From Candidatus Micrarchaeia archaeon (GTDB lineage: Archaea; Micrarchaeota; Micrarchaeia; Anstonellales; Anstonellaceae): 64,000 nt of DNA. Location: positions 100,531-164,530 of the forward strand of contig JBAZLL010000001.1 of NCBI GenBank assembly GCA_041650255.1. The letters are read 5' to 3'. The notes under the pieces were generated by a model. That model was not told the origin of the DNA. It worked only from the letters and a program-made list of their open reading frames with translations, and searched no databases. Shown here one piece after another: positions 1 through 64,000 of this stretch (positions within the stretch are counted from its first letter, which is position 1; the number at the start of each line of letters is the position of its first letter). The position numbers and the translations under genes are program-made.

Positions 1-1134
1 TCCAATTCCAAGTCCTGCAATTACGTTTGTTCCCGCGCCGGTTTTGGACGCTTCAAAAATATCTTTTACGGGCTGGCTGGCTGTGCTTGTGTAATATTCG
101 GTTATTCTTGCAATCAAAATTGTTGCAACAAGCCCGACAATAGTTGCGCAAAATGCTTTTGGCGCGGTTTGCGCATCCAGCACTCCGAACGAAATAATTG
201 CGAATATTATCGCCGCAAGAATTGAAGATACCCAAAAGCCGCGGTTGAGTGCATCCATCGGATTTTCCTTCTCGCTGTTTACCCGCACAATCTGGCTTCC
301 CAGAACCGATGCGATAATTCCTCCCGCAAGCAACAAAAGCGGAAATATAGCTCCCTGTATTCCGGCAACCAATCCACCAAGTATCATTGCCGCAATTACC
401 GAAACCGTGTAAGATTCAAATACGTCCGCGCCCATTCCCGCGCAGTCGCCGACATTATCTCCGACATTGTCTGCAATAGTTGCCGGATTTCTTGGGTCGT
501 CCTCCGGAATATTTGACTCGACTTTTCCAACCAAGTCCGCGCCAACGTCAGCCGCCTTTGTGAAAATTCCGCCTCCCACTCTCATAAAGAGTGCAAGTAG
601 GTTTGCACCAAATCCGAATCCGATAAGTGCGGATGATGTGATTTTGATAAATGCGTTCTCCCCCAACGCCGTGAAAAACATCATATAAGAGGCAATAAAT
701 ATTATGGATACGCCCAATAGCCCCAATCCAACGACCGCCAGCCCGTTAACCGAGCCTGCCCTAAATGCCATGAGTAATGCATCGTTTAGCGAAGTTTTGG
801 CGGCATTGGCGGTTCTCACATTTCCCCTCACTGCCAAATACATTCCAATGTATCCGGCGGACGCGGAAAGAATCGCGCCAAGTGCAAATGCACACGCGAC
901 AAACGCGCCCATGAAATATGCCATAATCAGGGCGACGATAATTACTGGGATAATTATAGTTGTGAATTGCCTTTTGAGGTACGCATCCGCACCCTCTTTT
1001 ATTGACTTGGCAATTTCCTTCATCTTTTCATTTCCAGCAGGCTTTGAGAGCACGCCTCTGGCAGTAAATGCACCATAAATCAGCGCAAGAATCGCGATAA
1101 ATGGAGCAATATATAATATTGAATTGATTTCCAA
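1..1134 (-). CDS. hppA: membrane-bound H+/Na+-translocating pyrophosphatase, N-terminal 378 codons (3' end lies off-window)
   Basis: Absent from the ORF track because no stop falls in the window. My reverse-strand translation from TTG at 1134 (GGTGAG 4 nt upstream) reads EINSILYIAPFIAILALIYGAF..KMKEIAKSIKEGADAYLKRQF. Further in it reads IADNVGDNVGDCAGMGADVFESYTVS, the DNVGDNVGD signature of V-type PPases. Confidence 0.85.
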   Translation of the reverse strand, partial: MEINSILYIAPFIAILALIYGAFTARGVLSKPAGNEKMKEIAKSIKEGADAYLKRQFTTIIIPVIIVALIMAYFMGAFVACAFALGAILSASAGYIGMYLAVRGNVRTANAAKTSLNDALLMAFRAGSVNGLAVVGLGLLGVSIIFIASYMMFFTALGENAFIKITSSALIGFGFGANLLALFMRVGGGIFTKAADVGADLVGKVESNIPEDDPRNPATIADNVGDNVGDCAGMGADVFESYTVSVIAAMILGGLVAGIQGAIFPLLLLAGGIIASVLGSQIVRVNSEKENPMDALNRGFWVSSILAAIIFAIISFGVLDAQTAPKAFCATIVGLVATILIARITEYYTSTASQPVKDIFEASKTGAGTNVIAGLGIG

Positions 1135-1249
1135 AATCTCACCTCATATTAGAAACTAAATATTTTTTTGTGAATTTAAATAGCTTATGTCATGCAAAAA
1201 TCCGAGTCATCGATTTCCAATTCAAGTTTTTTAGCCCATTATTTTTGCA

Positions 1250-1657
1250 TCAAGCAAACTGCACTTTGTGGCTATCCTTAATTATCACTGTTTTTATTCC
1301 CTCTTCCTTTAGCCTGAGCCTTAGCATTTTGTCATTTGTCGCAACCCACGCCTCCTCTTTTTTTGAGAGTGAAATGAGTATGTCATCCGCTTTTCCCTTT
1401 GAAACAACATGTTTTGCTTTTCCCTGTACAACAAGTCTGTCTATCACTTCAAGGGCAGATCTCGCTGCGACATAATTTTTTTTCCCCGGAATTGATGCCA
1501 TCATCTTTAATTCATCCAACACCGGCGTCGGCACCAATATAATATACGGTTTATACTCAAACAAATCCTCAAGCCCGCCCAAAATATCCACTCTTAATTC
1601 GTATGGGGAAAGCCAAAAATTCGTATCAAGGATAATCGCCTGTTCTTTTTGCATCAA
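1250..1657 (-). CDS. PIN-domain nuclease, Fcf1/Utp24-like
   Basis: 135 aa. AIILDTNFW, VPTPVLDELK and WVATNDKMLRLRL match the acidic-residue pattern of archaeal Fcf1-type PIN proteins. Confidence 0.7.
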   Translation of the reverse strand: MMQKEQAIILDTNFWLSPYELRVDILGGLEDLFEYKPYIILVPTPVLDELKMMASIPGKKNYVAARSALEVIDRLVVQGKAKHVVSKGKADDILISLSKKEEAWVATNDKMLRLRLKEEGIKTVIIKDSHKVQFA

Positions 1658-1666
1658 ATCAGGTTC

Positions 1667-2086
1667 TCACAAATTCTTCTTAAGATATTGCTTTGCTTCC
1701 GGTTCAAGTGTTCCATTTTTCTTTAGCTTTGAAAGTGAATTTCTCAGCTCTTTTGAAAGTTTTTCATCTTTTGCAGATTCAAAAATATTTTTGAGCAAAA
1801 ATATCTGCGCGCCGCACTCCCATACGTCTCCTTCTTTGAGCAGTTCCAGCGCCTTTTGCGGGTGTTTTATATATGACGCGTAATATCTTTGGTAAAACAC
1901 CGCTTTTTGCATCGATTCCTTATCATGCGTCTTGTGATTATCCAAATTTGACATTATGATACTCACATATGCACTTTCCGAAGTTGGTTTTATTCTGGAC
2001 CTTTCAATGTATGAAAAAAAATTTCCGAGTGCACCAACTTTACTCATTTTATTTGCCGGTTTGTTGACTAATGTTTGAGTTTCCAT
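1667..2086 (-). CDS. hypothetical protein
   Basis: 139-aa ORF 9 nt upstream of the PIN gene on the same strand. No motif recognised. Confidence 0.45.
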   Translation of the reverse strand: METQTLVNKPANKMSKVGALGNFFSYIERSRIKPTSESAYVSIIMSNLDNHKTHDKESMQKAVFYQRYYASYIKHPQKALELLKEGDVWECGAQIFLLKNIFESAKDEKLSKELRNSLSKLKKNGTLEPEAKQYLKKNL

Positions 2087-2119
2087 ATACTTCTATTATA
2101 TGGCACAAGCTTTATCTTC

Positions 2120-3559
2120 TTATTTGCCCCCAAAAACCGAGTTAATTGCGCCCATTAGTGCATTGATAATCGTTGAAAAAATGTCTTGCGCAGGCGCATT
2201 TGCATTTTCTCCATTTGTGCTTGCATTGGTCTGGGGCAAAATATTTAGCTGCGACTGTGCATAAGCAACAAGCGCCTTTTGCTCAAGCGCATCGGACCGA
2301 TAAATCAGCCCCTGCAAAGAAGCCGCATCCACCACTCCATTTGTTTGCGCGCTCAGATTCACATACTCTTGCTCAATTTGCGCCCTCGGCTCAAAAGTTG
2401 TCGGCATCTTTTGCAATGTAAGTTTGATATTGGAAAGCTTTATGCTAATATTTTCACGCGCCTGCAAATCGGAATTCACATTCAAAGAAATCTTATCAGA
2501 CTCATTCGCAATATTTTTGGTAAGCTTTATCGCATTGTAAAACTGTCCGTCCTGTGCAAGGCGCTCTGCCTGCCCAATTTTCAGAACCCAAAAAACATAT
2601 TCCTGCAAGAGGGGCGCATCGTTTATTTTCTCGTATTCAACCTGTGCAATCCCAACATCAAGCTCATTCTTTTTTGTCTGCACACCTGCCAGTTCAGCCG
2701 CCCAAATTCCATCTCTGTTTTTTGTATATTCAAGCCATTGCAGGGTGTTTGCCTCGATGTTTGATGCCCTCTCATCCTGCGCACTCATTTGCCCTAAAAT
2801 GGTTTTTGCATTTTCCCATCTTGTTTGCAATACCAAAAACTCCTGCCTGCTTTTGCTCCAATTCTGGCTTGGGCAAAAATCATAACACACTTTATCCCCG
2901 CCAAATCCGCACCCTTCATCAGAGCCGTCTAAAAAGAACGGATGACTATCAAGTGTTTGTTCAAGCCCGTCTATTTTTTGCATTCTTGAATATATTTTTG
3001 CGGAATTGGATTCACTCACATCTATTGAACCGGCGCTTAATTCATTTTCAAGTCCATTCAGCTCTGCCAATAACGCCGCATCCTGATTCTTAAAATCAAG
3101 CATTGCCTGCCAAAAACCGTCCGCATTTACCACTGTGAGTGAAATCGGGGTTGAAAATGCCGCCAGCACGCAACTCTCCCTGTCATGACAGTCAAATTTG
3201 TCCATTCCGGAAAGCCGGAAACATTCATCATGGCTGTATAGGAATTTTCCCTTCATTTTTTCAAGAAAATCAACAGTATCATTCATCGCTTTCTCATATT
3301 CGGATGAGCTTGCCAGGGAGCTTTTTAGAATCGGATATATCTCATCCTTTGTTTTTGCAATTTGTCCGTCCCATTCCTTCACTATAAACGTTTCATTGCC
3401 CTCAATTTTTACAAGCACTGCCTGTCCGTTTGGCGTATTTAGCCTCTGTACAGCATAAGTCATATTCGGCTCAAGATATTTCATCTCAATTCCATACGTC
3501 TGGGCAAACAGATTCGCGCAAAGAAGTGCAATGCTTATCAGAATCAGGATGTTCTTCAT
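2120..3559 (-). CDS. secreted protein of unknown function
   Basis: 479 aa. Signal-like N-terminus MKNILILISIALLCANLFA, Cys clusters (CFRLSGMDKFDCHDRESC; CGFGGDKVCYDFC), and a long helical, heptad-like C-terminal half. Confidence 0.6.
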   Translation of the reverse strand: MKNILILISIALLCANLFAQTYGIEMKYLEPNMTYAVQRLNTPNGQAVLVKIEGNETFIVKEWDGQIAKTKDEIYPILKSSLASSSEYEKAMNDTVDFLEKMKGKFLYSHDECFRLSGMDKFDCHDRESCVLAAFSTPISLTVVNADGFWQAMLDFKNQDAALLAELNGLENELSAGSIDVSESNSAKIYSRMQKIDGLEQTLDSHPFFLDGSDEGCGFGGDKVCYDFCPSQNWSKSRQEFLVLQTRWENAKTILGQMSAQDERASNIEANTLQWLEYTKNRDGIWAAELAGVQTKKNELDVGIAQVEYEKINDAPLLQEYVFWVLKIGQAERLAQDGQFYNAIKLTKNIANESDKISLNVNSDLQARENISIKLSNIKLTLQKMPTTFEPRAQIEQEYVNLSAQTNGVVDAASLQGLIYRSDALEQKALVAYAQSQLNILPQTNASTNGENANAPAQDIFSTIINALMGAINSVFGGK

Positions 3560-3610
3560 GGAGTTTGTATTCTGCCTCAGCTATTTAATGCTTGCCGCGC
3601 AAATTTTTGC

Positions 3611-4384
3611 ATGGAAGCCGAGCTTGATACAGCCAAAAACGCAAGGCAAAACCTCAATGCCATTTACTCGAGCCTAAAAGAGCTAAAGGCAAAAAGGGAG
3701 AGAATAAGTAAAGCAATACTTCAGACGCAGGAGCAGGCAAAAAAACAATTCGCAACAAAAAATCCTTCATCCGAGATTTCAAAATCAAAAATCAAAAAAG
3801 AAAAATTCTTTTGGTGGAGCCAGTATCGCTCGTTTGAGACTTCCGGCGGTTTGCGTGCAATTGCGGGCAAAAATGCAAAACAAAACGACGAGCTTTACGC
3901 AAAGCATCTTGAAGAGAACGACCTTTTTTTTCATGCAGACATACAGGGTGCGCCCACAACATTGCTAAAGGGCGGAGCAAATGCATCCGAATCCGATTTG
4001 TTTGAAACTGCCCAATGGGCGGCATGTTTTTCCTCTGCATGGAAAGTCGGGGCCGCAACCGTGGATGTATATGCCGTGAAAAAAGAGCAAGTGGCAAAAA
4101 ACGCGGACGGCGGTTATGTCGGCAGGGGCGCATTTGCAATCAGCGGGCAGAGGCAATGGTTTAGGGCAACTCCCCTTCTTCTAAAAATCGGATTTCTAAA
4201 CGGGCAACTTGTGATTTTGCCCTTTTCGCACAAAAAATCTTTGCAAAAGAAGGCAGTTCTTTCTCCCGGCTCTCTTGAGAAAGAGCAGGCGGCAAAAAAA
4301 CTTTCCGCTTATTTAAGCGCGAAAGCAGACGACATACTAGGTCTGATTCCTTCCGGCGGATTCGGAATAAAAATTGAAGGTTGA
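3611..4384 (+). CDS. NFACT/RqcH (Rqc2/NEMF) homologue, C-terminal half: coiled-coil helix plus NFACT-R (DUF814) domain
   Basis: 257 aa. Heptad-rich N-terminus (NLNAIYSSLKELKAKRERISKAILQTQEQAKKQ) followed by WWSQYRSFETSGGLRAIAGKNAKQNDELYAKHLEENDLFFHADIQGAPTTLLK, the DUF814 core pattern. Confidence 0.75.
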   Translation: MEAELDTAKNARQNLNAIYSSLKELKAKRERISKAILQTQEQAKKQFATKNPSSEISKSKIKKEKFFWWSQYRSFETSGGLRAIAGKNAKQNDELYAKHLEENDLFFHADIQGAPTTLLKGGANASESDLFETAQWAACFSSAWKVGAATVDVYAVKKEQVAKNADGGYVGRGAFAISGQRQWFRATPLLLKIGFLNGQLVILPFSHKKSLQKKAVLSPGSLEKEQAAKKLSAYLSAKADDILGLIPSGGFGIKIEG

Positions 4385-4394
4385 TGGTGTTCTT

Positions 4395-4958
4395 ATGCGA
4401 AAATTTGCAATTTCCGACTTCAAGCAAATAATTTTTGGCAATCCAAATTTTTTATATTTGCGAATTGACGAGCGCACATGCGCCACCCGCTATGTCGTTC
4501 TGAATGCGGGAAAGACTTTGCTGATAGATTCCGGAGACGGGGCGGATGCGCTTTCTTTTACTCCCGACATTTGTATTCTCACTCACGGGCATTATGACCA
4601 CGCGCGCGGGGTGCGCCCGGACTGGCCACAAGTGTTTGTGCTGGATTCAGAAGACGAGAATCTACCATTTGTAGAAGTTCCTCACAATGCAAAAAAGATG
4701 AAAGAGGGAAAATTCAAATTCGGCTCTTTAGACTTTGAAATAATAAACACTCCCGGGCACACTCGCGGAAGCATGTGCATCTTTGAGCCAAAAACAGGCA
4801 TACTTTTTTCGGGCGATACAAAATTTGCGGATGGCGGTTATGGGAGAACGGATTTGGGCGGCTCGGATGAGCAGATGTCAAAAAGCCTTAAGGCAATAGA
4901 CAAATTACCCTGGAAAATCCTCTGTCCCGGGCATGGAAATTTTGAGGAAAGAGACTAA
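4395..4958 (+). CDS. metallo-beta-lactamase-fold hydrolase
   Basis: LTHGHYDHARG (HxHxDH motif), NTPGHTRGS and CPGHG. ATG at 4395 preferred over the TTG at 4374, which overlaps the upstream gene. Confidence 0.8.
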   Translation: MRKFAISDFKQIIFGNPNFLYLRIDERTCATRYVVLNAGKTLLIDSGDGADALSFTPDICILTHGHYDHARGVRPDWPQVFVLDSEDENLPFVEVPHNAKKMKEGKFKFGSLDFEIINTPGHTRGSMCIFEPKTGILFSGDTKFADGGYGRTDLGGSDEQMSKSLKAIDKLPWKILCPGHGNFEERD

Positions 4959-4981
4959 TTTAAACACGAACAAAATTCTGT

Positions 4982-5464
4982 TTACAGTTTCTGCTTTTTG
5001 TTTTCAAAATTTTTCAAAACAAACTTTTTTCCCGTGCGGGAAATTATATGCCCTTCCATTTTGAGCTTTCTTGCCTGTGCAAAATCCCCGCCCGGATATT
5101 TCGGATTTAGGGAGCCGTCGCTTTTTATCGTTCTCCAATAAGGGGTAATATCCACTCTTCCCGCCGAGCGTTGTTCTTCCGCCGCGTTGGCGGCAATCCA
5201 TGCAAATATTCCTGTTGTGAGGGGGCAGCATGTGTTTGTTTTGTATTTCTTTGCCAAAGAGTCTCTTATCATTTCAATTGTGAGTATTTTTCCTTTTTTC
5301 GCCTTTCTCATCATTCTATCTACGTCTGATGGGAGTGGTATAATCATTGTGCCTTTGCCGCAAGTCTTTTCCATTTTCTTTTCTATTTTCACTTTTTTGG
5401 GCAAACCCTTCTTTTTTGCCAACTTTTGCACCCAGCTTTTTGTTTGCATATATTTCATACCCAC
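4982..5464 (-). CDS. MGMT-family / alkyltransferase-like DNA-binding protein without the PCHR active-site Cys
   Basis: 160 aa. GKILTIEMIRDSLAKKY..PLTTGIFAWIAANAAEE..ITPYWRTIKSDGSL..ARKLKMEGH resembles the MGMT DNA-binding domain, with PYWR in place of PCHR. Confidence 0.5.
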   Translation of the reverse strand: MGMKYMQTKSWVQKLAKKKGLPKKVKIEKKMEKTCGKGTMIIPLPSDVDRMMRKAKKGKILTIEMIRDSLAKKYKTNTCCPLTTGIFAWIAANAAEEQRSAGRVDITPYWRTIKSDGSLNPKYPGGDFAQARKLKMEGHIISRTGKKFVLKNFENKKQKL

Positions 5465-5604
5465 AGGTAGAACTTGGGGGAGTAATATAAGTTTAACTAA
5501 AAGAAGCCCAATTTTGCACTCTGCGTGCCTGCCTCTCGTTTATGGCTTTATCAGATATATCTAATTTAGATATATTTAAATACTTGTTCGCTCATATTAC
5601 TTGC

Positions 5605-5940
5605 ATGAACAAAACAAATCCAAGCTCTAATATCGGGAAGGCACTTACTCGTTCCTTCATTTTGTATAGTTGCCTCCACCAGCCCCAAACCGGATACCGC
5701 CTACTTGCGGCTGGGAAGGAAATACTGCTTACAGGCTGGAGTGCAGGCTCATTCTACCCTCACATCCAGTTTTTGCTAAAGGAAAAACTTCTTACAAGAA
5801 AAAAGACCAGCTCAAAGAGGATAACTTACGAGTACTCCACCACTCCTGCCGGCACGGAGTATCTCAAGTATGTATCAACCTATTTCAAGCACGAGAAACT
5901 CAAGAAATTTTTCAAGGTTCTAATATCCGGTGATTTTTGA
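5605..5940 (+). CDS. PadR-family winged-helix transcriptional regulator
   Basis: ILYSCLHQPQTGYRLL..WSAGSFYPHIQFLLKEKLLTRK..YEYSTTPAGTEYL. The ATG at 5605 lies about 25 nt downstream of a TATA-like tatatttaaata. Confidence 0.6.
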   Translation: MNKTNPSSNIGKALTRSFILYSCLHQPQTGYRLLAAGKEILLTGWSAGSFYPHIQFLLKEKLLTRKKTSSKRITYEYSTTPAGTEYLKYVSTYFKHEKLKKFFKVLISGDF

Positions 5941-7061
5941 TGAAGATCCAGTTTAATGTAGTAATCTTAGCCTTGCTTTTCATATCTAGTGCATTATTTT
6001 GCGCAAATACACATATTATGAGCTACCGCACAGACCCTTCCACGGTTCGGGCAAATCAGGATTTTACCTTTTTCTTCACTCTCAAAAATGACATGGAAAT
6101 CGGGATTGACAACATCAACATTTCATTTGAATGCCCTAACAACCTAACCTGCCCATCTTACATATTGATGAACCTTCCCTCATACGGCACCCAAGAGATC
6201 ACGGTTCCAATAAAAAACGACGCGTCGGGCGGGCTTAATCAAATAAAAATGAGTTGGAAGGACGGCTCGTACAACATGGGCGTGGATGCAAATGAAAATC
6301 CGACCTCAACTCCCAAAATCCTTAGCTCCACCTTTCCGATTCTCATGCACGAATCAGCAATAAGCCAAGTAAACGCAACAACGAGCTTGGACTTCAACCG
6401 CAAAAACAATTTCAGTGTGCAATTACAGGCGACGGATTTGAATAACATACGAATCTCGCTTTATTCCTCTTGCATGGCGTTTGAGAGCCCAATATTTTAT
6501 TTCCCCTCAATAAACGGAAGCGCAAACATCAGCACCTCTGTATTCGTGAATTGTGCCCCCGGCTCCGCAGATTTGTCCCTTACCCTACAATCTGATGAAC
6601 TTACCTATCAAGTGCCGCTTGGTGTTTTCGTGCAAAAAACCCCACAGTCAAATCTTGATGTGGAAATATTGTCTCCCTCAATTCAGAGCTCAAAGGACAA
6701 TGTGCAAATAAGCGTTTCAAACAACGGCGCACCTGCTGAAAAACTTTATCTTAGCATACTTTCAAGTCCATCAGTGCGCTCTCCGGACATGCTGTATATG
6801 GGAGATTTTAGCGGAGAACGCCTTGAATACATGGAGATTCAAGCGCAGGAGACAGGAGATATTCCAATAACAATCGAAGCTCGTTGGATTGAAAACCACC
6901 AATCATTTACCAAAACCTGGCAACAAATAATCAAAGTAAAGCAAAGCCAGCCCCAAAATATCCCATCTTCATTCTATCTTGCGGCGGCCGCGGTAGTGAT
7001 ATTATGCATCGTCTGGATGACATACTCAAAGACCTCAATACCATTTTTCAAAAAGGGATAA
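5940..7061 (+). CDS. secreted, C-terminally anchored surface protein (repeated beta-sandwich, S-layer/CARDB-like)
   Basis: Signal MKIQFNVVILALLFISSALFCA, C-terminal TM FYLAAAAVVILCIVWMTY. Sits in an operon between the PadR and YhgE-like genes. Confidence 0.55.
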   Translation: MKIQFNVVILALLFISSALFCANTHIMSYRTDPSTVRANQDFTFFFTLKNDMEIGIDNINISFECPNNLTCPSYILMNLPSYGTQEITVPIKNDASGGLNQIKMSWKDGSYNMGVDANENPTSTPKILSSTFPILMHESAISQVNATTSLDFNRKNNFSVQLQATDLNNIRISLYSSCMAFESPIFYFPSINGSANISTSVFVNCAPGSADLSLTLQSDELTYQVPLGVFVQKTPQSNLDVEILSPSIQSSKDNVQISVSNNGAPAEKLYLSILSSPSVRSPDMLYMGDFSGERLEYMEIQAQETGDIPITIEARWIENHQSFTKTWQQIIKVKQSQPQNIPSSFYLAAAAVVILCIVWMTYSKTSIPFFKKG

Positions 7062-8830
7062 TGAGTGCAGGCCTGCTTCTGGTTCCAGCATTGGTTTTTC
7101 TTCTTTATGTCGGCGCTTTTTACCAGCCGATGGAAAATGCTCGCAACACCGAAGTATTATTTGTAAATCTTGACGGCGGCGAGCTTTCCCAGGCGATTGA
7201 ATCTGCAATACTTTCAAGCGGTGTGTATAATTTCAAAACAGCTTCCCTTGATTATGCGACCACCGAAGTAAACGAAGCTCGGGCATGGGGCGCGCTGATA
7301 ATCCCTGCAGGCTTTGAAGATAATCTCCGTTCTGGAAACGGGGCGGAAATAATCCTATTGGCGGATGATTCCCGTTCATACATTATCTCAAGGACAATGC
7401 AACCCACGATAATGGTTCTAAGCTCAAGACTTCAAGAACAGATTCTGCAAAATGCGCTTGATTCTGCCGCTTCCGGAATGGATGCGGCGTCGAGGCAGGA
7501 GGCATATAGCGCTCAGTCTCTTCAGGCACTATCTGCCGCATCCTCTCAATTGAAAGAGGGGCAGTCCGATTTGATTTCTGCAGAATCAAAAATGTCTGAT
7601 TACGGGCAGGAGCTAACGAGCTCCAATCTAAAACTGCAAGCCAATCTGAAATCTTCGGTGCAAGCTGGCAGGGCACTCACCGATGGGGCAGGGCAACTTC
7701 GGGACGGGGCAGGCACTCTTTCTTCCGGATTGCTGGTTTTGAACAACGGCACAACCCAATTACTGACAGTGAATTCAAAGCTGAATAATGTCCTTGCAAG
7801 CGCATATGCTTCCGCCCAATCAATCCCAGATGGGGTCGCAAGAAATCAGACGATTTCTCTCATCTCGTCTGCACAATATTTGTCTTCTGCGCAAAATTCC
7901 GGATTACAATCATTGGATTCCGGGACAAAAACCGCCTATTCCGGTAGCCAGAAACTATATTCTGGATTGGGCACTCTTACAAACGGATTAGGCACATTGA
8001 GCGACGGGCTTATACGCATAAAACAAGCACAGCTTCTTTCAACCGCATCAATTGCGGATTTGGCACTAAATACAAAGACAATATCAACGCTTTCCAAAGA
8101 TTTGGAATCCGGAATTGGGCAGGTCGGCTCATCTCAGAGTTTGCTTGCAGACAAATCCTCTTCCCTATCTTTCGCTCTCTCAAGCGGTTCTGACCAGCTC
8201 GGGCTCGGAGGCATAAATCTTAGGATAGTAGAAGCAAACTATGCGGATTACGGCACATTTTTTGCAACTGCATTTGTTAGTCTCGGGCTTTTTTTCGGGG
8301 CGGCTTCTGCCTATATTTTCTGCTCTTTGAGCAAATTGCGCCATCCTACAATATGGGCCTTCGGATTTGCGATATTGCAATCTGTGATTCTGATTTGTGT
8401 TTATGCCCTAATGTCTTTTCCAATGCGCTCCGGGGAATACTCCCTTCTTGCAATTATGCTGTTGTCTTCACTCGTGTTTTTGCTCATGACTCGCGCGTTA
8501 GTGAGAATAGTGTCCCCAATATTCGAGGCGCATCACCTCTCATTATATTCTCCAATTCTCTCTCTTTTGGCAGTATTCATGATAAGTTCAGGAGGAGCAA
8601 TGTGGCCTCAGCATACCCTGCAGGCACCATTCAATGTATTCACTCCCTTTATTCCGATGTATTATAGCGTCTCCGCAACTCGTGCAAGCGCACTCGCCGC
8701 AGTCTGGCCATCTTCTGATTTGAGGGTGTTGGTCCTTTCATGCGCTTTTCTCTGGATTTTGGTCGAATTGGCAGACCATTTCCGCCCTAAGATAATCTCG
8801 CATTTTTTCAAAAATAAATATAGTGTTTAA
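7004..8830 (+). CDS. YhgE/Pip-domain integral membrane protein
   Basis: 608 aa. N-terminal TM plus VLFVNLDGG, then central degenerate repeats (LTDGAGQLRDGAGTLSSGLLVLNNGTTQL; SGSQKLYSGLGTLTNGLGTLSDGL), then 5-6 C-terminal TM helices. Alternative start at 7061. Confidence 0.7.
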   Translation: MHRLDDILKDLNTIFQKGIMSAGLLLVPALVFLLYVGAFYQPMENARNTEVLFVNLDGGELSQAIESAILSSGVYNFKTASLDYATTEVNEARAWGALIIPAGFEDNLRSGNGAEIILLADDSRSYIISRTMQPTIMVLSSRLQEQILQNALDSAASGMDAASRQEAYSAQSLQALSAASSQLKEGQSDLISAESKMSDYGQELTSSNLKLQANLKSSVQAGRALTDGAGQLRDGAGTLSSGLLVLNNGTTQLLTVNSKLNNVLASAYASAQSIPDGVARNQTISLISSAQYLSSAQNSGLQSLDSGTKTAYSGSQKLYSGLGTLTNGLGTLSDGLIRIKQAQLLSTASIADLALNTKTISTLSKDLESGIGQVGSSQSLLADKSSSLSFALSSGSDQLGLGGINLRIVEANYADYGTFFATAFVSLGLFFGAASAYIFCSLSKLRHPTIWAFGFAILQSVILICVYALMSFPMRSGEYSLLAIMLLSSLVFLLMTRALVRIVSPIFEAHHLSLYSPILSLLAVFMISSGGAMWPQHTLQAPFNVFTPFIPMYYSVSATRASALAAVWPSSDLRVLVLSCAFLWILVELADHFRPKIISHFFKNKYSV

Positions 8831-8922
8831 ACCGAGGACACGCTGAGGCCCAAAACCTTCGGTTTTGAGCATTCTGAATGCTTCGCATTCAGTCTCCCCA
8901 AGTCGCTTATGCGACTTGAGGA

Positions 8923-9098
8923 CGCCGAGGGGGAGATTGCCAACCGCAGTTGGCAAGATTTGGTGCGAAGCACCAAACCCCTGAAGGCGTGAGTAAAACG
9001 AGCGCCGAGGGGGAGATTGCCAACCGCAGTTGGCAAGATTTGGTGCGAAGCACCAAACCCCTGAAGGCGTGAGTAAAACGAGCGCCGAGGGGGAGATT
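8923..9098. repeat. exact 80-bp tandem repeat (2.2 copies) whose unit begins with the last 16 nt of tRNA-Ser
   Basis: cgccgagggggagatt starts at 8923, 9003 and 9083. The intervening 64 nt are identical in both units. Each unit holds two perfect 8-bp hairpins. Confidence 0.9.
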
Positions 9099-9169
9099 TG
9101 AACTCCCGAAGGGATTTCTCCCAAACAGGTTAGCAACCTGCCGCAATAACCAGGCTATGCGACCCCAGC
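9083..9169 (-). tRNA. tRNA-Ser(GCU), type II with long variable arm
   Basis: Hand fold: GCTGGGG/CCTCGGC acceptor (two G-U pairs), D stem GCA/TGC, anticodon stem GCAGG/CCTGT, loop TTGCTAA, variable arm GGGA-GAAA-TCCC, T arm GGGAG-TTCAAAT-CTCCC, discriminator G. Confidence 0.85.
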
Positions 9170-9173
9170 AAGA

Positions 9174-9200
9174 CCCTTTTCTTTTAGGAAAAGAAAAGGG
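9174..9200. repeat. perfect polypyrimidine/polypurine palindrome CCCTTTTCTTTT-AGG-AAAAGAAAAGGG
   Basis: 12-bp stem, 4 nt upstream of the tRNA-Ser 5' end. A near-identical copy lies at 32335-32365. Confidence 0.85.
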
Positions 9201-9276
9201 TTCTATCCTAAAAGAAAAAGAAACTTATCTATTTAGCCTCTTTATCCTTTTAAATTAAATCAGCCGAATATCCTCA

Positions 9277-10833
9277 ATGAAAAACCTTCCCTGGTGGCTA
9301 AAGCTCGAGCTTCTTTGCGCCATCTTGCTTCTCATTCCAATATGGCATTTTGCATATCTTCCCCTAAACGATTTGCCAAACCATCTTGCAAGCGTTCATC
9401 TGCTTTTGCAATATTATTCCGCCCAACCAACCTATATTGAGCCAAACCAAAACTTTTTCACCGGCAATTCATCCGCCTTTATCTTTTTGCAAATATTCGG
9501 GCAAGCATTCGGGCTAACCACCGCCGCAAGAATATTGCTTAGCATAATAATTTTACTAATGCCCCTTTCCCTTTCATGGTTTTTCTTCTCAATTGACAAG
9601 CGCCTTGCCCCGATGGGCATTGTGGGATGCGCAATAACCTATAATTGGTTTTTTGTAATGGGCTTTTTGAATTTTATTCTGAGTATCCCACTGTTTTTCT
9701 TTGCCGCAGGCACATGGCTCTTTATCCGGGAAAAGAAAGCGAGCGCAATAGAGCTTGCAACTTTTGCAATTCTCTCCCTCCTTCTTTTATTTACTCATCT
9801 ATTCGGAGCCGCCGCGCTTTGCACTCTCATGGTTTCAAAAATTGCATTTGATTTTTTTGCATCTGGCGCAAAGTTTTCAGATCCAAAGAAAATTCAAACC
9901 GCAGATTTATTCGCAATCCCGCTTGCACTAATATGCCTCGCATTTGCATTCATATATCTTTCCGGCGGCGGGCAAAGCAGCATAATCTGGTCATCTGCTC
10001 AAGACATCGCCTATCTTTTTGTGTTATATCCGCTTTCTCTTCTGCTTTATTTGTGCATAATCGTTCTTGCAATTTATGCATTTTTAGACAGAAAATCATT
10101 CGAAATTACTAATTGCAAAACAGCGCTCTTTTGGGCATCGGAGGGCATTCTCTTCTGCATTTTTGCAATAATTTTTCCTCTAAGCACCCAAAGCTGGCAA
10201 TTTATTTCCGTGCGCTTCTGGCCTTTTGCATTGATATTTTTCTTGACAGCATTTTTTTCATTAATTTGTGGTTCCAAACGATTTGTGAAAGAGGTGTTTG
10301 TCGCATTTTTCGTATTCTCCCTTATCGCGGGCGCATCGGTATTCTTTGGATGGGAAAGCATGCAAACTCAAATAGCGGATATTGTAAATGCAGGAAATAA
10401 TTTCCAAAGCAATTCGTCCGTATTTGCATTCGGGCGGGGATTTGCAAAGCTTGCACCAATCGGTCCGCCGAGTTCATTGCTTCATACCCCCGGCTATTGG
10501 GTGATTGAAAAAGATATTTACTATCCATATCTTTTCTCCGGAGATTACAGCCCTATAGAGTACAAAAATTCAAGCGAGCATGGAAAAGAGCAAATGTCCG
10601 TTCTGCTTGATGATTTGGCGTATGCAGTATTTTCAAAAGAAGCAGGCGAGAGCGAATGTGTTGCCTGGAAACAATACTACCAAAAAATAAATTGGACCAT
10701 TTTGTGTGCAGAATATGATTATCTCGCTTTCAGAGAGAGCAATTGCGAAGACGAGCTAACTTTTTCGTCTTGTTTTGAGCAAATTGAGGCAAAGCCGCCT
10801 CTTTACATTTACAAAAATATAGAGAAGAATTAG
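9277..10833 (+). CDS. polytopic membrane protein, possibly a GT-C-type glycosyltransferase
   Basis: 518 aa with about 12 predicted TM helices followed by a soluble C-terminal domain. The function is inferred from architecture only. Confidence 0.35.
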   Translation: MKNLPWWLKLELLCAILLLIPIWHFAYLPLNDLPNHLASVHLLLQYYSAQPTYIEPNQNFFTGNSSAFIFLQIFGQAFGLTTAARILLSIIILLMPLSLSWFFFSIDKRLAPMGIVGCAITYNWFFVMGFLNFILSIPLFFFAAGTWLFIREKKASAIELATFAILSLLLLFTHLFGAAALCTLMVSKIAFDFFASGAKFSDPKKIQTADLFAIPLALICLAFAFIYLSGGGQSSIIWSSAQDIAYLFVLYPLSLLLYLCIIVLAIYAFLDRKSFEITNCKTALFWASEGILFCIFAIIFPLSTQSWQFISVRFWPFALIFFLTAFFSLICGSKRFVKEVFVAFFVFSLIAGASVFFGWESMQTQIADIVNAGNNFQSNSSVFAFGRGFAKLAPIGPPSSLLHTPGYWVIEKDIYYPYLFSGDYSPIEYKNSSEHGKEQMSVLLDDLAYAVFSKEAGESECVAWKQYYQKINWTILCAEYDYLAFRESNCEDELTFSSCFEQIEAKPPLYIYKNIEKN

Positions 10834-10935
10834 AAAAATCTGGCAGGAAAATAAAATGCAAACAAACTAATTGCAAAGCCGAACCAAAAAATAAAAATAG
10901 AAAAATTATTTTTGGCAGGAAATACCAAATTGCCA

Positions 10936-11182
10936 AAACGGCCCGCCCCTGCATCTCAGCCCTTTAAGCTCCACCAGGGTACTACAGAGCACGGGACAGT
11001 TTGCTTAGGGCTGCTCCTTCCGGCCTGACCCGATTCACTTGCTGCATCCATCCCTGCAGGCTTGGCTTCGACGCCAAAAGACTGCGCATAAAACGAACTA
11101 TTCAGACGCATTAGCATATTCGGCCGCACCTAAAGGGGGTTTGCGCTTACAAGAGGCCCCTAGCCTCCCAGCCTATCCTGCC
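10936..11182 (-). ncRNA. signal recognition particle (7S) RNA
   Basis: Minus-strand GGGTCAGGCCGGAAGGAGCAGCCC (helix 8 with GGAA tetraloop and AGCA) and an Alu-like 5' end GGCTAGGGGCCTCTTGTAAGCGCAAACCCCC. Ends in GCCGTTTTGG. TATA box upstream. End coordinates are approximate. Confidence 0.75.
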
Positions 11183-11204
11183 GTTAACTATTGTGCATTT
11201 GTTT

Positions 11205-11213
11205 CTTTATATA
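11205..11213 (-). promoter_or_regulatory. TATA box (TATATAAAG) for the SRP RNA
   Basis: Lies about 23-31 nt upstream of the proposed SRP RNA 5' end. Confidence 0.5.
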
Positions 11214-11298
11214 CATATTTTCTGATTCAATAGGTGTGTTTTCATGTATTAGATAGTGTTTTATAATTTCAAATCCACCTCTTTTTTGGTGTGAGGAT

Positions 11299-12273
11299 AT
11301 GGTGGACGCTGAGGGTAATCTTAAGTTTGTAGTTGCAGGAGTTGGCGGTGCCGGGTGCAATAGCATCTCGCGCCTTGCATCAAAGTCTTTTTCTATGGCA
11401 AATCTGGTCGCATTTAATACTGATAAAAAGCAAATAGACACTCTTCCCTCAAGCGTTTCAAAATTGCTTATTGGAAAAAACATTACTCAAGGGCTCGGGG
11501 CAGGCGGTGATCCGCAAATCGGAGAAAAATCCGCACTCTCTTCAAAAAAACAAATTGCCGAAAAGCTAAAGGACTCGGATTTGGTTTTTATCCTCGCCGG
11601 AATGGGCGGTGGAACCGGAACCGGTGCCGCGCCGGTTATTGCCCAAATCGCAAGAGAGCAAGGTGCGCTCGTGCTCGGGTTTGTGTATTATCCTTTCTCG
11701 CTTGAGCGCATAAGGCTCAAAAAAGCGCAAACGGGCATTTCAAAACTCACGGACGAATGCGACTCGCTTGTAGTAATTGAAAACGACCGGCTCACAAAAT
11801 GGGCCGAAAATGTTCCAATAGACGAAGCATTTGCAATGGCGGACGATGTCGCCGCAAAGGCGGTTTATGGCATCAGCAAAACAATACTTGAGCCCTCTTT
11901 AATGAACATAGATTTTGCAGATTTGAAAAATATCACATCCGACAAAGGGCTTTCAATGATTTCCCTTGGAAACGCATCCGGGCCGATGAAAGTACAAGAC
12001 ATTGCGGAAGCGGTGCTTGGAAATCCTCTTCTTGGAGTGGATTATTCACGCGCATCAGGCGCACTAATTCATCTTACAGGCGGCGACGACCTAAAGCTTG
12101 GGGATGCGACCGATGCGGGCGAGCGAATAATGTCTAAATTGCCCGACAATGTAAATGTTTCATGGGGCGCGCGCTTTGACAATATGTACAAAGGCGAAAT
12201 AGAAGCATTTGTAATATTTACCGGAATTCCTTCACAGCTTTTATTGGACCCGGAAAAGTTCAGGGAAATTTAA
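11299..12273 (+). CDS. ftsZ: cell division protein FtsZ
   Basis: GVGGAGCNSISRL, GLGAGGDPQIGEKSA, GMGGGTGTGAAPVIAQIARE, VVIENDRL. Confidence 0.9.
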   Translation: MVDAEGNLKFVVAGVGGAGCNSISRLASKSFSMANLVAFNTDKKQIDTLPSSVSKLLIGKNITQGLGAGGDPQIGEKSALSSKKQIAEKLKDSDLVFILAGMGGGTGTGAAPVIAQIAREQGALVLGFVYYPFSLERIRLKKAQTGISKLTDECDSLVVIENDRLTKWAENVPIDEAFAMADDVAAKAVYGISKTILEPSLMNIDFADLKNITSDKGLSMISLGNASGPMKVQDIAEAVLGNPLLGVDYSRASGALIHLTGGDDLKLGDATDAGERIMSKLPDNVNVSWGARFDNMYKGEIEAFVIFTGIPSQLLLDPEKFREI

Positions 12274-12372
12274 TTTTTTTACAAATTTTTTATTTCTGCC
12301 AAAGGGTGTTCCGATTGGCATCGTTTCTCACGGATACCATCTCTTAAAAATTATGCCATCTACTTTTATTTT

Positions 12373-15066
12373 ATGCAGATGTCTGCCCAGGATTTAAGAA
12401 AAAATGCCCATTCACTTAGTGAGCCGGAGCTAATGCGCATTCTCAAAACTTCTCAAAACGGGCTTGGAATAGAAAATGTTGAAAATGCAAGGACCGCTTA
12501 TGGCTCAAATTTTATATTGCTAAGAAAAGAGGAAGGACCTCTTGATATGATATATCGCCAGTTTAATGCAATCACCTTCATGCTGATATTTGCCGCAATA
12601 GTTGCATTTGTAATCGGGCACACCCTGGATGCAATCGGCATATTGGCGGCTGCATTTCTTTCAATATTTTTCGGATTTGTACAGGAGTACAAAGCGGAAG
12701 AGGCTCTCAAATCCCTTTATGCGCTTAGTGCGCCAAAGGCAACCGTTCTTCGCAATGCAAAGGCGCAAAAAATCGGTGCAAAAGAGCTTGTGTGCGGAGA
12801 TATAATTTTGCTTGAAGAAGGCGACTTGGTGCCTGCCGATTGCAGGTTAATACAAGGCGACTCCCTTTTGGCAGACCAGTCCATTCTCACCGGAGAATCG
12901 CATGCAAGCATAAAACATACTGGCACAATCGCTACCATCACTTCATTGGCGGAGCGCTCAAACATTTTGTACAGTGGCACGCTTATTACGAAAGGCTCCG
13001 GAACCGCACTGGTTTTTGCGGTTGGCAAAAACAGCGAGTTCGGCTCAATCGCAAGCAGATTATCTCAAGTTGAAAATGAGAAAACCCCATTGCAAAAAAA
13101 TCTCGATGAGCTTGGAGATAAAATATCCAAGGCATCCACTCTGCTGGTGTTTCTCTTTTTCATAGCCGGTATGCTCAACAAACAGCCTTTAACCGATATG
13201 CTTCTTGTCTCAATTTCGCTTTTTGTTGCGGCGGTTCCCGAAGGATTGCCAACTGTTCTTGCAATTACTCTTGCAATCGGCGTGAGCCGCATGGCGGCGG
13301 AAAAAGCAATCGTTCGCAGAATGCAATCCGTGGAAACAATGGGCGCGGTAAGCGTTATTTGCACTGACAAAACCGGCACAATAACCGCAAACAAAATGGC
13401 GCTTGTGAAATTCAATTGCGCGGGCACGGAATTTGTTTCTTCCGGCAAAAACGAATTTTTAGGATACGGCAAACAAAATACTCATGCAGAAAAAGCGCTT
13501 GAGCACAGGCTTCTTTCCTACGCATCTCTTTGCAGTAGCGCGTCGGTTATCTTTTCAAAGGACGGGAAAATAGAGCACGCAAAAGGGGATGCGACTGAAG
13601 TTGCAATACTTTCAGCCGCAAATTACACTGGAATAAATTTGCACCGTTTATATTCCGAGCAAAAACTGTTGGCGGAATATGCGTTTGATTATAAAAAGAA
13701 ACGGGCATGCCATGTGCGCCTGCACGGCAAGGAAGCATTCTCTTATATGAAAGGTGCGCCGGAAGTCGTGTTTGCGCACTGCACCCACATTCTTGACCAT
13801 AACGGCGTTCCAAGGAAAATGGACGCAAGCGACAAAGCCCATGTTGAGGGTGTCGTGCACTCTTATGCGTCCGGTGCATTGCGCACTCTGGCGGTTGCTT
13901 ACAAGCCCGTTGCGAAAAAGGAAAACTACCCCCGAGATTATTGCGAGAGTGGGATGATTTTTGCAGGCGTTCTTGGGTTTATCGACCCTCCACGTCCTGA
14001 AGTGAAGGAGGCATTGCGCTTATGCCAAAAGGCAGGCATTCGCGTTGTAATGCTAACCGGCGATTCGCATATTACTGCGGTTGCAATTGCAAAAGAGCTT
14101 GGCTTGCCTTCGGGAGAGGCGGATGTGCTTACCGGAGAGCAAATTGAAAAAATGCATGATAATGAGCTGAGGGAAAAGGTTCGCACGCTCTGTGTTCTTG
14201 CGCGCGCAACTCCCGAACACAAATTCAGAATAATAAGTGCATTGCAACTAAACGGCGAAGTAGTTGCCGTGACCGGAGACGGGGTAAACGACGCGCCTTC
14301 AATCAAGAAAGCGGACATTGGCATTGCAATGGGTATCGGCGGAACCGATGTCGCCCGCGGCGCGGCAGACATGGTGCTCACGGACAATAATTTCGGCACG
14401 CTTGTAAAAGCAATTGAGAAGGGTCGTTCAATATTTGACAATATCGTCTCGTTTGTGCGCTTTCAGCTCACAACAAATGTCGCGGCGCTTTCTTTGATGT
14501 TTATTTCTCCGCTCATGGGTTTGCCATTGCCTCTAAGACCACTGCAAATTCTTTGGATAAACATAATAATGGACGGTCCGCCCGCGCTTGCGCTTGGGAT
14601 GGAGCCTGCGAAAGAAAATGTAATGGAGCGCCCGCCAAGGGACGTCAACGAATCCATTTTGAATAGAAAAATACTATCCACAATTTTCATCTCCGCCGCG
14701 CTGATTTTTTTTGCAACATTATTTGTATATATTTATTATCTGCAATTTTTCCCGCAAAAGGCAGGCACCATCGCCTTCTGTCTTTTCGTATTTTTACAGC
14801 TTGCAAATTCGCTGAATTGCAGGTCTCTAAAGCTTTCTGCATTAAAGGATATTCTCTCAAATAAGCCTCTTGTTGCCGCACTGCTCTTTTCGCTAATCGC
14901 GCAGATTTCAATAATTTACATCCCTTCATTGCAAGAGCTTTTTGCAACCGTTCCGCTTGATATTGCGGACTGGCTGATAGTTTTTGGAATGGCAATCGGG
15001 CTTATGCTTTTGGGAGATGCAAGAAAGAAGATGCCCTTATTGCTTGGGAAAAAAGCACAAACCTAA
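12373..15066 (+). CDS. P-type cation-transporting ATPase (P2 / Ca2+-ATPase-like)
   Basis: 897 aa. TGES, PEGLP, CTDKTGTITANKM, MLTGD, TGDGVNDAPSIKKADIGIAMG, and 10-TM topology. Confidence 0.9.
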   Translation: MQMSAQDLRKNAHSLSEPELMRILKTSQNGLGIENVENARTAYGSNFILLRKEEGPLDMIYRQFNAITFMLIFAAIVAFVIGHTLDAIGILAAAFLSIFFGFVQEYKAEEALKSLYALSAPKATVLRNAKAQKIGAKELVCGDIILLEEGDLVPADCRLIQGDSLLADQSILTGESHASIKHTGTIATITSLAERSNILYSGTLITKGSGTALVFAVGKNSEFGSIASRLSQVENEKTPLQKNLDELGDKISKASTLLVFLFFIAGMLNKQPLTDMLLVSISLFVAAVPEGLPTVLAITLAIGVSRMAAEKAIVRRMQSVETMGAVSVICTDKTGTITANKMALVKFNCAGTEFVSSGKNEFLGYGKQNTHAEKALEHRLLSYASLCSSASVIFSKDGKIEHAKGDATEVAILSAANYTGINLHRLYSEQKLLAEYAFDYKKKRACHVRLHGKEAFSYMKGAPEVVFAHCTHILDHNGVPRKMDASDKAHVEGVVHSYASGALRTLAVAYKPVAKKENYPRDYCESGMIFAGVLGFIDPPRPEVKEALRLCQKAGIRVVMLTGDSHITAVAIAKELGLPSGEADVLTGEQIEKMHDNELREKVRTLCVLARATPEHKFRIISALQLNGEVVAVTGDGVNDAPSIKKADIGIAMGIGGTDVARGAADMVLTDNNFGTLVKAIEKGRSIFDNIVSFVRFQLTTNVAALSLMFISPLMGLPLPLRPLQILWINIIMDGPPALALGMEPAKENVMERPPRDVNESILNRKILSTIFISAALIFFATLFVYIYYLQFFPQKAGTIAFCLFVFLQLANSLNCRSLKLSALKDILSNKPLVAALLFSLIAQISIIYIPSLQELFATVPLDIADWLIVFGMAIGLMLLGDARKKMPLLLGKKAQT

Positions 15067-15107
15067 ACTAACAAGCCTAAACTAAAATCCGACAGGTATT
15101 TATTCTT

Positions 15108-16835
15108 TTATTCAAAATCAGAAAGCCTGTACTGTCCTTTTTTATGTTTTTTGTCTTGGGAAGAATTTTTTGTTTTGTCCGAGCCCTGTTTTTTATCAAC
15201 AGATTCATTTTGTTTTTTATCCTCTGGAGAATTTATTTTTTTATTTTCATCCTGCTTTTTATTTTGGGCCTTTTCATCAGTTTCCTTTTCCTTCAAACTC
15301 TTTTCTTTAGCATGTTTGATTTCTTCATCTTTTAGTTCTCCCGATTCTTTGCCGGTATTTTTATTCGTCCAAACTTTTTGAAATTCCTCCTCTTCGCGCC
15401 CGCTCATTTTCTTTACAATGCGCTTCATCTTCTCTTCCCGTTTTTTTGCAGACCAGAAAAATGCCTGATCGCGCGTGCCTGTTGCAATGAGCCCGAACAT
15501 TCTTCCCAATTTTGCCCTTCCGGCTCTTCCTCTTCTCTGAATGGAGCGTATTTCAGATGGCACCGGTTCGTAAAATACCACATTGTCAACGGATGGAATG
15601 TCAAGTCCTTCCTCTCCAATTGAAGTGGATACCAAAATGTCAAACTCGTTTTTGCGAAAATCTTCAATGGTTTTTGCCTGCTCTTTCTGCGTGAACCCGT
15701 CCTTTTTTCCCATAAATGGCTTTGAGCGCAATCCCTCTTTTTGCATAGCCTCATGGAGCACTTGCACCTGATCGCGGTATTGTGAAAATACAATGAATTT
15801 TTCTCCCGCCGGGCGCTCTTTTATCATTTGCACAAGCCTTGCAATTTTCGGATGCTCCGCGCAACTTTTCAGCTTTTCCTCAATTTCCTTAAAGCGCACA
15901 TCGTTGAGAAGCCTTTGTTGCGCCTTGCTCTCTTCCCTTGCCTTTACTTTTGTGATAAATTTTGTGAGTGCCTCAATCCCCTGCGTTTCCAAAAGCTCAA
16001 GCACGTGAATAAGTGAAAAAAGTGTCGCATGATATGAGAGCGCAGAATATTTGAGCCTTGAATTTGAGCTTAATATCTTCGCCCTCAATTCAGCCATTCC
16101 CTTCTTTGTATTAAAGCGGGTGTAAAAGCCCATTTTCTTCAGCGTTTCAGATTTTTCCAAAATCATTTTTTCAAGGGTTTTTTTAATCTCCATTATTTCC
16201 GGCGTAAGCTTTACTTCAATCCAGGTTATTTCAAGCGGCATTATGTACGGCTTTACATCCTCATCTTCGGCAGTTCTTATCTCCACGTTTTTTATGCATA
16301 GAATTTCGAGCATATCCTCAATTTTTTTCTTTTGCCCGCCCGGAGACGCCGTGAGCCCTAGCACCATTGTGCCTTTTTCTTTTGCGGTCTGTGCAACTTT
16401 TGTATATGCATATTTTCCAACCGCGCGATGCACCTCGTCAAATATCACAAGCGCAAAATCCCATTCAAGCCTTTTTGCCTCCAAGTCGTTTGCGATTGTC
16501 TGCGGGGTGGAAATCAGAATTTTTGGTTTGGTTGCATATACTTGCGGACGTTTGCCCGCGCTGGTAAGTCCGGATACAAATACGATTTTTTCGGGGGGAA
16601 GATTAATCCATTCCCTAATTGTTTTCTCGTGTTGTTCTGCCAACGGTCTTGTCGGTGCAAGAAACAATATATTGCCTTTCTCAAGCATTTTGTCTGCAAC
16701 AATTAGTGCGAGCAATGTTTTTCCCATGCCTGTCGGAAGCACCACAAGCGATGAGCCTTTTTTTAGAACCGACTCTGCGATAGCTGATTGGTAAAGCCTT
16801 GGCGGCGGAGATTTTTCATTAAGATGAGTCGGCAT
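15108..16835 (-). CDS. Hef/FANCM-like superfamily-2 helicase (helicase part only) with K/E-rich tail
   Basis: LYQSAIAESV..VLPTGMGKT..LAPTRPLAEQH..FDEVHRAVGKYAY..GLTASPG..QRRGRAGR. The last ~100 aa are low-complexity K/E/D/Q. No ERCC4 nuclease domain is present. Confidence 0.8.
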   Translation of the reverse strand: MPTHLNEKSPPPRLYQSAIAESVLKKGSSLVVLPTGMGKTLLALIVADKMLEKGNILFLAPTRPLAEQHEKTIREWINLPPEKIVFVSGLTSAGKRPQVYATKPKILISTPQTIANDLEAKRLEWDFALVIFDEVHRAVGKYAYTKVAQTAKEKGTMVLGLTASPGGQKKKIEDMLEILCIKNVEIRTAEDEDVKPYIMPLEITWIEVKLTPEIMEIKKTLEKMILEKSETLKKMGFYTRFNTKKGMAELRAKILSSNSRLKYSALSYHATLFSLIHVLELLETQGIEALTKFITKVKAREESKAQQRLLNDVRFKEIEEKLKSCAEHPKIARLVQMIKERPAGEKFIVFSQYRDQVQVLHEAMQKEGLRSKPFMGKKDGFTQKEQAKTIEDFRKNEFDILVSTSIGEEGLDIPSVDNVVFYEPVPSEIRSIQRRGRAGRAKLGRMFGLIATGTRDQAFFWSAKKREEKMKRIVKKMSGREEEEFQKVWTNKNTGKESGELKDEEIKHAKEKSLKEKETDEKAQNKKQDENKKINSPEDKKQNESVDKKQGSDKTKNSSQDKKHKKGQYRLSDFE

Positions 16836-16871
16836 AGTGTATATATATGCACGAAGTTCCTAATAATTCCT

Positions 16872-17732
16872 ATGCAGCGCACACTTTCTTTATGGGAATA
16901 TTCAATTCTCTTGCAGGAAGGGCAGTCATTGCTCAAAAACAGGCTTTCAAAGGCATACGAAATTTCCCCGAAACTAATCCGTCTGGATTTTGGAAAGCTT
17001 TCCCTAATCATCTCTTTGGGAAAATATTTTTATATGAGTGAAAATCCGCCCGAAGCCCCGCAAATTCCATCTTCGTTTGCAATGTTTATCCGCAAACATC
17101 TTGGTGGGAAGTTCCTTGACTCTTTTGAGCAATATGGCAATGACCGAATTTATGTGCTGGGCTTTTCAAACGGGCAAAAGATTGTGATTGAGCAATATGC
17201 GCATGGAAATATGTTTTTGCTTGATGAGAAAGACATTATAGTCCGCCCCTATTCATTCAAGCCGACTGCTCTGAAAACCTACAATCCGGGCCAAAAATAT
17301 GAGTGGCCATCAAACCCTTCCAGCCCGGATAAAAAATTCTTTATCGGAAAACTTTATTCCGAGGCTATTTCTTCATATTCAAATTCCCAGCTTGAGAAAT
17401 TAATTTTGCATCCGGTTTTTCTTGTATATCCCGATGCCGTTTCCCTTATGCCCCTACCTTCAAAGGAAGGGGAGAAAAAATTTGATTCTTTCAGCTTGGC
17501 GATTGAACATTTTATTTTAAACAGGCCAGCTCCAGCACCAAAGAAAGCGCCGGAGCAGGTTAAATTGGACAAACGACTTGAAGAGCAAGAACGCGCACTC
17601 AAAAAAATAGACGAGCAAATTCCCGAGCTTGAGAAAATTTGCAAATGGCTTGAGAAAAATTTAGAAAATGTGGATGAGCAGATTATTCTTGCCAGAAAAA
17701 GCGGTGAGAAAAAATTGAAAATAAAGGCTTAA
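16872..17732 (+). CDS. NFACT/RqcH (Rqc2/NEMF) homologue, N-terminal half: NFACT-N (FbpA) domain plus first coiled-coil helix
   Basis: SSFAMFIRKHLGGKFLDSFEQYGNDRIYVLGF..YAHGNMFLLDEKDIIV, then LDKRLEEQERALKKIDEQIPELEKICKWLEKNLENVDEQ. The ATG at 16872 lies about 26 nt downstream of tatatata. Confidence 0.75.
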   Translation: MQRTLSLWEYSILLQEGQSLLKNRLSKAYEISPKLIRLDFGKLSLIISLGKYFYMSENPPEAPQIPSSFAMFIRKHLGGKFLDSFEQYGNDRIYVLGFSNGQKIVIEQYAHGNMFLLDEKDIIVRPYSFKPTALKTYNPGQKYEWPSNPSSPDKKFFIGKLYSEAISSYSNSQLEKLILHPVFLVYPDAVSLMPLPSKEGEKKFDSFSLAIEHFILNRPAPAPKKAPEQVKLDKRLEEQERALKKIDEQIPELEKICKWLEKNLENVDEQIILARKSGEKKLKIKA

Positions 17733-17944
17733 ACGCCTTTTACAATCTCGTCTGCCGCTAATTTTATATCTTCTGCGACAATTGTTTTTCTCCCTGCGTG
17801 TTGTGCATATCTTTTTGCTTGTTCGGAAATCTTGTAGCCCACGCGCTCAAGTATTTGTGAAAGTTCAACTGATGCGTTGTCTGCAACTCTTTCTGCACCC
17901 GAGCTTCTAATCAGCCTTTCTACAGGCGCTTTTGGCAAAATCAC
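17729..17944 (-). CDS. archaeal histone (HMf family)
   Basis: 71 aa. LPKAPVERLIRSSGAERV..AKRYAQHAGRKTIVAEDIKLA. Confidence 0.9.
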   Translation of the reverse strand: MILPKAPVERLIRSSGAERVADNASVELSQILERVGYKISEQAKRYAQHAGRKTIVAEDIKLAADEIVKGV

Positions 17945-18147
17945 GCTATCACCTGTTTGAAATAAGGATTCGGAGCTTTAATAGGCTTTCTTTTTGGAAA
18001 AAAAGGAAAAATAGCTCTTATATGCATTCACAATTCAAATACCAAAGTAATTGAAAAATACACTCTTTGAAGATTTTTCATCAAAAATAAAAAATTTGTG
18101 AAAATTGTTCCCCTTGCTTTTTTATATATACTTCCAGTTACATTCTC

Positions 18148-19956
18148 ATGGATAGAGAAAAATTTGAAACCCCTAGTCGACTTGATGAGCCTTTTGTTCT
18201 TATAAATACACACTCGGACGCGGTAGATTTACTATATATCAATGCTCCTGGCTTGATGGGCGTATTAAAGGAAAGCAATACTTTTGCGGACGCAAGAAAA
18301 AGTGCAAAAGAACACCTGTTGCACACGAAAATTCAGACAAAAAGTGCTTTATTTATCAAAAGGGCAACTGCTTGCAGAAGACGGCTTATTAGAATATTTT
18401 CAGAACGTAATGAAAAAATATGTGAGTTCTCAACTCTTTACGCTTTGTATCTCATCGCAAAAGACAAGTCAAATGCGCAAAAATATCCCATTTCTCTTCT
18501 AAACGAACTGGTACACTTGATGCATGGTCTCTCTTGTGCTTCAATACTTACCCCCCCAGAAAAAATCTATTCAAGCGAGCAAGAAGAGGTTAGTGTACGG
18601 ACAAATGTCCTCGATGAATATTCCCTTCAGATGCAAAACTACCTAAAGAAATATTCATGCGGTCTAGATAAGAAACTCATCATAAAACGCGAGAAAAACA
18701 AAGCGAAGATTTTATCTCATTTCGGGGCGCAAGAAAAGGACTGGGATGACTGGACATGGCATTTGCGAAATATAATAAAAGACAAGGACACATTGCAATC
18801 CCTCGTCACGCTGTGTGAGTCGGAAACTCAAGCCCTTGTTCTGGCAGAGGAGCTTAAGATACCTTTCAACATAACCCCTCATTATCTTAGTTTATTCAAC
18901 TTTGATGGAAAAAGCGAGGAGGACAGAGTTCCGCGTTCTCAGGTGCTACCCACATCGTATGGTTTGCAAGTAATTTCAAAAACCGGGAACATCTCGTCCG
19001 ATTTGGATTTCATGGGTGAGCGGCACACTAGCCCAATCGAGCTCATAACTCGCAGATACCCGCAAATTCTCATAGTCAAGCCGTTTGATGCCTGCCCTCA
19101 GATATGTCAATACTGTCAAAGGAACTGGCAACTAAAGACATATTCAGAGGCAGAACTTCCTATGAAAGAGAAAATGCGCGCGGCAATAGATTGGATAAGT
19201 TCTCATCCGAGCATCAGCGAAGTTCTGATAACTGGTGGAGATCCACTCACACTAAACAACCAAATAATTGACGACATTCTCTCCCAAATATCACAGATAG
19301 ATCATATCCGCAGAATGCGTATCGGAACGAGAACCCTCGTCACTATCCCTCAGCGAATAGATGCTGAATTCATTGAAATTGCAAAAAAATATCATGAATG
19401 GGGCAAGAGGGAGCTTTGTATAATGACTCATTTTGAGCATGCGAGTGAAATAACTCCCGAAGTTTTAAACGCTACAAAAAAAATAAAAAATGCAGGAATG
19501 AACATTTACAATCAACAGGTGTTCACATACTTCAATTCTCGGCGTTTTGAAACCTCTCACCTAAGGAAATGGACGAAATTAATAGGAATTGATCCATATT
19601 ATACTTTCAATACAAAAGGAAAGGAAGAAACAAAGCACTTTCGGGTTCCTATCGCACGGCTAAAGCAGGAAAGATGGGAAGAAGCTCGACTTCTGCCCGG
19701 AGTGGAAAGGACCGACGAGCCAGTTTTCAACATCCCAAAAATAGGGAAATCTCATCTTCGCGCTACTGGGAGTGGGCACGAGCTGGTTGGGTTCAATAAA
19801 GATGGTAATCGCATGTATAGATTTTTCCCATGGGAATATGTGAATGCGGGCGTGCAACCCTATATCTATACTGATGTATCTGTCTATGATTATTTGAAAC
19901 GGCTTGAAAACGAAAATGAGATTTTGCAAGACTACGCGACAATTTGGAATTACTGA
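18148..19956 (+). CDS. KamA-family (lysine 2,3-aminomutase-like) radical SAM protein with ~190-aa N-terminal extension
   Basis: WDDWTWHLRN, ITPHYLSLFN, RRYPQILIVKPFDACPQICQYCQRNW (CxxxCxxC), LITGGDPL, GTRTLVTIPQRI. Confidence 0.75.
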   Translation: MDREKFETPSRLDEPFVLINTHSDAVDLLYINAPGLMGVLKESNTFADARKSAKEHLLHTKIQTKSALFIKRATACRRRLIRIFSERNEKICEFSTLYALYLIAKDKSNAQKYPISLLNELVHLMHGLSCASILTPPEKIYSSEQEEVSVRTNVLDEYSLQMQNYLKKYSCGLDKKLIIKREKNKAKILSHFGAQEKDWDDWTWHLRNIIKDKDTLQSLVTLCESETQALVLAEELKIPFNITPHYLSLFNFDGKSEEDRVPRSQVLPTSYGLQVISKTGNISSDLDFMGERHTSPIELITRRYPQILIVKPFDACPQICQYCQRNWQLKTYSEAELPMKEKMRAAIDWISSHPSISEVLITGGDPLTLNNQIIDDILSQISQIDHIRRMRIGTRTLVTIPQRIDAEFIEIAKKYHEWGKRELCIMTHFEHASEITPEVLNATKKIKNAGMNIYNQQVFTYFNSRRFETSHLRKWTKLIGIDPYYTFNTKGKEETKHFRVPIARLKQERWEEARLLPGVERTDEPVFNIPKIGKSHLRATGSGHELVGFNKDGNRMYRFFPWEYVNAGVQPYIYTDVSVYDYLKRLENENEILQDYATIWNY

Positions 19957-20000
19957 CCCTGTTTTCCACGTACATACCCGTCGTTATTTCATAGTCCTGT

Positions 20001-21419
20001 TCAGCTATATCTCCACCTGATTCCATCTTTTGAATCTTCCAATACAATTCCGTTCTTTTTGAGCAAATCGCGAATCTCATCCGACTTTTTGAAATCCTTT
20101 TTCTTTCTTGCTTCTTCGCGCTCTTTTATGAGTGATTGGATTTCCTTCTCATTCATTTTGCCCTCTTTAATCGTCTTTTGCTCCTCGCCAGACTTTATGT
20201 CAATTCCAATCACTTCAAATTTTTCCCTTATTTTGCCTGCAAGCTTTTGCATTTCTTTCTTAGAGCATTTTCCATCAGCCCGAGCGCGGGCAATTTCCTT
20301 TGAAGCCAATACAAGCGCGGAAATTGCGCTGGGGGTATCCAAATCCTTGTCCATGTTGGATGCAAAATCATCCAAGTACGCATTAATCCGGTTTTCAAGT
20401 TCTCCTTCTTCTTTTCTGTTCTCGTTTTCGCCCTCTCCGTGCATTATGGACAGGTTTCGCTTCACATTTTCAAGCACATTTTTGGCAGATTCAATCGCAG
20501 TTTCGCTAAAGTCTATCGGAGATGAATAATGGGTGAGCGAGAAAAACAGTCTCAGTGTGTTTGCATCCCATTTTTTGAGCGCATCCTCAATCGTAATGAA
20601 GTTGCCCAATGATTTTGCCATCTTCTCTCCATTAACAGTCAAAAATCCCGTGTGCACCCACATATGTGAAAACGGAACATAGCCCGCGCCCTCGCTTTGG
20701 GCAATTTCGTTTTCATGGTGCGGGAAAATCAAATCGCGGGCTCCGCAATGCAAATCAAGCGGCTTTCCTTTTGTGCAGTGCATGGACATTGAAGAGCATT
20801 CAATATGCCAGCCCGGTCTTCCTCTCCCCCAGGGAGAGTCATAAGTTGCGCCGGCGGTTTCTTCAAATTTCCAAAGCGCGAAATCGGCGGGGTTTTTCTT
20901 TTTCTCATCCACTTCAATTCTTGCGCCCGCCTTTATTTTCTCCAGATTCTGACCGGACAGCTTTCCATATTTTGCAAACTTTGAAATTTCAAAATAAACT
21001 CCTGTATCTGTGATATATGCCGCTTTCTTGTCCAGCAACTTTTGTATCATTGCAAGGGTTTGTGGTATATGCTCCGATATTTTTGGCATAACGTTCGGCG
21101 CCAAAATGTTTAATTGCTCAAATTCTTTTCTTGATTTTTTGTCAAATTTATCGGAAAGCTCAAGGGGCATTACTTTTCTCTCCTGTGCCCTCTTGATTAT
21201 TTTGTCGTCTATGTCCGTGACATTTTGAATATGATTCACTTTGAGCCCGCATTCGTGCATCCATCTTTTCATAACGTCAAATGAGACAAATGTTCGCGCG
21301 TGTCCCAAATGGCAGTTGTCATAAGGAGTGACTCCGCACACATACATCTGCACTGTTTTGCCGCTGTGGGGAATAAGCTCCTCTACTTCGCCATTTAGTG
21401 TGTTTTTGAGCTTTAGCAT
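20001..21419 (-). CDS. cysS: cysteinyl-tRNA synthetase
   Basis: MLKLKNTLNG.., CGVTPYDNCHLGHART (HIGH), WHIECS, KMAKSLGN (KMSKS). The start at 21419 fits the CysRS N-terminus better than the ORF-track start at 21488. Confidence 0.95.
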   Translation of the reverse strand: MLKLKNTLNGEVEELIPHSGKTVQMYVCGVTPYDNCHLGHARTFVSFDVMKRWMHECGLKVNHIQNVTDIDDKIIKRAQERKVMPLELSDKFDKKSRKEFEQLNILAPNVMPKISEHIPQTLAMIQKLLDKKAAYITDTGVYFEISKFAKYGKLSGQNLEKIKAGARIEVDEKKKNPADFALWKFEETAGATYDSPWGRGRPGWHIECSSMSMHCTKGKPLDLHCGARDLIFPHHENEIAQSEGAGYVPFSHMWVHTGFLTVNGEKMAKSLGNFITIEDALKKWDANTLRLFFSLTHYSSPIDFSETAIESAKNVLENVKRNLSIMHGEGENENRKEEGELENRINAYLDDFASNMDKDLDTPSAISALVLASKEIARARADGKCSKKEMQKLAGKIREKFEVIGIDIKSGEEQKTIKEGKMNEKEIQSLIKEREEARKKKDFKKSDEIRDLLKKNGIVLEDSKDGIRWRYS

Positions 21420-21647
21420 ATTCTTTTTTTGTCGGAACTCCTTTTTAACGAATTGTTCCATCCGATTCCGAGTGCATATAAAAAACAAGAAAAATAAATC
21501 CGAAAAAAACCCGGGCTCGCGGGCGAGGTTGCGCGCCTGTTTTTGTTCCGGGCAATTTTTATTTTATTTCATTTTTTATCCGTTTAATGTTTTTTGTATT
21601 TTTCCATTAACAATCCATTTTTATTCTCCACTCAATCTATCTATTTC

Positions 21648-22166
21648 ATGGCTATAATAAAAAAAGGTCAAATAATTGCCGAGGAAAAAGAGGCAAACTC
21701 CCTATTGCAATCCGGCTTTGGAAGGCGCGCAGGTGAAGAAGTCCTGCTTTATCCTCTTGAGGCGGCTTATTTGCAAGAGCTAAGCCTTTTGCAAATAACA
21801 ATTTCTGGCAAGCAAGCCAAGCAAAAAGACATTCTTTCCCTTCTAAAACCCAAAAAATTAGAATCAAAACTGCCAAGTGCGCAAGAGCAATTTGAAATAT
21901 ATTCTGTTTTGCGCGGAGCTGGCAGATTGGTTCGTTTTTCCCCGCATTCTCCTCACTACTGGCGCGTGTATGCACGGGGAATCGGAAGAGAGCAGGAAAG
22001 GGCGCAAATACTAATCCGGCTCGTGTGTGCGGATTGGAAAACAAGCCTCTCCTCATTAGAGCTTGAGCTTTGCGTTGCAAGGCAGTTGAGAATGGAGCTT
22101 GTATTTGCGTTTATCCAAAAGGGCAATGTGCAATTTGTGAAGATGAGCAAATTCAGCCTTGATTAA
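21648..22166 (+). CDS. endA: tRNA-splicing endonuclease EndA-like subunit (catalytic residues not evident)
   Basis: 172 aa. GFGRRAGEEVLLYPLEAAYLQELSLLQI (N-terminal domain pattern), FEIYSVLRGAGRLVRF..YWRVYARG (C-terminal domain pattern). Confidence 0.6.
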   Translation: MAIIKKGQIIAEEKEANSLLQSGFGRRAGEEVLLYPLEAAYLQELSLLQITISGKQAKQKDILSLLKPKKLESKLPSAQEQFEIYSVLRGAGRLVRFSPHSPHYWRVYARGIGREQERAQILIRLVCADWKTSLSSLELELCVARQLRMELVFAFIQKGNVQFVKMSKFSLD

Positions 22167-22198
22167 ACTTTTCAACGAGCGCTAATTATCTTTTTTGT

Positions 22199-22648
22199 TT
22201 ATTCTTCAAACTGCCTATTTTTCAAATTCTCTTTTTTCCTCTTATATTCCTTCCAAAGTTCCATCGTTCTTTTCTGATTTACGGGCGCCGAAGGATGATG
22301 GTGGTCAAGCAATGCGCCCGAAAAAGTCTTTGGTATGTGCAAGAGCTCATGCATTAGTGTTTGCTCTTTTTTGTCTTGAGGCAATTTGTCAAAATGCTGT
22401 GAGAGCACCTCAATCACATAAAAAGTGGAAATCTCAAGCGCCACCTGCCAAATTTTTGGGAAAGACCAAATGCGCGCATAGGCTCTTGCAGTTGCGCCCG
22501 TGCTTCTCATGCAAATAATGCGGTGCTGATTCAGATGCGCGCGGGGTATCTGCTTTGCATCCGTGTGCATTTCAAATTCGGGCGAGTTGAGAGTTTCAAT
22601 TATATCCTCAACCATCATCTGTACATCCGGAGCTTTTTCCACTTCCAT
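22199..22648 (-). CDS. putative zinc metallopeptidase (HExxH)
   Basis: 149 aa. TLMHELLHIP; resembles the small archaeal predicted-metallopeptidase family. Confidence 0.5.
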   Translation of the reverse strand: MEVEKAPDVQMMVEDIIETLNSPEFEMHTDAKQIPRAHLNQHRIICMRSTGATARAYARIWSFPKIWQVALEISTFYVIEVLSQHFDKLPQDKKEQTLMHELLHIPKTFSGALLDHHHPSAPVNQKRTMELWKEYKRKKENLKNRQFEE

Positions 22649-22786
22649 AAACTTGGCTTCTCATCTCAGGTTTAAATATTGAATCAAGATTAGAAGAAAT
22701 TTAGAAATTTAAAAAGAAAACAAACTTAGAAATTAAAAAATTTAGAAGAAGAAAAATCACTTAAAAAATAAAAAATTAGAAGAAAA

Positions 22787-24520
22787 TTACTTCTTCTTTT
22801 TCTTAGCCGGTTTTATTTTCTTCACCGACGCTTTTTTCCCGGTCTTTTTCTGTGCTTTTGCGGGCTTTTTTGCCGCAAGCTTTAGCGGCTTTTTCTTTAT
22901 CGGTTTTATCACCGGAGCCGTTTTCTTAAGCACTTTTGGCTGTACCTGTGCAGGTTTTTTTATCTGTCCAGTCTCTTGCAAAAGTTTTCCAATGTCCTCT
23001 TTTATGAGGTTCTCTTTTTGCATTTTTCTTCCCTGCTCAACTATTCCGCTCAACTGATGCGCGGGCTTTTTGGCTTTGGGTTTTTCTTCCTCCTGAACAC
23101 TTTCTTCTTCCCGTTCAGGCTGTCCCTGTATGTTTGAGCGCAATTGCTCGCGAAGCTGTTCAAGCTCTGCAATAGTTTTCTTTATTGCATCATCGTCAAT
23201 GTGCTCTTCGTCCGAACTTTCCTGCTTTCCAAGCACTGTGTCGGGCTCTCCGCTTCCAATACCTTCAATGTCTGAAATTTCTTCATCTTCCTTATCATCC
23301 GATGATTTTTCTTCACCCGAGTCATCTTCATCTTCTTGCTCTTCATTTTTTTCTTTCTCATCGGCTTCATCAGATGCTTTTTTCTCCTCTTCTTGCATTT
23401 GTTCTTTTTCCCGCTCATCCGAAATCGGAGACATTCCTTTTCTTCTTGAAATCATGTCCTGTGTTGCATTAACAATTTGCGCGTCATCTTCAATCTCATC
23501 TTTTGTTGAAATAGTGTCTGCCCGCTTCCATTCGCCTTCTTCTTGCAATGACTTGTTGCCTTCGCCGCTAATGGACGGTCTTGTGGCCGGGGCCGGCGGA
23601 ATCGGCTCATCGTTCCCATCATCAATCGGGGTATTGAAATATTTGTAAATGGCATAAACAATTGCAATCACTACAAATACAACTAAGAGCATAGGCAATA
23701 TGGCAAATACCATTGCGAATATGTCCGGCTCTGTCTGTGTAGTTTGTGAAGGTTTTGTCTGAACCGGTTGAGTCGGAACAACTGCCGGCTCGTTCTGCCC
23801 CTGTTCAGCCAATTGCGCCACTACCTGCGTTGATTGCAGTTTTCCGGCGTCATAATCTGAAACTTCATATTGGTAAAAGCCTGTTTGCTGTGCAAGTACT
23901 CTTGCCTGTCCTTTTTCATCTGTGTTTACAACGCTCACTTTTGAATCTGGGGAAGTTACCGATATTGTCGCGCCCGAAATCGGTTTTCCCGCCTTATCAA
24001 AAACTTCAAGCAAAATTGTTTTTTGCACTTGTACAAGTTTTGGTCCGTTAAATACGGCTTTCTGCCTGTCGTACGAAATGCTTGGTGCTGGCAACACTTC
24101 AAATCCTGCCTTTGAAATAATTGCCGGTGCGCTAAAGGAAATTTCATACATTTGGTTTGGTTGCAATGTGCCAATATCCCATGAACTATATGTGCCGTCC
24201 TGCTTTGTTGGCATGGTGCTATAAGTTATTTTCGCATTTGGTGGAACGTAAGAAATATCTTCGGTTATGCTCATATTCGTTTTAGGTGTGTTCGCATTAT
24301 TTACAATTCTAATAATCACTTTACTCTGATAAATCGGAACCGCCGCACCCGTAGTTGAGCTAATCATTCCTGCCGGGGTTATCTGCAAATTTCTTGATAT
24401 ATCCAGGCTTCCACGACCATAAGACATGCTAATGTCTGTATTCGGGTCGGATACTACCTGTGAAAAAGCAACTCCCGAAAAAATTAGTGCAATACAAACC
24501 AAGTACAAAATCGCGCGCAC
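22787..24520 (-). CDS. single-pass membrane protein with an extracellular beta-sandwich region and a long acidic-then-basic cytoplasmic tail
   Basis: 577 aa. Signal MRAILYLVCIALIFSGVAFS, carboxypeptidase-regulatory-like FDKAGKPISGATISVTSPD..TDEKGQARV, TM IFAMVFAILPMLLVVFVVIAIVYAIY, an E/D-rich stretch, and a C-terminal KKPAKAQKKTGKKASVKKIKPAKKKKK. Confidence 0.6.
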   Translation of the reverse strand: MRAILYLVCIALIFSGVAFSQVVSDPNTDISMSYGRGSLDISRNLQITPAGMISSTTGAAVPIYQSKVIIRIVNNANTPKTNMSITEDISYVPPNAKITYSTMPTKQDGTYSSWDIGTLQPNQMYEISFSAPAIISKAGFEVLPAPSISYDRQKAVFNGPKLVQVQKTILLEVFDKAGKPISGATISVTSPDSKVSVVNTDEKGQARVLAQQTGFYQYEVSDYDAGKLQSTQVVAQLAEQGQNEPAVVPTQPVQTKPSQTTQTEPDIFAMVFAILPMLLVVFVVIAIVYAIYKYFNTPIDDGNDEPIPPAPATRPSISGEGNKSLQEEGEWKRADTISTKDEIEDDAQIVNATQDMISRRKGMSPISDEREKEQMQEEEKKASDEADEKEKNEEQEDEDDSGEEKSSDDKEDEEISDIEGIGSGEPDTVLGKQESSDEEHIDDDAIKKTIAELEQLREQLRSNIQGQPEREEESVQEEEKPKAKKPAHQLSGIVEQGRKMQKENLIKEDIGKLLQETGQIKKPAQVQPKVLKKTAPVIKPIKKKPLKLAAKKPAKAQKKTGKKASVKKIKPAKKKKK

Positions 24521-24604
24521 AAAAATCCCTCACCATCTTTAATTGTCCTATATTGTATAAGCATCCAAATGCTTTTATAATCTCTTCAAAATCGTGTAAT
24601 GCGC

Positions 24605-25108
24605 CTAGTCATAATTTTTTGTGTTCATCCTATTTTTGTGCACCTTTTTTGTGCGAAAAACCGGTTGTAGTGGCATGGGTCCGGGTCTTGCCCAATCAGG
24701 TCTGTTCACCTGTTTTGAAAAATTTTCCCATTCCGAATTAGCATGCATAACTTTGCCAGTTTCAATATCAACAAACAAGTATTTCTGATTTTTAATCATG
24801 AATTTTCTCAAAAGCAATGATCTTGCCTCTGCAAGGCGCAAGGTGTGCGCGCGTGAAGAAGTTATCAAAAAACAGGAATCCGAGCCGGACTGCACAAGTT
24901 TTTTGAGACTGTATTCAAATGCGTCCGGTCCGCCGAACTGCACTTCAATTCCCACTTGCGAGCCCTGTTTTTTCAGGCACAAAAAAAGCGGGGATTGTAC
25001 CGGAACATAACCAAAATTTTGACCTATTTTAGCATACTCACTCTCGAGGGTTCGCAAGATGTCCCTCTCTGGCTTTCTTACGCCAATAATATGTTCCTCA
25101 AATTCCAC
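24605..25108 (-). CDS. hypothetical protein (possible restriction-endonuclease-like fold)
   Basis: 167 aa. The GIEVQFGG motif is reminiscent of ExQ nucleases. Weak evidence. Confidence 0.35.
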   Translation of the reverse strand: MEFEEHIIGVRKPERDILRTLESEYAKIGQNFGYVPVQSPLFLCLKKQGSQVGIEVQFGGPDAFEYSLKKLVQSGSDSCFLITSSRAHTLRLAEARSLLLRKFMIKNQKYLFVDIETGKVMHANSEWENFSKQVNRPDWARPGPMPLQPVFRTKKVHKNRMNTKNYD

Positions 25109-25158
25109 GACTTGTTATGCACTGATATTGATTTAAGCCTGCGCGCGCTAATCTATTC

Positions 25159-25773
25159 ATGGATGGGGACGGGAGGCTGCCCAACGATGAGGGCATAATG
25201 CTGACGCAGGAAGCGCGCCGTGCCGCTAATGCGCACATATGCGGATTGCCAAAAAAATTTCTTCTTGATTCAAAAAAATTCTCGCAACAGCTTGGAATAT
25301 TTGTCACAATAAGCAAATATCCCTCCAATGAGCTTCGCGGGTGCATCGGCTTTATCGACAGCCCGTTGCCGCTTTTTCAATCCGTGGTGGAAGCATCAAT
25401 TGCCGCCTCTTCACAAGATCCCCGTTTTGAGCCAATAAGCGCAAGCGAGCTTTCATCCTGCGTGTTTGAAGTGAGCGTTCTTACAATGCCTTCTCTTTTG
25501 CGCGGAAGCGTTGAGCAAAAAATAAAATCAATAAAAATTGGACGGGACGGACTCATTTTGCAATACGGCAGCGCGTGCGGACTTTTGTTGCCCCAAGTTG
25601 CGACTGAGTGGAATTTCTCTCCAAAAGAATTTCTTGAGGCGCTTTGCGAAAAAGCAGGCTTGCCAAAAGACATGTACAAATCCGCATCCGCAAAAATATA
25701 TTCGTTTGAAGCCCAGATATTTTGCGAAAGCTCACCCAATGGCAAAATAGAGCGCAAAAAACTTATTGTATAG
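25159..25773 (+). CDS. AMMECR1-domain protein
   Basis: LRGCIGFIDSPLPL, DPRFEP, GLLLPQVATEW. Confidence 0.85.
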   Translation: MDGDGRLPNDEGIMLTQEARRAANAHICGLPKKFLLDSKKFSQQLGIFVTISKYPSNELRGCIGFIDSPLPLFQSVVEASIAASSQDPRFEPISASELSSCVFEVSVLTMPSLLRGSVEQKIKSIKIGRDGLILQYGSACGLLLPQVATEWNFSPKEFLEALCEKAGLPKDMYKSASAKIYSFEAQIFCESSPNGKIERKKLIV

Positions 25774-25781
25774 TGGTTTTC

Positions 25782-26765
25782 ATGAGGTCAAAAATAAAGC
25801 TTGAGGGAAACAATGTGTGGCTGCAACTTACACCCGATGCGGCTAAACACATTTCAAGTCTTTCTGAAGTGGAAGTAATTGTTTTACGCGACGGATTACT
25901 GCTTGTGTCCAGCCCGAGCGTCGCATCGGAAATATTCGGGCTTTCCGGGGCGAGTGCTTTGGTTTCCAACGCGGGTTCGACAGTTTTAGGGGCAAGCGCG
26001 TCCCCCTCCCAAAATTTTGGCGGGCAATATTTGGCACGGGCAAATTCCGATTCAAACGGATTTGGGCATTTGCCCTCTACTCCGTCCGCGCAAATCGGAT
26101 TGGACGAGCAGGCTTTGCTTGAGAAGCTTTCTCGCATAAGCTTTGTTCAGCGAACTCCAACAAACGTGCTCAAATCATTGGGCAACGCGGAAAAATCCGC
26201 CCTAAAATCGCTTATCTCAAAAAACATTATCACAATTTTCAAAAGCAAAAAATATCCCGAGGGCGTGTACAATATTTCAAACAAGGTATTTTTCACCCCC
26301 GCAAAAAAATCAGTTATATCAAATTCTCAAAACATTGTGCCCGCGAGCCAGAAGAATTCAACCACAATTCAGGCGCCAGATTCAAATTTGTCTTTTAATG
26401 CGAACGCGGTTTCCGGACCTGCGCTGGCGATAAATACATTTGAACATCTGCAAAGGCTTGGCTATATGGTGCTCTCAAACGAATACGAAGCAAAAGAGCA
26501 GATGGAGCAAATAAAGCAACGTCTTAAGGGCGATGCGGTTGCGGGTGTTCGCGGCTTTGATAAAAAATATTATGTACTGCGAAAATCCTTTTTGCAGGAA
26601 TTTGAAAATCCAATATTTGATTTGCTGGATTCGGGCCTTTGCAAGGCGCAGGAAATGGGCAATCGAATCAATCTCACTCCGGAAGCCGTGACTGTGATTC
26701 TCATGGTGATGGCAGATGAAGGTTTGGTGCTTGAAAAAAGAAGGGGCGTATGGGAAAAGGCGTAA
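25782..26765 (+). CDS. hypothetical protein with winged-helix-like segments
   Basis: 327 aa from the ATG at 25782. The C-terminus INLTPEAVTVILMVMADEGLVLEKRRGVW looks wHTH-like, and there is a central S/A/G-rich linker. Confidence 0.4.
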   Translation: MRSKIKLEGNNVWLQLTPDAAKHISSLSEVEVIVLRDGLLLVSSPSVASEIFGLSGASALVSNAGSTVLGASASPSQNFGGQYLARANSDSNGFGHLPSTPSAQIGLDEQALLEKLSRISFVQRTPTNVLKSLGNAEKSALKSLISKNIITIFKSKKYPEGVYNISNKVFFTPAKKSVISNSQNIVPASQKNSTTIQAPDSNLSFNANAVSGPALAINTFEHLQRLGYMVLSNEYEAKEQMEQIKQRLKGDAVAGVRGFDKKYYVLRKSFLQEFENPIFDLLDSGLCKAQEMGNRINLTPEAVTVILMVMADEGLVLEKRRGVWEKA

Positions 26766-26843
26766 GCAGGCCAAATTGTCTTTAGACCAAACGGGCAAAA
26801 AAGCCGCCAGCCGATTTAAAAATTTCAAATCCAACTTCTATTT

Positions 26844-28004
26844 ATGGAATTCACATCAATTCGCGACCCAGTGCACGGGCAAATAATGCTCGATTCACTT
26901 GAGACGCGCCTTATGGACACTCCCGATTTTCAGAGGTTAAGGGGCATAAAACAGCTCGGAGTTACATATCTTGTCTATCCTGGCGCGCATCATACTCGCT
27001 TTGAGCATTCAATCGGCACCGCCCATCTTGCAGGTTTAATGGGAAAGCAAATCGGGCTTGAGGCGGATGAGCTTGTTATGCTTCGAATCGCCGCACTCCT
27101 GCATGATATCGGGCATTGTGCATTTTCCCACGATTCGGAAAATGTTCTCTTATCCATAATCGGCTCGCACGAAAAGCTCGGAATAGGGCGCATTCGTTCC
27201 TCTCCGATAAAAGATATTATTTGCGAAAACTATACTGCCAAAAAAATTTCGGATATTGCATTCGGAGAATCTTTTGGACAACTAATTACATCTGACATAG
27301 GGGCCGACAGGCTTGATTATCTTTTGCGCGATGCCCATTACACCGGCGTTGCATACGGTGTAATTGACTGGAGCCGCATAGTCGCGCGTCTTTGCTGGCA
27401 TTCAAATGCGCCCGCAATTGAGATTGGCGGGCTTGAAGCCGCGGAATCCGTGATGCTTGCGCGTTTTAGCATGTTTCACACTGTTTATTATCATCATGCA
27501 GTGCGCATTGCGCGCTCAATGTTTATTCAGGCATTAAAGTCCGCACTCTCGCAAAAAGATTTTGATGCAGAATTGATTACAAATGAAGGGGATTTCGCAC
27601 TTTTATCCCGGCTTTGGAAAACTCCTTCCAGCGCGTCCATAACTGGTGCGTTTGCAAACCGCCAGCTTTACAAACGGGCACTTGTGGCAAGCTGGCCTTC
27701 TTTATCCCAGTCTGCAAAAAAATATGTGATTGATGGAAAATTTGCGTCCGATTTACAGGACGAGTTTTCTGATTCTGCGCTTGTGGATTTGCCCGTTGAT
27801 TTTCAAACGTGTGCAAAAATCTCCATCCTTTCAGCGGACGGGACCCGCAAGCCGCTGAGTATTCAGTCCTCAATTTCCGCGTCGCTTGAGAAGGCGGCAA
27901 ACGAGCGTGCAACCCTTATCGTGTGCGCGCCAAAAGACAAGCTAAAAAAAGTCGGGGAATTCGCAAGCAAACGCCTGGGAGTGCAAAACAAAAACGGCGT
28001 ATAA
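26844..28004 (+). CDS. HD-domain phosphohydrolase (dNTPase/SAMHD1-like)
   Basis: HTRFEHSIGTAHLAG, LLHDIGHCAFSHDSE, GADRLDYLLRDAHYTGV. Confidence 0.85.
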   Translation: MEFTSIRDPVHGQIMLDSLETRLMDTPDFQRLRGIKQLGVTYLVYPGAHHTRFEHSIGTAHLAGLMGKQIGLEADELVMLRIAALLHDIGHCAFSHDSENVLLSIIGSHEKLGIGRIRSSPIKDIICENYTAKKISDIAFGESFGQLITSDIGADRLDYLLRDAHYTGVAYGVIDWSRIVARLCWHSNAPAIEIGGLEAAESVMLARFSMFHTVYYHHAVRIARSMFIQALKSALSQKDFDAELITNEGDFALLSRLWKTPSSASITGAFANRQLYKRALVASWPSLSQSAKKYVIDGKFASDLQDEFSDSALVDLPVDFQTCAKISILSADGTRKPLSIQSSISASLEKAANERATLIVCAPKDKLKKVGEFASKRLGVQNKNGV

Positions 28005-28142
28005 GAACAAAATTCTTTTGTTATTTTTTTTACATTTTTATTCGTGTTCTTTCAAGTTTTGTTACACGTCTTTAAATACTCCTTTTGCTCCATATTTCTT
28101 ATCTGTCACCGCCCGAAAACGGCACTGATGGAGGAGAGTGAA

Positions 28143-28510
28143 ATGGCAACAAAAGAAGAATCTGGAGAAGGCGTATTAGATATGGGCTCAACATCAATGG
28201 GTTCAACCGGGCTTCTAACATCTACTTCTAAGTTTAGGCAGCCGCATCTTCCTCACGGGTTTAATTGTCGTTTCATTAGGTGGCAACACCAGTAAAAGCC
28301 TGTCTAGTGGGCAACGAAAACGGGCTGCGGAATATACTCTCATAGCCGCGAAAAGCGGCAGGCTAAAGGCGATTGATGATGATATGCGCTCAGGCATACT
28401 GCGCACATATTGGACCGAATTTGTATCAATTCGCGAGATTGCCAAACGCTACGGAGTTTCACATATGAGTGTCTGGAGACTGGTAAACTCCTCTCCACGA
28501 CCGCTCATAT
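28143..28510 (+). pseudogene. frame-disrupted (or +1 frameshifted) small HTH protein gene
   Basis: Frame A runs from ATG 28143 (GGAGGAG upstream) to the stop at 28293-28295. Frame A+1 is open from 28219 to 28510 with no ATG/GTG/TTG until near its end. It encodes a hydrophobic segment plus SIREIAKRYGVSHMSVWRLV (HTH). Confidence 0.4.
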
Positions 28511-28633
28511 AATTTTTTTATTTTTTTTGCCAAAAATAGCGAAAATTTTGTAAATTAACCAAAAACCGGACGCGTGTTCTCGTCTGGTTAAATTTAAAAA
28601 CTGCACACCCATTGTTTAAGCAGGGGTGTACTC

Positions 28634-29086
28634 ATGAAGATAGAAAAAATGTTTGAAGCGGCGAAAATGTCAATCGCCGGAATTATCGGGATATATCTGG
28701 TTTCGATACTAGTAAGTTTTATTCCGATGCTAGGTGTCTTCGGAGGGCTCCTGAGCTTGGTAGCGTTTTTCGTGCTTAACCCAATACTTTTGGGATGGGC
28801 AGGATATCTCACCGTGAAGAATTACAAGGGACAGGTTGCTGATGGTGCGATGGTTGGCGCCCTTGTAGGTGGAGTATCAAGCCTTGTGAATGGAATAATC
28901 AGCCTCTTGCTGATTACTGTGGGCATGGTTGCCGTAGGAGCATCAACATCTACTGTCGGCGCGATGATCGGTGGGGAAGTTGGGCTTATGGCGGGCATTA
29001 TGGGCCTCATAGTAAGCATGGTAATATTCATTGTCGGCGGTGCTGTTTGCGGTGCAATCGGTGCGTTCGTCATCGGCAAAAAATAA
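28634..29086 (+). CDS. Gly/Ala/Val-rich multi-pass small membrane protein
   Basis: 150 aa with 4-5 hydrophobic helices. The opposite-strand ORFs look like shadows. Confidence 0.5.
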   Translation: MKIEKMFEAAKMSIAGIIGIYLVSILVSFIPMLGVFGGLLSLVAFFVLNPILLGWAGYLTVKNYKGQVADGAMVGALVGGVSSLVNGIISLLLITVGMVAVGASTSTVGAMIGGEVGLMAGIMGLIVSMVIFIVGGAVCGAIGAFVIGKK

Positions 29087-29140
29087 ATCTTTCTTTTCCC
29101 TTTATTAATTTCTTCTTCTTTATTTTCCCTGCGTGATATT

Positions 29141-29308
29141 ATGCTTGATATGCTAAAGATTGAGTGTACAAAATGCAAAGCGGAGATAGCAAATTATTCC
29201 GAAATGGTCCAGATACTTGAGGACTCCGGAATTACTGCCACCTATTGCATGGAATGCGGTCAGGAAGCAAGAAAAAAAATAGACGACCGCGACGATTCCA
29301 TACAATGA
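29141..29308 (+). CDS. small zinc-ribbon-like protein (55 aa)
   Basis: My translation: MLDMLKIECTKCKAEIANYSEMVQILEDSGITATYCMECGQEARKKIDDRDDSIQ (CxxC..CxxC). Below the ORF-track size cut-off. Confidence 0.4.
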   Translation: MLDMLKIECTKCKAEIANYSEMVQILEDSGITATYCMECGQEARKKIDDRDDSIQ

Positions 29309-29535
29309 GATGCACCTGATTTTAAAACGGCAAAAAATAATCTACCAGAGATTATTCGGGTCATTTTTTTAATACCATTTCCAAACGACCTTGCAAGAAA
29401 AATCAAGCCGCTTTCGTTGCCAACTATTTGCGACTATTGTTTTTGCCGGCAAAAAAGAAGAATCTAGAAAAAACGCTCTCACTGGAAAAATCGTATGAAG
29501 CCAATTTATACAAATAATTCTGCTTCTTATCCATT

Positions 29536-29700
29536 TTATCCCGCGATTATCTTGTCAAGTATTTTTATGACAAGAACAAACAGAATTGATGCCACAACAA
29601 AACCTGTGGGTGCAAATTTCAGACCGCCCATGTTGGTGTTTGAGCTTACTCCAAGAATGCCTGCCTGGCTCTGCGGCTGTTGAATTGTATTTGATGCCAT
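29536..29700 (-). CDS. preprotein translocase subunit Sec61-beta (SecG) candidate
   Basis: My translation (54 aa): MASNTIQQPQSQAGILGVSSNTNMGGLKFAPTGFVVASILFVLVIKILDKIIAG. The AGI(L) motif, the K..P segment and the single C-terminal TM match the archaeal Sec61-beta layout. Confidence 0.55.
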   Translation of the reverse strand: MASNTIQQPQSQAGILGVSSNTNMGGLKFAPTGFVVASILFVLVIKILDKIIAG

Positions 29701-29827
29701 AAATTAGTTCTTCACTTCAATGTTTTTAATCCCTTGTAGCGGTACCCTCCACGTGTGAAAAGTTAAACGCTTTTAACTTTTTGCACTCATATATGTATAT
29801 TTATTTTACACAAATGAGGTGGTTTCA

Positions 29828-30337
29828 ATGAAAGTAGGTACAAAAGCTCCCGAGTTTAGCCTTGAGGCTTATGAAAACGGGCAGATTAAGCGCATTAATT
29901 CATCCGACTATTTGGGCAAATGGACGCTATTATTCTTTTATCCGAGGGATTTTACATTCGTCTGCCCGACAGAGCTCAAATCGCTTGCGTCTCTTGCAGA
30001 TGAATTTGAAGCGGAAGACTGCAAGATAATTGGTGCCTCAACAGATTCGGCGTACTCGCATAAGGCATGGTTTGAAAAAGAGCTCTCAGACGTGAAATAT
30101 CCCGTTCTGGCAGATACTGCGCATTCCCTTGCACGCGAGTATGGCATATTGATTGAATCCGATGGCACTGCATTGCGCGGAGCATTTCTCATTGACCCCG
30201 AGGGAATATTGCAATATGCACTGGTTTCGGGTCTTAATGTAGGAAGAAATGCGGATGAGCTTTTGCGTGTTTTGCAGGCGCTGAAAACAGGTGGAATGTG
30301 CCCTGCAAATTGGAAGAAAGGGCAAAAAACGCTTTGA
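29828..30337 (+). CDS. peroxiredoxin (AhpC/Prx family)
   Basis: KAPEFSLEAY, LFFYPRDFTFVCPTEL, GASTDSAYSHKAW. Confidence 0.9.
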   Translation: MKVGTKAPEFSLEAYENGQIKRINSSDYLGKWTLLFFYPRDFTFVCPTELKSLASLADEFEAEDCKIIGASTDSAYSHKAWFEKELSDVKYPVLADTAHSLAREYGILIESDGTALRGAFLIDPEGILQYALVSGLNVGRNADELLRVLQALKTGGMCPANWKKGQKTL

Positions 30338-31573
30338 TTAAAGAAGGTCTTCCAGGCTATAAATTTCTTTTTTCTTCCCCACGCTCATTTTTTTCTCTTT
30401 TATATATTTGTAAAGCCCATTAGTGTTTTTCTCAATATCTTTTCTTCTTTTCAAATACCATCTTCTGATTGCGAGTGCGATTTCAATCGCCGCAACCAAA
30501 ACTATCACTACTGCCACATTAAATATAATCCCGTCAAAGCCCGAATCCTGATTAGTGGTTTCCTTCACTGCTCCAATCGGGGGCGAAGTTTCAATCAGGC
30601 TTGTGTTTTGCGGTACAATGATTCCGTCAAGAGAGGATTGGTTTGCATTTGTTTGCGAGGCGGTGGTGGTATTGGCTTGCGCCATCTGTTCCTGTTTAAG
30701 TTGCTCCTCTTTTTGTGCGAGTATGCTACTTGCGCGAATTGAGGTAATAGTCTTTACGCTCTCAAGGGTTTTTTTGCGCTCATCCTCAATCCTTGCCGGA
30801 GCTGTTGATTCCAGCACCATCTGATTCGCATCTTCAAGTGCTTGGTCATCATACTCAATCTGTCCCGAATAAAGGGAATATTCCGGAGTTTGCACCTCAA
30901 GCCCGTTCATGGTTTGCGCGCTTCTTTTTAGGCTGTCAATAATGTCCGAATATATTGTGAGCACTTCCAAATCGCTCTTTCCAGATACATTTTGTGCACC
31001 AAGCAAAACGAGCCTGTCTATCTCCTTTTTAGAATCCGAATACGCACTTATGCCATCCAATATCGCATCTCCGTTTTTTTCATAAGCATAATTGCACGCT
31101 TGCGTTGCGATGCAGAATTTTTTGCAATCATCGCGCCCACTGCATGATGAATTTTCAATTCCAAACAATGTATTGTATTTTGATTCGTACATCATTCGCG
31201 AGCTGTTGAATTGCATTATCTGTGCGTGCACTTGTGCTTCAATTTCGGCAGGGCTTTTTCCTTGAATGGCAAGACGCAAATATCTTGAGCCTACAATATC
31301 ATCAATACTACTATTTTGCAAAATAACTTGTGCCCTGTATGTGCCTTGCTGTGGGATTATTTGCACTAGAAAGGACGGAGTTTCATCAACTGAAACTACG
31401 ACATATTCGTTTCCGTCCGAACCGATAAAATTATCATAGCCACTTGGCTGTGCGCCCGCTATGTCTTTCACTGCCGAATTTACCGCATCTGTCTTTTCCT
31501 GTGCGTCCTGCGCCGCAAATGTTGTCGTAGCAAGCAACAATAGCGCCAATAATGCAACGTATGATTTTGCCAT
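30338..31573 (-). CDS. secreted, C-terminally anchored protein of unknown function
   Basis: 411 aa. Signal MAKSYVALLALLLLATTTFAA, Cys cluster SCSGRDDCKKFCIATQAC, helical region, and TM IIFNVAVVIVLVAAIEIALAI. Confidence 0.6.
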   Translation of the reverse strand: MAKSYVALLALLLLATTTFAAQDAQEKTDAVNSAVKDIAGAQPSGYDNFIGSDGNEYVVVSVDETPSFLVQIIPQQGTYRAQVILQNSSIDDIVGSRYLRLAIQGKSPAEIEAQVHAQIMQFNSSRMMYESKYNTLFGIENSSCSGRDDCKKFCIATQACNYAYEKNGDAILDGISAYSDSKKEIDRLVLLGAQNVSGKSDLEVLTIYSDIIDSLKRSAQTMNGLEVQTPEYSLYSGQIEYDDQALEDANQMVLESTAPARIEDERKKTLESVKTITSIRASSILAQKEEQLKQEQMAQANTTTASQTNANQSSLDGIIVPQNTSLIETSPPIGAVKETTNQDSGFDGIIFNVAVVIVLVAAIEIALAIRRWYLKRRKDIEKNTNGLYKYIKEKKMSVGKKKEIYSLEDLL

Positions 31574-31697
31574 AGCAAACTAACCTCTTTGCAACTTTTA
31601 AAAGCATTTGCGTATATCATCAATCTAGGGCATGTGAACATTTCTACGAATGGTTAGCTTGTCTTGTACGTTGTGCTTCCGCGCAGGGTTTTTTCAA

Positions 31698-31904
31698 ATG
31701 GGATCTATTGGTGGTTCAGTCTTGCTTAGATGGGTGCTTTTACTTGCAATGGCACTATGCCTTGCGGTATTGCTCGACAATCAGGATAAGAATATGCGCA
31801 TGGTTGCGGTCGTATTTTTGGTGGTGCTTGCACAAATACGCGAGGTATCTCTAATAGAAGATGCGACTGCTCCGGTTTCAAAACAAGCGCCCAAAACAAA
31901 ATAA
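31698..31904 (+). CDS. possible small two-TM membrane protein
   Basis: MGSIGGSVLLRWVLLLAMALCLAVLL..MVAVVFLVVLAQI. No homology recognised. Confidence 0.25.
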   Translation: MGSIGGSVLLRWVLLLAMALCLAVLLDNQDKNMRMVAVVFLVVLAQIREVSLIEDATAPVSKQAPKTK

Positions 31905-31973
31905 GCCTAATTTTTTTATTGAGAAAAATATCTCGTGAATCTAAATTTTTCTTTTTTGAGAAAAGAAAAACTA

Positions 31974-32090
31974 CGCCCCAGCCGGGATTTGAACCCGGAT
32001 CGCAAGCTTTCTTCTGAATATCACGCGTCTGTACATAAATGCACAAGCCATTCGGAGGCTCGCGTCCTATCCAGGTTAGACTACCGGGGC
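31974..32090 (-). tRNA. tRNA-Arg(CCG) with ~43-nt intron in the anticodon-loop region
   Basis: GCCCCGG/CTGGGGC acceptor, D arm GTCT-AACCTGGATA-GGAC, anticodon stem CGAGC..GCTTG, loop CTCCGA., T arm CCGGG-TTCAAAT-CCCGG. 50 nt lie between the anticodon stem strands. Confidence 0.8.
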
Positions 32091-32187
32091 ATATCGATAT
32101 CTATTCTTGTGAATTAAATAAAGCCTTTTCTTTAGAAGAAAGAAAATCCTTCATGAAAAGAAGGAAATGTCTCAAAAAAATATTTTT

Positions 32188-32259
32188 AGCCTCCGGCGAG
32201 GATTGAACTCGCGGCCTCGTCCTTACCAAGGACGCGCTCTACCGCTGAGCTACAGAGGC
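32188..32259 (-). tRNA. tRNA-Thr(GGU)
   Basis: GCCTCTG/CGGAGGC acceptor, GCTC-AGCGGTA-GAGC, CGTCC-TTGGTAA-GGACG, GCGAG-TTCAATC-CTCGC. Confidence 0.9.
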
Positions 32260-32395
32260 GTGAATATTATATTCGTATTATCATTTTTATAACGTATTCT
32301 ATTTCCACTTTTTCTTTTGGGGTGAACCCCCTCAGCCCTTTTCTTTTTTCTAAAAAGAAAAGGGCTATGGGCGCTGAGCTACAGAGGCGTGAATA
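32243..32395. repeat. 24-nt direct repeat pair (32243-32266 and 32372-32395) duplicating tRNA-Thr nt 1-17 plus 7 nt of 5' flank
   Basis: cgctgagctacagaggcgtgaata is present twice, 129 bp apart. The 105-bp interval holds a GGGG-TGAA-CCCC hairpin and the 14-bp palindrome at 32335-32365. Confidence 0.9.
32284..32292 (-). promoter_or_regulatory. TATA box (TTATAAAAA) for tRNA-Thr
   Basis: Centred about 29 nt upstream of the tRNA-Thr 5' end. Lies inside the segment bracketed by the 24-nt direct repeats. Confidence 0.5.
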
Positions 32396-32450
32396 AGTAA
32401 ATATTAGGTCTAATAACTCTTAAATATCCCCTAGGGCGATTTTTCTACCT

Positions 32451-33446
32451 TTATCTTCTATCAATTATGTCCTGCGCGTCCGCCCCGGTTCCAATAAGCC
32501 CGACCTTTACTCCGACATTTTTTTCAATTTCAGAAACAAATGCTTTTGCATCCGAAGGCAATTCTTCAAATTTTCTTTTCTTTGCCGCGGACGGGAATTT
32601 CACATCCAATTTTGTAAGTGCAATAAAGCTTGCGGAATTTATTTGCGCCGCCAATTTCAATTCATCCCAATTCAATCCAAGGGCGGTTCTTCTTGGTCTG
32701 CCCGTGACGGTTCCATATTCCTGCATACCGACTTTTTCCGCTTCCTCTTTGCTTACTTCGCCCGCAAACGGTCCCTCGCCAACTCGGGTGGTGTATGCCT
32801 TTATCACCATAATCACATTTTTCACTTTCAGCGGACCGATTCCGACTTCCGCGCAAATTGTAGGCGCACTTACATCTTTTGATGTGCAAAATGGATAAGT
32901 GCCGTACAAATTTGAAAGCATAAATCCCTGCGAGCCTTCCACAAGCAAATTTTTGGCAGAATTAACAATTTGAGGCGCGTCGCACAGATATGGCGTTAGT
33001 CTCTCATCAGAAGAAACCATCGGCGCGGTTCTTGATGCGCGTGCGGCGGCAGTTGGTCCCATTCCGGTTTTAGTTGTCCCTATTTTTTTGGAATTTGCAG
33101 ACGAGGCGTCCAAATCCTTGTATTCTTGGGTGATTAAAGTCGCCCTCTTGTCAATTTTGCATCTTGTACCAAGATCGAATTCCTTTACTTCTTTTAGAAA
33201 AACGTCCGCATCAATAAACACGCCTGCGCCGATTATCAATTCCGAATCCTTATTCATAAAACCAGACGGGCAGAGCCTAATTTTGTATTTTTTGCCTTCA
33301 AATTCAACCGAGTGCCCGGCGTTTGGGCCTCCTCCGCCCCTTGCGATAACGTCCGGCTTGTCGTGGAGTGCAAGGTACGAAATAATCTTCCCCTTGCCCT
33401 CGTCGCCATACTGCCCTCCTACTACTACGGTTGCATTTGCAGACAT
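32451..33446 (-). CDS. purA: adenylosuccinate synthetase (short archaeal type)
   Basis: VVVGGQYGDEGKGKI, GGGPNAGHSV, IGTTKTGMGP, GTVTGRPRR. Confidence 0.9.
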   Translation of the reverse strand: MSANATVVVGGQYGDEGKGKIISYLALHDKPDVIARGGGGPNAGHSVEFEGKKYKIRLCPSGFMNKDSELIIGAGVFIDADVFLKEVKEFDLGTRCKIDKRATLITQEYKDLDASSANSKKIGTTKTGMGPTAAARASRTAPMVSSDERLTPYLCDAPQIVNSAKNLLVEGSQGFMLSNLYGTYPFCTSKDVSAPTICAEVGIGPLKVKNVIMVIKAYTTRVGEGPFAGEVSKEEAEKVGMQEYGTVTGRPRRTALGLNWDELKLAAQINSASFIALTKLDVKFPSAAKKRKFEELPSDAKAFVSEIEKNVGVKVGLIGTGADAQDIIDRR

Positions 33447-33557
33447 AAAAATCCCAATTCATATTTGCAGATGAAAGGTTATAATTTGAATTGAGGGGGT
33501 TTTTGCCGAAGGTGAACAATACCTTTGTTTTGAAATAATATCTCCCTCCTTAGTAAT

Positions 33558-34154
33558 TTAGTACTGTCCCCTGTATTGCATCCATTGATATTTGTCCGTT
33601 TCCTGCTTTGGCTTTAACCAATATTTTGCCAACGCATATCCGACAACCAATCCGCCCAAATGCGCCGCGCTTGCAATTCCTGAGGATGTATTGAACGAGC
33701 CGAAAAACTCAAGCACAAACCACAGAATCGCCGCATCCCGTATTTTCATCGGAATAATTCCAAAAAGCAAAAGCACAAGTGCCGGCTCCGCAACTACTAA
33801 TGCGCCAAGTATGCCAAATATCGCGCCGGATGCGCCCAGGGACGGAATGGGTGCGATAATTCCCGCAACCGTTGTGAGCTCGTACAAAACATTTCCGGCA
33901 ATTCCAGACAAAAAGAAAATTATGAGAAAATTTTTCTGCCCCATTTTTCTCTCAAGCAGTGGTCCGAATAGAAAAAGCGAATAGGCATTGAAAAAAATGT
34001 GCATCAGACTGCCGTGCAAAAATATGGAAGTTACAAACTGCCAAATCTGCAAATTCTGCGGATTAAGATAAAATATCTGGGTAAATCCGGGAACTGTCAT
34101 CTGCACCAGAAACGTCAGCGATATTACTACGAGCAGAGCCGATGTAACTTTAAT
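33558..34154 (-). CDS. rhomboid-family intramembrane serine protease (proposed ATT start at 34154; ORF-track GTG start at 34106)
   Basis: FLHGSLMHIFFN, GASGAIFG and AAHLGGL. The in-frame upstream codons encode KVTSALLVVISLTFLV (the missing TM1) and are preceded by GGTGAT. Confidence 0.8.
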   Translation of the reverse strand: MKVTSALLVVISLTFLVQMTVPGFTQIFYLNPQNLQIWQFVTSIFLHGSLMHIFFNAYSLFLFGPLLERKMGQKNFLIIFFLSGIAGNVLYELTTVAGIIAPIPSLGASGAIFGILGALVVAEPALVLLLFGIIPMKIRDAAILWFVLEFFGSFNTSSGIASAAHLGGLVVGYALAKYWLKPKQETDKYQWMQYRGQY

Positions 34155-34243
34155 TCAAATCACCAATATTGTTTATGCAAACAGGTTAAATTAAACTTGC
34201 TTAAATTGAAACTCTTTTATACCCTGCCTGTTTTGCTCATCTC

Positions 34244-35152
34244 ATGGCAACAAAACAGATATTGTGCGTTGGGCATCTTGTTTACGATATCCGAGATTAT
34301 GTAAATAGCTTTCCACAGCCGGACAAATCCGTTTTCATGAGAATGCCCTCCCAGTTCGGGCCGGGCGGAAGCGCGGCAAATGTTGCGATGAATTGCGTGA
34401 AGCTTGGGCACACAGCCGGACTTATCTCAAATGTTGGCGCGGATATGCACGGAAAATTTTTAATCAACGAATTAAGAGCGCGGGGAGTAGATAAGCGGGA
34501 AGTAAAACAAATAAAATCCGGGCGCACCGGGCTCTCAATAATTTTGATTGATTCGCAAGGACAGGTAATGGTGATTGAGGACCCCGGCTGTGTTGACGCA
34601 CCGCGAAAAATTTCTCCAAAGCCATTTTCAAATTCAAACTGGGTGCACATGACCGGATGTACGCATTCATGGCTTGAGCAGGCATCCTCTTATGCACACA
34701 AAGCCGGTGTACCGCTTTCATTTGACCCCGGGCGTGCGGCGGCAAGAATGGGAATTGAGAAGCTCTCGCGCGTAATAGAGCGTGTTGATTTTCTTGTGCT
34801 TAACAGAAAGGAATTGGCGGCTCTCTCGGGCTCTGGTTCCGCGCTTGAAGTAAAAGATTTGGCACGTGAATTTAATTGCACTGTCGTGCTCAAAACCGGG
34901 CACGGACCTGCCGTTGTATCACAAGATGGAAAAAGCACTTATGAGGTCCCTCCTTTCAATGCAAAAAAAGTTGTGGACACACTGGGCGCCGGAGATGCGT
35001 TTGCATCCGGGCTTATTTGCGGTAAATTGGAGGGGCGCTCAACTTACGAGTCCGTGAAAATGGCGCACGCATGCGCGGCGGCAAAAGTTATGCACGCCGG
35101 GGCGCAGGGAATGCCCAAAAAGGCTGCGGTAAAAAAAGAATTTTCTTTTTAG
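34244..35152 (+). CDS. PfkB-family (ribokinase-like) sugar/nucleoside kinase
   Basis: GPGGSAANVA, DTLGAGDAFASG. Confidence 0.85.
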   Translation: MATKQILCVGHLVYDIRDYVNSFPQPDKSVFMRMPSQFGPGGSAANVAMNCVKLGHTAGLISNVGADMHGKFLINELRARGVDKREVKQIKSGRTGLSIILIDSQGQVMVIEDPGCVDAPRKISPKPFSNSNWVHMTGCTHSWLEQASSYAHKAGVPLSFDPGRAAARMGIEKLSRVIERVDFLVLNRKELAALSGSGSALEVKDLAREFNCTVVLKTGHGPAVVSQDGKSTYEVPPFNAKKVVDTLGAGDAFASGLICGKLEGRSTYESVKMAHACAAAKVMHAGAQGMPKKAAVKKEFSF

Positions 35153-35164
35153 CGCGTTAAGATC

Positions 35165-35362
35165 TTAACTTCCTTCGCCCTTATTGAGCTTTTTGAGAAG
35201 TATTATCATCATCAGCGTGACTATTACTCCCGCACCGATTGCATAATATTCGGGGTCAATGTTCCCGCGCAACTCGCTCCATTGCCAGTAAATAAGATAG
35301 CCCATTGCGATTGCAAGCACAATTCTTGCAATCTCGGTTAATGCCCGCATTTTAGATGACAT
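35165..35362 (-). CDS. small two-TM membrane protein
   Basis: 65 aa. IARIVLAIAMGYLIYW and YAIGAGVIVTLMMIILL. Confidence 0.4.
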   Translation of the reverse strand: MSSKMRALTEIARIVLAIAMGYLIYWQWSELRGNIDPEYYAIGAGVIVTLMMIILLKKLNKGEGS

Positions 35363-35562
35363 ACTTATCTACTTGTATGCAGGTGTTTAAATATATTGGG
35401 AAAAGCAAAATCCAAGAAAGCAAAAACAATTTGTACAAATAAAAGTTGCATTTGCCAAAATGTATTTATCTGCGTTGGAAGCCGACGGCGGTTATTCTCA
35501 TCGGATTTAAAAGGTTTACAACGTAATTGCGAATATACATTTACTCTCATCTATGTGATAAA

Positions 35563-36276
35563 ATGAGTGCACCAAAACACGAAACACCCGTTCTCTCCCT
35601 TGAGGGGGTAACAAAGAGCTACCAAATGGGCACTGTGCGAGTGGACGCATTGCGCGGAATAAATCTTCGCATAAACAAGGGCGAGCACGCATCAATCATC
35701 GGACCTTCAGGCTCGGGCAAAAGCACACTGCTTCACATACTCGGCTTGCTTGATAGGCAGACTCATGGAATGCTAAAGCTTGACGGCGTGGACGTTTCAA
35801 AACTTTCCGACGACCAGCTTTCATATTTTCGCGGCAAAAAGATCGGTTTTATTTTTCAGGCATTTCATCTCGTGCCCTCGCTCAATGCGCTTGAGAATGT
35901 TGCACTACCAATGATGTTTTATGATGTTCCGATAAAGGAGCGGGAAAAAAGGGCACAAAAAGCGCTTGAGCGCCTCGGAATGGGAGAGCGGCTTCATCAT
36001 TTGCCTTCCGAGCTTTCGGGAGGACAGAGACAAAGAGTTGCAATCGCCCGTTCGCTTGTAAATGATCCGGCGATGCTTCTTGCGGATGAGCCAACCGGAA
36101 ATTTGGATTCAAAAACGGGCGAGGAAGTGCTCAAGATATTTGATGAAATTCATGCGGAGGGCAGGACTCTTGTGGTCGTAACCCATGATCCGAACATTGC
36201 AAAAAGAAGCCATCGGGTGATAAAGTTAAAGGATGGGCTGGTAGAATCCGATAATGGCACCGGCAAAAACGAATGA
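35563..36276 (+). CDS. ABC transporter ATP-binding protein (MacB/LolD-type)
   Basis: [37 protein letters not shown]. Confidence 0.9.
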
Positions 36277-36389
36277 GCAAATAAGACTATGAATGCGGAC
36301 AGCTGAAAATGAAAAAGAACAAAAAAAAAAAAGAAATTGAAAATGCGAACAAATGTTAATGCAAAATTGATATTCATGCGGGTGTAACT

Positions 36390-37967
36390 ATGGACGGAAA
36401 AATTACAAAAATAATGTTTTTGGCGATATTTGCGGCATTTATGCTTGCAATGCCAGTATTTGCGGACTTGTCGGTCACAAACAGTACTGTGCTCCCCTCA
36501 ACATTAAGACCTGGTGTTAAGGGTGTGGTGAGCATGACTCTCTCAAACACTGGTAGTGTGGATATACAATCTGTGCAGGTAGAAGCCGCAGGTACGGGTT
36601 ATATTTTCTCTGAAGGGCAAATCCGGCTTGGTGATTACAAGGCAGGAACCTACGGGTCCGCAACCATTCCATTTTCAGTCCCGCAAGACACTCCTGCAGG
36701 CATCTATTATCTTACAGTTCGCTTTAGCTGGATTAATGCTTCCGGCACCAGCTACAAAAACGTGCAGGTGCCAATCACCGTAACGAACCCGGCAATATTT
36801 TCCATAGATTCGCTCAATAAGTCAATTTACACAACCGGCGATTTTGAAGTAGGGGTAAAACTTTCAAACTCCGGAGGCGATGCGCGCGACATTCGTGCAT
36901 CCATAAATTCAACCCAATTTTTCCAGTCGGGTCCAAACCCGCTGACATTGGGAGATTTGCCCGCAAATAGTTCATATAATTTCCCGCTCGGAATAAGCTT
37001 AGCTTCATCTGTAACTTCCGGCACATATTCTGTTCCTATTCTCATAACATATACTGATGAGGCTAGTGCAGAAGTTGTAAGCGTTGAGAGCCTTCGTCTA
37101 AATGTAAAGCGAAAAAGCCCGACAATAGAGCTCTCGCTTGATGGTGCTCAACCATTCAATCCCGGGCACAGCTTGACCATGAAACTAAAAGTCACAAATA
37201 GCGGCACCGATACTGCTCACGACGTGCAAGTCGGAGTTGCTGGTGCAAGCGCATACAAATCAGCGACAGGTATAGATGCCTCCTCGGTAACAGACGTGCT
37301 AACTTCTTTGGGCACTCCGTTCGCAAATCTTGGAGACATTGCTCCCGACAATTACAAAATCGCGGTACTGCCCGTCGGAGTAAATGATGTGCAGGCAGGC
37401 TTTTACCGCCAATATATGTCAATAAAGTCAAAGGATGACAACGGCGATGCGAAAGCGGACGAGCTTCAGCCCCTTGGCATAAATGTTGAGGGTGTGAGCG
37501 ATGTAAGTGTTTTTGTTTCTGCAAAACCGGCGCCAATAGTTGCCGGCAGCGACAACACGCTTTCAGTTTTGGTTTCAAACATCGGCTCCAGCCCGATAAA
37601 AGCCCTCATTGTAAAAATAGATGGAAAGGATTTTGTATTGCAAGAAGCGCAGGATGAGCAATTTATCGGTGGGCTGGCAGAAGACGATTTTAGCACCGTT
37701 CAGTACAAGGTAAAAGTTGCAAACGTTCCAACCAGTGTTTCCCCCCTCAACGTTTCAATGCGATTTAAGGACAGCTACAACCGCGATTACAATCGCTCGC
37801 AAATAGTGCAACTCAAAATCTTAAGCCCGAGCGACGCGGGGGCCGGAGCACAGGGTGGCGTGGATATTTTCATGCTAATAATCGTTCTTGTGATAATCGG
37901 CGCCGCAGTGTGGCATTTCTTTTTGCGCAAGAAAGGAGCAACCACTCAAAAAGAGGCAAAGAAGTAA
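36390..37967 (+). CDS. secreted, C-terminally anchored surface protein with repeated beta-sandwich (S-layer/CARDB-like) domains
   Basis: Signal ..IMFLAIFAAFMLAMPVFA, repeated 'LSNTGS/VTNSGT/VSNIGS' strands, C-terminal TM FMLIIVLVIIGAAVWHFF. Confidence 0.6.
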   Translation: MDGKITKIMFLAIFAAFMLAMPVFADLSVTNSTVLPSTLRPGVKGVVSMTLSNTGSVDIQSVQVEAAGTGYIFSEGQIRLGDYKAGTYGSATIPFSVPQDTPAGIYYLTVRFSWINASGTSYKNVQVPITVTNPAIFSIDSLNKSIYTTGDFEVGVKLSNSGGDARDIRASINSTQFFQSGPNPLTLGDLPANSSYNFPLGISLASSVTSGTYSVPILITYTDEASAEVVSVESLRLNVKRKSPTIELSLDGAQPFNPGHSLTMKLKVTNSGTDTAHDVQVGVAGASAYKSATGIDASSVTDVLTSLGTPFANLGDIAPDNYKIAVLPVGVNDVQAGFYRQYMSIKSKDDNGDAKADELQPLGINVEGVSDVSVFVSAKPAPIVAGSDNTLSVLVSNIGSSPIKALIVKIDGKDFVLQEAQDEQFIGGLAEDDFSTVQYKVKVANVPTSVSPLNVSMRFKDSYNRDYNRSQIVQLKILSPSDAGAGAQGGVDIFMLIIVLVIIGAAVWHFFLRKKGATTQKEAKK

Positions 37968-37982
37968 GGAGGGCTTTTTCCA

Positions 37983-39194
37983 ATGGCCAATTTTTTGGAC
38001 CTGCTCTCCTATGCAATGCGCTCGCTTTCGCATAGAAAGCTGCGCTCTTATCTGACAGTGCTTGGCATTGTAATAGGAGTCGCCTCCGTAGTCGCGCTCA
38101 TATCCATTAGCGACGGGCTTTACGCAAACGTGCAGGACCAACTCGGGTCTTTCGGAGCGAGAAATGCGGTAATTGTTGCAGGCGGAACTCAGGGTTTTTC
38201 TGGAGGAGGTTATTCCTCTCCAAAGAATGGCAAGCTCTTTGAGAACGATTATAATAAAGTGAAATCAATGTCCGGAGTAATTGATATATCAAAATCTCTT
38301 TCCACGCGTGCACTTTTGGAATTTAAAACCGAAAATATCAGTGTATCTGTCAGCGGAATAGAACCAAGCGCTTATGAAAAATTATATACTGTGAATATAT
38401 CCTCCGGACGATTTTTGAGTGATAATGACCGAGGGGTGGCAATAGTCGGCTCAAGCTATGCCGACAAATCCATTTTCAAGAAAAACACAATGAGTGTGGG
38501 CTCCGTCTTCTACCTGGGAGAGGGCAAAAAAAAGTTCAAGGTAATCGGATTGCTTGACCCTTCAAGTTCGTATTCAAAAAATTCAGTGGTTATTCCTTTT
38601 GACGATGCAAAAGAGCTTGCCGGGGATACAATTGCAGACAAGGAGCTTTCCTCAATAACTTTCAAAGTTGCGGAAGGCTTTGATGTTGATGAAGTTGTTT
38701 CAAACGTGGAATCCAACTTGGCGGCATATCATCGCAAAAAAGTGGATGACAAAGATTTTACAATTGTAACCTCCAAATACATTCTTGAGCAGGTTGGGCA
38801 AATAATCGGAATACTTACTGCGTTTCTTGGATTTATCACCGGCGTCTCACTGGTAGTGGGCGGAGTCGGTGTTGCAAACACGATGTACATGACTGTTCTT
38901 GAAAAGACAAAGGAAATAGGCACCCTAAAAGCAATTGGTGCGACGAGTAGCACCATAATGCAACTCGTAATTCTTGAGAGTGCGATTATCGGGCTTGTCG
39001 GCGGGGTTATTGGCGTGGGTGTCGGCTGGCTTATCTCCCTTATTGTAACATATCTTGGTTTCAAGACGTTGGTCACTCCCTATATCGTGCTCTTTGTACT
39101 GATTTTCTCAATAGTTGTCGGAATATTATCCGGCTTTTTCCCGGCAAAAAAGGCAGCCAAATTATCCCCTGTGGAGGCAATGAACTACGGTTGA
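37983..39194 (+). CDS. ABC transporter permease, FtsX/MacB family
   Basis: N-terminal TM, large periplasmic-type loop, and C-terminal FtsX module (TKEIGTLKAIGATSSTIMQLVILES). Confidence 0.85.
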   Translation: MANFLDLLSYAMRSLSHRKLRSYLTVLGIVIGVASVVALISISDGLYANVQDQLGSFGARNAVIVAGGTQGFSGGGYSSPKNGKLFENDYNKVKSMSGVIDISKSLSTRALLEFKTENISVSVSGIEPSAYEKLYTVNISSGRFLSDNDRGVAIVGSSYADKSIFKKNTMSVGSVFYLGEGKKKFKVIGLLDPSSSYSKNSVVIPFDDAKELAGDTIADKELSSITFKVAEGFDVDEVVSNVESNLAAYHRKKVDDKDFTIVTSKYILEQVGQIIGILTAFLGFITGVSLVVGGVGVANTMYMTVLEKTKEIGTLKAIGATSSTIMQLVILESAIIGLVGGVIGVGVGWLISLIVTYLGFKTLVTPYIVLFVLIFSIVVGILSGFFPAKKAAKLSPVEAMNYG

Positions 39195-39198
39195 TAAT

Positions 39199-40434
39199 AT
39201 GAAATCCGCCTCTGACATTTTCTGGTATTCTTTCAAATCGCTTTGGCACAACCGAGTGCGCTCCGCCCTAACCGTGCTTGGCATCGTGATTGGCATCGCA
39301 TCAATTGTCGCGCTAATTTCAATCAGCCAGGGGCTTTCTGCAAGCATCAACGATATTCTAATGTCTTTTGGATCCAACAACGTAATGGTGATGCCCGGGA
39401 GCCTTTCAAATCAGATGTCTGGTGGCGGAGCTCCGAATGCAAATCCAATGTCTGGTCGGCTTTTTGAAAAAGATATGGATGCGATAAAAACGGTTCCTGG
39501 GGTGCAGGATGTTTCAGGCTATATAATGAACAGCCAACAAATTTCTTTTCGGGATAGAACACTCACAATGACTATCTTCGGAGTTGATGATTCCTATTTC
39601 AAACTGTTTGGCGAGGCCACATTGCCTTTGGCGGAAGGGAGGTATTTGCGCTCATCGGACAGGGATGTAGTGGTTATAGGCGCAGACATCGCAGATGGAA
39701 AAACCCACTTTGACAGGACATTATCCGTCGGGCAGTTCGTATACATCGGAAAAGATCAGAAGAAATTTAGGGTAGTCGGCATTTTGAAAAAATTCGGCGG
39801 GGTTCGCAGTGACGACGACAATTCAATAATTATCTCATATGACGATATGCGCGACTTATCTGCCGGATTTATTGCAAAAAAAGAAGTGAACGGAATAATG
39901 TTTCGCGTGGCAGACGGCTTCAATGTATCCGAGGTCGCATCCCAAGTTGAGCTCAAGCTTGCGAATTCGCACAAAGTAAAACTTGACGACAAAGATTTCA
40001 GCATTATAACTTCCGAATCTTTAATGAAACAAACAAGCCAGATAACCGATTTACTTTCTCTCTTTTTGGGTTTTATCGCATCCATTTCACTTGCAGTCGG
40101 CGGAGTCGGGGTAATGAATACGATGTATATGGCCGTAATGGAGAGAACACGAGAAATCGGAACGCTAAAGGCAATCGGCGCATCAAACAATGCGATTCTC
40201 TCTTTATTTATTTTTGAGAGCGGGCTTTTAGGGCTCCTTGGAGGGCTAATCGGGCTCTTTCTCGGCTCTCTTATCTCGCTCATTGTGGTGCTTGCGGGCT
40301 TTAAGACTGCGGTGACATTGCCACTTGCACTTTTTGCACTTACCTTTTCATTCGTACTCGGGCTTGTTTCGGGTATATTGCCCGCATTGCAGGCATCAAA
40401 ATTGCCTCCGATAGAAGCGCTAAGATACGAATAG
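39199..40434 (+). CDS. ABC transporter permease, FtsX/MacB family (paralogue)
   Basis: Same architecture as the previous permease (TREIGTLKAIGASNNAILSLFIFES). Confidence 0.85.
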   Translation: MKSASDIFWYSFKSLWHNRVRSALTVLGIVIGIASIVALISISQGLSASINDILMSFGSNNVMVMPGSLSNQMSGGGAPNANPMSGRLFEKDMDAIKTVPGVQDVSGYIMNSQQISFRDRTLTMTIFGVDDSYFKLFGEATLPLAEGRYLRSSDRDVVVIGADIADGKTHFDRTLSVGQFVYIGKDQKKFRVVGILKKFGGVRSDDDNSIIISYDDMRDLSAGFIAKKEVNGIMFRVADGFNVSEVASQVELKLANSHKVKLDDKDFSIITSESLMKQTSQITDLLSLFLGFIASISLAVGGVGVMNTMYMAVMERTREIGTLKAIGASNNAILSLFIFESGLLGLLGGLIGLFLGSLISLIVVLAGFKTAVTLPLALFALTFSFVLGLVSGILPALQASKLPPIEALRYE

Positions 40435-40504
40435 GCAAACAAAAAAATTGCAAATAAGCAAACAAAAAAAAAATAAATAAAAAATTAGAAATTAGTTTTT
40501 AGTT

Positions 40505-40789
40505 TTAGTATTTTGCAATCTTTGCTTCCCAAATATATTTTCCCATTCCCGACGGGCTTATCTCCACGTTTATTCCAAGCCTGTTCTGCGCAAGAAATTC
40601 TTTTGTTTTGGCTATTCCTTCATCGCTAATCTCTTCATTGTTTTGCCACATGCAGGACTTTCGCACATTTATACAGTCAGCCAAAAGCTCCGAATCAAGA
40701 TTGGACATTCCAAAAGAGCGCAGTGTTTGCAACACCTGCCCCGCGCCAAGTTTGTTTGGGTTTATTCCAGAATTATTTTGCATATCCAT
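40505..40789 (-). CDS. hypothetical protein
   Basis: 94 aa, 13 nt downstream of the DPCK gene on the same strand. Confidence 0.4.
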   Translation of the reverse strand: MDMQNNSGINPNKLGAGQVLQTLRSFGMSNLDSELLADCINVRKSCMWQNNEEISDEGIAKTKEFLAQNRLGINVEISPSGMGKYIWEAKIAKY

Positions 40790-40802
40790 CTTATCACCTG
40801 TT

Positions 40803-41309
40803 TCAATCGGATTTTTTTACCTCTTTCATTAGCTTTTTCGCATCTTTTATTTTTTGCATATTTGCCTCAAGCCAAACCATTCCCCGTTTTGGCTGACCAT
40901 AAAGTATTATCATTCCCTCGCGTGCATTTGCAAGCAGTACAAGCGCCGCCAAATCTTCTTCGCCATCAATTTCAATTACACTCTGCCCTTTTTGCAGGCA
41001 TTTTTTTATTGTTGCCTCAAGCTCTTTTGTTATTTTGCCGGCAGGGTTTTTTATTTTGTGCACATTTTTTTCAATTGCAAACTCTTCAAACTTTTGCTTC
41101 CATTCAATCGGTATGCTTTTTCTCATGCATCTATTGTCATATATTGCGATTTGCGGCTCTACCCCAAGGCAGAGCATTTTATGCAGGCTTTCATCCCCGA
41201 CGATTGACAAATGCAAATTTTTTTGTGCTTCAAGCCTTTTTATCACACTGTTTGCATCTGTAAGCTCTCCAAACGGGCAGGCAAGCTTTTCTCGCAATTT
41301 TTTATCCAT
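40803..41309 (-). CDS. GTP-dependent dephospho-CoA kinase (DUF359 family)
   Basis: IVGDESL, IAIYDNRCMRK, NPAGKITKEL, IDGEEDLAALVLL, ILYGQPKRGMV. Confidence 0.7.
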   Translation of the reverse strand: MDKKLREKLACPFGELTDANSVIKRLEAQKNLHLSIVGDESLHKMLCLGVEPQIAIYDNRCMRKSIPIEWKQKFEEFAIEKNVHKIKNPAGKITKELEATIKKCLQKGQSVIEIDGEEDLAALVLLANAREGMIILYGQPKRGMVWLEANMQKIKDAKKLMKEVKKSD

Positions 41310-41318
41310 CGTACGCCC

Positions 41319-42779
41319 TCACTTTGGTGCCGGCGGGCGGGGCGGCTCTTTTTTTGGCACGGCATCTGAAAGGTTTTTCGCTTGCGTGCCGCTTGGTGTG
41401 TTCGTGAATCCCTTTTCCTTGTAAGAATATTCGGTGGACTGTTTTTCCTGTTTTAGCGGTCTCTCGCTCGGAGCCTTTCTTGTCATGAAATACCAATACA
41501 CCAATGCCGCGATTGCCGCAACTATGAGAACAATCGGTGCAAGCGCCCCTATGTCTATAGCAAAATATTCGCTTATTGGCTTTGTCGGCGGCTCCTGTGT
41601 AGTCTGGTCCATCGCCTGTTTGTCAACTGTCGGTATCACAAATGTGTTTGTGTCGGTGGCAGTGTTTCCGTCCGCATCTGTTGCCTGCACGGTGTATCTT
41701 ATTGTTCCAAGGTCTCCTTCAACCGGAATTATCCCCTCAAAAAGATTGTATCCAACAAGATACATCGGCAATCTTTTTTGCACCTTGTCGGGTCCGATAA
41801 AGAACAAATCAACGGATGCGTTTGCCTGTGCAAGCCCGCTTGCGTATTTTCCGCCGTCTTCAATGACTGCGCGCACCTGCAAATTCTTTTCTTTCCATTG
41901 CGGGCTGACTTCCTTTATGATTGGAGGGCGGCTGTCAAATATCACTGTCTCCATCTTTGTGGAATCCAAATTCACCTGCACGGATTTTTTATATATTCCA
42001 TAAGTTGCTTTTATCACAATATCCGGCTTTGTAATATTTGTAAAATTTGCCCAGCCCGCGTCAATGCTTTTTTTTGTCTGCGAGCCGACATTTATCTGCG
42101 CAGGCACGGGGTTGCCTTCATCATCAACCGCCCGCACAGATAACGAGTAGAGCTTGATGCTCACATTGATTATCGAATCATTTTTTATGTTAAAGTTTTG
42201 CTCGTCGCTTATGTCTAAAAATACGGGCTTTACACTGTGTGCTCCCGTATCAAGCTCCAAATACGCATATCCGTTTTTGTCAGTGGTTATATCATATGTG
42301 TCGTCCACCAACAGATTTATTGAAACCGGCTTTTTTTCGTTGTCTTTTGCTATGAATATTGCTTCGTAAACCTGCAAATTCAGTGTGCGCGGCAGTGAAT
42401 CCTTGCCAAATGTGAAAACCTTGTTCGCGGTTGCCTTGCCATATTTTGCATATACTGTGTAATCAAAATTCGTATCGTTTTTGTTGAACTCGGTGTTGGT
42501 GAGCATGAATGTTGCCCGTCCGTTTTCATCAGTGAATTGGTGCTTTGTTTCCGAGAGCCCTTTGCTCTTTGAAATTTCCCATGTGATGTATACTTCGGCA
42601 TTTGGCAAAACCCTTCCCATCCCATCAAGCACTCGGACCTGGGTGTATTCTCCCCATCCGCCGACCGTGCTGGTGTTTGTCGCTTTTGTCAACTCAATCG
42701 GAGTTATTTTTGCAAAAGCGGGCTGTGTAAGCATAAGCGCAAATAGCATCAGTACAGATGCGAAAACAATTTTTTTCAT
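41319..42779 (-). CDS. secreted, C-terminally anchored protein with carboxypeptidase-regulatory-like beta-sandwich repeats
   Basis: Signal MKKIVFASVLMLFALMLTQPAFA, motifs such as TDENGRATF and TDKNGYAYL, TM LAPIVLIVAAIAALVYWYF. Confidence 0.6.
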   Translation of the reverse strand: MKKIVFASVLMLFALMLTQPAFAKITPIELTKATNTSTVGGWGEYTQVRVLDGMGRVLPNAEVYITWEISKSKGLSETKHQFTDENGRATFMLTNTEFNKNDTNFDYTVYAKYGKATANKVFTFGKDSLPRTLNLQVYEAIFIAKDNEKKPVSINLLVDDTYDITTDKNGYAYLELDTGAHSVKPVFLDISDEQNFNIKNDSIINVSIKLYSLSVRAVDDEGNPVPAQINVGSQTKKSIDAGWANFTNITKPDIVIKATYGIYKKSVQVNLDSTKMETVIFDSRPPIIKEVSPQWKEKNLQVRAVIEDGGKYASGLAQANASVDLFFIGPDKVQKRLPMYLVGYNLFEGIIPVEGDLGTIRYTVQATDADGNTATDTNTFVIPTVDKQAMDQTTQEPPTKPISEYFAIDIGALAPIVLIVAAIAALVYWYFMTRKAPSERPLKQEKQSTEYSYKEKGFTNTPSGTQAKNLSDAVPKKEPPRPPAPK

Positions 42780-42871
42780 GGGTGCATATTCTCTGATACA
42801 TTTTATAAAAACAGGCGCCCGAAAATTTGGCAAATTAATTTCTGCCTTCGGCTAAAAGGAGTAAAAATTGT

Positions 42872-42984
42872 GTCAGCAACAACCAGCCTTCCCGCGAGAT
42901 CGCAGTAACGGCGCGGTCGTGAACAAGCTTAACTGCCGAGTTCGAGATGGGTTCGGGTGTTTCCTTGTTCCTATGGCCGCTGAC
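42872..42984 (-). rRNA. 5S rRNA (stand-alone)
   Basis: Minus strand reads GTCAGCGGCCATAGGAACAAGGAAACACCCGAACCCATCTCGAACTCGGCAGTTAAGC...GGTTGTTGCTGAC. The termini pair. End coordinates are +/- a few nt. Confidence 0.9.
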
Positions 42985-43057
42985 GTATATTATAATGTAA
43001 AAAAGAGTTTAAAAAGAGATAGCTTTGGAGTTTAATTCAGGAGTTTATCTCCCGAAT

Positions 43058-43525
43058 CTATTTCTCATCCTCTGCCGCAGTAAACGCATCCATCGTCCTG
43101 TTCCATGCAAATATTTCCTTCGCATCAAAGAAGCGTTTTACTTCTTTTTCGGCAGTCTCAAGTGAATCTGATGCGTGTATTACATTAAATTGAGTGGAGA
43201 GCGAAAAATCTCCTCTAATGGTTCCGCTCATCGCCTTTCTTGCATTGGTAGGTCCGCACATGTCGCGCACCACCTGCACCGCATCCACTCCGCCGACAAC
43301 CATTGCAACCACCGGTGCGGAAGTCATGAATTTCACAAGCTTTGGATAAAACGGCTTGTCGGTAAGATGCGCATAATGCTCGGCGCACTTTTTCTCGTCA
43401 AGTTTTATCATCTTAATAGCGCTAAGATGAAGTCCGCGAGTTTCAAACCTTGACGTTATTTGCCCGATAATTCCTCTTTGCAGGGCGTCCGGCTTTAGTA
43501 AAATCAGTGTTTTTTGAATTGTCAT
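43058..43525 (-). CDS. ndk: nucleoside diphosphate kinase
   Basis: TLILLKPDALQRGIIG, NVIHASDSLETAEKE. Confidence 0.95.
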   Translation of the reverse strand: MTIQKTLILLKPDALQRGIIGQITSRFETRGLHLSAIKMIKLDEKKCAEHYAHLTDKPFYPKLVKFMTSAPVVAMVVGGVDAVQVVRDMCGPTNARKAMSGTIRGDFSLSTQFNVIHASDSLETAEKEVKRFFDAKEIFAWNRTMDAFTAAEDEK

Positions 43526-43605
43526 ATTCTCACCTTCGTTGAATTAAGCTATTGAGTATAAAGATGAAAAATAGAAAATAAAAAGGGGATGCATTAAAAA
43601 AAGGC

Positions 43606-43884
43606 CTATTTCTTTGCTTCGGTGCCCTTCTTTTCTGCCAATTTCTTCTCTATGTCCTTTGCAAGGGCAGACTCTTTCTTCTCCTCTTTTTTCTTATCGG
43701 TTGTAAGAGAGAAAGTTTTCTTTGTCCATTTCACATTTCTGCCGTCGCGTTTGAGATCAAGCATGTTCTTCATGCTTTTCGCGCTTGCAAAGTAGAGGAC
43801 AGAGCCGTCCTTTTTGACATACATAACGCCGGTGCCTTTTGGCACTTCTTCGTTTGAAAATGAATCATAAGGCATAGAGCTCAC
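43606..43884 (-). CDS. rpl24e: ribosomal protein eL24 (L24e), Cys-free form
   Basis: [43 protein letters not shown]. Sits in the L7Ae-S28e-L24e-Ndk block. Confidence 0.8.
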
Positions 43885-44099
43885 CGTGCTTTGATTTCCT
43901 TTGCCTCGCGTTCGGTTTCAAGGAGCAAAATTGTGTCGCCCTTTTTTATCGGGCCCTTTACATTTCGCCTAATTACTCGTCCCTTGTCTTTGCCTTCGCG
44001 GACTTTGCAGAGCACTTGGTAAACCTCGCCGTGTATGCCTGTTTTTATCGGCTTTACATCAACGATGTCTACTGCAATTGCGTCTTGTGGTACAGCCAT
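43881..44099 (-). CDS. rps28e: ribosomal protein eS28 (S28e)
   Basis: [30 protein letters not shown]. Confidence 0.9.
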
Positions 44100-44109
44100 T
44101 GGAATTCAC

Positions 44110-44562
44110 CTATTCTTTCTTGTGCTCCTTCTTTGGCTCTTTCTTCTTCTCTTCGTGTTTTGCCTCTTTCTTTGGGCTTGGTGCCTTTGCCATTATGCCG
44201 CAAAGCGGGGAGACTTTGTCGATTATCGCGCTTACCATCTCGGCTGCATTGCCGGGTTTGTCAATCGCGATTGCCGCACAAGGAACAGGCAGGCCGCATG
44301 CGCCGCCCAGCTCTTTCTTTGTGGGGATGTAAATGAATGGTACCTGCCTCTGCTTGCAGATTTCTGGCAAGTGCATTACAACCTCTTCAGGTTCAACATC
44401 CTCGGCGATAAAAACGAGTATGGATGTTTGGGATTCAATGCCCTTTGTAGCCTCGTTTGCGCCCTTTCTTACGCGCCCAGAGTCGGATGCGACTGTGAGT
44501 GCCTCAAGAGCTTTTGAGACTATTTCCTTTGGGGTTTCGTACTTAACGTAAGTTTTTGCCAT
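44110..44562 (-). CDS. rpl7ae: ribosomal protein L7Ae with K/E-rich C-terminal tail
   Basis: VRKGANEATKGIE..VFIAEDVEPEEVVMHLPEICKQRQVPFIYIPTKKELG. The ATG at 44562 is preceded by GAGGTGAGC. Confidence 0.9.
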   Translation of the reverse strand: MAKTYVKYETPKEIVSKALEALTVASDSGRVRKGANEATKGIESQTSILVFIAEDVEPEEVVMHLPEICKQRQVPFIYIPTKKELGGACGLPVPCAAIAIDKPGNAAEMVSAIIDKVSPLCGIMAKAPSPKKEAKHEEKKKEPKKEHKKE

Positions 44563-44744
44563 GTATTGCTCACCTCTATATTTCATCGGTTCATAGCTGA
44601 AGCTAGAAAAATTCAGCGAGATATATTTGTGCACCCATGCTTATAAAGCTTGATTATAGCCTCTGTCAAACCAAAAAACGCCCTGCCCATTAAAAACCGG
44701 AAATAGGTCAACAAAACTTTGAATCACAAACTCAAATATGAAAA

Positions 44745-44954
44745 TGGCCCCTCATAGTCCGCCTTCTGTTTTAATTACTGCATTCGACTAAGCGGCGTTA
44801 AAACGCCTTGCGTGCCTGTACAGCATTCACGGCCGTTTCATCCCTTGCGGGTATCGTTTCTGCTCCGTGGTGCGCACCTTAAGTGCTTGTACTTTTAGCG
44901 GCGCGGGCGGAGCTTCCTCACTCTTTTGCAAGAGCGCAAGCAGTCCGGGGGCCA
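44745..44954 (-). ncRNA. rnpB: RNase P RNA, unusually compact (~210 nt)
   Basis: The minus strand shows these elements. P1 is GGCCCC..GGGGCC. P3 is CTCTT-GCAA-AAGAG. The CR-I-like element is GTGAGGAAGCTCCGCCC. GGGATGAAACGGCC is present. The CR-V-like element is ACAGAAGGCGGACTAT, with P4 pairing TCCGCC/GGCGGA. Confidence 0.75.
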
Positions 44955-44978
44955 TTTGATAAAATTAGGTATTTCGCA

Positions 44979-44987
44979 CTATTTAAG
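44979..44987 (-). promoter_or_regulatory. TATA-like box (CTTAAATAG) for RNase P RNA, overlapping the GlyRS stop codon
   Basis: Lies about 25-33 nt upstream of the proposed RNase P RNA 5' end. Confidence 0.4.
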
Positions 44988-46481
44988 GCTTGTTTTATTC
45001 TCTGCGCTCAACTTTTGCAGTTTTTTCGCCAAATCAAAAATCTTTATCCTTTCCTGCCCGCCATCATCTCGGTATCTGATGGTAACATCTCCTTTCTCTT
45101 TTGAATCATAATCAATTGTAATGCAATACGGCACGCCAATCTCGTCCGCGCGGGCATATCTTTTTCCGATTGAGCCGGATTGCGTATAATAGCATTCAAT
45201 TCCCTGTGCTCTTAATTCATCAACAATTTCCTGTGCAATTTCAGGCAGTCCGTCCTTTTTCATGAGCGGGAATATCCCCGCAATATATGGCGCAACAAAG
45301 GTTGGAAATGCAAACCAATCCCATTCTTTCTCCGCGCTTTTTGGCCTGAAGCAATGCTCCAATATACAATAAAATGGTCTGTCCACTCCCAACGAGGGCT
45401 CAATCACGTGCGGCATAACCTTCTGATTCGTCATCGGGTCAAGCACGCTCAAATCAACTTTTGAATGCTTTGAATGATTCGCCAAATCAAAATCTGTCCT
45501 GTATGCAGTGCCGGATGTTTCAATCGTCCCATAAGAGGTTTCAACTTCCAAATCAACATTTCCTTTTGAATAATGCGGGAGCGCGTCCAAGGGCAATACT
45601 GCGAAATGAAATTTCCCTTTTTCAATTCCAATCTTCTCATAATATTGCTGTTGCCAATAAATCATTGCCGCCATTATCTGGTTTGGAACCCACTTTCTCT
45701 CTATTGCCTCCTGCAAACTGTATTCATCAACTTCCATTTGCGCGTCCCCTTCTGCCGGAGGTTTTATGCGGATTTTTTTATTTTGTATTTTTTCAAATCC
45801 TCCCCAAATATCCTCTGCCGGATTGAAAAAGTATTCAAGCTCCATTTGCGTGAATTCTCGCATTCTCACAAGCCCCTGTCTTGGCGAAATCTCGTTTCTA
45901 TAAGACTTTCCAATCTGCCCTATGGCAAAGGGGAGCTTTGAGCCGTTTTGCATGAAAATTCTTTTGAAATCCAAAAATATTCCCTGTGCGGTTTCCGGGC
46001 GCAAATAAGCATTCTCCTTTTCAGAGGAGCCGACTTTTGTCGCAAACATCAAATTAAACGCCTGCACTGCTGAGAGCTCTCCTTTGCATTCCGGGCACTT
46101 TATTCCATGGCTTTTAATTGCCTCATCAAGCTGGTGCGGTGTTTTTCCTTCCCATGAAATTTGGGTCGCATCCTGCAAAAGATGGTCCGCGCGAAATTGC
46201 TTTTTGTCCTTTTTGCAAATAACGACCGGGTCGGTAAAATTTGTCGCATGCCCAGACGCAACAAGCACCTCGTGCGGCACCACTGTTGAGGATTCAATTT
46301 CCAAAAATCCGTTTTTTGAAATAAATATTTCGCGCCAGAGATTTTGCATTTTTCTTTTTATCGGGGTGCCGATTGGGCCGTAATCGTAAAATCCGGCAGG
46401 AGCGCCGTATATTTCGGCGGATGGAATGAGAAATCCCCTTTGTATTGCGATGTCTAATACTCGTTCGTGAAGCTTTTGCAT
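44979..46481 (-). CDS. glyS: glycyl-tRNA synthetase (archaeal/eukaryal alpha2 type)
   Basis: RGFLIPSAEIYGAPAGFYDYGPIGTPIKRKMQNLWREIF, RPETAQGIF, FRNEISPR. Confidence 0.9.
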   Translation of the reverse strand: MQKLHERVLDIAIQRGFLIPSAEIYGAPAGFYDYGPIGTPIKRKMQNLWREIFISKNGFLEIESSTVVPHEVLVASGHATNFTDPVVICKKDKKQFRADHLLQDATQISWEGKTPHQLDEAIKSHGIKCPECKGELSAVQAFNLMFATKVGSSEKENAYLRPETAQGIFLDFKRIFMQNGSKLPFAIGQIGKSYRNEISPRQGLVRMREFTQMELEYFFNPAEDIWGGFEKIQNKKIRIKPPAEGDAQMEVDEYSLQEAIERKWVPNQIMAAMIYWQQQYYEKIGIEKGKFHFAVLPLDALPHYSKGNVDLEVETSYGTIETSGTAYRTDFDLANHSKHSKVDLSVLDPMTNQKVMPHVIEPSLGVDRPFYCILEHCFRPKSAEKEWDWFAFPTFVAPYIAGIFPLMKKDGLPEIAQEIVDELRAQGIECYYTQSGSIGKRYARADEIGVPYCITIDYDSKEKGDVTIRYRDDGGQERIKIFDLAKKLQKLSAENKTSLK

Positions 46482-46567
46482 GGTAGAATCAGGTTAAAAT
46501 AAAATAAAAAGCAGGGGGTTGGGGAAATATATCTATCGTCCGAAAAGAAAAAGCGGTTTTTGAAATT

Positions 46568-46705
46568 TGCCATGGGGGAGATTTGAACTCCCGGCTTCCA
46601 GATGGCTCAGCCACTGCCATTATTCGTCATTATGCTAATGCATTCTGCACTCATATGGATTTGACCTATGAGTCTGGCACTCTAACCAGGCTGAGTTACC
46701 ATGGC
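46568..46705 (-). tRNA. tRNA(CAU) (elongator Met or Ile2) with 63-nt intron
   Basis: GCCATGG/CCATGGC acceptor, ACTC-AGCCTGGTTA-GAGT, anticodon stem CCAGA..TCTGG with CTCATA, T arm GGGAG-TTCAAAT-CTCCC. The intron contains TATGAGT, complementary to ACTCATA. Confidence 0.8.
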
Positions 46706-46879
46706 ATATTGTTTGATTTAAACCTCTGAAAGTATATACATATGCGGATAAAAGGAATAAAAAGGAGAGTGGGTGATTCAATCCTCACCTAAAAACAATA
46801 AAATAAAAAAATCAAACTCGCCCGAGTTCAAATCAATCAAATCCGGGCAAGTTTTTTTTGCGTATTTGGTTTTGCCAAA

Positions 46880-49165
46880 TTATCTTATCACCGGCATCTC
46901 TATGTCTATGCTCGGCAAAGCGGCGCTTATCCCCTTCGCACTCTCCTGTGCAGGCAAAGAAATGCTTGTTATATTCGGCATATCCGGCGCAATCTCATTT
47001 ACCTTTATGTACTTGTTTGAGATTGTGTACAACTCATCGCCGATATAAATGCTTCTTTGCACGGTTGCAGAATCCCACCAGCCGAAATAGCCTGTTTGCA
47101 GAGAGTGTTCAACCTTTCCAACCTCGTCAAACCCATTTTTGCTTATATTAAACACATATGCTCCGTTCCAGGTTTTTGTCTTGTCGTTGAACAGTCCACT
47201 GCTGGTCTCAACTTCGGTGACTGGCAAAACCATCAGGCCTCTCTTTGCATCAAGCAAAAATGCTTTGTGGTCATGCAATACTGCCGAGTCGGAACCCGAG
47301 TCTCCAATTTCAACGCTGTCAATAAGCTTTGGATTTGCCGGGTTTGTGACGTCAAAGAGAGCCGCTTTCACTCCCTTTGTGCTTGTCGTGCCCCATTCAC
47401 TCTCGCCGGTTTCTTTTCCAATTCCAATAATTATATTTCCCTCAAACGGATGCAAATATTGGCTGTATCCGGGAAGCTTTAGTGCTCCGAGAATTTCCGG
47501 ATTTTTCGCATCCGACAAATCAATTACAAAGAACGGGTCCACCTGCTTGTAAGTGACAAGATATAATCTGTCGCCCATAAATCTTGCAGAATATATTTTT
47601 TCATCCTGCGCAATTACTTCAAGCGAGCCGATTGTCTTCATGCTTGAATCAAGCACATACACATTGTTGTATTGCACATGCTTTGCCGCCCAAACATCAA
47701 CCGTTGTGGCGACGCGCAGATTCGAGTCTTTCTCATCCATCGCAAACTGATTCACCAAATACCCCGGAACACTTCCGGCACCCGAATACGAAATCTGCCC
47801 GTTTTTCACGCCGAGTTTGTAAATGGTTGTCTTTGTGTTTGCAATCTGGTATTTTGCGTCGTATTCCGCCAATGCGTCGGTTATGTCCTCAACAAGCTTT
47901 GTGTAATATTGCTTTTTTGCATCCGGTAGCAAAGAGCCGTCGCCCTCATACGCCGGTTTCATGAAGTCCATCAAAATCGGTTCAATCTCCTGCCATTTCT
48001 GCTCGTCGTTTCCGGCTCCATTTTTTATCGGCAAAATTTTTGCCTGCACATCCTGCGGCAAAAGCGGGAGCATGACATCATAGAATCGTTTGCTTGCATT
48101 CATGCCCTGATTATTTTTGCACCATCTGCAATAGCCCCAATACTGGTTTTGGTATGCAAGATAGATGTTATTGTCGGACATCATCATGGTGCTTGAATAT
48201 CCGAGCAAAAATGTTTTTGCATCCAACACTTTTTCATCTTGCACCGAGATTGATGCGATTGTGTTTAGCTGGTACGAGCTTTGTATGTCGTCAAAATAGT
48301 ATATTTCCGGTGTAATCATTGCGTCTTTCTGATAAATCTGCGGACCATTTACATTCTCATAGTATCCGCCCGGGCTTTGCTGTGTAATGACATACACTAC
48401 TTTATCCATCATCCTTGACTGGTAATAGCTTCCTGAAATTGAAATGTTTGAGCTGATTTTCGGGTTTTTCACATCGCTAATATCGTATGTGTAAACGATT
48501 GTGTACGCGTCGTATTTTTGGTAAGGTGTTATGTCATATTCCGATATTGCCATGGATTTTTTCTGGGCGCCTGCAAAAAGCACAAGTTTTTTTCCCTGCA
48601 CAAACATCTGGTTTGCCTGTCCATAATTCCCATTTCCATCGTCGGGAATCTTTGTCCTGCTGACTATTTTTGCTTCTTTGGGATTTTGAGCATCAACGAT
48701 TATCAGCTCGTTTCCTTCTATAAGATAAATGTATTTTCCATCAGTCTTTACAAAATCCGCTTCGTCAATTCCTGCTATCTGAACATTTGTCTGCGAATAA
48801 TCGGAGCCTGCAACAGAGCCCTCGTTCATGCTCTGGTCTGTTGGTGCTGCGCTTGGTGAAATCGCGGTTATTATTTTCTCCATTCCAAATGATTCGGTGC
48901 TCGTGGTCCTTATTGCCCCTGTGCCGGAGTTTGAATTTGTCTGCGTAATCTGACTGCTTTGAAGCATCCACGCATTCATTTCCTGCAAACTTGAAAATTT
49001 CTTAAGCCCGTTAATTTGCGCAAGCGGCTGTGAAATATTGCTAAGCTCGCTCGGCTTTGTGATGCTTGGAATTTGGTCTGTTGTTTTTTGCGTAGTGCCT
49101 GTGCACCCTGCTACAAGCATAATAGAAAATATTGCCAATGCGATTACTAAATTCATTTTGTCCAC
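46880..49165 (-). CDS. secreted beta-propeller-domain lipoprotein
   Basis: Lipobox IMLVAGCTG. C-terminal LYLVTYKQVDPFFVIDLSDAKNPEILGALKLPGYSQYLHPF is typical of the 'beta propeller domain' family of secreted proteins. Confidence 0.7.
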   Translation of the reverse strand: MDKMNLVIALAIFSIMLVAGCTGTTQKTTDQIPSITKPSELSNISQPLAQINGLKKFSSLQEMNAWMLQSSQITQTNSNSGTGAIRTTSTESFGMEKIITAISPSAAPTDQSMNEGSVAGSDYSQTNVQIAGIDEADFVKTDGKYIYLIEGNELIIVDAQNPKEAKIVSRTKIPDDGNGNYGQANQMFVQGKKLVLFAGAQKKSMAISEYDITPYQKYDAYTIVYTYDISDVKNPKISSNISISGSYYQSRMMDKVVYVITQQSPGGYYENVNGPQIYQKDAMITPEIYYFDDIQSSYQLNTIASISVQDEKVLDAKTFLLGYSSTMMMSDNNIYLAYQNQYWGYCRWCKNNQGMNASKRFYDVMLPLLPQDVQAKILPIKNGAGNDEQKWQEIEPILMDFMKPAYEGDGSLLPDAKKQYYTKLVEDITDALAEYDAKYQIANTKTTIYKLGVKNGQISYSGAGSVPGYLVNQFAMDEKDSNLRVATTVDVWAAKHVQYNNVYVLDSSMKTIGSLEVIAQDEKIYSARFMGDRLYLVTYKQVDPFFVIDLSDAKNPEILGALKLPGYSQYLHPFEGNIIIGIGKETGESEWGTTSTKGVKAALFDVTNPANPKLIDSVEIGDSGSDSAVLHDHKAFLLDAKRGLMVLPVTEVETSSGLFNDKTKTWNGAYVFNISKNGFDEVGKVEHSLQTGYFGWWDSATVQRSIYIGDELYTISNKYIKVNEIAPDMPNITSISLPAQESAKGISAALPSIDIEMPVIR

Positions 49166-49288
49166 TACATCACCTGAAGGAGACTGGAATTTGTTTATTA
49201 TTAAGGGTTATAGTTTTGGTTCGGGCTTTTGCTCTTCTTTTCTTGCGCCCAAGAGAAGAATGCCAAAAAAAAAGAATATTGTTTTTGC

Positions 49289-49711
49289 TTAATTTTTAGG
49301 ATTCGGAGATATTTTCACATCCCCATCCTCATACCAAAGATATGCAATTTTTTCAAATTTGGAATTTGCTATAACTTTTGGATTGCACAAAACATCTCTT
49401 GAATAGTTCCATCGCCCATCTGTCGCAATAATTTTTCTGTTGTCTGTGCTAATGCCAAATTTAGTATAAGCAATCTCAACAGTCCTTGAATTCCCCTCTC
49501 CCAGAATACAAATTTCGTCCGCATAATCCGCAATCATGTCCACTCCGTCTTTCAGCGATTTTTTTTGCAAAATGCCTTCTTGGGAGTTTTGCATTTCGTT
49601 TACCGCGGACGCGGCTATGATTAAAAGAGATAATGCAACCGCGCAAACCAGCAGGGTCTCAAGGGTTAATTGCCCTTTTTTTTGTTTAATGAAGAGTGCA
49701 CCCAACAACAT
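49289..49711 (-). CDS. class III signal peptide (type IV pilin-like) protein
   Basis: MLLGALFIKQKKG|QLTLETLLVCAVALSLLIIA. Confidence 0.65.
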   Translation of the reverse strand: MLLGALFIKQKKGQLTLETLLVCAVALSLLIIAASAVNEMQNSQEGILQKKSLKDGVDMIADYADEICILGEGNSRTVEIAYTKFGISTDNRKIIATDGRWNYSRDVLCNPKVIANSKFEKIAYLWYEDGDVKISPNPKN

Positions 49712-49774
49712 CAATCCCTTAGAAAATTTGAATTAACCCATACACCAAATCGGTGTTGGGTATTGCCGGCAAGC

Positions 49775-50017
49775 TTACTGGCAATATCCTATGCTTGTGT
49801 CGCAACTGCCAAATCCAAGCTTTTGGCAGTCAGCATCCGTGGAGCAAGCGGCATCCCCTGCCGAATATGTTGTCTTATTTATCAAGTCGTTTGCCTTTGT
49901 ATCCATCGCATCTCCCACATTTTTTGTGGTTTTTGCCATTTGCGTGTACGCAATAAATGCCAGCCCCAAAACAAGCACCATTATGATAAGCATCTCTGCG
50001 GAAAGCTGTCCCTTCAT
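49775..50017 (-). CDS. small type IV pilin-like protein (80 aa; major-pilin candidate)
   Basis: MKG|QLSAEMLIIMVLVLGLAFIA. GAGGTG lies 5 nt upstream. C-terminal 4-Cys motif CSTDADCQKLGFGSCDTSIGYC. Confidence 0.7.
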   Translation of the reverse strand: MKGQLSAEMLIIMVLVLGLAFIAYTQMAKTTKNVGDAMDTKANDLINKTTYSAGDAACSTDADCQKLGFGSCDTSIGYCQ

Positions 50018-50408
50018 CACAACACCTCAGATATTATTCTCATTTGCGCTTATTATGGCTTACTATTTGGCAAAATGCCAAAAATTGTTGAAAAAATCAA
50101 AATCGGCAAAAAATTTGAAAACAAGCAAAAACAGGCTCGGAATAAAAAGCAAAAAACAGCTCGACTCTGAAACTGGCAAAAGCAAAAAAAAAACACTGCC
50201 TGGAGCAAAACCTGCAAAACCAAAAAATAAAAACACGCGGGCGGCCCCGAGGTCGCCTCGGGGTCAATTGTTTTCAAATTTTTTGCGGGTTTATTTTTGT
50301 TCAGACAAATCCGATTTTTCATTCAATTTAGAAAATTTATTTTTAGGACAAAGACAATCTCTAGAGGCTTTGGATTAGATTTAAAAGCATCTTAAATGTA
50401 GGGTTTGC

Positions 50409-51053
50409 ATGGAAATGGGGAGAACAGGCTTTGCCTTCTCGTTGGATGCGTTTGTTGCGTTTTCATTGGTGCTTATTGCCATTCAATCCCTAATTGTAAT
50501 TTCGTCCGCCCCCCAAGGATATTATCAGGGTCTTGGGCAGGCAAACTATCTTGCACAAGGGACGCTGGACGTCGTATCCGATATAAGATTAGATGATGGG
50601 CGAACATCTTTGCTTGACGGTGTCGCAAGAAATGCGCTTATTGGAAGTTCGCCTCCCGACCAGCTTAGAGTAGCTACCGAACGCCTCATTCCATCCCCTT
50701 ATTCCTATTCGTATGATTACTATGATTTTGGCGCAAAGAGCTGGTACAAGGTGTACAATGCATCCGAGCATATGAAAATTCCATTTGATGCTTATTACAA
50801 TCCTCGCTATTCCAACGTATCTTTTAATCGGGTGATGGCAACATCCACAATTCTTGTTGGTGCATATTCGGATCCGGTGATTGTTGGCGATTCGCCTTAT
50901 TGCAATGTTCAATGCAAGGGATATCGCGCGTCAACCGACGATTATTCTGATCCTCAAAGTTGCATTCAAGTCCCATGCAATGTAAATCCAAAAAGCACAT
51001 TTGACGCAGGTGATTATAGCATCGGGCTTTTGCGCCTGTCGGTATGGGGTTGA
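50409..51053 (+). CDS. type IV pilin-like protein
   Basis: MEMGRTG|FAFSLDAFVAFSLVLIAIQSLIV. Confidence 0.6.
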   Translation: MEMGRTGFAFSLDAFVAFSLVLIAIQSLIVISSAPQGYYQGLGQANYLAQGTLDVVSDIRLDDGRTSLLDGVARNALIGSSPPDQLRVATERLIPSPYSYSYDYYDFGAKSWYKVYNASEHMKIPFDAYYNPRYSNVSFNRVMATSTILVGAYSDPVIVGDSPYCNVQCKGYRASTDDYSDPQSCIQVPCNVNPKSTFDAGDYSIGLLRLSVWG

Positions 51054-51055
51054 AG

Positions 51056-53068
51056 ATGAAAAAGGCACACATAAATTACAAAAAGGGATTTTTCTTCACG
51101 GTTCTGGCACTGGTATTGCTCTCATTTATTTTTATCTCCGTGCAAATTTGGGCGCAGGCAAAACAGGTGGAGGAGAATCGCGCGGCGGAGCAATTTCGCT
51201 TAAGCGCAATGCGTACCTCGCTTAAACTCATCAGCAACGAAACCCTCTCAAACTATGCAAAGGCGTCAATGCTTTATGCGCTAAACAAACTCTCATCATC
51301 AATTGAGGAGCATCCCGATTTGGCGGTAAAGGGAATCAAATTCAATGATGATATCAAAAAGGACCCCGAAGGAATAAAATATGTGAATGCAAGCATTTAC
51401 GAGCTAATGATATATGGCAACACAAGCGGCTATCTTGTAAAGGATTATTCTTCCTCAAGCACTCCCGCAACGGACTACTTCTACAATTACGTCGGGTTTG
51501 ACCCAGACTTAGAAAGCGGAGGAAGCATATTAATCCGAAAAAATCTTACCTATTCTGGGGAGGAGAAAAAATATGCAATCTCATACTTTTTTGAATCCAC
51601 AACGCAAGCGGCAAAAATGCTCGGCTACAATATAGCTTGGGGCAAGCCATACAATTTCTCATTCAATCAGTCCGATCTCTGGCACGTACGCGTGTATATG
51701 CAGGTGCCTGTGGAATTTTCCGATTTGGAAGGCAGGCTAAAAATAAATAAAGAGCTTTCTGCAGATGCCACGATTGACATTCAAGGACTTAGCGATCCAT
51801 ACATAATGAGAAAAGATGTCTCTTACCGCGATACTCCATTTTCTATAGACTCAACATTTTTCCAATCAAGACCTCATCGCAATGTTTACCATATAACCGG
51901 ATATGAAGATTACCGTACCGGCGGGGTGCAGGCGCAATTGAAAAAAGAGGGGCTTGAGGGAATGGGCTGGTTTTATGGTCCGGTAGCAGAAAATATAGCC
52001 CATGACGATGCCCTATTCGCGAGCAAGCAAGATTATCGTTACAATATCTCAAAATTAAATCAATATATATTCGCCACAAGCGATGCGGATCTTGCAAGAG
52101 CGGAATCTGCGTTCTTTGGCGGAATAATACTCTATGGTCAATCCTCATTTTACTCTCTCACCAATCGAGTTGAGGTTCAATCAAAGAATCCCAATCTACC
52201 ATGCTATCGCGATGAATATTCACAAACGGGTTGTCTATGGTGCGTTAAAAAATACGAATATATGCCCCCTCAATGTTCCGACACCTCCCTCCCAGAGCCG
52301 TATTATTACAAATACCCTGCAAGGCTTGACATCCCGCACGTTGTAGTCAGCGGCGGTCTGCCAAGCGTACAAAACAATTATCATCTTCAAATGCCGTATA
52401 TGCTTATTGACAACAAGCTGAACATTTCCGATATTTGTGGTGCATACAACTCCGATCCATCATGCAGGAATTTGGGAACCACTGTAGATGAAAGCCTAGC
52501 TCTTCTTCAAAGAAAACAATCCGATTCATCGGGCGGCAACGACCATTCATGCTCTATATGGGACATGAACGGACCCCGCGACATGGCACTATGCGGCTAT
52601 TATACATGGTCGCCTTATGGTCCGTCCTATTTGCAAAGACTCAGTGCGATTCCCTCATCTGTTGAAAGAGACCGAACCGACACCGCAAAAGGAATTTATC
52701 CGGGTATTTCAACGCTTGGATTCGGGATAGAATCTTTTGATGTTGGCACATGGGCAGGTGGAAAAATAGATCAAAATACAAACAAGAACCTCGGTGCTGC
52801 GGACTCCGAAATGGAGCTAAGCTCAAGGGTTGATTATCAATTTTATCGCCAATCCGGCGCAACACCTGCTTGCATGGGCATGTTCCAAAAATCAATGCCC
52901 GGATGCAAGGACAGTGCAACCTGCTCAAACCAGACAATGGCAATTGAATACTCAACAGGAAGATTTGCATTCACAATTCAATATGACAATCCGGTAGAAC
53001 GTTACAATATGACAAAGCTTGGCTATGTGCCCCTGGGCTCCGGGTTCGGGGTAAGCTCGTGTAAGTAG
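51056..53068 (+). CDS. large (670 aa) protein with pilin-like N-terminus (tip adhesin candidate)
   Basis: MKKAHINYKKG|FFFTVLALVLLSFIFISV. The start lies 2 nt after the upstream stop. Confidence 0.55.
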   Translation: MKKAHINYKKGFFFTVLALVLLSFIFISVQIWAQAKQVEENRAAEQFRLSAMRTSLKLISNETLSNYAKASMLYALNKLSSSIEEHPDLAVKGIKFNDDIKKDPEGIKYVNASIYELMIYGNTSGYLVKDYSSSSTPATDYFYNYVGFDPDLESGGSILIRKNLTYSGEEKKYAISYFFESTTQAAKMLGYNIAWGKPYNFSFNQSDLWHVRVYMQVPVEFSDLEGRLKINKELSADATIDIQGLSDPYIMRKDVSYRDTPFSIDSTFFQSRPHRNVYHITGYEDYRTGGVQAQLKKEGLEGMGWFYGPVAENIAHDDALFASKQDYRYNISKLNQYIFATSDADLARAESAFFGGIILYGQSSFYSLTNRVEVQSKNPNLPCYRDEYSQTGCLWCVKKYEYMPPQCSDTSLPEPYYYKYPARLDIPHVVVSGGLPSVQNNYHLQMPYMLIDNKLNISDICGAYNSDPSCRNLGTTVDESLALLQRKQSDSSGGNDHSCSIWDMNGPRDMALCGYYTWSPYGPSYLQRLSAIPSSVERDRTDTAKGIYPGISTLGFGIESFDVGTWAGGKIDQNTNKNLGAADSEMELSSRVDYQFYRQSGATPACMGMFQKSMPGCKDSATCSNQTMAIEYSTGRFAFTIQYDNPVERYNMTKLGYVPLGSGFGVSSCK

Positions 53069-53075
53069 TGGTTTG

Positions 53076-53639
53076 ATGATGTGCAACAAATCTAATCTAA
53101 AAGGGCAGTCCTCTGTTGAGGCGTTGCTGATATTGGCGGTTGCAATAGCGTTCATCATACCTCTCGCATTAATATTTTTCTCATCAAGCGCTTTGGGACT
53201 TGAGACATTATCTCAGTTGCAGACAAAGGCGCTCGCGCAACATATTTCAGATGCCGCCGGGCAAGTATGGTACGAAGGTCCGGGTGCAAGAAAAACAATT
53301 CTTGTAAGCTATCCCGACGGGATTGAGAGCATTCGTCTAAGCGGAGACGATGTGACCTGTTTTCTAATCGGAAGTGAGCGAGTGTGCCATGATGATATAA
53401 AATACAAAGGTCGCGACATCGTGCTCACACTGGCGCTTGAAAATGCTGGTAAGGTGCAAATAGATGCAATATCTCCCGCTCCGATGAAAAACGAATATTT
53501 TAGGGATGCGGCGCAAAATCTGAATTACAAATATTCTCCAACTGATGAAAAGCTTACTGCGGGGCTCGTTGTTCTTGTAGTAAAAAATGAGGGACCGTAT
53601 GTGAACGTTGTTCGCTATGTTGACGGCTTGGACTATTGA
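53076..53639 (+). CDS. type IV pilin-like protein
   Basis: ..KSNLKG|QSSVEALLILAVAIAFIIPL. Confidence 0.65.
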   Translation: MMCNKSNLKGQSSVEALLILAVAIAFIIPLALIFFSSSALGLETLSQLQTKALAQHISDAAGQVWYEGPGARKTILVSYPDGIESIRLSGDDVTCFLIGSERVCHDDIKYKGRDIVLTLALENAGKVQIDAISPAPMKNEYFRDAAQNLNYKYSPTDEKLTAGLVVLVVKNEGPYVNVVRYVDGLDY

Positions 53640-53648
53640 GGTCATGTA

Positions 53649-54197
53649 ATGATTTGCAAAAAAACAGTCGGGGAAAAATTTGCGTTCGCAAAGAGAGGAC
53701 AGGCATCAGTTGAGATAATGGTATATCTGGGCTTTTTCATGCTAATGTTTGTTTTCTTCTCCCTATTTATCATCTCCGATTTTAACAACGAAGTACAGCA
53801 AAGAAAATTTTTGATGGCAAAAGAGACTGCAAACCAGATTGCCGATTATGCAAATTTTGTGCTTGAGGCAGGTCCCGGCACGGCCGCCAACTTCTCAATT
53901 CCAAGCAACATAAACGGCAAGGATTACAATTTGACTTTTACAAGCTCCGGTTGGATGTATGTAAATGTGCAGGATGATGATGTCGGAATGATATCTTTTC
54001 CGCATCCGATCGGGTATAAAAATTACCGAATGGGATGCCTGCATGAGCCCCAATGTCCAAAAAACTTTGAGAGGACTTACGTCGATCTATTCGCCCCCTA
54101 CACTGTTTATTCAATCTACGTGGTGGACGGGCAAAAGGGCTGGTTATATCTAAATTACTCTTCCGACAAATTCGGGGAGAGAATAGAGGTGGGATGA
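53649..54197 (+). CDS. type IV pilin-like protein
   Basis: ..FAKRG|QASVEIMVYLGFFMLMFVFF. Confidence 0.65.
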   Translation: MICKKTVGEKFAFAKRGQASVEIMVYLGFFMLMFVFFSLFIISDFNNEVQQRKFLMAKETANQIADYANFVLEAGPGTAANFSIPSNINGKDYNLTFTSSGWMYVNVQDDDVGMISFPHPIGYKNYRMGCLHEPQCPKNFERTYVDLFAPYTVYSIYVVDGQKGWLYLNYSSDKFGERIEVG

Positions 54198-54835
54198 TGA
54201 AATTTCTAAAAGGGCAATACTTTTCATTTGATGCCATCATCGCCACGGTGATATTTGTAATGGCGCTCTCGATTCTGTTTAATCACTGGTACGCGGCACG
54301 CTCGCAAATGGACGAGCAGGGAAATTTTCTCCAGTCCGAGGCGCATCGCATATCAAATATATTTTTGGGTGTCGGAGACTATTCTGTGAAAAATGTTAAG
54401 GGCAATTACTGGTATCAATATCCCGACGATGCGCTAAGAGCAGGCTTTGGAGAGAATGGCTCTTTTATCGGGCATTTGCATTTCAAGAGCACTGCGGACG
54501 GAACTCCTGGCTATGATCCGATTTATGCGGCCCAAAACTATATTGGAGTGAAGAATTCCCCCCAATACGACGCATCACGCTCTTTGATTGCAACGTCTGC
54601 AAATTATTATGCCACGTTTGAGTTGGGGATTGAAAATCCAAAAGATTATACTTCTCTGTTTTTCGGACCGGCATCCTATATCAGCACTGCGATTGGAAAG
54701 GTCCCGCCAGCAAATGCAGAAATCGCAAAAGTGGTTCGCCCCATCATGATAAAAGACATCGGATATAAACCGCCTGTTTATTACGCCGGAAACATGACTG
54801 TTTATGTGTGGAAAGAGGATGCAAGAGGGTCTTGA
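54194..54835 (+). CDS. type IV pilin-like protein
   Basis: MMKFLKG|QYFSFDAIIATVIFVMALSILF. 4-nt ATGA overlap with the upstream gene. Confidence 0.65.
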   Translation: MMKFLKGQYFSFDAIIATVIFVMALSILFNHWYAARSQMDEQGNFLQSEAHRISNIFLGVGDYSVKNVKGNYWYQYPDDALRAGFGENGSFIGHLHFKSTADGTPGYDPIYAAQNYIGVKNSPQYDASRSLIATSANYYATFELGIENPKDYTSLFFGPASYISTAIGKVPPANAEIAKVVRPIMIKDIGYKPPVYYAGNMTVYVWKEDARGS

Positions 54836-54850
54836 ACAAAAATAGAAAAT

Positions 54851-55822
54851 TCAATTCTGTATTTTTTCTTCCCATTTTTTCGGCAATGGTTTTCCAATCC
54901 AGTCTTTCATCTTAAGCTCAATCGCGGTAATCGGGCTTATTCCGTTTGGTATCTGCCCAAGCCCGAATCGGACTGCCGCCGATTCCATGTCATCAAATAC
55001 GACTGTCGTTCCCTGCGCGCTCACAACTATTTTTGATTCGTCAATTTTGATATTTTCAATTTGAGGGCGCTTTTCCTCAAATGGCTCAAACACAAGACGC
55101 GCTCCGCTTCCGATGTGAAGCTCACCATTTCTTCTAACCCCGTTTTCAATTCCAACCTTCATTCCTTTTTTGAGCGATGTCGCCAATCCGGGGCTGTCCC
55201 ATTTCACAACCCTGATTCTGCCCGTCCCATCTTCAATTTCAAACGCGCTCATAAGCGCTTTTTGCGCCCCGCCATCAAGCTTGGTCTGACCGCGCGAATA
55301 TTCAAAATCCCCATGCACCTGCGTTATCTCTCCTTCAAAATTTGCATATGTAGTGCTTGAGTTTAATTTTGCCCTCGCACCCTTTTGCAATATTTTTATT
55401 TCCCCGCCCTGCATTAGTGCAAATTCCCTGCCCCGCATTCTCATCGGTCCGATTTGCACTAAATCCCCGATTAGCACCTGTTGTTCAATCTTTTTTCCAA
55501 GCTCGTCGTAGCAGGCGATAATGAAAGTGCCCGTTTGGTCTTCAACTTCAACGCGCTGAGTGCGGGAAACCGATGCGCCCCTCTCAAATATTTGCGGTAC
55601 AAAAACCCGTTTTATGCGCACGTGCAAAATTGACGGGCTTGCTCTTGCTTTTGCCTGCGCAATGGTGCAGACTTGTGCCTGTGTTCCGAATTTTTCAAGT
55701 GAAAGAAGATATCTGGCAGTTTCATCAGTGATAAGATAATGGTATTCTTGCAATTTTTGCTTTATGCCCGCGTTGATTTCTTCCAAAGAGAGCACTGAGC
55801 TTAATTGATCATTTTCTGCCAT
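54851..55822 (-). CDS. RPA-like single-stranded DNA-binding protein (multiple OB folds)
   Basis: VEDQTGTFIIACYD and IEDGTGRIRVVKWD, the OB-fold 'D.TG.I....W' pattern of archaeal RPA. Confidence 0.55.
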   Translation of the reverse strand: MAENDQLSSVLSLEEINAGIKQKLQEYHYLITDETARYLLSLEKFGTQAQVCTIAQAKARASPSILHVRIKRVFVPQIFERGASVSRTQRVEVEDQTGTFIIACYDELGKKIEQQVLIGDLVQIGPMRMRGREFALMQGGEIKILQKGARAKLNSSTTYANFEGEITQVHGDFEYSRGQTKLDGGAQKALMSAFEIEDGTGRIRVVKWDSPGLATSLKKGMKVGIENGVRRNGELHIGSGARLVFEPFEEKRPQIENIKIDESKIVVSAQGTTVVFDDMESAAVRFGLGQIPNGISPITAIELKMKDWIGKPLPKKWEEKIQN

Positions 55823-55865
55823 CGCAAATTATAACACTCTAAAGCTTTAGAAGCTTTTGAGATTT

Positions 55866-56864
55866 CTAAATTCTGATTTTTGTTTTTTTCTGCACCTGCT
55901 CAAAAAACAGCTCTTGCGCAAGCGAGAGCGCATCTTCAAGTTTTTGCGGGTTTGTGCCCGTGGCTCCTGCGGCGGTCGGATGACCTCCTCCGTTTCCGCC
56001 CAAAAATGCGCCCACCTCGGCCATTATTTGCGGCAAATCAACATTTGCAATGTACTTTTTTTTCATGCGTGCCGAAATTCCAACCCATTCTTTGGAAAAT
56101 GAGCCTGCAAATGCGCAATCCGCGCCGGAGCGAATAAGTGTGTCCGCGACATGGGATTCACAAGAGGTGGCAGTTGTGCTTGCACAAATTATTTCCCCTC
56201 GTTTTAGAATGGAGGAATTTTTCACTCCTTCAAGAATGGCAATTCTGCTTTGTGCCGGTTGCGGCATGTGCATACTCTCAACAATATTTTCAAACTCCTC
56301 ATCAGTGCATTCATTCAATTTTGAGAGCGCAGAAAATGTGCCTGCATTTGCGTGTAGCAAATGGTTTGAGTCTGACACAATTCCATATATCAGCCATTTT
56401 GCCTGCTCTCTATCTGGTTTTTTTATCAAAAGAGAAATCATCTCGCAGACAGAGCTTGCCTGGGGATTTATCCACATACTTTTTGCCCGCGCAGAATCTG
56501 TGCCAAGCGCATGATGGTCAATTAGCAGTTCTGCATTTTTGCCTTCAAGCGAGGGAAGAAGGGAAATGTCATTGCAATCAAGCAAAATGATTTTTGCGTC
56601 CGGGAATTTTTTTATGGCATCGGAAAACAGCACGATTTTTTTTGCGTCCGCCCCAAGCACCCTTTTGCATGCGGAATTTATCCTGTCTTGCATTGCGACA
56701 ATTGCGTTCTTTCCAATATGGTTTGAGAGTGCAAGCGCACCCGCGCACGCATCCAAATCCGCAAGCGAGTGAAAAGTGATGACGCATCTTTTTCCTTTCA
56801 GGGATGCGAGTGCATTCCTTACCTTGGACGGGGGCTTTTGAGAATATTGAGAATATATTGCCAT
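55866..56864 (-). CDS. DHH/DHHA1 phosphoesterase (RecJ/GAN- or NrnA-like)
   Basis: FHSLADLDACAGALAL, LLDCND, LIDHH, GGGHPTAAG. Confidence 0.85.
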   Translation of the reverse strand: MAIYSQYSQKPPSKVRNALASLKGKRCVITFHSLADLDACAGALALSNHIGKNAIVAMQDRINSACKRVLGADAKKIVLFSDAIKKFPDAKIILLDCNDISLLPSLEGKNAELLIDHHALGTDSARAKSMWINPQASSVCEMISLLIKKPDREQAKWLIYGIVSDSNHLLHANAGTFSALSKLNECTDEEFENIVESMHMPQPAQSRIAILEGVKNSSILKRGEIICASTTATSCESHVADTLIRSGADCAFAGSFSKEWVGISARMKKKYIANVDLPQIMAEVGAFLGGNGGGHPTAAGATGTNPQKLEDALSLAQELFFEQVQKKTKIRI

Positions 56865-56927
56865 ATGGCAGGATAACCGCCAGCAGGCTTATTTATCTTG
56901 CGCCGATGAACGGCAAAAAGAAGAAAA

Positions 56928-57278
56928 TTAAGATGGCATGGTTGTTTCTTTTTCCAACACACTTCTCAAAGAGTCAAATTTTGATTTCATCTGCTCTTCC
57001 TGCTTTGCAATGGTTTTTTGCCTTACATCAAAAATCTCAAGTTTTTCATCAATGTCTTTTTTCGCCTTTGCCACATCTGTCGGCACAAGCAAATTTCCAA
57101 CTGCCTGATATACTTCGCCTTTTGCACCTTTGAGGGCCTCTTGCGCCATTGTAAGCTCCTCTATTTGCATTTGCATCTGCTGGCGTTGTATTCCCAATAT
57201 CTGCATCTGCCTTTGCATTTTTTGAAACTCCTGTACCTGTGATTGAAGCCTCTTTGGGTCACGAATAGGTTCTGCCAT
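56928..57278 (-). CDS. pfdB: prefoldin beta subunit
   Basis: Two coiled-coil helices flanking the beta-hairpin EVYQAVGNLLVPTD. The ATG at 57278 is preceded by AAGGTGAT. Confidence 0.8.
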   Translation of the reverse strand: MAEPIRDPKRLQSQVQEFQKMQRQMQILGIQRQQMQMQIEELTMAQEALKGAKGEVYQAVGNLLVPTDVAKAKKDIDEKLEIFDVRQKTIAKQEEQMKSKFDSLRSVLEKETTMPS

Positions 57279-57376
57279 TAATATCACCTTGTAGTTATTT
57301 CTCGTTTTTCCTTTTTATAATGTCTTACTCGTTTCTTATGTCTCATCTTCCACTTGCAAATACAAAAAACAAGCAC

Positions 57377-57407
57377 GGGCGGCTCGAGCCGCCCGAACGT
57401 TTGGTTC
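57377..57407 (-). terminator. GC-rich palindrome GGGCGGCTCGAGCCGCCC plus GAAC-GTTTG-GTTC, followed by TTGTTTTTTGTATTT on the minus strand
   Basis: Lies between the stop of the 72-aa gene (57470) and the prefoldin promoter TTATAAAAAGG. Has intrinsic-terminator shape. Confidence 0.55.
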
Positions 57408-57469
57408 GGATTTGTATTTTTGATATTTTATTCGGAGTATGTTCTAATCTTTTTCCCTTGTTTTTATCT

Positions 57470-57688
57470 TTACACCGTGCTGTCCAGCTCTTTGAGCATT
57501 TCAGCCGCCTTTTTCACGCTATATTCAGCCGTATTTTTCGTTTTTTCATCCTTGCAATCTATTTTCACATGCAAAATTTTGCTCTCTGCTTTGCAGGAAA
57601 TTTTGCAGTCTGCAAACTCAAACAATTTGCTTGAAAGGGTTTTTGCGCCCGCCTGAGCACATTTTTTAGAAGAGAATTCAATATCCAT
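57470..57688 (-). CDS. small protein, possible KEOPS Pcc1-like subunit (assigned mainly by position)
   Basis: 72 aa between the Brix and prefoldin-beta genes, where Pcc1 sits in the archaeal superoperon. The sequence match itself is weak. Confidence 0.35.
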   Translation of the reverse strand: MDIEFSSKKCAQAGAKTLSSKLFEFADCKISCKAESKILHVKIDCKDEKTKNTAEYSVKKAAEMLKELDSTV

Positions 57689-58199
57689 TTACATCCCAAC
57701 TTTTTCCCCATTTATATTGTGCTTCAAACGTGTCTGTTTTATCACAGCTTATTTTCAGCCCATTTTTCTTTGCGCAAATGCAAATTTCATAATGTTCTTC
57801 ATAAATATCCGAAATCAGTTCATCTGCAAGAGATAAAAATTCAGCGAGCTTTTTTTCCTCTTCGCTTTTGAAAATTATCTTTATCGGCAAATCCGTTTTG
57901 GGGGCATCCGCAATTTTTTTCACTGCGCTTATTTGGATGCAGTTTTCATCCCAACGCCAGCCCTCTTTTCCCAGGGCATATTTTGCAATAATCGCATTCT
58001 TCTCTTTTTGCATAAGCACAAGAATGCAATTTTCTCCCTTCTTTTGCGCCAGTTCCGCCATCCTCTCAACGGACCTGTCTGAGCGTGGGAAAAACGTTGC
58101 CCCTGCAATTGAGGATGCGATGTTTTTTGCAATATTTTTTATCTGCAACGGGCAATTTTTTGAGCAGGTGATAAACATAAGATAGCCTTGATGGTTCAT
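57678..58199 (-). CDS. Brix-domain (Imp4-like) ribosome biogenesis protein
   Basis: MFITCSKNCPLQIKNIAKNIAS..FFPRSDRSVERMAELAQKKGENCILVLMQKEKN. Confidence 0.6.
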   Translation of the reverse strand: MNHQGYLMFITCSKNCPLQIKNIAKNIASSIAGATFFPRSDRSVERMAELAQKKGENCILVLMQKEKNAIIAKYALGKEGWRWDENCIQISAVKKIADAPKTDLPIKIIFKSEEEKKLAEFLSLADELISDIYEEHYEICICAKKNGLKISCDKTDTFEAQYKWGKSWDVNGY

Positions 58200-58263
58200 C
58201 TGTTTTAATGCTTGTGTTTTTTATAAAAGAAGTTTTTGACAGGTAAAAGAATAAAGAAAAAAT

Positions 58264-58395
58264 TTAATCGGTGCCGACTTCTTTTGCAATTGGCTGGCGG
58301 GTTTTGTAAACCTCACGGCAGCCGCAGTGCGGGCACCTTGTAAATTTGGGTTCAAGGGTGTCTATTGCTTTTTTGCATTTTGCACAAGTGTACAT
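58264..58395 (-). CDS. rpoP: DNA-directed RNA polymerase subunit P (Rpo12/RpoP)
   Basis: MYTCAKCKKAIDTLEPKFTRCPHCGCREVYKTRQP (CxxC..CxxC zinc ribbon). Confidence 0.8.
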   Translation of the reverse strand: MYTCAKCKKAIDTLEPKFTRCPHCGCREVYKTRQPIAKEVGTD

Positions 58396-58399
58396 TTGC

Positions 58400-58648
58400 T
58401 CACTTCTTCTTTGTTGATTTTGCCTTTTGCTCCTTGAGCATGCGGTCAAACACTTCGCCCGTCGGGGTGCTTAGCGCATATGCGCCTCCTGCATATACAT
58501 ATCCGCCTGCAGATTCCCAAAGCGAGTGTGAAACTCTTCTTGTTTTCTTTCCTGTGCGCGGGCACGGATATTTTGCGCATTTTGCCGCGCGAATAGTGCC
58601 TGCTCTTTTTCTTAGTTCTGCTCCGCCTCTAACATTTGGTCTTGACAT
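58400..58648 (-). CDS. rpl37ae: ribosomal protein eL43 (L37Ae), zinc ligands mostly lost
   Basis: GTIRAAKCAKYPCPRTGKKTRRVSHSLWESAGGYVYAGGAYALSTPTG. Confidence 0.8.
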   Translation of the reverse strand: MSRPNVRGGAELRKRAGTIRAAKCAKYPCPRTGKKTRRVSHSLWESAGGYVYAGGAYALSTPTGEVFDRMLKEQKAKSTKKK

Positions 58649-58659
58649 ATTAATACCTC

Positions 58660-59445
58660 TTATTGGCCAAGAATGGCCCTAAGCTCTTTGCCTTTGTTAA
58701 ATGATATATCTACTAGCTCCAATATATCCTTTTGGGTGAAGCCCGCTTTGCCGCTTTTCTGCCCGGCGCACATATATTCGGGTGTTACTGCCACCGTGAG
58801 CAGGCCGTCTGCGCCTGTTTCCTCTGCAAAATTGGGGTCCAGCAAAAACGATTCATCCAATTTTGCGAACGTGCACGAGGTGACAATTGTTTTTATGTCA
58901 AGGTTTCCCTCGTATTCGCCCCTGATTATTTTGCCATCTTCAATTTTTGGCATTCTTGTGTTTTGCAATGCGGCAACAGATGCAAGCGTTGCGGCATCAA
59001 ACAAATTCCCGTCGTAATCCAGAATCCACAAGTCAAGATAAAGCGCTTTCACTTTTTCCTGCCCTTCAAGCGCAAGGCTTTTGAGATCAATCATCTCGGA
59101 TGAGCGAATTCCCCTGTCCACAACTCGCGCAAGCTCTATCGCCTCAACTCGCGGTGGGCCCGGTTCAAAATGCGGTGCGCCAATAGGTGTGAATTCAGCA
59201 CCAGTTGAGAAAACTCCCTCGTCTGGTCTGTCCGGGAACGGGGTTGCCAAATCAACCTTTATCGCCGCTAACACCTGCGTTTTTCCCATTCTGCAAATAG
59301 CAGAGCCTTCCGCATTGGGAATGCAGTCGCGTTCAAGTTCAATTGACCTGTATTCGTATTTTTGCCTTCCGTCAATTCTTTTTCCCTGCTTGAGTATGTT
59401 TTTTACAATCTCATGGTTGAGCTCTTTTTGTATTTCCATTAGCAT
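58660..59445 (-). CDS. rrp42: exosome complex subunit Rrp42
   Basis: KQGKRIDGRQKYEYRSIELERDCIPNAEGSA. RNase PH-like. Alternative ATG at 59439. Confidence 0.85.
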   Translation of the reverse strand: MLMEIQKELNHEIVKNILKQGKRIDGRQKYEYRSIELERDCIPNAEGSAICRMGKTQVLAAIKVDLATPFPDRPDEGVFSTGAEFTPIGAPHFEPGPPRVEAIELARVVDRGIRSSEMIDLKSLALEGQEKVKALYLDLWILDYDGNLFDAATLASVAALQNTRMPKIEDGKIIRGEYEGNLDIKTIVTSCTFAKLDESFLLDPNFAEETGADGLLTVAVTPEYMCAGQKSGKAGFTQKDILELVDISFNKGKELRAILGQ

Positions 59446-59448
59446 CAC

Positions 59449-60213
59449 CTAAATTTTTTGCGGCTCAATGTTGAGCTCAAGTTTTGTTTTGTGCTCCGAG
59501 TCATATGCTCCTTTGAGCGCTTCAACCTGCAATTCATGTATTTTTGCAGATGCAATTTTTGCCATCTCAATTCCGTGTGCCACTTCTTCTTTTGTTAAAA
59601 GCCCATCCATCTGAAATAGCAATATCTCGCCGGTCCTTGCCGAAAATGCCATCGGATTATCTGACTGTCCGAAGTTGTCCTCATCCTTTGAGAGGTCAAG
59701 AACTATTTGCCCGTTTAGCTTTCCAACCGCAACCGCCGCCACCATGTCTTTGCACGGAATGCCTGCGTCTGCAAGCGCAACCGCCGCTGCCGTGAGTGCC
59801 GCGCATCTTGTTCCGCCGTCTGATTGAAGAACGTCAATGTAAATGTCAATCGCAGTCTTTGGAAAAGTTTCAGCTATCACTACATTTTCAAAGGCTTCGG
59901 AAATTACTTTTGACAACTCCTGGCTTCTTCTTGAAGGTCCGCTTCTTCCATGCTCCTCCAGTGAGCAGAATGGCGCCATGTTATATCTTGCGCGAACCCG
60001 TGCCCGATATAATGATTGGTCATGGCGTGGGATACATTCCCTCGGGCCATAAACGCCTGCGATTATTTTGTTGTTGCCCCACACCACAAGTGCGGAGCCG
60101 TCTGCATTATTTAGTACGCGAGCTTTTATCGCAATCGGGCGAAGCTCGTCCAGCTCGCGTCCATCCATGCGTTTTCCATCGTCGCGGATTAATTTTTTAT
60201 TCGAAGAACCCAT
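59449..60213 (-). CDS. rrp41: exosome complex exonuclease Rrp41 (RNase PH-like)
   Basis: RDDGKRMDGRELDELRP..ADGSALVVWGNNKIIAGVYGPRE. AGGTGA lies 5 nt before the ATG at 60213. Confidence 0.9.
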   Translation of the reverse strand: MGSSNKKLIRDDGKRMDGRELDELRPIAIKARVLNNADGSALVVWGNNKIIAGVYGPRECIPRHDQSLYRARVRARYNMAPFCSLEEHGRSGPSRRSQELSKVISEAFENVVIAETFPKTAIDIYIDVLQSDGGTRCAALTAAAVALADAGIPCKDMVAAVAVGKLNGQIVLDLSKDEDNFGQSDNPMAFSARTGEILLFQMDGLLTKEEVAHGIEMAKIASAKIHELQVEALKGAYDSEHKTKLELNIEPQKI

Positions 60214-60218
60214 TATTT

Positions 60219-60965
60219 TCACCTTTGGTAATTGTTATGCCTTCTGTATTGCGGGCGTGAATTTGAGTATTCTCTCTGCCCATATTGTTCCTGCTGGCCC
60301 TGTCCCTCGCCGTTTGTTTGCGCCTGATTCATATTGGAATCGGCGCTTGGGGGGACAATTGATTTTCCGGTCTTCTCACTCAAAAAGTGCGATACTCTGT
60401 CAGTGAGCCCCTGTGTGTGTGCAAGCGCTTCAATCATTGAAATTGCCTGCACTGCCAAATTGTAATTTCCATCGCTTGAAATGAACACAAGTCCGTTTCT
60501 TCCGACAAGCATTCTGCATCCGCTTGCCTGTGCAATCATGTTTATCATTGAATTTTTCTTTCCGATAAGGCGCGGAACTTTTACCGGAGAAATTTTGTGC
60601 AATATGCCATCTTTGAGCGAACGCACATCTCCAAGCTCCATTGAACGGACCTCGTCAATTTTGTTTATGCGCACCATTACAATCTCTCCAAGCGAGAGCT
60701 TTGTTCGCATCTCCCTTGACGAGAGAAACGCGCGGTACGGGCTTGCGATGTCAATATCATATCCGCCAAAGCGAACTTCGGCGACAAAGCCGATAACATA
60801 ATCGTCCTGCAAAGGCTCGTACGGGCCTTCGAGCGGAATGAGTTTTCCTTCCTCGGACAAAAGGCTGATAACAGTTGCAAATGTGCCTTCACCATCTGTA
60901 TAAGTGTATGCCATTCGCAATGGTTTTTGTGCAACCTCAACTCCGGGCACAACTATTTTTGCCAT
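60219..60965 (-). CDS. rrp4: exosome RNA-binding subunit Rrp4 (S1 + KH) with Q/N/Y-rich tail
   Basis: IVVPGVEV.., S1-like VIGFVAEVRFGGYDIDI, KH-like LIGKKNSMINMIAQASGCRMLVGRNG. Confidence 0.85.
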   Translation of the reverse strand: MAKIVVPGVEVAQKPLRMAYTYTDGEGTFATVISLLSEEGKLIPLEGPYEPLQDDYVIGFVAEVRFGGYDIDIASPYRAFLSSREMRTKLSLGEIVMVRINKIDEVRSMELGDVRSLKDGILHKISPVKVPRLIGKKNSMINMIAQASGCRMLVGRNGLVFISSDGNYNLAVQAISMIEALAHTQGLTDRVSHFLSEKTGKSIVPPSADSNMNQAQTNGEGQGQQEQYGQREYSNSRPQYRRHNNYQR

Positions 60966-61030
60966 AAATTTTTCCTCACATAAATCCTGGGTGTAAGCAC
61001 CCGAAAGATTTTTTCTAAATGCAAATTTGT

Positions 61031-61723
61031 TTATTCAATTACTTTTGTCTGGGCGCTTGCGCCAGTTGCCTTATTCAGCTTGTCATAAAATTCGCTTGCA
61101 AGTCCGGCGGGAATAGTTATCGTGCACACAAGGCTTCCATCCTTTGTCCATTCTTCTTTTTCTATCCCCTGATTTTTTAGCATACCATAAATTCTCTTGG
61201 CATATTCGGGGCCGACTTTAACCGCGATTTTTCTTTTTGCAAGCTTTATCGGCAGGCTAAGTTTTAGCGCGTCAAGCACTTTTTCAACCTGCTCCGAAGC
61301 GTCTTTTAGTGGGTCAATATCAAGTCTGATATTTTCCATCGCATTCTCAATTCGTATAAGCGGATGGGGAGCGCCCGTTCTTGGGTCAGTCGCCTCCCTT
61401 GCGATAAGGGCGGCAATCTGTTTTCTTTTCTGCTCAACCATCTTTCTTTTCTGGTCTGTAGTAATGGCGATATGGCCATCCTTTAGAATCCTGATAGTTA
61501 TCTCGAATATGTCTTGTGTACCAAATGCTTTTTGCAGGGAAGAGCTTTTATGCCTTTCCCCCTTTTTTGCATCTTTAAACACTTCCTCTACGGCGAGGAT
61601 ATTGTTTATGTCCTTCTTTTGACCCATCCGATACATAAGAGACAAATCCGGGTCTACCAGAATTTGAAAAACTTCCCCGTCAATTTTCATTTCGGCGGTT
61701 ATCGCCTTGTCAAGATTGCCCAT
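61031..61723 (-). CDS. SBDS/Sdo1 ribosome maturation protein
   Basis: FQILVDPDLSLMY.., VEEVFKDAKKGERHK, QIAALIAREATDPRTGAPHP. Confidence 0.85.
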   Translation of the reverse strand: MGNLDKAITAEMKIDGEVFQILVDPDLSLMYRMGQKKDINNILAVEEVFKDAKKGERHKSSSLQKAFGTQDIFEITIRILKDGHIAITTDQKRKMVEQKRKQIAALIAREATDPRTGAPHPLIRIENAMENIRLDIDPLKDASEQVEKVLDALKLSLPIKLAKRKIAVKVGPEYAKRIYGMLKNQGIEKEEWTKDGSLVCTITIPAGLASEFYDKLNKATGASAQTKVIE

Positions 61724-61730
61724 TGTTTCA

Positions 61731-62441
61731 CTATTGCTTTAGGTATTTCTCCACCTCTTTCTCGTTGAGGATGCTAAATTTCTTCGTAGTAGTGGGGCAA
61801 ATTGCAATCTCAATGTTTTGATTGTCAATTTTAAGCTCGGTATTTTTCTTGAGAGCCTTTATCGCCAGTAAGACTGCGGCGGAAGTGTTGATTTTTTCAC
61901 TGTATTCTTTTTCAAAGAATTCTTCTGCCTCTTTTTTGCCCGAGCCAATCGCGCATGCTTTGTATCCTGTAAGAGCGCCTGATGGTTCTGCCTCGTAAAG
62001 ACGGGGCATATCATCTACGCCTGCTATCAATAGCGATACGCCAAAAGGGCGAATTCCCCCATATTGGGTGTACACCTGCATTAAATCACAAAGCTCTTTT
62101 GCAATCGCCTCGACGCTAATGTCTTCGGCATACGCAATCTTGTGCCTTTGCGCCTCGGTTCTTGCAATATCCACAAGCCTTCTTGCGTCCGCAATAAGTC
62201 CGGATGCAGTTGCCGATATATGAGAGTCAATTTCAAATATTTTTTTCATTGAATCCGGCACAAGCAATTTTGAGGGGGCATTTTTGTATGCCACAAGCAC
62301 AACTCCGTCGGTGCAAACAATGCCGATTGCTGTTGCGCCCCTTCTTACCGCCTCTTTTGCATACTCTACCTGAAATAGCCTGCCGTCCGGCGAGAAGACC
62401 GTGATTGCCCGGTCGTATGCCTGCGATGCTGTCGGATACAT
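61731..62441 (-). CDS. psmA: proteasome subunit alpha
   Basis: YDRAITVFSPDGRLFQVEYAKEAVRRGATAIG. Confidence 0.95.
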   Translation of the reverse strand: MYPTASQAYDRAITVFSPDGRLFQVEYAKEAVRRGATAIGIVCTDGVVLVAYKNAPSKLLVPDSMKKIFEIDSHISATASGLIADARRLVDIARTEAQRHKIAYAEDISVEAIAKELCDLMQVYTQYGGIRPFGVSLLIAGVDDMPRLYEAEPSGALTGYKACAIGSGKKEAEEFFEKEYSEKINTSAAVLLAIKALKKNTELKIDNQNIEIAICPTTTKKFSILNEKEVEKYLKQ

Positions 62442-62629
62442 AAATACACCCCTAAAATAGAATTGTTTTTCTTTACCAATAGGTTATTTTCGGCAATATT
62501 TAAAAATCAACTTCGCCTGAGAGCACTCCTGTCTGAAGGCAGATACTCTAAAGCCGATTTTCCGATTTTTTTGCCCTGTGAAGCTTTCGAGCCTGCTTTT
62601 ATATATCTTCATGTATTACATTGTATTAC

Positions 62630-62941
62630 ATGGAAACCGAGAGCGTCACAATCTCATTGAGGATTCCAAAGGCGTTGAACGCCGATTTGGAAAAATACGC
62701 AAAGCTTGGAAATTATGCCTCAAAAACCGAGCTTTTGAGGGAGGCAATACGCGCAACCCTATACGAGAGCATAGGCACGATGAAGGGGGCGCTGAAGGCA
62801 AAAAGCCGTTCTCTTACAACTTCTCAATGGAGGGCGTCGGAATGGAAAAAAGCCCTTAAAAATTGTGGCGGGGATGCAAAAAAAGCCGCATTAATGCTTG
62901 AGGAAAAAGAGAAAAAAGCCGTCTCATCCTTAAAGTTCTAA
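62630..62941 (+). CDS. ribbon-helix-helix (CopG-like) DNA-binding protein
   Basis: VTISLRIPKALNADLEKYAKLGNYASKTELLREAIRATL. Alternative TTG start at 62621. Confidence 0.6.
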   Translation: METESVTISLRIPKALNADLEKYAKLGNYASKTELLREAIRATLYESIGTMKGALKAKSRSLTTSQWRASEWKKALKNCGGDAKKAALMLEEKEKKAVSSLKF

Positions 62942-63355
62942 AATAAATTTTTCAAGCCTTGAGGATTTAACTATTTCTGCAGCGGTCGGCAGGAACTTCA
63001 AATCATTTGTCACAAGTATGTCTGCGTGTTTTTTTGCAAGGATAGCATGGATAAAATCATTTATGCCATATCTATTCTTGCTTTGCAAGTCAAGCTCCAT
63101 AGCTTTTTGTGTATCCTCCAAAGTCTTTTCCACTATCTCAAGTTTGCCCGCGTTTTTGAAATCGTCAATATGTTTTTGCAATAAAATGTTTGCCCTGCCG
63201 CCGCAAATCATGGATATCTCGGCAAACGTTGTCTTTGAGGCAACAATGATAAATTTGCACCCGATGCCTTTTTTGAAAAAGATTTCGGCATCCGCTTCTC
63301 CCTTTTCTCCCAGCAAATATGTAATGTATATGTTCGCATCCACGTACACTTTCAT
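62930..63355 (-). CDS. PIN-domain (VapC-like) nuclease
   Basis: MKVYVDANIY.., DFIHAILAKKHADILVTNDLKF. Confidence 0.65.
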   Translation of the reverse strand: MKVYVDANIYITYLLGEKGEADAEIFFKKGIGCKFIIVASKTTFAEISMICGGRANILLQKHIDDFKNAGKLEIVEKTLEDTQKAMELDLQSKNRYGINDFIHAILAKKHADILVTNDLKFLPTAAEIVKSSRLEKFILEL

Positions 63356-63438
63356 AAGAATTTTTAGAAAGCCCGGGTATATCTCTTTTTGCAAAGGGTA
63401 GTTTTCCACTGGATGCAAATTCATCCGATTATGTGTTC

Positions 63439-64000
63439 CTATTTCTTTATCACCGAACAGCTCCACATGGTCTCGCTAATCGGCAACGGATATACCGTCG
63501 TGCCCCCGCATGTGGGTATTGACGCATCTTCAGGCTTTAGCTCCTTGCCGCAATCCGTGGTCTGTGCTCCATACGCCGGGTAAATCGTGCTTTCGGCCGA
63601 ATACCTTATCGCGCCCTGTTCATAATATGTATAATACGCGCTCGGGCTGTTGGGGTTGTTTGAATTTCCCTCCCCTTTCACGCAACATCTGTCCGTGCTC
63701 TTAAGCGAGCCGATAAGAAATGGCGCAAGCGGTTGCGCAAGCTCGTTTGCAAATTCCGATACCTTCATTGTTGCAATATCGCATTGGCGCAAATCTGGAT
63801 AGCTTGAAATACCCTCCGAGTCTGCAGAGCACATCTGCATTTTTTCGCCCGCAGAGCGCACCGCGGTGCATATCGCCAAATCAGTCGATTCTTTGCAAAG
63901 ATTGTTTTCGCAAAATTGTTGTGTAATGCAATTGGGTGTGCATTTGTATCTTCCGGCGCTCATTCCCGTACTGTCGCAGGATGTTCCATCCATACATATG
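63439..64000 (-). CDS. Cys-rich, probably extracellular protein (5' end may lie off-window)
   Basis: At least 14 Cys in 184 aa (CTPNCITQQFCENNLCKES..). The reading frame stays open to the window edge. Confidence 0.4.
   Translation of the reverse strand, partial: ICMDGTSCDSTGMSAGRYKCTPNCITQQFCENNLCKESTDLAICTAVRSAGEKMQMCSADSEGISSYPDLRQCDIATMKVSEFANELAQPLAPFLIGSLKSTDRCCVKGEGNSNNPNSPSAYYTYYEQGAIRYSAESTIYPAYGAQTTDCGKELKPEDASIPTCGGTTVYPLPISETMWSCSVIKK

Follow-up and report, generated by a model that had tools for sequence, protein, structure and literature searches.

The closest described system is found in Escherichia coli, where the repeats of the tyrT/tyrV locus give rise to a processed RNA named rtT, the function of which is poorly understood (10.1101/2024.07.17.603846). 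On re-reading that locus, the last 19 nt of the tRNA are found six times, ending each 178-bp unit (3.1 copies), and each unit also holds GGGGAAGGAT, the complement of ATCCTTCCCC, together with a hairpin. The archaeal locus described here lies within a stretch of 64,000 nucleotides that was analysed as a whole (the window). It resembles the rtT repeats (rttR; RF00391) in having tandem units behind a tRNA gene, each containing the tRNA 3′ end and an inverted partial copy of it. The rtT repeats differ in being bacterial and in having a unit of 178 nt that includes the CCA and a small ORF (tpr). They are also confined to one tRNA locus, whereas the archaeal modules form a family behind many tRNAs. 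RF00391 gave no match at E ≤ 1 in positions 8000-10000 of the window (cmscan). The modules and the E. coli rtT repeats share a design, with no homology.

Elements that integrate into tRNA genes provide a second comparison. A casposon inserts at the 3′ end of an archaeal tRNA-Pro gene with a 15-bp duplication that is set by the T-loop region (PMC5137440). As with casposons and other tRNA-targeting integrative elements, the tRNA is restored at the module loci, a partial copy is displaced, and about 14-15 bp beside the T-loop are duplicated; tandem accretion is possible in both. Unlike integrative elements, the module insert contains no genes and carries an inverted copy of its target, and no larger parent was found.

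The modules may also be compared with REP/BIME sequences and IS200/IS605-derived palindromes, which are likewise short, multi-copy, non-coding intergenic hairpins whose structure outlasts their sequence. A further likeness is that pairing with the cleavage or target site involves a sequence located 5′ of the hairpin's foot, in the REP/IS200 type and in the modules alike. However, the pairing segment of the modules is 4-12 nt in length and matched to the local tRNA, and the target is duplicated. A final parallel is offered by the non-canonical tRNA introns of archaea, hairpin cassettes in and around tRNA genes of hosts with a broad-specificity splicing endonuclease. The modules of the window differ from these in that they follow a complete tRNA, so that no splicing is needed.

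The tandem array behind tRNA-Ser(GCU)

The features of the locus are itemized in Table 1. The initial annotation described an exact 80-bp tandem repeat seeded by the 3′ end of tRNA-Ser(GCU), with two full units identical at every base. Tandem Repeats Finder bears this out, with a period of 80, 100% matches, 0 indels and a score of 352 at positions 8923-9098; the 2.2 copies that it reports are a lower bound, since perfect tandem repeats can collapse in assembly. The seed of the repeat (T) is the last 16 nt of tRNA-Ser(GCU), AATCTCCCCCTCGGCG (9083-9098). The tRNA tail read on the plus strand, cgccgagggggagatt, recurs with starts at 9083, 9003 and 8923 as had been stated, but the copied tRNA segment proper is shorter than the 16 nt originally given. 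Comparison with the array of a sister species limits it to 14 nt (T60-G73), the window's two additional A's being the foot of hairpin 2. The insert between T copies is 64-66 nt, for a T repeat of 14-16 nt.

Table 1. Features of the tRNA-Ser(GCU) locus, in window positions. Sequences on the minus strand are given in the tRNA sense.
Feature	Position	Strand	Basis
tRNA-Ser(GCU), no encoded CCA	9082/9083-9169	-	ARAGORN; Rfam tRNA model 46.9 bits, E = 2.3e-8
Module 1, adjoining tRNA-Ser	9003-9082	-	Sequence, fold, model R1 93.5 bits
Module 1 linker CTCGTTTTACTCA	9082-9070	-	Sequence
Module 1 T′ CGCC-TTC-AGGGG, inverted tRNA-end copy	9069-9058	-	Sequence
Module 1 hairpin 1 TTTGGTGC-TTC-GCACCAAA	9057-9039	-	Sequence, fold
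Module 1 hairpin 2 TTGCCAAC-TGCG-GTTGGCAA	9036-9017	-	Sequence, fold
Module 1 direct tRNA-end copy	9018/9016-9003	-	Sequence
Module 2, distal; every base as in module 1	8923-9002	-	Tandem Repeats Finder, 100% identity
Trailer hairpin CAAGTCGC-ATAA-GCGACTTG	8899-8918	-	Sequence, fold
Trailer hairpin CTGAATGC-GAA-GCATTCAG, kept in L035 too	8874-8892	-	Sequence, fold
Trailer hairpin CAAAACC-GAA-GGTTTTG	8851-8867	-	Sequence, fold
Polypyrimidine/polypurine palindrome CCCTTTTCTTTT-cc-TAAAAGAAAAGGG, 4 nt upstream of tRNA-Ser	9174-9200	-	Sequence
Convergent ABC-2 / DUF3533 (YhgE-like) membrane protein gene	7004-8830	+	Pfam PF12698 E = 6.8e-11, PF12051 E = 3.7e-6

A single unit folds into a Y shape, in which a closing stem of CGCC/GGCG and AGGGG/CCCCT surrounds two perfect 8-bp hairpins. 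This fold, proposed in the initial annotation, is confirmed by its calculated stability. The MFE is -35 kcal/mol, compared with -18.8 ± 2.7 for shuffled sequences (z = -6.0), and 0 of 200 shuffles were as good.

Beyond the array lie the three further hairpins that had been pointed out. The one nearest to the array (8899-8918) has a homologue with compensatory changes directly behind a tRNA-Ser(CGA) in a genome of the same genus (L035), and is probably a piece of the original tRNA trailer. The first run of four T's past the array forms the end of the hairpin farthest from it, and the first run of five comes later, at the convergent gene's stop. The assignment of that gene as YhgE holds at the level of Pfam domains, and the genes around the array comprise the YhgE-like gene, FtsZ and a P-type ATPase. 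The three minus-strand ORFs over the repeat overlap both the tRNA and the repeat and match no Pfam family, in agreement with their earlier dismissal as artefacts. On the other side of the tRNA, the palindrome at 9174-9200 is a member of another hairpin family, which in this genome fills both the introns and the flanks of tRNAs. Many of the tRNAs here contain introns, which marks the genome as archaeal, and the nearest relatives of its FtsZ come from metagenome-assembled genomes of Candidatus Micrarchaeota.

The units themselves (8923-9082) have no tRNA match, ARAGORN and the Rfam tRNA model matching 9083-9169 only, and an Rfam cmscan of positions 8000-10000 at E ≤ 1 returned just the tRNA and three chance hits. 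A BLAST search of the 1.05-Mb, 22-contig genome that contains the window found no further copies beyond these two units.

A corresponding array is present in a sister species (G002) represented in a public metagenome. Two contigs jointly show tRNA-Ser(GCU) with a two-unit array, which is then followed by a homologue of the window ORF at 9277-10833. T′, T and the TTC bulge are the same as in the window, both hairpins differ between the two species, and hairpin 2 differs in addition between the two G002 units. The presence of non-identical units behind the same tRNA indicates that two-unit arrays are real and old in the genus, and the identical units of the window, judged from their sequence, would point to recent duplication or homogenisation. 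Both G002 contigs break off within the array, evidence that assemblers have difficulty with arrays of this kind. An exact 40-nt piece of the unit had no match among metagenome contigs or viral contigs. A degenerate 20-nt pattern found 38 stretches, only two of which are real modules, both from the sister-species array.

Anatomy and distribution of the module family

The 80-bp repeat consists of a small non-coding hairpin module, found at tRNA ends in Micrarchaeota, in two tandem copies. The initial annotation suggested a search for relatives of the spacer, and these were found: in a DNA search covering 60 relatives, not the tRNA alone but the spacer too had counterparts behind the tRNA-Ser genes of further genera. 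The covariance model R1, derived from 11 Ser-type units, matches in 28 of the 42 genomes of the family, belonging to six of its seven genera, with many tandem pairs and with 19, 15 and 11 copies in the genomes that have most. At the level of the order R1 finds the module in 34 of 121 genomes, with a patchy distribution. In a phylum-wide sample, for which a broader covariance model (R2) was used, it is present in 22 of 301 genomes, all in one class. Patchiness extends to genomes of the same genus, three of which have 5, 7-8 and 5 copies and two of which have none, and the number of copies per locus ranges from 0 to 3. A literature search found no published description of such tRNA-end modules, and the family is apparently undescribed so far.

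Within the genome of the window, 9 of 44 tRNAs have their own last 13 nt copied within 300 nt downstream (allowing up to two mismatches), against an expectation of 0.19 obtained by seeking the tail of one tRNA in the trailer of another. Architecture like that of the window is seen there in the trailers of an Arg-like tRNA (on C8) and of tRNAs Gly-GCC, Gly-CCC, Glu and Ser-UGA.

The anatomy of the module was derived from 17 loci of the richest genome (G024) and 65 aligned hits. Reading in the tRNA sense, the tRNA end is followed by a linker, T′, hairpin 1, hairpin 2 and T. The linker is pyrimidine-rich, about 13 nt in length with a consensus of roughly CTCACTTCGTTCG, and is at times the loop of an AT-rich hairpin. 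T′ is an inverted copy of the last 4-12 nt of the local tRNA, with the discriminator base included. It is followed by hairpin 1, which has a conserved foot (TTTTG...CAAAA(T/A)C), and by hairpin 2, which has 8-11 bp and is variable in sequence. After a TC, the module ends with T, a direct copy of about the last 14 nt of the local tRNA. An exact or singly mismatched copy of the hit's own 3′-end 12-mer is located 0-105 nt upstream in about 44 of 59 hits. T and T′ vary together with the tRNA (Ser, Leu, Gln, Thr, Arg, Gly, Pro and others), and in G024 alone modules stand behind Ser, Leu, Gln, Thr, Arg, Gly and other tRNAs. Within one genome, different tRNAs can be followed by hairpins 2 of the same subtype; an instance in G024 is CCGTACAAC...GTTGTCCGTC, which stands behind tRNAs for Ser, Thr and Arg.

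Some simpler assignments can be discarded on the basis of this anatomy. T′ was not copied from the tRNA 5′ end, as the remains of a decayed tandem tRNA gene would be. At L078 (AGCCTCCGATG versus CATCGGAGGCT) and at L074 its pairing reaches into the T-stem portion of T, a stretch in which the 5′ sequence of the tRNA is different. A MITE has constant terminal inverted repeats and a short target-site duplication; in the modules the only inverted repeat is T′/T, which changes with every tRNA as a copy of the target, and a classical MITE is thereby rejected. A BHB has a pair of 3-nt bulges at the borders of excision, with a helix of 4 bp between them. On inspection of its fold, the window unit has one TTC bulge beside a 4-bp helix and no second bulge in register, which speaks against a BHB intron. 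Nor are the bulges conserved in the family. The closing stems of the C8 module in the window's own genome and of L078 are uninterrupted helices of 7-11 bp, and BHB splicing is rejected too.

Gain or loss of a module can be seen at an orthologous site between tRNA-Ser(GCU) and its downstream gene in genus g3, which is empty in G012 and filled in G016 and G021. The indel is exactly the module plus T. Some locations are unusual. Copies at L069, L073, L075 and L079 have no adjacent tRNA, and the L077 module is at the 5′ end of a tRNA-Pro in antisense orientation, 15 nt of that end being duplicated. The L069 copy seemed to be in frame inside a ScpA-like gene, but a coding location was rejected, as the conserved part of the protein starts downstream and an upstream region is likelier. 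Two loci recall the archaeal tRNA introns. In L072 a two-hairpin cassette is placed within the anticodon arm of a tRNA between 13-nt direct repeats, and L076 is a tRNA-Gly with an insert in the T-loop and a module behind. In another family of the order a mirror version is located 5′ of tRNA-Ser (L013, L011), with the order 5′-end copy, hairpin, complement, linker and tRNA.

Base pairing, strand symmetry and transcription

The helices of the module are maintained through extensive sequence change. In an alignment that was fitted to the model, so that the figures for pairing and double changes are somewhat inflated, standard pairs occupy 92.5% of pair cells compared with 68.3% after shuffling and 37-44% with slid partners, and there are 233 cells with double changes compared with 58 in shuffles. 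Compensatory changes are found in all four helices, including the closing stem, where T′ and T are 90.7% paired and all four of the modelled pairs have such changes.

The pairs are almost exclusively of the Watson-Crick type. The 1099 pair cells comprise 1005 Watson-Crick pairs, with 12 G·T and 20 A·C, whereas the acceptor and T stems of the tRNAs in the window genome have 24 G·T against 4 A·C (a rough control, with some ends off by one). The antisense strand of the modules folds as well as the sense strand. With near-pure Watson-Crick pairing, no excess of G·T and folding of both strands, the hairpins behave like strand-symmetric DNA palindromes more than like typical selected RNA.

Oligo-T runs, not hairpins, terminate archaeal RNA polymerase. 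A run of at least four T's is present in the linker of 3 of 54 modules and, in 32 of 54, within the 30 nt that follow the module; for runs of at least five the numbers are 1 and 18 of 54. Since the oligo-T follows the modules, they should be read through as part of the tRNA trailer, and from the sequence the array is very probably co-transcribed with the tRNA. In a fold of the 330-nt precursor the tRNA cloverleaf remains intact and the modules fold separately. The earlier suggestion of a co-transcribed structured RNA or tRNA-like decoy is thus divided by these results: co-transcription is very probable, while a decoy RNA is weakened by stems lacking the G·U signature expected of a selected RNA.

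Origin and possible role of the modules

The explanation that we prefer, with a probability of about one half, is that the module is a tolerated, duplicative mini-element acting at the level of DNA, co-transcribed in the tRNA trailer and folding upon itself, and that the repeat in the window is a recent duplication by unequal crossover. A module would originate from an insertion or duplication event at the tRNA gene's 3′ end, where T would be duplicated in the manner of a 14-bp target-site duplication or att core and the tRNA gene would stay intact. Arrays would subsequently expand or contract through unequal recombination or slippage among the T copies, the identical pair of the window recording a recent event of this kind. 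RNA polymerase would read through the module as a tRNA trailer. In the transcript T′ would pair with the additional T, closing the module as a Y that does not compete with the real acceptor stem, and RNase Z would be free to release the tRNA, so that insertions could be tolerated. The perfect palindromes might be maintained by templated quasi-palindrome correction or by gene conversion between modules, not by selection on RNA, and movement may rely on host recombination and replication. No transposase or recombinase was found accompanying the modules in the 42 genomes, in which Cas1 and IS200-type TnpA were checked. The IS200/IS605 Y1 transposase (PF01797) is present in 12 of the 42, with no association, and Cas1 (PF01867) in 8 of the 42, not tracking the modules; the absence of PF01797 from G000, G002, G024, G027 and G036, and of Cas1 from G024, G027 and G036 (which have most modules), concerns incomplete metagenome-assembled genomes and is not proof. 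Against the mini-element, we know of no insertion mechanism that copies its target in inverted as well as direct orientation, as T′ and T would require. Apparent movement from one tRNA to another might be imitated by gene conversion among old modules that were inherited vertically. Two further observations stand against it: the hairpins stay folded through many double changes between genera, and modules at tRNA-Ser persist over several genera. A selected function would fit both as well.

Such a function is the basis of the first alternative, which we regard as possible, if somewhat doubtful. The modules would be a functional trailer RNA similar to rtT, cut from the tRNA precursor by tRNA-end enzymes, each ending in a mimic of the acceptor stem. 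Once released, the Y-shaped RNAs might serve as decoys of, or compete for, enzymes or toxins acting on tRNA 3′ ends, or tune the processing of their own tRNA. The location of the module within a likely transcription unit, the very stable Y fold (z = -6) with compensatory changes in all four helices, the constant match of T to the local tRNA, and a conserved linker motif that is sometimes displayed as a hairpin loop are all consistent with this, and the E. coli tyrT/tyrV repeats of the same design do yield a processed RNA. However, the stems have neither a G·U excess nor strand asymmetry. Presence varies among genomes of a single genus and also among orthologous sites, the number of copies at a locus can be anything from 0 to 3, and some copies are off tRNAs, antisense to one or inside one. 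The discriminator base is moreover paired in the closing stem, unlike a normal substrate of RNase Z or the CCA-adding enzyme.

A more far-reaching idea, which we consider unlikely, is that the modules constitute a miniature mobile element of a new class. It would recognize the folded end of a tRNA gene, as a hairpin or single-stranded DNA, and build inverted and direct copies of it by structure-specific recombination, possibly host-encoded, or by template switching. By landing within tRNA genes too, in the anticodon arm or the T-loop, it would become an intron, and could be a living source of the unusual tRNA introns of DPANN archaea and possibly of split tRNA genes.

It is distinctly improbable that the modules are attL/attR scars, left by larger elements (viruses or plasmids with a tyrosine integrase, or casposons) whose repeated integration at the tRNA 3′ end was followed by their loss. 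The initial annotation raised att-like remnants of integration, and the geometry stands: the insert is flanked by a direct repeat of the tRNA 3′ end, arrays look like tandem accretion, and the casposon at archaeal tRNA-Pro with its 15-bp duplication sets a precedent (PMC5137440). The scar of a larger element, by contrast, is unsupported, since the insert is a conserved 64-66 nt and has no phage, plasmid or viral relatives; a BLAST search of the two units against phages and plasmids found no match. The architecture is kept across genera and the hairpins have compensatory changes, Cas1 is missing from the richest genomes, and an inverted target copy is not expected from integrases. A casposon or mini-casposon was rejected, as the two ends of the insert (CTCGTTTT... 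and ...GGTTGGC) do not form terminal inverted repeats like those of casposons.

Still less credence can be given to a terminator, or a 3′-end structure common to the tRNA and the convergent YhgE-like gene. The bidirectional terminator of the initial annotation drew on the seven stem-loops between the convergent genes, but archaeal termination depends on oligo-T, which follows the modules and is absent inside them, and the same modules are found behind tRNAs with no convergent gene. That the second unit is an assembly artefact, and 2.2 not the true copy number, might be suspected from the exact identity of the units and the sister array at contig ends, but is scarcely to be believed when arrays of 2-3 units with non-identical members occur in independent assemblies and the 176-bp repeat, which has no repeated word longer than 96 nt, should be resolvable with long k-mers or paired reads.

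In practical terms, ORFs annotated over the modules are spurious, tRNA finders may misplace the ends of tRNAs beside them, and assemblies tend to break at the arrays. For the biology of these archaea the significance depends upon the nature of the module. As a functional RNA it would be the archaeal counterpart of the poorly understood rtT RNA of E. coli, extended across many tRNAs. If mobile, the modules would be among the smallest elements known, with a targeting logic not described so far in which both strands of the target end are copied into the element. They would then explain the hairpin-crowded flanks and the introns of tRNA genes in DPANN archaea, and provide a concrete route by which tRNA genes gain introns.

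Modules on the 5′ side of tRNA genes and away from tRNAs

In L077, a locus of the genome richest in modules (G024), a module lies in the antisense orientation at the 5′ end of tRNA-Pro(UGG). The duplication here is 15 nt long, comprising the antisense of nucleotides 1–12 of the tRNA together with 3–4 bases of the flank. Attachment of the module is therefore not limited to the 3′ ends of tRNAs, nor to the tRNA strand. A mirror arrangement is found on the 5′ side of tRNA-Ser(GCU) in two loci of family f7 (L013 and L011). The 5′ end of the tRNA appears first as a copy (TGCTGGGGTC), followed by a hairpin, then by its complement (CCCCCA..) and a linker, which reads ATTCGCTTACGCTCA in L013; the real tRNA comes last. 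One module of G024 (L069) has no adjoining tRNA; it falls within an open reading frame, ahead of the conserved portion of an ScpA-like gene, where it may either be translated or belong to the 5′ region. It is preceded by GATCTCCTCCTCGGC, which is similar to the 3′ end of tRNA-Ser. A homologue of Cas1 is encoded in the window's own genome (G000).

Hairpins within tRNA genes

Two further loci of G024 have hairpins inside a tRNA gene. In L072 the same cassette of hairpin 1 and hairpin 2 as in the modules is located within the anticodon arm of a tRNA with the anticodon loop CTTGTAA, bordered by the 13-nt direct repeat TTGCCTTGTAAGC. This looks like an intron made by insertion of the cassette with duplication of the target. 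In L076 a hairpin of ~44 nt is inserted into the T-loop of tRNA-Gly(GCC), between TTCAAA and ATCCCGG. There is no duplication at this T-loop insert, which is therefore likely to be a non-canonical intron. A degenerate module is also present downstream of the same tRNA.

Most of the tRNA introns of G000 are filled by a second family of hairpins, palindromes of polypyrimidine/polypurine character (CCCTTTTCTTTT..AAAAGAAAAGGG), and many of its tRNAs are directly preceded or followed by such a palindrome. A hairpin of this family in the trailers of Gly-UCC and Gly-GCC is similar to the intron in the tRNA-Ser of a relative.

Locations of the hairpin features and neighbouring genes
Feature	Location	Remark
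Antisense module (L077)	G024:C12:1-543	
Module without tRNA (L069)	G024:C7:33192-34073	
Anticodon-arm cassette (L072)	G024:C2:21634-22707	at about 401-500 of the locus
T-loop insert (L076)	G024:C5:12516-13358	
Second-family palindrome	window 9174-9200	4 nt upstream of tRNA-Ser
Second-family palindromes in tRNA introns/flanks, examples	G000, C4:76974-77134; C9:25614 region; C14:9098 region	
Cas1 homologue	G000, C3:21914-22762	239 bits
Post-array hairpins	window 8874-8918	
Their counterparts (L035)	G003:C13:1-1533	
ORF upstream of tRNA and array	window 9277-10833	comparison covers 9083-10833

The tRNA-Ser trailer and the orientation of the array

The orthologous tRNA-Ser(GCU) of G001, a genome of the same genus, has no module (L004/L036), and is followed by the bare linker motif as the loop of an AT-hairpin, AAAATTTA-TTCGCTTCGCTCA-TAAATTTT. 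Two of the hairpins that follow the array in the window are found again in G003 (same genus), with compensatory changes. Because they recur there directly behind tRNA-Ser(CGA), the window hairpins fit an original tRNA trailer that would have been pushed away by the modules.

In the sister species (L120/L123), where tRNA-Ser(GCU) carries a two-unit array, and in a more distant relative (L021), a homologue of the neighbouring ORF comes after the tRNA (plus array) on the same strand, whereas in the window this ORF is upstream and divergent. From this comparison of gene order the segment of tRNA plus array therefore appears to be inverted in the window relative to the ORF.

Follow-up and report, generated by a model that had tools for sequence, protein, structure and literature searches.

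A two-gene form of the ribosome quality control factor RqcH in the archaeal phylum Micrarchaeota

When translation leaves an unfinished protein lodged in a large ribosomal subunit, the subunit is recognised by the universal factor RqcH/NEMF; the NFACT family (RqcH, NEMF and Rqc2) is characterised by binding to such obstructed subunits and by directing C-terminal tailing of the nascent chain. The group COG1293, which figures in the archaeal literature, is taken here to be the NFACT/Tae2/FbpA family. The structurally described B. subtilis RqcH touches the 50S subunit only through its NFACT-R domain, at the A-site finger, and its distal CC-M, at uL11/H44; its NFACT-N and HhH domains touch tRNA alone, with the DR and EIM loops binding the tRNA anticodon stem, and are dispensable for 50S binding, for which the DWH motif of the protein is required (bioRxiv 10.1101/2020.09.03.281279). 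Amongst archaea, a split 'predicted RNA-binding protein' has been reported from Nanoarchaeota, where it is encoded by NEQ438 and NEQ506 in Nanoarchaeum equitans and by Nst1_176 and Nst1_251 in Nst1, cut at the 'same site'; the supplement assigns Nst1_176 and Nst1_251 to arCOG01695/COG1293, and archaea outside this group were all said to carry an unbroken gene (Podar et al. 2013, PMC3655853).

Here we describe a member of this family that is encoded as two separate genes in a 64,000-nt stretch of a Micrarchaeota genome (the window), and we examine how far the arrangement extends across the phylum, where the protein has been cut, and whether its parts are likely to work together. The literature searched yielded no paper on a split of RqcH in Micrarchaeota, on which the NFACT domain paper is silent, and none on archaeal RqcH; public annotation names the pieces 'NFACT RNA binding domain-containing protein' and 'RQC complex YloA/Tae2 family protein'.

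The two open reading frames and their surroundings

The translation of the downstream ORF (Table 1), which we term the N-half, holds every peptide quoted in a preliminary description of the locus, and the NFACT-N domain assigned to it there is borne out by Pfam (NFACT_N, PF05833; E 6e-21). The NCBIfam model of archaeal RqcH (RqcH_arch, NF041120) matches the ORF at model positions 9-159 and 240-338, and the AlphaFold2 model of the single chain (mean pLDDT 90.3) comprises, in order, the NFACT-N domain, short helices, a small beta/alpha unit and a long helix. The best 13 matches of this model in a Foldseek search of the PDB are N-terminal structures of RqcH, Rqc2, NEMF or FbpA, and its NFACT-N domain aligns with NEMF 12-196, Rqc2 and B. 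subtilis RqcH 64-166. Eight residues (E16, P66, R74, K75, Q87, D91, G112 and N113) are invariant and three more (R92, E107 and F109) nearly invariant in an alignment of 21 N-halves; D91-R92 and E107..G112-N113 take the places of the DR and EIM motifs with which B. subtilis RqcH binds tRNA. A further genome of the same genus has lost the R of the DR motif in its N-half.

Model positions 160-239 of NF041120, corresponding to the HhH domain, find no match in the host N-half, so that the two HhH motifs by which the NFACT family is recognised are not present; about 45 HhH residues are missing relative to orthologues of the same genus, the gap being in frame, and two short helices are what remains. 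Positions 339-379 of the model, which form part of the middle domain, are likewise absent. The 'heptad-rich helix' of the preliminary description corresponds to a long helix in the AlphaFold2 model, in which 86% of the heptad a/d positions are hydrophobic as against 17% of the remainder, and which aligns weakly with NEMF 294-366.

A separate NFACT-R ORF, placed by the same description 12.5 kb away on the same strand, is also confirmed (NFACT-R_1, PF05670; E 1.4e-25) and lies upstream of the N-half. This C-half matches positions 380-644 of the 645 in NF041120 (E 1.3e-68), and its AlphaFold2 model, again of the single chain, has a mean pLDDT of 93.1, with a long helix followed by a flexible linker, the NFACT-R domain and a C-terminal domain of strands and helices; this last domain is predicted with a pLDDT of ~98 and matches NEMF 999-1035 weakly. 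The best Foldseek matches of the whole C-half in the PDB are NEMF, the C-terminal part of FBPS, Rqc2, RqcH and CCDC25. The D104-L-F106-F-H108 motif of its NFACT-R domain aligns with D482-I-W484-L-H486 of B. subtilis RqcH, i.e. the DWH motif, and amongst 57 C-halves from Micrarchaeota 17 columns, including D104 and H108, are invariant and 35 further columns nearly so. The long helix of the C-half carries hydrophobic residues at 73% of its heptad a/d positions, compared with 26% elsewhere.

Table 1. Features of the window discussed in the text. Residue numbers refer to the encoded protein.
Feature	Coordinates	Strand	Content or basis
TATA-like box TATTTAAT	3582..3589	+	~25 nt before C-half ATG; read from sequence
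rqcH C-half gene, 257 aa	3611..4384	+	First middle-hairpin strand, coiled-coil helix 2, NFACT-R, NFACT-C-like domain
Coiled-coil helix 2, residues 11-48	3641..3754	+	AlphaFold2 helix 11-48
NFACT-R domain, residues 68-180, motif D104-L-F106-F-H108	3812..4150	+	Alignment to B. subtilis RqcH
NFACT-C-like domain, residues 182-255	4154..4375	+	NF041120 match to 644/645
Glyoxalase-II-like MBL-fold hydrolase	4395..4958	+	Pfam Lactamase_B 4.8e-16; GloB-type matches weak, under cut-off
tRNA-Ser	9083-9169	-	Between the halves
Archaeal SRP RNA	10913-11183	-	94.1 bits, just missing the Rfam gathering score of 96.5
TATA-like box TATATATA	16840..16847	+	~28 nt before N-half ATG; likewise
rqcH N-half gene, 286 aa	16872..17732	+	NFACT-N, HhH remnant, beta/alpha linker, coiled-coil helix 1, terminal strand KLKIKA
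NFACT-N domain, residues 1-127, D91-R92 and E107..G112-N113 motifs	16872..17252	+	Alignment to NEMF, RqcH
HhH domain remnant, two short helices, residues 160-179	17349..17408	+	N-half alignment, AlphaFold2 secondary structure
Coiled-coil helix 1, residues 227-276	17550..17699	+	AlphaFold2 helices 227-262, 264-276

Between the halves lie the two RNA genes counted in the preliminary description, which prove to be those for tRNA-Ser and the SRP RNA, whereas its figure of twelve intervening genes does not stand: we find about nine confident protein genes, encoding an MBL hydrolase, a 160-aa protein of unknown function, PadR, a 374-aa unknown protein, an ABC-2 membrane protein, a 518-aa unknown protein, FtsZ, a P-type ATPase and a Hef-type helicase. 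Each half-gene may have its own promoter and give rise to a leaderless mRNA, as the TATA-like boxes at the listed distances would suggest, and the two are neither linked nor visibly co-regulated.

The MBL hydrolase gene starts 10 nt after the stop codon of the C-half, or overlaps the C-half if its start is the TTG at 4374, and the two genes are probably co-transcribed. This adjacency recurs in 34 of 80 Micrarchaeota loci, concentrated in the closer relatives; a further downstream gene, presumably for a cysteine-desulfurase-like aminotransferase to judge from its sequence, often travels with the MBL hydrolase gene, and in other clades what we likewise take to be a purL-like gene follows the C-half in its place. 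We considered whether the MBL hydrolase might work together with the C-half and set the idea aside on these grounds, i.e. the limited frequency of the adjacency, its concentration in closer relatives and its movement together with a further gene, and the adjacency is best described as clade-level synteny. The N-half is flanked by a divergent Hef-type helicase gene and a convergent histone gene, both common to the nearest genera only, so that these too were rejected as conserved partners and represent plain synteny. Mut7-C RNase and AMMECR1 make up the published neighbourhood of archaeal NFACT genes, and neither was seen next to either half; a PIN protein at 1250-1657, considered as a candidate Mut7-C, is PIN_9.

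Distribution of the split and lineage-specific change in the N-half

As a criterion for a full-length gene we used the cut-off of NF041120 (400 bits), which was exceeded in all four control archaea (M. jannaschii, H. volcanii, S. acidocaldarius and M. acetivorans). The host genome, a draft of 1.05 Mb in 22 contigs that is 89% complete, contains no one-piece RqcH gene by this search, its only matches being the two ORFs, which score 231.6 and 85.3 + 25.6 bits and so fall below the cut-off individually. Matches above the cut-off were equally absent from 41 relatives of the same genus, family and order, from 121 genomes of the class (34 families) and from 151 genomes of the phylum (85 genera; completeness of 85% or more). 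A full-length NFACT gene elsewhere in the genome, which the preliminary description had recognised would speak against a split, was therefore found neither in the host nor in any of these 151 phylum-mates, and the survey of relatives that it had proposed returned the same split throughout, with not one genome of the 151 holding a one-piece gene.

In these relatives the N-parts run from model positions ~1-9 to ~350-385 and the C-parts from ~372-381 to 644. Nearly every genome keeps both halves, at least two matches being present in 116 of the 121 class genomes, and the halves lie on different contigs or, where they share one, 12-520 kb apart. No NFACT-N domain was found within 2.5 kb of the C-half in the 80 closest loci, most of which are labelled Candidatus Micrarchaeota, Micrarchaeia, Anstonellaceae or Bilamarchaeaceae, a few being named 'Candidatus ainarchaeum sp.' or 'uncultured archaeon'; by NCBI names, the best 120 matches to the C-half protein are from Micrarchaeota only. 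The split characterises the phylum and not just the host genome. The fission is older than all the Micrarchaeota diversity that was sampled and has persisted ever since; the split is therefore neither an assembly artefact nor the result of recent decay, and the two-gene RqcH is real, ancient and under selection.

The draft state of the host assembly, and the loss of HhH and middle-domain segments from its N-half, are what might be cited in favour of regarding the ORFs as decaying fragments of a broken gene or as a product of misassembly. To this must be opposed the recurrence of the same arrangement, with frames intact, in 151 of 151 phylum-mates from independent assemblies, the invariance or near-invariance of functional residues, the pLDDT of 90-93 for both halves and the fact that the deletions are in frame. 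Decay, which the preliminary description had coupled with the discovery of a full-length gene as an objection, is thus contradicted by ORFs that are both intact and keep their motifs, and we consider the probability of this explanation to be negligible.

The N-half has changed more than the C-half. It usually comprises 350-375 aa in Micrarchaeota, with an HhH domain followed by a short helix and strand that constitute its share of the middle (M) domain. Most other families of the phylum keep the HhH domain; in a sister genus of the host's family it is lost entirely, and in three genera, of which the host's is one, the N-half is without the M-domain helix and ends in a short strand. Mean identity to the host genome is 36% for the N-half as against 48% for the C-half, with the C-half above the N-half in 19 of 20 genomes, and the closest orthologues are only ~50% identical to the host proteins. 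The faster divergence of the N-half, together with the loss of HhH in several lineages, could reflect relaxed constraint or a changed role. The loss of most of the HhH domain and of the middle-domain share, the faster evolution of the N-half and the presence of the MBL hydrolase gene 10 nt after the C-half are lineage-specific traits, to be distinguished from the phylum-wide split itself.

In one genus of the same order the N-half runs past the site of the cut into a TPR-repeat domain, a fusion which indicates that the N-half is able to take on other partners.

Site of the cut and possible modes of working

Profile searches and alignment to PDB sequences place residue 3 of the C-half opposite residue 361 of B. 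subtilis RqcH, 74 of S. suis FBPS, 505 of yeast Rqc2 and 461-462 of human NEMF. The aligned region consists of a conserved strand and the start of an 'xNAxxY[YF]' helix, immediately after the small M domain, and in the phylum survey the halves meet at ~375-380 of the 645 model positions. The cut is located in the loop of the M-domain hairpin, at the far tip of the coiled-coil arm, with one strand of the hairpin in each half; since the parts in relatives abut on the model without a gap, the cut removed nothing. The coiled-coil hairpin (CC-M) is accordingly not contained in a single polypeptide, helix 1 and helix 2 being encoded by different ORFs, and in the AlphaFold2 models each of these helices displays a heptad hydrophobic stripe and has no partner within its own chain.

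We favour the view, with a probability of roughly three in four, that the two ORFs encode the subunits of one working RqcH, homologous to NEMF/Rqc2, which is re-formed as a heterodimer through the coiled coil. Parts of this view are inference: that the chains pair physically, that they contact the ribosome in the manner of B. subtilis RqcH, that their genes are transcribed separately, and that the complex has any activity in tailing. In the mechanism that we envisage, an ancient gene fission, predating the divergence of the sampled Micrarchaeota, severed the chain within the middle-hairpin loop, and the N-half and C-half would now be produced from separate promoters. The chains would most likely re-associate through their amphipathic helices, paired in antiparallel, and a small additional contact at the tip would come from two strands, KLKIKA as the last of the N-half and EAELD as the first of the C-half. 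On an obstructed large subunit the C-half would act as the docking subunit: through its NFACT-R domain it would contact the A-site finger, and jointly with the N-half, at the paired tip, it would contact the stalk base at uL11, where both chain ends would meet; the N-half, held through the coiled coil only, would grip the tRNA at its anticodon stem. The proposal of the preliminary description that a tRNA-binding half and a ribosome-anchoring half can operate as separate chains fits the published structure of RqcH on the 50S subunit.

Sequence variation at the chain ends bears on the postulated tip contact. Short N-tails, those of exactly the three genera without the M-domain helix, occur together with a C-half head of the form 'NL..Y..L' (10 of 10 cases), and the other, mostly long, N-tails with 'NA[AS].Y[YF]' (11 of 11). 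This co-variation agrees, as weak evidence, with contact between the ends of the two chains, and probably represents one clade and hence about one evolutionary event.

The main rival to the heterodimer holds that the halves have become independent proteins, the C-half being a solo 50S-docking NFACT-R factor like CCDC25/Jlp2, perhaps acting with the MBL hydrolase, and the N-half a free tRNA- or RNA-binding protein. The structural match between the C-half and CCDC25, a solo NFACT-R protein, would be expected on this basis, as would its better conservation relative to an N-half that has lost domains lineage by lineage and in one genus is fused to TPR repeats, and the halves are never adjacent. 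An MBL hydrolase gene close behind the C-half, in the 34 loci mentioned above, points the same way, although its restriction to nearer relatives and its travelling with a further gene give it the appearance of local synteny. However, nearly all genomes keep both halves, and each half retains a long amphipathic helix that is unpartnered in its own chain. Moreover, in the structures of B. subtilis RqcH the ribosome is not touched by NFACT-N itself, and a free N-half would therefore have no route to the 50S subunit. We consider independent function to be unlikely on balance.

A single protein might alternatively be restored after transcription or translation, by RNA trans-splicing or by a split intein; both mechanisms exist in DPANN for other split genes, namely the tRNA halves and the split-intein DNA polymerase of Nanoarchaeum. 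The gene structure argues against joining of this kind here, as the reading frame of the N-half is closed by a stop codon and that of the C-half opens with an ATG of its own behind a TATA-like box. Neither ORF contains an intein/Hint domain by Pfam or NCBIfam, complementarity between the 3' flank of the N-half and the 5' flank of the C-half extends to 7 nt, the level of shuffled sequence, and a search of both borders yielded neither a C/D-box nor any other RNA. Joining of the products consequently appears very improbable.

Comparison with known systems

Relative to the single-chain archaeal RqcH represented by NF041120, the Micrarchaeota pair has the same order of domains, including the C-terminal domain, and taken together the two ORFs of relatives span the model from positions 1-9 to 644; the host differs in having two chains and in an N-half from which the HhH and middle-domain positions specified above are missing. 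Both host halves match the folds of RqcH, NEMF and Rqc2 and keep the DR, E..GN and D.x.H motifs, and the architecture characteristic of RqcH, in which a coiled-coil hairpin carries a small middle domain, is common to the pair. Unlike B. subtilis RqcH, the host pair has no covalent link at the tip of the hairpin, the part that in B. subtilis contacts uL11/H44, and its HhH domain is eroded. A two-chain RqcH across an entire phylum would imply that the covalent link at the coiled-coil tip is dispensable, and the cut marks one place where the tRNA-binding module can be parted from the ribosome-docking one, which could guide split-protein experiments on single-chain RqcH of tractable organisms.

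The eukaryotic solo NFACT-R proteins CCDC25/Jlp2, which have a short coiled coil, resemble the C-half in that a coiled coil precedes NFACT-R and NFACT-N is absent from the chain, and Foldseek relates the C-half to CCDC25 with E values of 4e-6 to 2e-5. In contrast to these proteins the C-half also carries an NFACT-C-like domain and scores far better against RqcH/NEMF, and, whereas CCDC25/Jlp2 proteins are distinguished by the lack of an NFACT-N partner in the genome, an N-half gene is present in the host and in nearly all of its phylum-mates.

The closest parallel is the split COG1293 gene of Nanoarchaeota, which belongs to the same family and is likewise carried as two separate genes, whose products have been assumed to assemble post-translationally. 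It belongs to another phylum, the present host being a member of Micrarchaeota and not Nanoarchaeota, and the Nanoarchaeota papers neither tied the split gene to ribosome quality control nor placed the cut in a structure. We put forward tentatively, as possible but doubtful, the idea that DPANN phyla (Micrarchaeota and Nanoarchaeota) share one very old fission, after which the N-half evolved as an exchangeable module; the signs that can be cited for an exchangeable N-half are the loss of HhH, the loss of the DR-motif R in a genome of the host's genus and the TPR fusion. If true, the shared fission would be a rare genomic change bearing on the common ancestry of DPANN lineages, and some lineages might run quality control with altered tRNA choice or without tailing.

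That the family is split in Nanoarchaeota was thus already known, under an older name, the pieces in Micrarchaeota were publicly annotated as NFACT, and no new principle is involved. New here are the second phylum, the structural placement of the cut and the lineage-specific erosion of the N-half. For Micrarchaeota our survey contradicts the published statement that the gene is intact outside Nanoarchaeota, and it adds a phylum-wide case to the split informational genes of small-genome archaea.

Genes near the two halves

The gene for a Hef-type helicase lies 36 nt from, and in divergent orientation to, that for the N-half (the 286-residue NFACT-N part of the split RqcH). Its match to the Hef nuclease model is limited to positions 17-575 of 781, and the ORF lacks the nuclease part; it may accordingly be a further split or truncated gene. 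The KamA-family protein carries an N-terminal extension of about 185 residues without an assigned domain. The C-half (the NFACT-R part) and the MBL hydrolase are adjacent in 34 of the 80 Micrarchaeota C-half loci compared, chiefly those of nearer relatives; the gene that often comes next after the hydrolase in Micrarchaeota loci is, we presume from its sequence, cysteine-desulfurase-like.

Features of the window and of a related genome (G032, same order)
Feature	Position	Strand	Remarks
Glyoxalase-II-like MBL hydrolase	4395-4958	+	10 nt 3' of C-half stop
Archaeal SRP RNA	10913-11183	-	Rfam, 94.1 bits, E 1.5e-20
Hef-type helicase	15108-16835	-	575 aa; match to Hef nuclease model
KamA-family radical SAM aminomutase-like protein	18148-19956	+	602 aa
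tRNA match	31974-32090	-	117 nt; Rfam; no ARAGORN call
Archaeal RNase P RNA	44743-44956	-	214 nt; model positions 1-288 covered
tRNA match	46568-46705	-	138 nt; Rfam; no ARAGORN call
N-half with C-terminal extension, G032	L130:2630-5077	-	816-aa ORF

RNA genes

The SRP RNA scores slightly below the Rfam gathering score of 96.5 bits, and was not among the matches of the default Rfam scan. Both tRNA matches are probably intron-containing genes, and the RNase P RNA is a compact version, since so short a sequence suffices for the model positions covered.

Variants of the N-half in relatives

At locus L031 of a same-genus genome (G002) the DR tRNA-binding motif of the N-half reads N-D-A rather than N-D-R, and the arginine has thus been lost in one same-genus orthologue. 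In G032, no stop precedes a C-terminal extension of ~490 residues containing TPR repeats (NFACT_N at residues 12-307, TPR at about 540-790); this extension is a new fusion, located precisely at the free end left by the ancient fission of the RqcH gene.

Follow-up and report, generated by a model that had tools for sequence, protein, structure and literature searches.

What does a row of seven pilin-like genes encode when no pilus assembly machinery is found beside it? Micrarchaeota, like other DPANN archaea, are found attached to host cells and, to our knowledge, the molecules that make the contact between DPANN archaea and their hosts have not been identified. The stretch of DNA analysed here (64 kb in full, hereafter the window) is a chromosome segment of a tiny symbiotic archaeon, a Candidatus Micrarchaeia (DPANN) member. 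The first-pass annotation had claimed seven ORFs with pilin-like N-termini at 49289-54835, and an ORF check found all of them at these coordinates, their starts being those of the gene calls on the identical public contig. All genes of this module, which we call g1 to g7, are annotated as hypothetical, and their families are missing from Pfam, NCBIfam and the PDB.

Two genes lie on the minus strand, g2 (49775-50017, 80 aa) and, 63 nt downstream of it, g1 (49289-49711, 140 aa), and five form a tightly packed set on the plus strand: g3 (50409-51053, 214 aa), g4 (51056-53068, 670 aa), g5 (53079-53639, 186 aa), g6 (53649-54197, 182 aa) and the last gene, g7 (54197-54835, 212 aa). Gaps of only 2-10 nt, or an overlap, separate the plus-strand genes, the exact values varying with the start codon chosen, in keeping with the operon that had been proposed. 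The view that g2 stands alone with the best Shine-Dalgarno sequence had to be given up, since its GAGGTG, 6 nt before the ATG, recurs identically upstream of g7, and g6 has GAGGT. Between the g2-g1 unit and the g3-g7 operon lies a divergent intergenic region (50018-50408), read directly from the sequence, which probably has promoter function. It is A-rich and, at 388 nt, compares with roughly 60-70 nt in relatives; a TTTAAAA box sits some 30 nt ahead of the g3 start codon, and the region also holds a GC hairpin at 50243-50265 (-21.3 kcal/mol, z = -2.3) that terminator prediction flagged as terminator-like, and a search of this region against Rfam gave no match.

All seven proteins share one N-terminal design, in which a short basic leader, usually ending in [KR][GA], is followed by Q or F and by a hydrophobic helix some 20 residues long; this helix is the only hydrophobic segment in each of them. 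With a slash marking the putative cleavage site, the N-termini read KQKKG/QLTLE in g1, MKG/QLSAEMLI in g2, NLKG/QSSVE in g5 and AKRG/QASVE in g6, and these four families carry QxSxE, the archaeal class III signature, fitting QXSXEXXXL, each of the 44 sequences of these Q-type families having Q(+1) and E(+5). The three other families carry F/Q-x-F-[ST] motifs, as in GRTG/FAFSLDAF of g3, YKKG/FFFTVLALVLL of g4 and FLKG/QYFSFDAI of g7. An acidic residue had been described as frequent at +5; this applies to the E of g1, g2, g5 and g6 and does not extend to g3 and g7, which have D at +6, or to g4, which has none. When all ORFs and alternative starts of the 64-kb window were subjected to a relaxed FlaFind-like scan, six of the eight matches fell within the cluster, and g3 was missed only because it has T at position -2, a position that is variable in its family and not consistently K or R. 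The Fisher test for this clustering gave p ~5e-7, the count of other genes being approximate, and the concentration of class III motifs in the cluster is well above chance. Against PF04021 (Class_IIIsignal), g2 scored 18.9 bits and g1 16.2 bits, both below the 23.7-bit cut-off; 11 of the 44 Q-type family members matched at E <= 0.01 (best E = 3.7e-5), one gene of the Gugararchaeum operon has a weak precomputed match, and no match was obtained for g3, g4 or g7. No Pfam pilin family other than PF04021 was matched.

The design is kept in each of the seven families across 10-12 genomes at 32-55% identity, and in every family mature residues 1-25 are better conserved than the remainder (55-78% versus 32-45% identity). 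The motifs kept among homologues, together with the scan, bear out the assignment of the seven proteins as class III signal, type IV pilin-like proteins. None of the outcomes that the first-pass annotation had named as refuting its reading was seen. Judged from the sequences, the conserved G/A at -1 and Q/F at +1 across seven otherwise dissimilar families is the mark of a prepilin peptidase site, and such a peptidase would cleave after the conserved G or A. Conserved cysteines occur in all cluster proteins except g5 and g7, and these cysteines, the single N-terminal membrane segment and the glycosylation sequons of g4 described below indicate that the cluster proteins are of secreted character.

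Wherever a related Micrarchaeota locus is long enough to judge, it has the seven genes in identical order and orientation, the genome LFW-29 carrying the same module (loci L004/L012), and the five-gene core is kept in distant orders with its cleavage-site motifs unchanged: a core of g3, g4 and Q-type genes with the same motifs is present in Burarchaeum, Gugararchaeum and one further distant Micrarchaeota genome. The g2/g1 pair was not found near the core in the distant loci, so that its link to the operon is lineage-limited. Locus L011 has one more ORF with a class III signal, 8 kb away from the module. The protein encoded next to g1 in the window (46880-49165, minus strand, 761 aa) is, as first annotated, a lipobox beta-propeller protein, presumably secreted (PF09826, E = 9.7e-155; lipobox-like LVAGC). 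Its gene adjoins the module only in the closest relatives (L007, L008, L016 and L017), two of which (L007 and L008) have further synteny with the window at GlyRS, DHH and prefoldin, the left flank being different in the other loci; since adjacency is thus confined to genomes with general synteny, we do not count the PF09826 gene as part of the module.

Among the seven proteins, g2 is the best candidate for the major, shaft-forming pilin. In g2 a leader of 3 residues precedes a helix of about 50, and a small knot at the C-terminus holds four cysteines, all of them kept in 12/12 homologues, as is the entire mature N-terminus QLSAEMLI; across these homologues mature residues 1-25 are 70% identical and the rest 32%. 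Its invariant N-terminus, its being the shortest protein, its own transcription unit and its strong ribosome-binding site all favour the candidacy that the first-pass annotation had proposed for it. Its neighbour g1 keeps [KRHN][GA]/Q-x-[ST]-x-E in 11/11 homologues and aligned by hhalign with g5 (93% probability, residues 3-74) and with g2 (96%); on this profile similarity g1 is a paralogue of g5 and g6, and presumably a minor pilin. The same holds for g5, whose motif is kept in 11/11 homologues and which, aligning with g6 at 96% probability over residues 2-73, is a paralogue of g6 and g1. We presume g6 (motif kept in 10/10 homologues, two conserved cysteines) to be a minor pilin too, and likewise g7, whose [KR]G/Q-[YF]-F-S-x-D-A-I is kept in 10/10 homologues and recurs in two distant loci (L021 and L022), and whose profile matched nothing in the PDB. 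G/F-[AV]-F-S-L-D-[AS]-F is kept across 12 loci in g3, the remaining presumed minor pilin, which belongs to a family of 33 clusters in which all members bearing organism names come from Micrarchaeota. Its AlphaFold2 model (mean pLDDT 82.5) consists of an N-terminal helix (12-33 and 39-57), two short helices and a four-stranded sheet, with a loop that holds four conserved cysteines; neither Foldseek with this model nor hmmsearch with the profile found a match in the PDB.

The 670-aa protein g4 resembles the others at its N-terminus, [KR][GA]/F-x-F-T being kept in 16/16 aligned homologues, and adds to it a large C-terminal part of about 420 residues that is cysteine-rich and contains many N-glycosylation sequons (10 here and 10-26 in relatives, with nine conserved cysteine columns). 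Its AlphaFold2 model shows a 48-residue N-terminal helix (15-62) followed by sheet to about residue 245 at pLDDT 70-90; residues 250-309 and 507-674 are below pLDDT 50, and 310-506 are mixed. The conserved cleavage motif and this helix-plus-sheet model agree with the earlier description of g4 as a pilin-like protein with a large extra domain, and we regard it as a candidate tip adhesin. In secondary structure the models of g3 and of g4 residues 15-245 are compatible with the pilin fold, a long N-terminal alpha-helix packed on an antiparallel beta-sheet head, and Foldseek matched neither model to a solved pilin. Searches of g4 against Pfam, NCBIfam and the PDB gave no match, and neither a beta-propeller nor a von Willebrand domain could be recognised in this protein. 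An exhaustive HMM search collected 245 clusters of the g4 family at E <= 1e-3, the named members being Micrarchaeota.

Pfam scans of the 58 window ORFs revealed no T2SSE ATPase, T2SSF platform protein or A24 peptidase, confirming that the window lacks assembly machinery, and in the six related loci with Pfam labels (L002, L004, L005, L021, L022 and L023) none of the three lay closer to the module than 10 kb. This had earlier been read as a self-contained filament locus of unknown type. We do not retain that reading, since the genes of archaeal pilins often lie at a distance from those of the ATPase and platform protein (Makarova 2016, PMC4858521; bioRxiv 10.64898/2026.04.22.720090) and pilus machinery has been reported in Micrarchaeota, so that its lack in cis implies neither autonomy nor a new type. 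For the Micrarchaeon Mia14, two type IV pilus systems and one FlaK-like peptidase are reported, and in one of these systems seven genes for class III signal proteins come after those of an ATPase and TadC (PMC5498576); type IV pili genes are also reported for LFW-29 (PMC8561730). Major pilins are commonly encoded by stand-alone genes in archaea (PMC4858521), and short Epd/Tad-like major pilins as well as large adhesin-like proteins have been described in archaeal pilus loci (PMC4858521; 10.64898/2026.04.22.720090). From this literature we assume that the cognate machinery lies elsewhere in the organism's own genome. The cluster reveals no new kind of machine, trans-encoded pilins and Micrarchaeota type IV pili having already been published.

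We consider it likely that the cluster encodes the pilins, minor pilins and adhesin of an archaeal type IV pilus, a member of the type IV filament superfamily; the shortest protein would probably build the shaft, the five other small ones would be accessory subunits, and the large one is a likely adhesin. The N-terminal hydrophobic helix would insert each of the seven proteins into the membrane, and a peptidase of the FlaK/PibD/EppA type would cut them after the conserved G or A. The translationally coupled g3, g4, g5, g6 and g7 may then come together in about equal amounts as a priming or tip complex, in which g4 would display its glycosylated, disulfide-rich C-terminal domain as the adhesin; g2 would polymerise underneath this complex as the shaft, and g1, its paralogue, would be a low-abundance subunit. 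A PilB/FlaI-like ATPase and a PilC/TadC-like platform protein, both with genes at other places in the genome, would power assembly, and the filament would likely serve attachment to surfaces or to a host cell. Cleavage, filament formation, the identity of the major subunit, the tip location of g4 and the biological role are all inferred in this proposal.

Other readings share much of this evidence. The genes g3-g7, with or without g1 and g2, may be a set of minor pilins and an adhesin that only primes or caps a filament whose major pilin is encoded elsewhere, g2 being of low abundance. We think this rather unlikely: the g3-g7 core does stand without a nearby g2/g1 pair in distant Micrarchaeota, locus L011 has its separate class III signal ORF 8 kb off the module, and archaeal major pilin genes commonly stand alone (PMC4858521), but g2 is the shortest protein, has the strictest N-terminus in the cluster, heads its own transcription unit with a strong ribosome-binding site and resembles the short major pilins of the Epd/Tad type as described. 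The same features of g2, short, Tad/Epd-like and invariant at its N-terminus as is typical of a polymerising shaft subunit, argue against the reading that, in place of a long extracellular pilus, the proteins build a short pseudopilus or membrane-anchored surface complex of the kind of the Sulfolobus bindosome or the type II secretion pseudopilus, with g4 kept at the S-layer or reaching through it. In favour of this reading, just one protein is shaft-like and the other six are accessory-like, the coupled operon would suit a complex of fixed stoichiometry, and non-filament surface proteins do exist among archaeal class III signal proteins; yet thin filaments, possibly pili, have been seen on a cultivated Micrarchaeota member (PMC11329633), and we hold such a complex to be improbable.

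Least credible of all, and in our estimate very improbable, is the reading that takes the N-termini for ordinary Sec signals or for signal anchors that stay uncleaved, in a surface complex unrelated to type IV filaments, the motif reflecting helix packing in the membrane. Such a complex would fit the window ORFs, which include no peptidase or ATPase, the g3 and g4 models without a solved pilin match, and the scores of g1 and g2 below the PF04021 cut-off. It is, however, hard to reconcile with G/A at -1 and Q/F at +1 in seven families that share nothing else, with the exact fit of four families to QXSXEXXXL and with the clustering of the motif well beyond chance.

The pilus gene set thus preferred defines a phylum-wide syntenic module of five pilin-like genes, including a large candidate adhesin, accompanied in one lineage by a short shaft-pilin candidate. 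It adds seven families to the catalogue of archaeal pilins and gives filament proteomics, cryo-EM and localisation studies definite proteins to look for in the few co-cultures that exist. A more specific proposal, which we put forward tentatively and consider possible though doubtful, is that the g3-g7 operon encodes a Micrarchaeota-specific, vertically inherited tip complex in which the undescribed glycosylated, disulfide-rich domain of g4 recognises the host; if so, this operon would be the contact device of the DPANN symbiosis and not a general adhesion pilus.

Among known systems, the pilins of the Methanococcus maripaludis Epd pili (archaeal type IV filament system 1) and of the DUF361/PF04021 type share with g1, g2, g5 and g6 the Q at +1 and the QXSXEXXXL-type N-terminus. 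Both they and the present set combine a very short major pilin (here a candidate) that has hardly any globular head with several minor pilins, and some of the pilin genes lie apart from the ATPase locus. They differ in that similarity is undetectable beyond the N-terminal 25-30 residues, that g3, g4 and g7 start with F-x-F or Q-Y-F-S-x-D, and that the families described here are confined to Micrarchaeota as far as names show; moreover, the Epd locus comprises an ATPase, two platform genes and EppA, whereas none of these was seen in the window or beside the module in related loci. Several distinct class III pilins, with an ATPase/TadC module that can be in trans, are also found in euryarchaeal multi-pilin loci, the Haloferax PilB3/PilA1-6 and the PilB4-type loci. 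The Mia14 locus MIA14_0252-0260, by its published description, is alike in having seven class III signal genes in a row, although there they adjoin the ATPase and TadC, unlike here and in the relatives examined. Homology to the bacterial minor-pilin/PilY1 or GspHIJK proteins was considered and set aside, as Pfam, NCBIfam, PDB-sequence and Foldseek searches gave no match, and the likeness is one of gene organisation only. As in FimU-PilVWX-PilY1-PilE and GspH-I-J-K, an operon of four or five small pilin-like genes includes one large protein, a layout that by analogy with bacterial priming complexes suggests a stoichiometric tip or priming complex over a separately transcribed major pilin. The G/F start of g3 and g4 and an acidic residue at +5 or +6 recall bacterial pilins, and, in contrast to PilY1, g4 is itself pilin-like and carries a class III signal.

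The seven open reading frames of the cluster at 49289-54835 (g1 to g7), whose N-termini had been listed in the first-pass annotation, were all present in the sequence, and the same seven gene calls were obtained on an identical Logan contig. On the minus strand g2 (80 aa) comes first and is followed after 63 nt by g1 (140 aa), and on the plus strand g3 (214 aa), g4 (670 aa), g5 (186 aa), g6 (182 aa) and g7 (212 aa) lie 2-10 nt apart or overlap. Each of the seven proteins carries one hydrophobic segment, at its N-terminus. We scanned every ORF of the window, alternative starts included, with a relaxed FlaFind-like pattern consisting of [KRH][GA], a permitted residue at position +1 (the first mature residue) and an uncharged hydrophobic stretch, located no more than 35 residues from the start codon. 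Eight matches were found, and since six of them fall within the cluster, class III-like motifs are concentrated there far above chance (approximate Fisher p = 5e-7); g3 was missed by the scan solely because of a T at -2. Of the two matches outside the cluster, one was an ABC-2 transporter membrane protein and the other lay at an internal start codon of a 518-aa ORF without annotation. This ORF probably encodes a multi-pass membrane protein and belongs to five ORFs of 347-518 aa (2120-3559, 5937-7061, 9277-10833, 25722-26765 and 30338-31573) for which Pfam gave nothing at a threshold as loose as E = 0.1.

Within each of the seven families the [KR][GA]/Q or [KR][GA]/F site is kept, the slash marking the predicted prepilin peptidase cut. 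In g1, g2, g5 and g6 it takes the form Q-x-[STA]-x-E, with Q at +1 and E at +5 invariant in all 44 sequences, and the start of g2, QLSAEMLI, does not vary at all. The Q-x-[STA]-x-E form is the class III signal motif QXSXEXXXL represented by Pfam PF04021, a model that matches 11 of these 44 Q-type sequences at E <= 0.01 (best 3.7e-5) and to which g1 and g2, slightly under its cut-off, give the sole Pfam or NCBIfam matches among the seven proteins. A second, looser group is formed by g3 (G/F-x-F-S-L-D), g4 ([KR]G/F-x-F-T-V-L-A-L) and g7 (G/Q-Y-F-S-x-D-A-I). Profile comparison related g1 to g5 and g5 to g6 with a probability of 93-96% over about 70 residues, and g1 to g6 more weakly (45%); judged by their profiles, g1, g5 and g6 are paralogues whose likeness reaches past the membrane helix. 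As in pilins, conservation in each of the seven families is higher over the first 25 mature residues than over the remainder, and the conserved cysteine pairs, together with the 10-26 N-glycosylation sequons found among relatives of g4, fit extracellular proteins.

The window itself carries genes for exosome subunits, SBDS, proteasome alpha, FtsZ, GlyRS, CysRS and prefoldin, a 5S rRNA gene (42871-42984) and an archaeal RNase P RNA (44743-44956; 93 bits, although only 214 nt long against a model of 288 positions), the latter two near the cluster. Two long Rfam tRNA matches, at 46568-46705 (138 nt) and 31974-32090 (117 nt), were both missed by ARAGORN; they probably represent archaeal tRNA genes with introns, and the window also encodes a tRNA-splicing endonuclease (21594-22166). 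These housekeeping and RNA genes identify the window as archaeal chromosome, and the 670-aa g4 is identical to NCBI protein WC492_00815, encoded on a 182-kb contig of a Candidatus Micrarchaeia archaeon MAG. Since G+C content is uniform throughout (41-46%), there is no hint of an island.

Related loci were retrieved through the g4 family. Every Micrarchaeota locus of sufficient length holds the same seven genes, at 32-55% identity and with order and orientation unchanged: all seven are present in L002, L004, L005, L007, L008, L009 and L011, and contig ends interrupt the set in L010, L013, L014, L016 and L017. The flanking genes vary from locus to locus, indicating that the seven-gene block is held by selection and not just by recent common descent. 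The spacer between g2 and g3 (50018-50408) measures 388 nt in the window, as against about 60-70 nt in L002, L004, L005 and L008. Its additional part is rich in A and has at its end a GC hairpin of 10 bp (50243-50265, -21.3 kcal/mol), which, with the T-rich run behind it, resembles a plus-strand terminator; the spacer matched no Rfam family, and sigma-70 and terminator scans of it stayed at background level. An exhaustive HMM search enlarged the g4 family to 245 clusters at 50% identity, whereas a profile-based word search had returned nothing beyond the relatives of the first search. Matches of 205-270 aa to the C-terminal region of g4 were considered as a separate mobile domain, but they look like fragments, the one examined (P0169) lying on a 1-kb contig. 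All named g4 relatives belong to Micrarchaeota (Anstonellaceae, Burarchaeum, Gugararchaeum) with the exception of P0196, whose 2.7-kb contig carries the label Planctomycetota bacterium, most probably through wrong binning and not because the homologue is bacterial, and the seven families appear to be restricted to Micrarchaeota. The distant loci L021, L022 and L023 lack the divergent g2/g1 pair and keep a core in which a g3-like and a g4-like gene are followed by two or three of Q type. Their cut motifs can still be recognised as the same, as in Burarchaeum (KRG/FVFTFDAF, RRA/FFFTG, KKA/QASTE, KKA/QVALE and SKG/QFFSLD), whose operon adjoins DHH, prefoldin, L37ae, exosome, SBDS and proteasome genes, the same neighbourhood as in the window, which argues for vertical inheritance of the operon.

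We also considered whether neighbouring genes belong to the module. Membership of the adjacent beta-propeller gene was not supported, since its adjacency follows general synteny among the closest relatives, and plain synteny probably also accounts for a 323-aa OB-fold (RPA-like) gene, which directly follows g7 in the window (54851-55822) and lies one to three genes from the module in most relatives (L002, L004, L005, L007, L008, L009, L013 and L014). Genes for a rhomboid protease, a PfkB kinase, an ABC ATPase, a CARDB surface protein and two MacB/FtsX permeases form one block (window 33558-40434; L004 13798-21953; L005 13827-22022; L009 14794-21256), which lies about 1-2 kb after the pilin module in several relatives and about 14 kb upstream of it in the window; either this genome has been rearranged, or the block and the module were once neighbours for a reason. 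A small PF18894 protein ('putative phage metallopeptidase', E = 4.8e-16) is encoded at 22199-22648 and also near a distant Micrarchaeota pilin operon (L020/L021 2827-3225). Directly 3' of the g7-like gene of the latter, a 703-aa protein (13402-15513) whose N-terminus bears a hydrophobic segment may be an additional operon component in that lineage, and in L011 an extra 162-aa ORF (275-763), which has the class III-like start RRA/QGAAEYLVLMAIVIV and is separated from the module by about 8 kb, may be a further pilin.

Pfam scans of the 58 ORFs of the window, all unannotated ones included, bore out the earlier observation that it encodes no secretion ATPase, platform protein or A24 peptidase, and no such machinery was found within 10 kb of the module in six related loci with Pfam-labelled genes. 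This absence in cis had been presented as the central surprise of the cluster; it is, however, ordinary for archaea, as pilins are encoded in trans to the ATPase/TadC module in Haloferax, Halobacterium and Methanococcus (PMC4858521; bioRxiv 10.64898/2026.04.22.720090). The cultivated Micrarchaeon Mia14 has two type IV pilus systems, in one of which seven class III signal proteins come after an ATPase and TadC (PMC5498576). Type IV pili have also been reported for LFWA-III genomes including LFW-29 (PMC8561730), whose contig (our locus L004/L012) bears the full seven-gene module.

AlphaFold2 modelled g3 (pLDDT 82.5) with a long but broken helix at the N-terminus, a sheet of four strands, two short helices and a loop rich in cysteine. 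For g4 it predicted, with fair confidence, an N-terminal helix of 48 residues and a sheet reaching to about residue 245; the C-terminal part of g4 largely failed, with residues 507-674 and several shorter stretches at pLDDT <50. Foldseek searches of the PDB with these models yielded nothing better than E = 0.02 for g4 and E = 2.4 for g3, and the top g4 matches, kinesin motor domains, were noise (TM-scores of about 0.06). Profile searches of the PDB with the g3, g4 and g7 families returned nothing meaningful, nor did distant g4 relatives match Pfam. Since the globular parts have no counterpart among solved structures or in Pfam and NCBIfam, the models back a pilin fold at the level of secondary-structure layout only. 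The seven families, labelled 'hypothetical protein', are thus undescribed.

We conclude that, in function, the cluster is probably the pilin set of an archaeal type IV pilus. By its anatomy, and by analogy with the Epd, Tad, type IVa pilus and type II secretion systems, all seven proteins would be prepilin peptidase substrates and subunits of one type IV filament. That they are instead uncleaved anchors unrelated to pili is unlikely, as the cleavage-site design is conserved. The best candidate for the shaft would be g2, which is short and almost headless, has an invariant N-terminus and stands first in its own unit behind a GAGGTG, so that it is probably well translated; in this it recalls the short Epd and Tad pilins. 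A different reading, doubtful in our view, is that the cluster holds minor pilins only and the major pilin is encoded elsewhere; in its favour, g2 and g1 are missing from the distant loci. We consider it quite improbable that the proteins make up a short pseudopilus or a bindosome-like surface complex. For a single filament built from all seven proteins, the coupled g3-g7 operon would yield equimolar products, which would suit a priming or tip complex in which g4 would display a large glycosylated domain.

The cluster offers a defined and conserved candidate adhesion or host-contact module for a DPANN phylum. Compared with known systems, it lacks the nearby ATPase and platform genes and EppA that define the Epd system at the locus level, and its proteins have no detectable homology to bacterial minor-pilin complexes. 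In organisation it resembles both multi-pilin euryarchaeal loci and bacterial minor-pilin operons, and in N-terminal design the Epd/DUF361 pilins come nearest to it.
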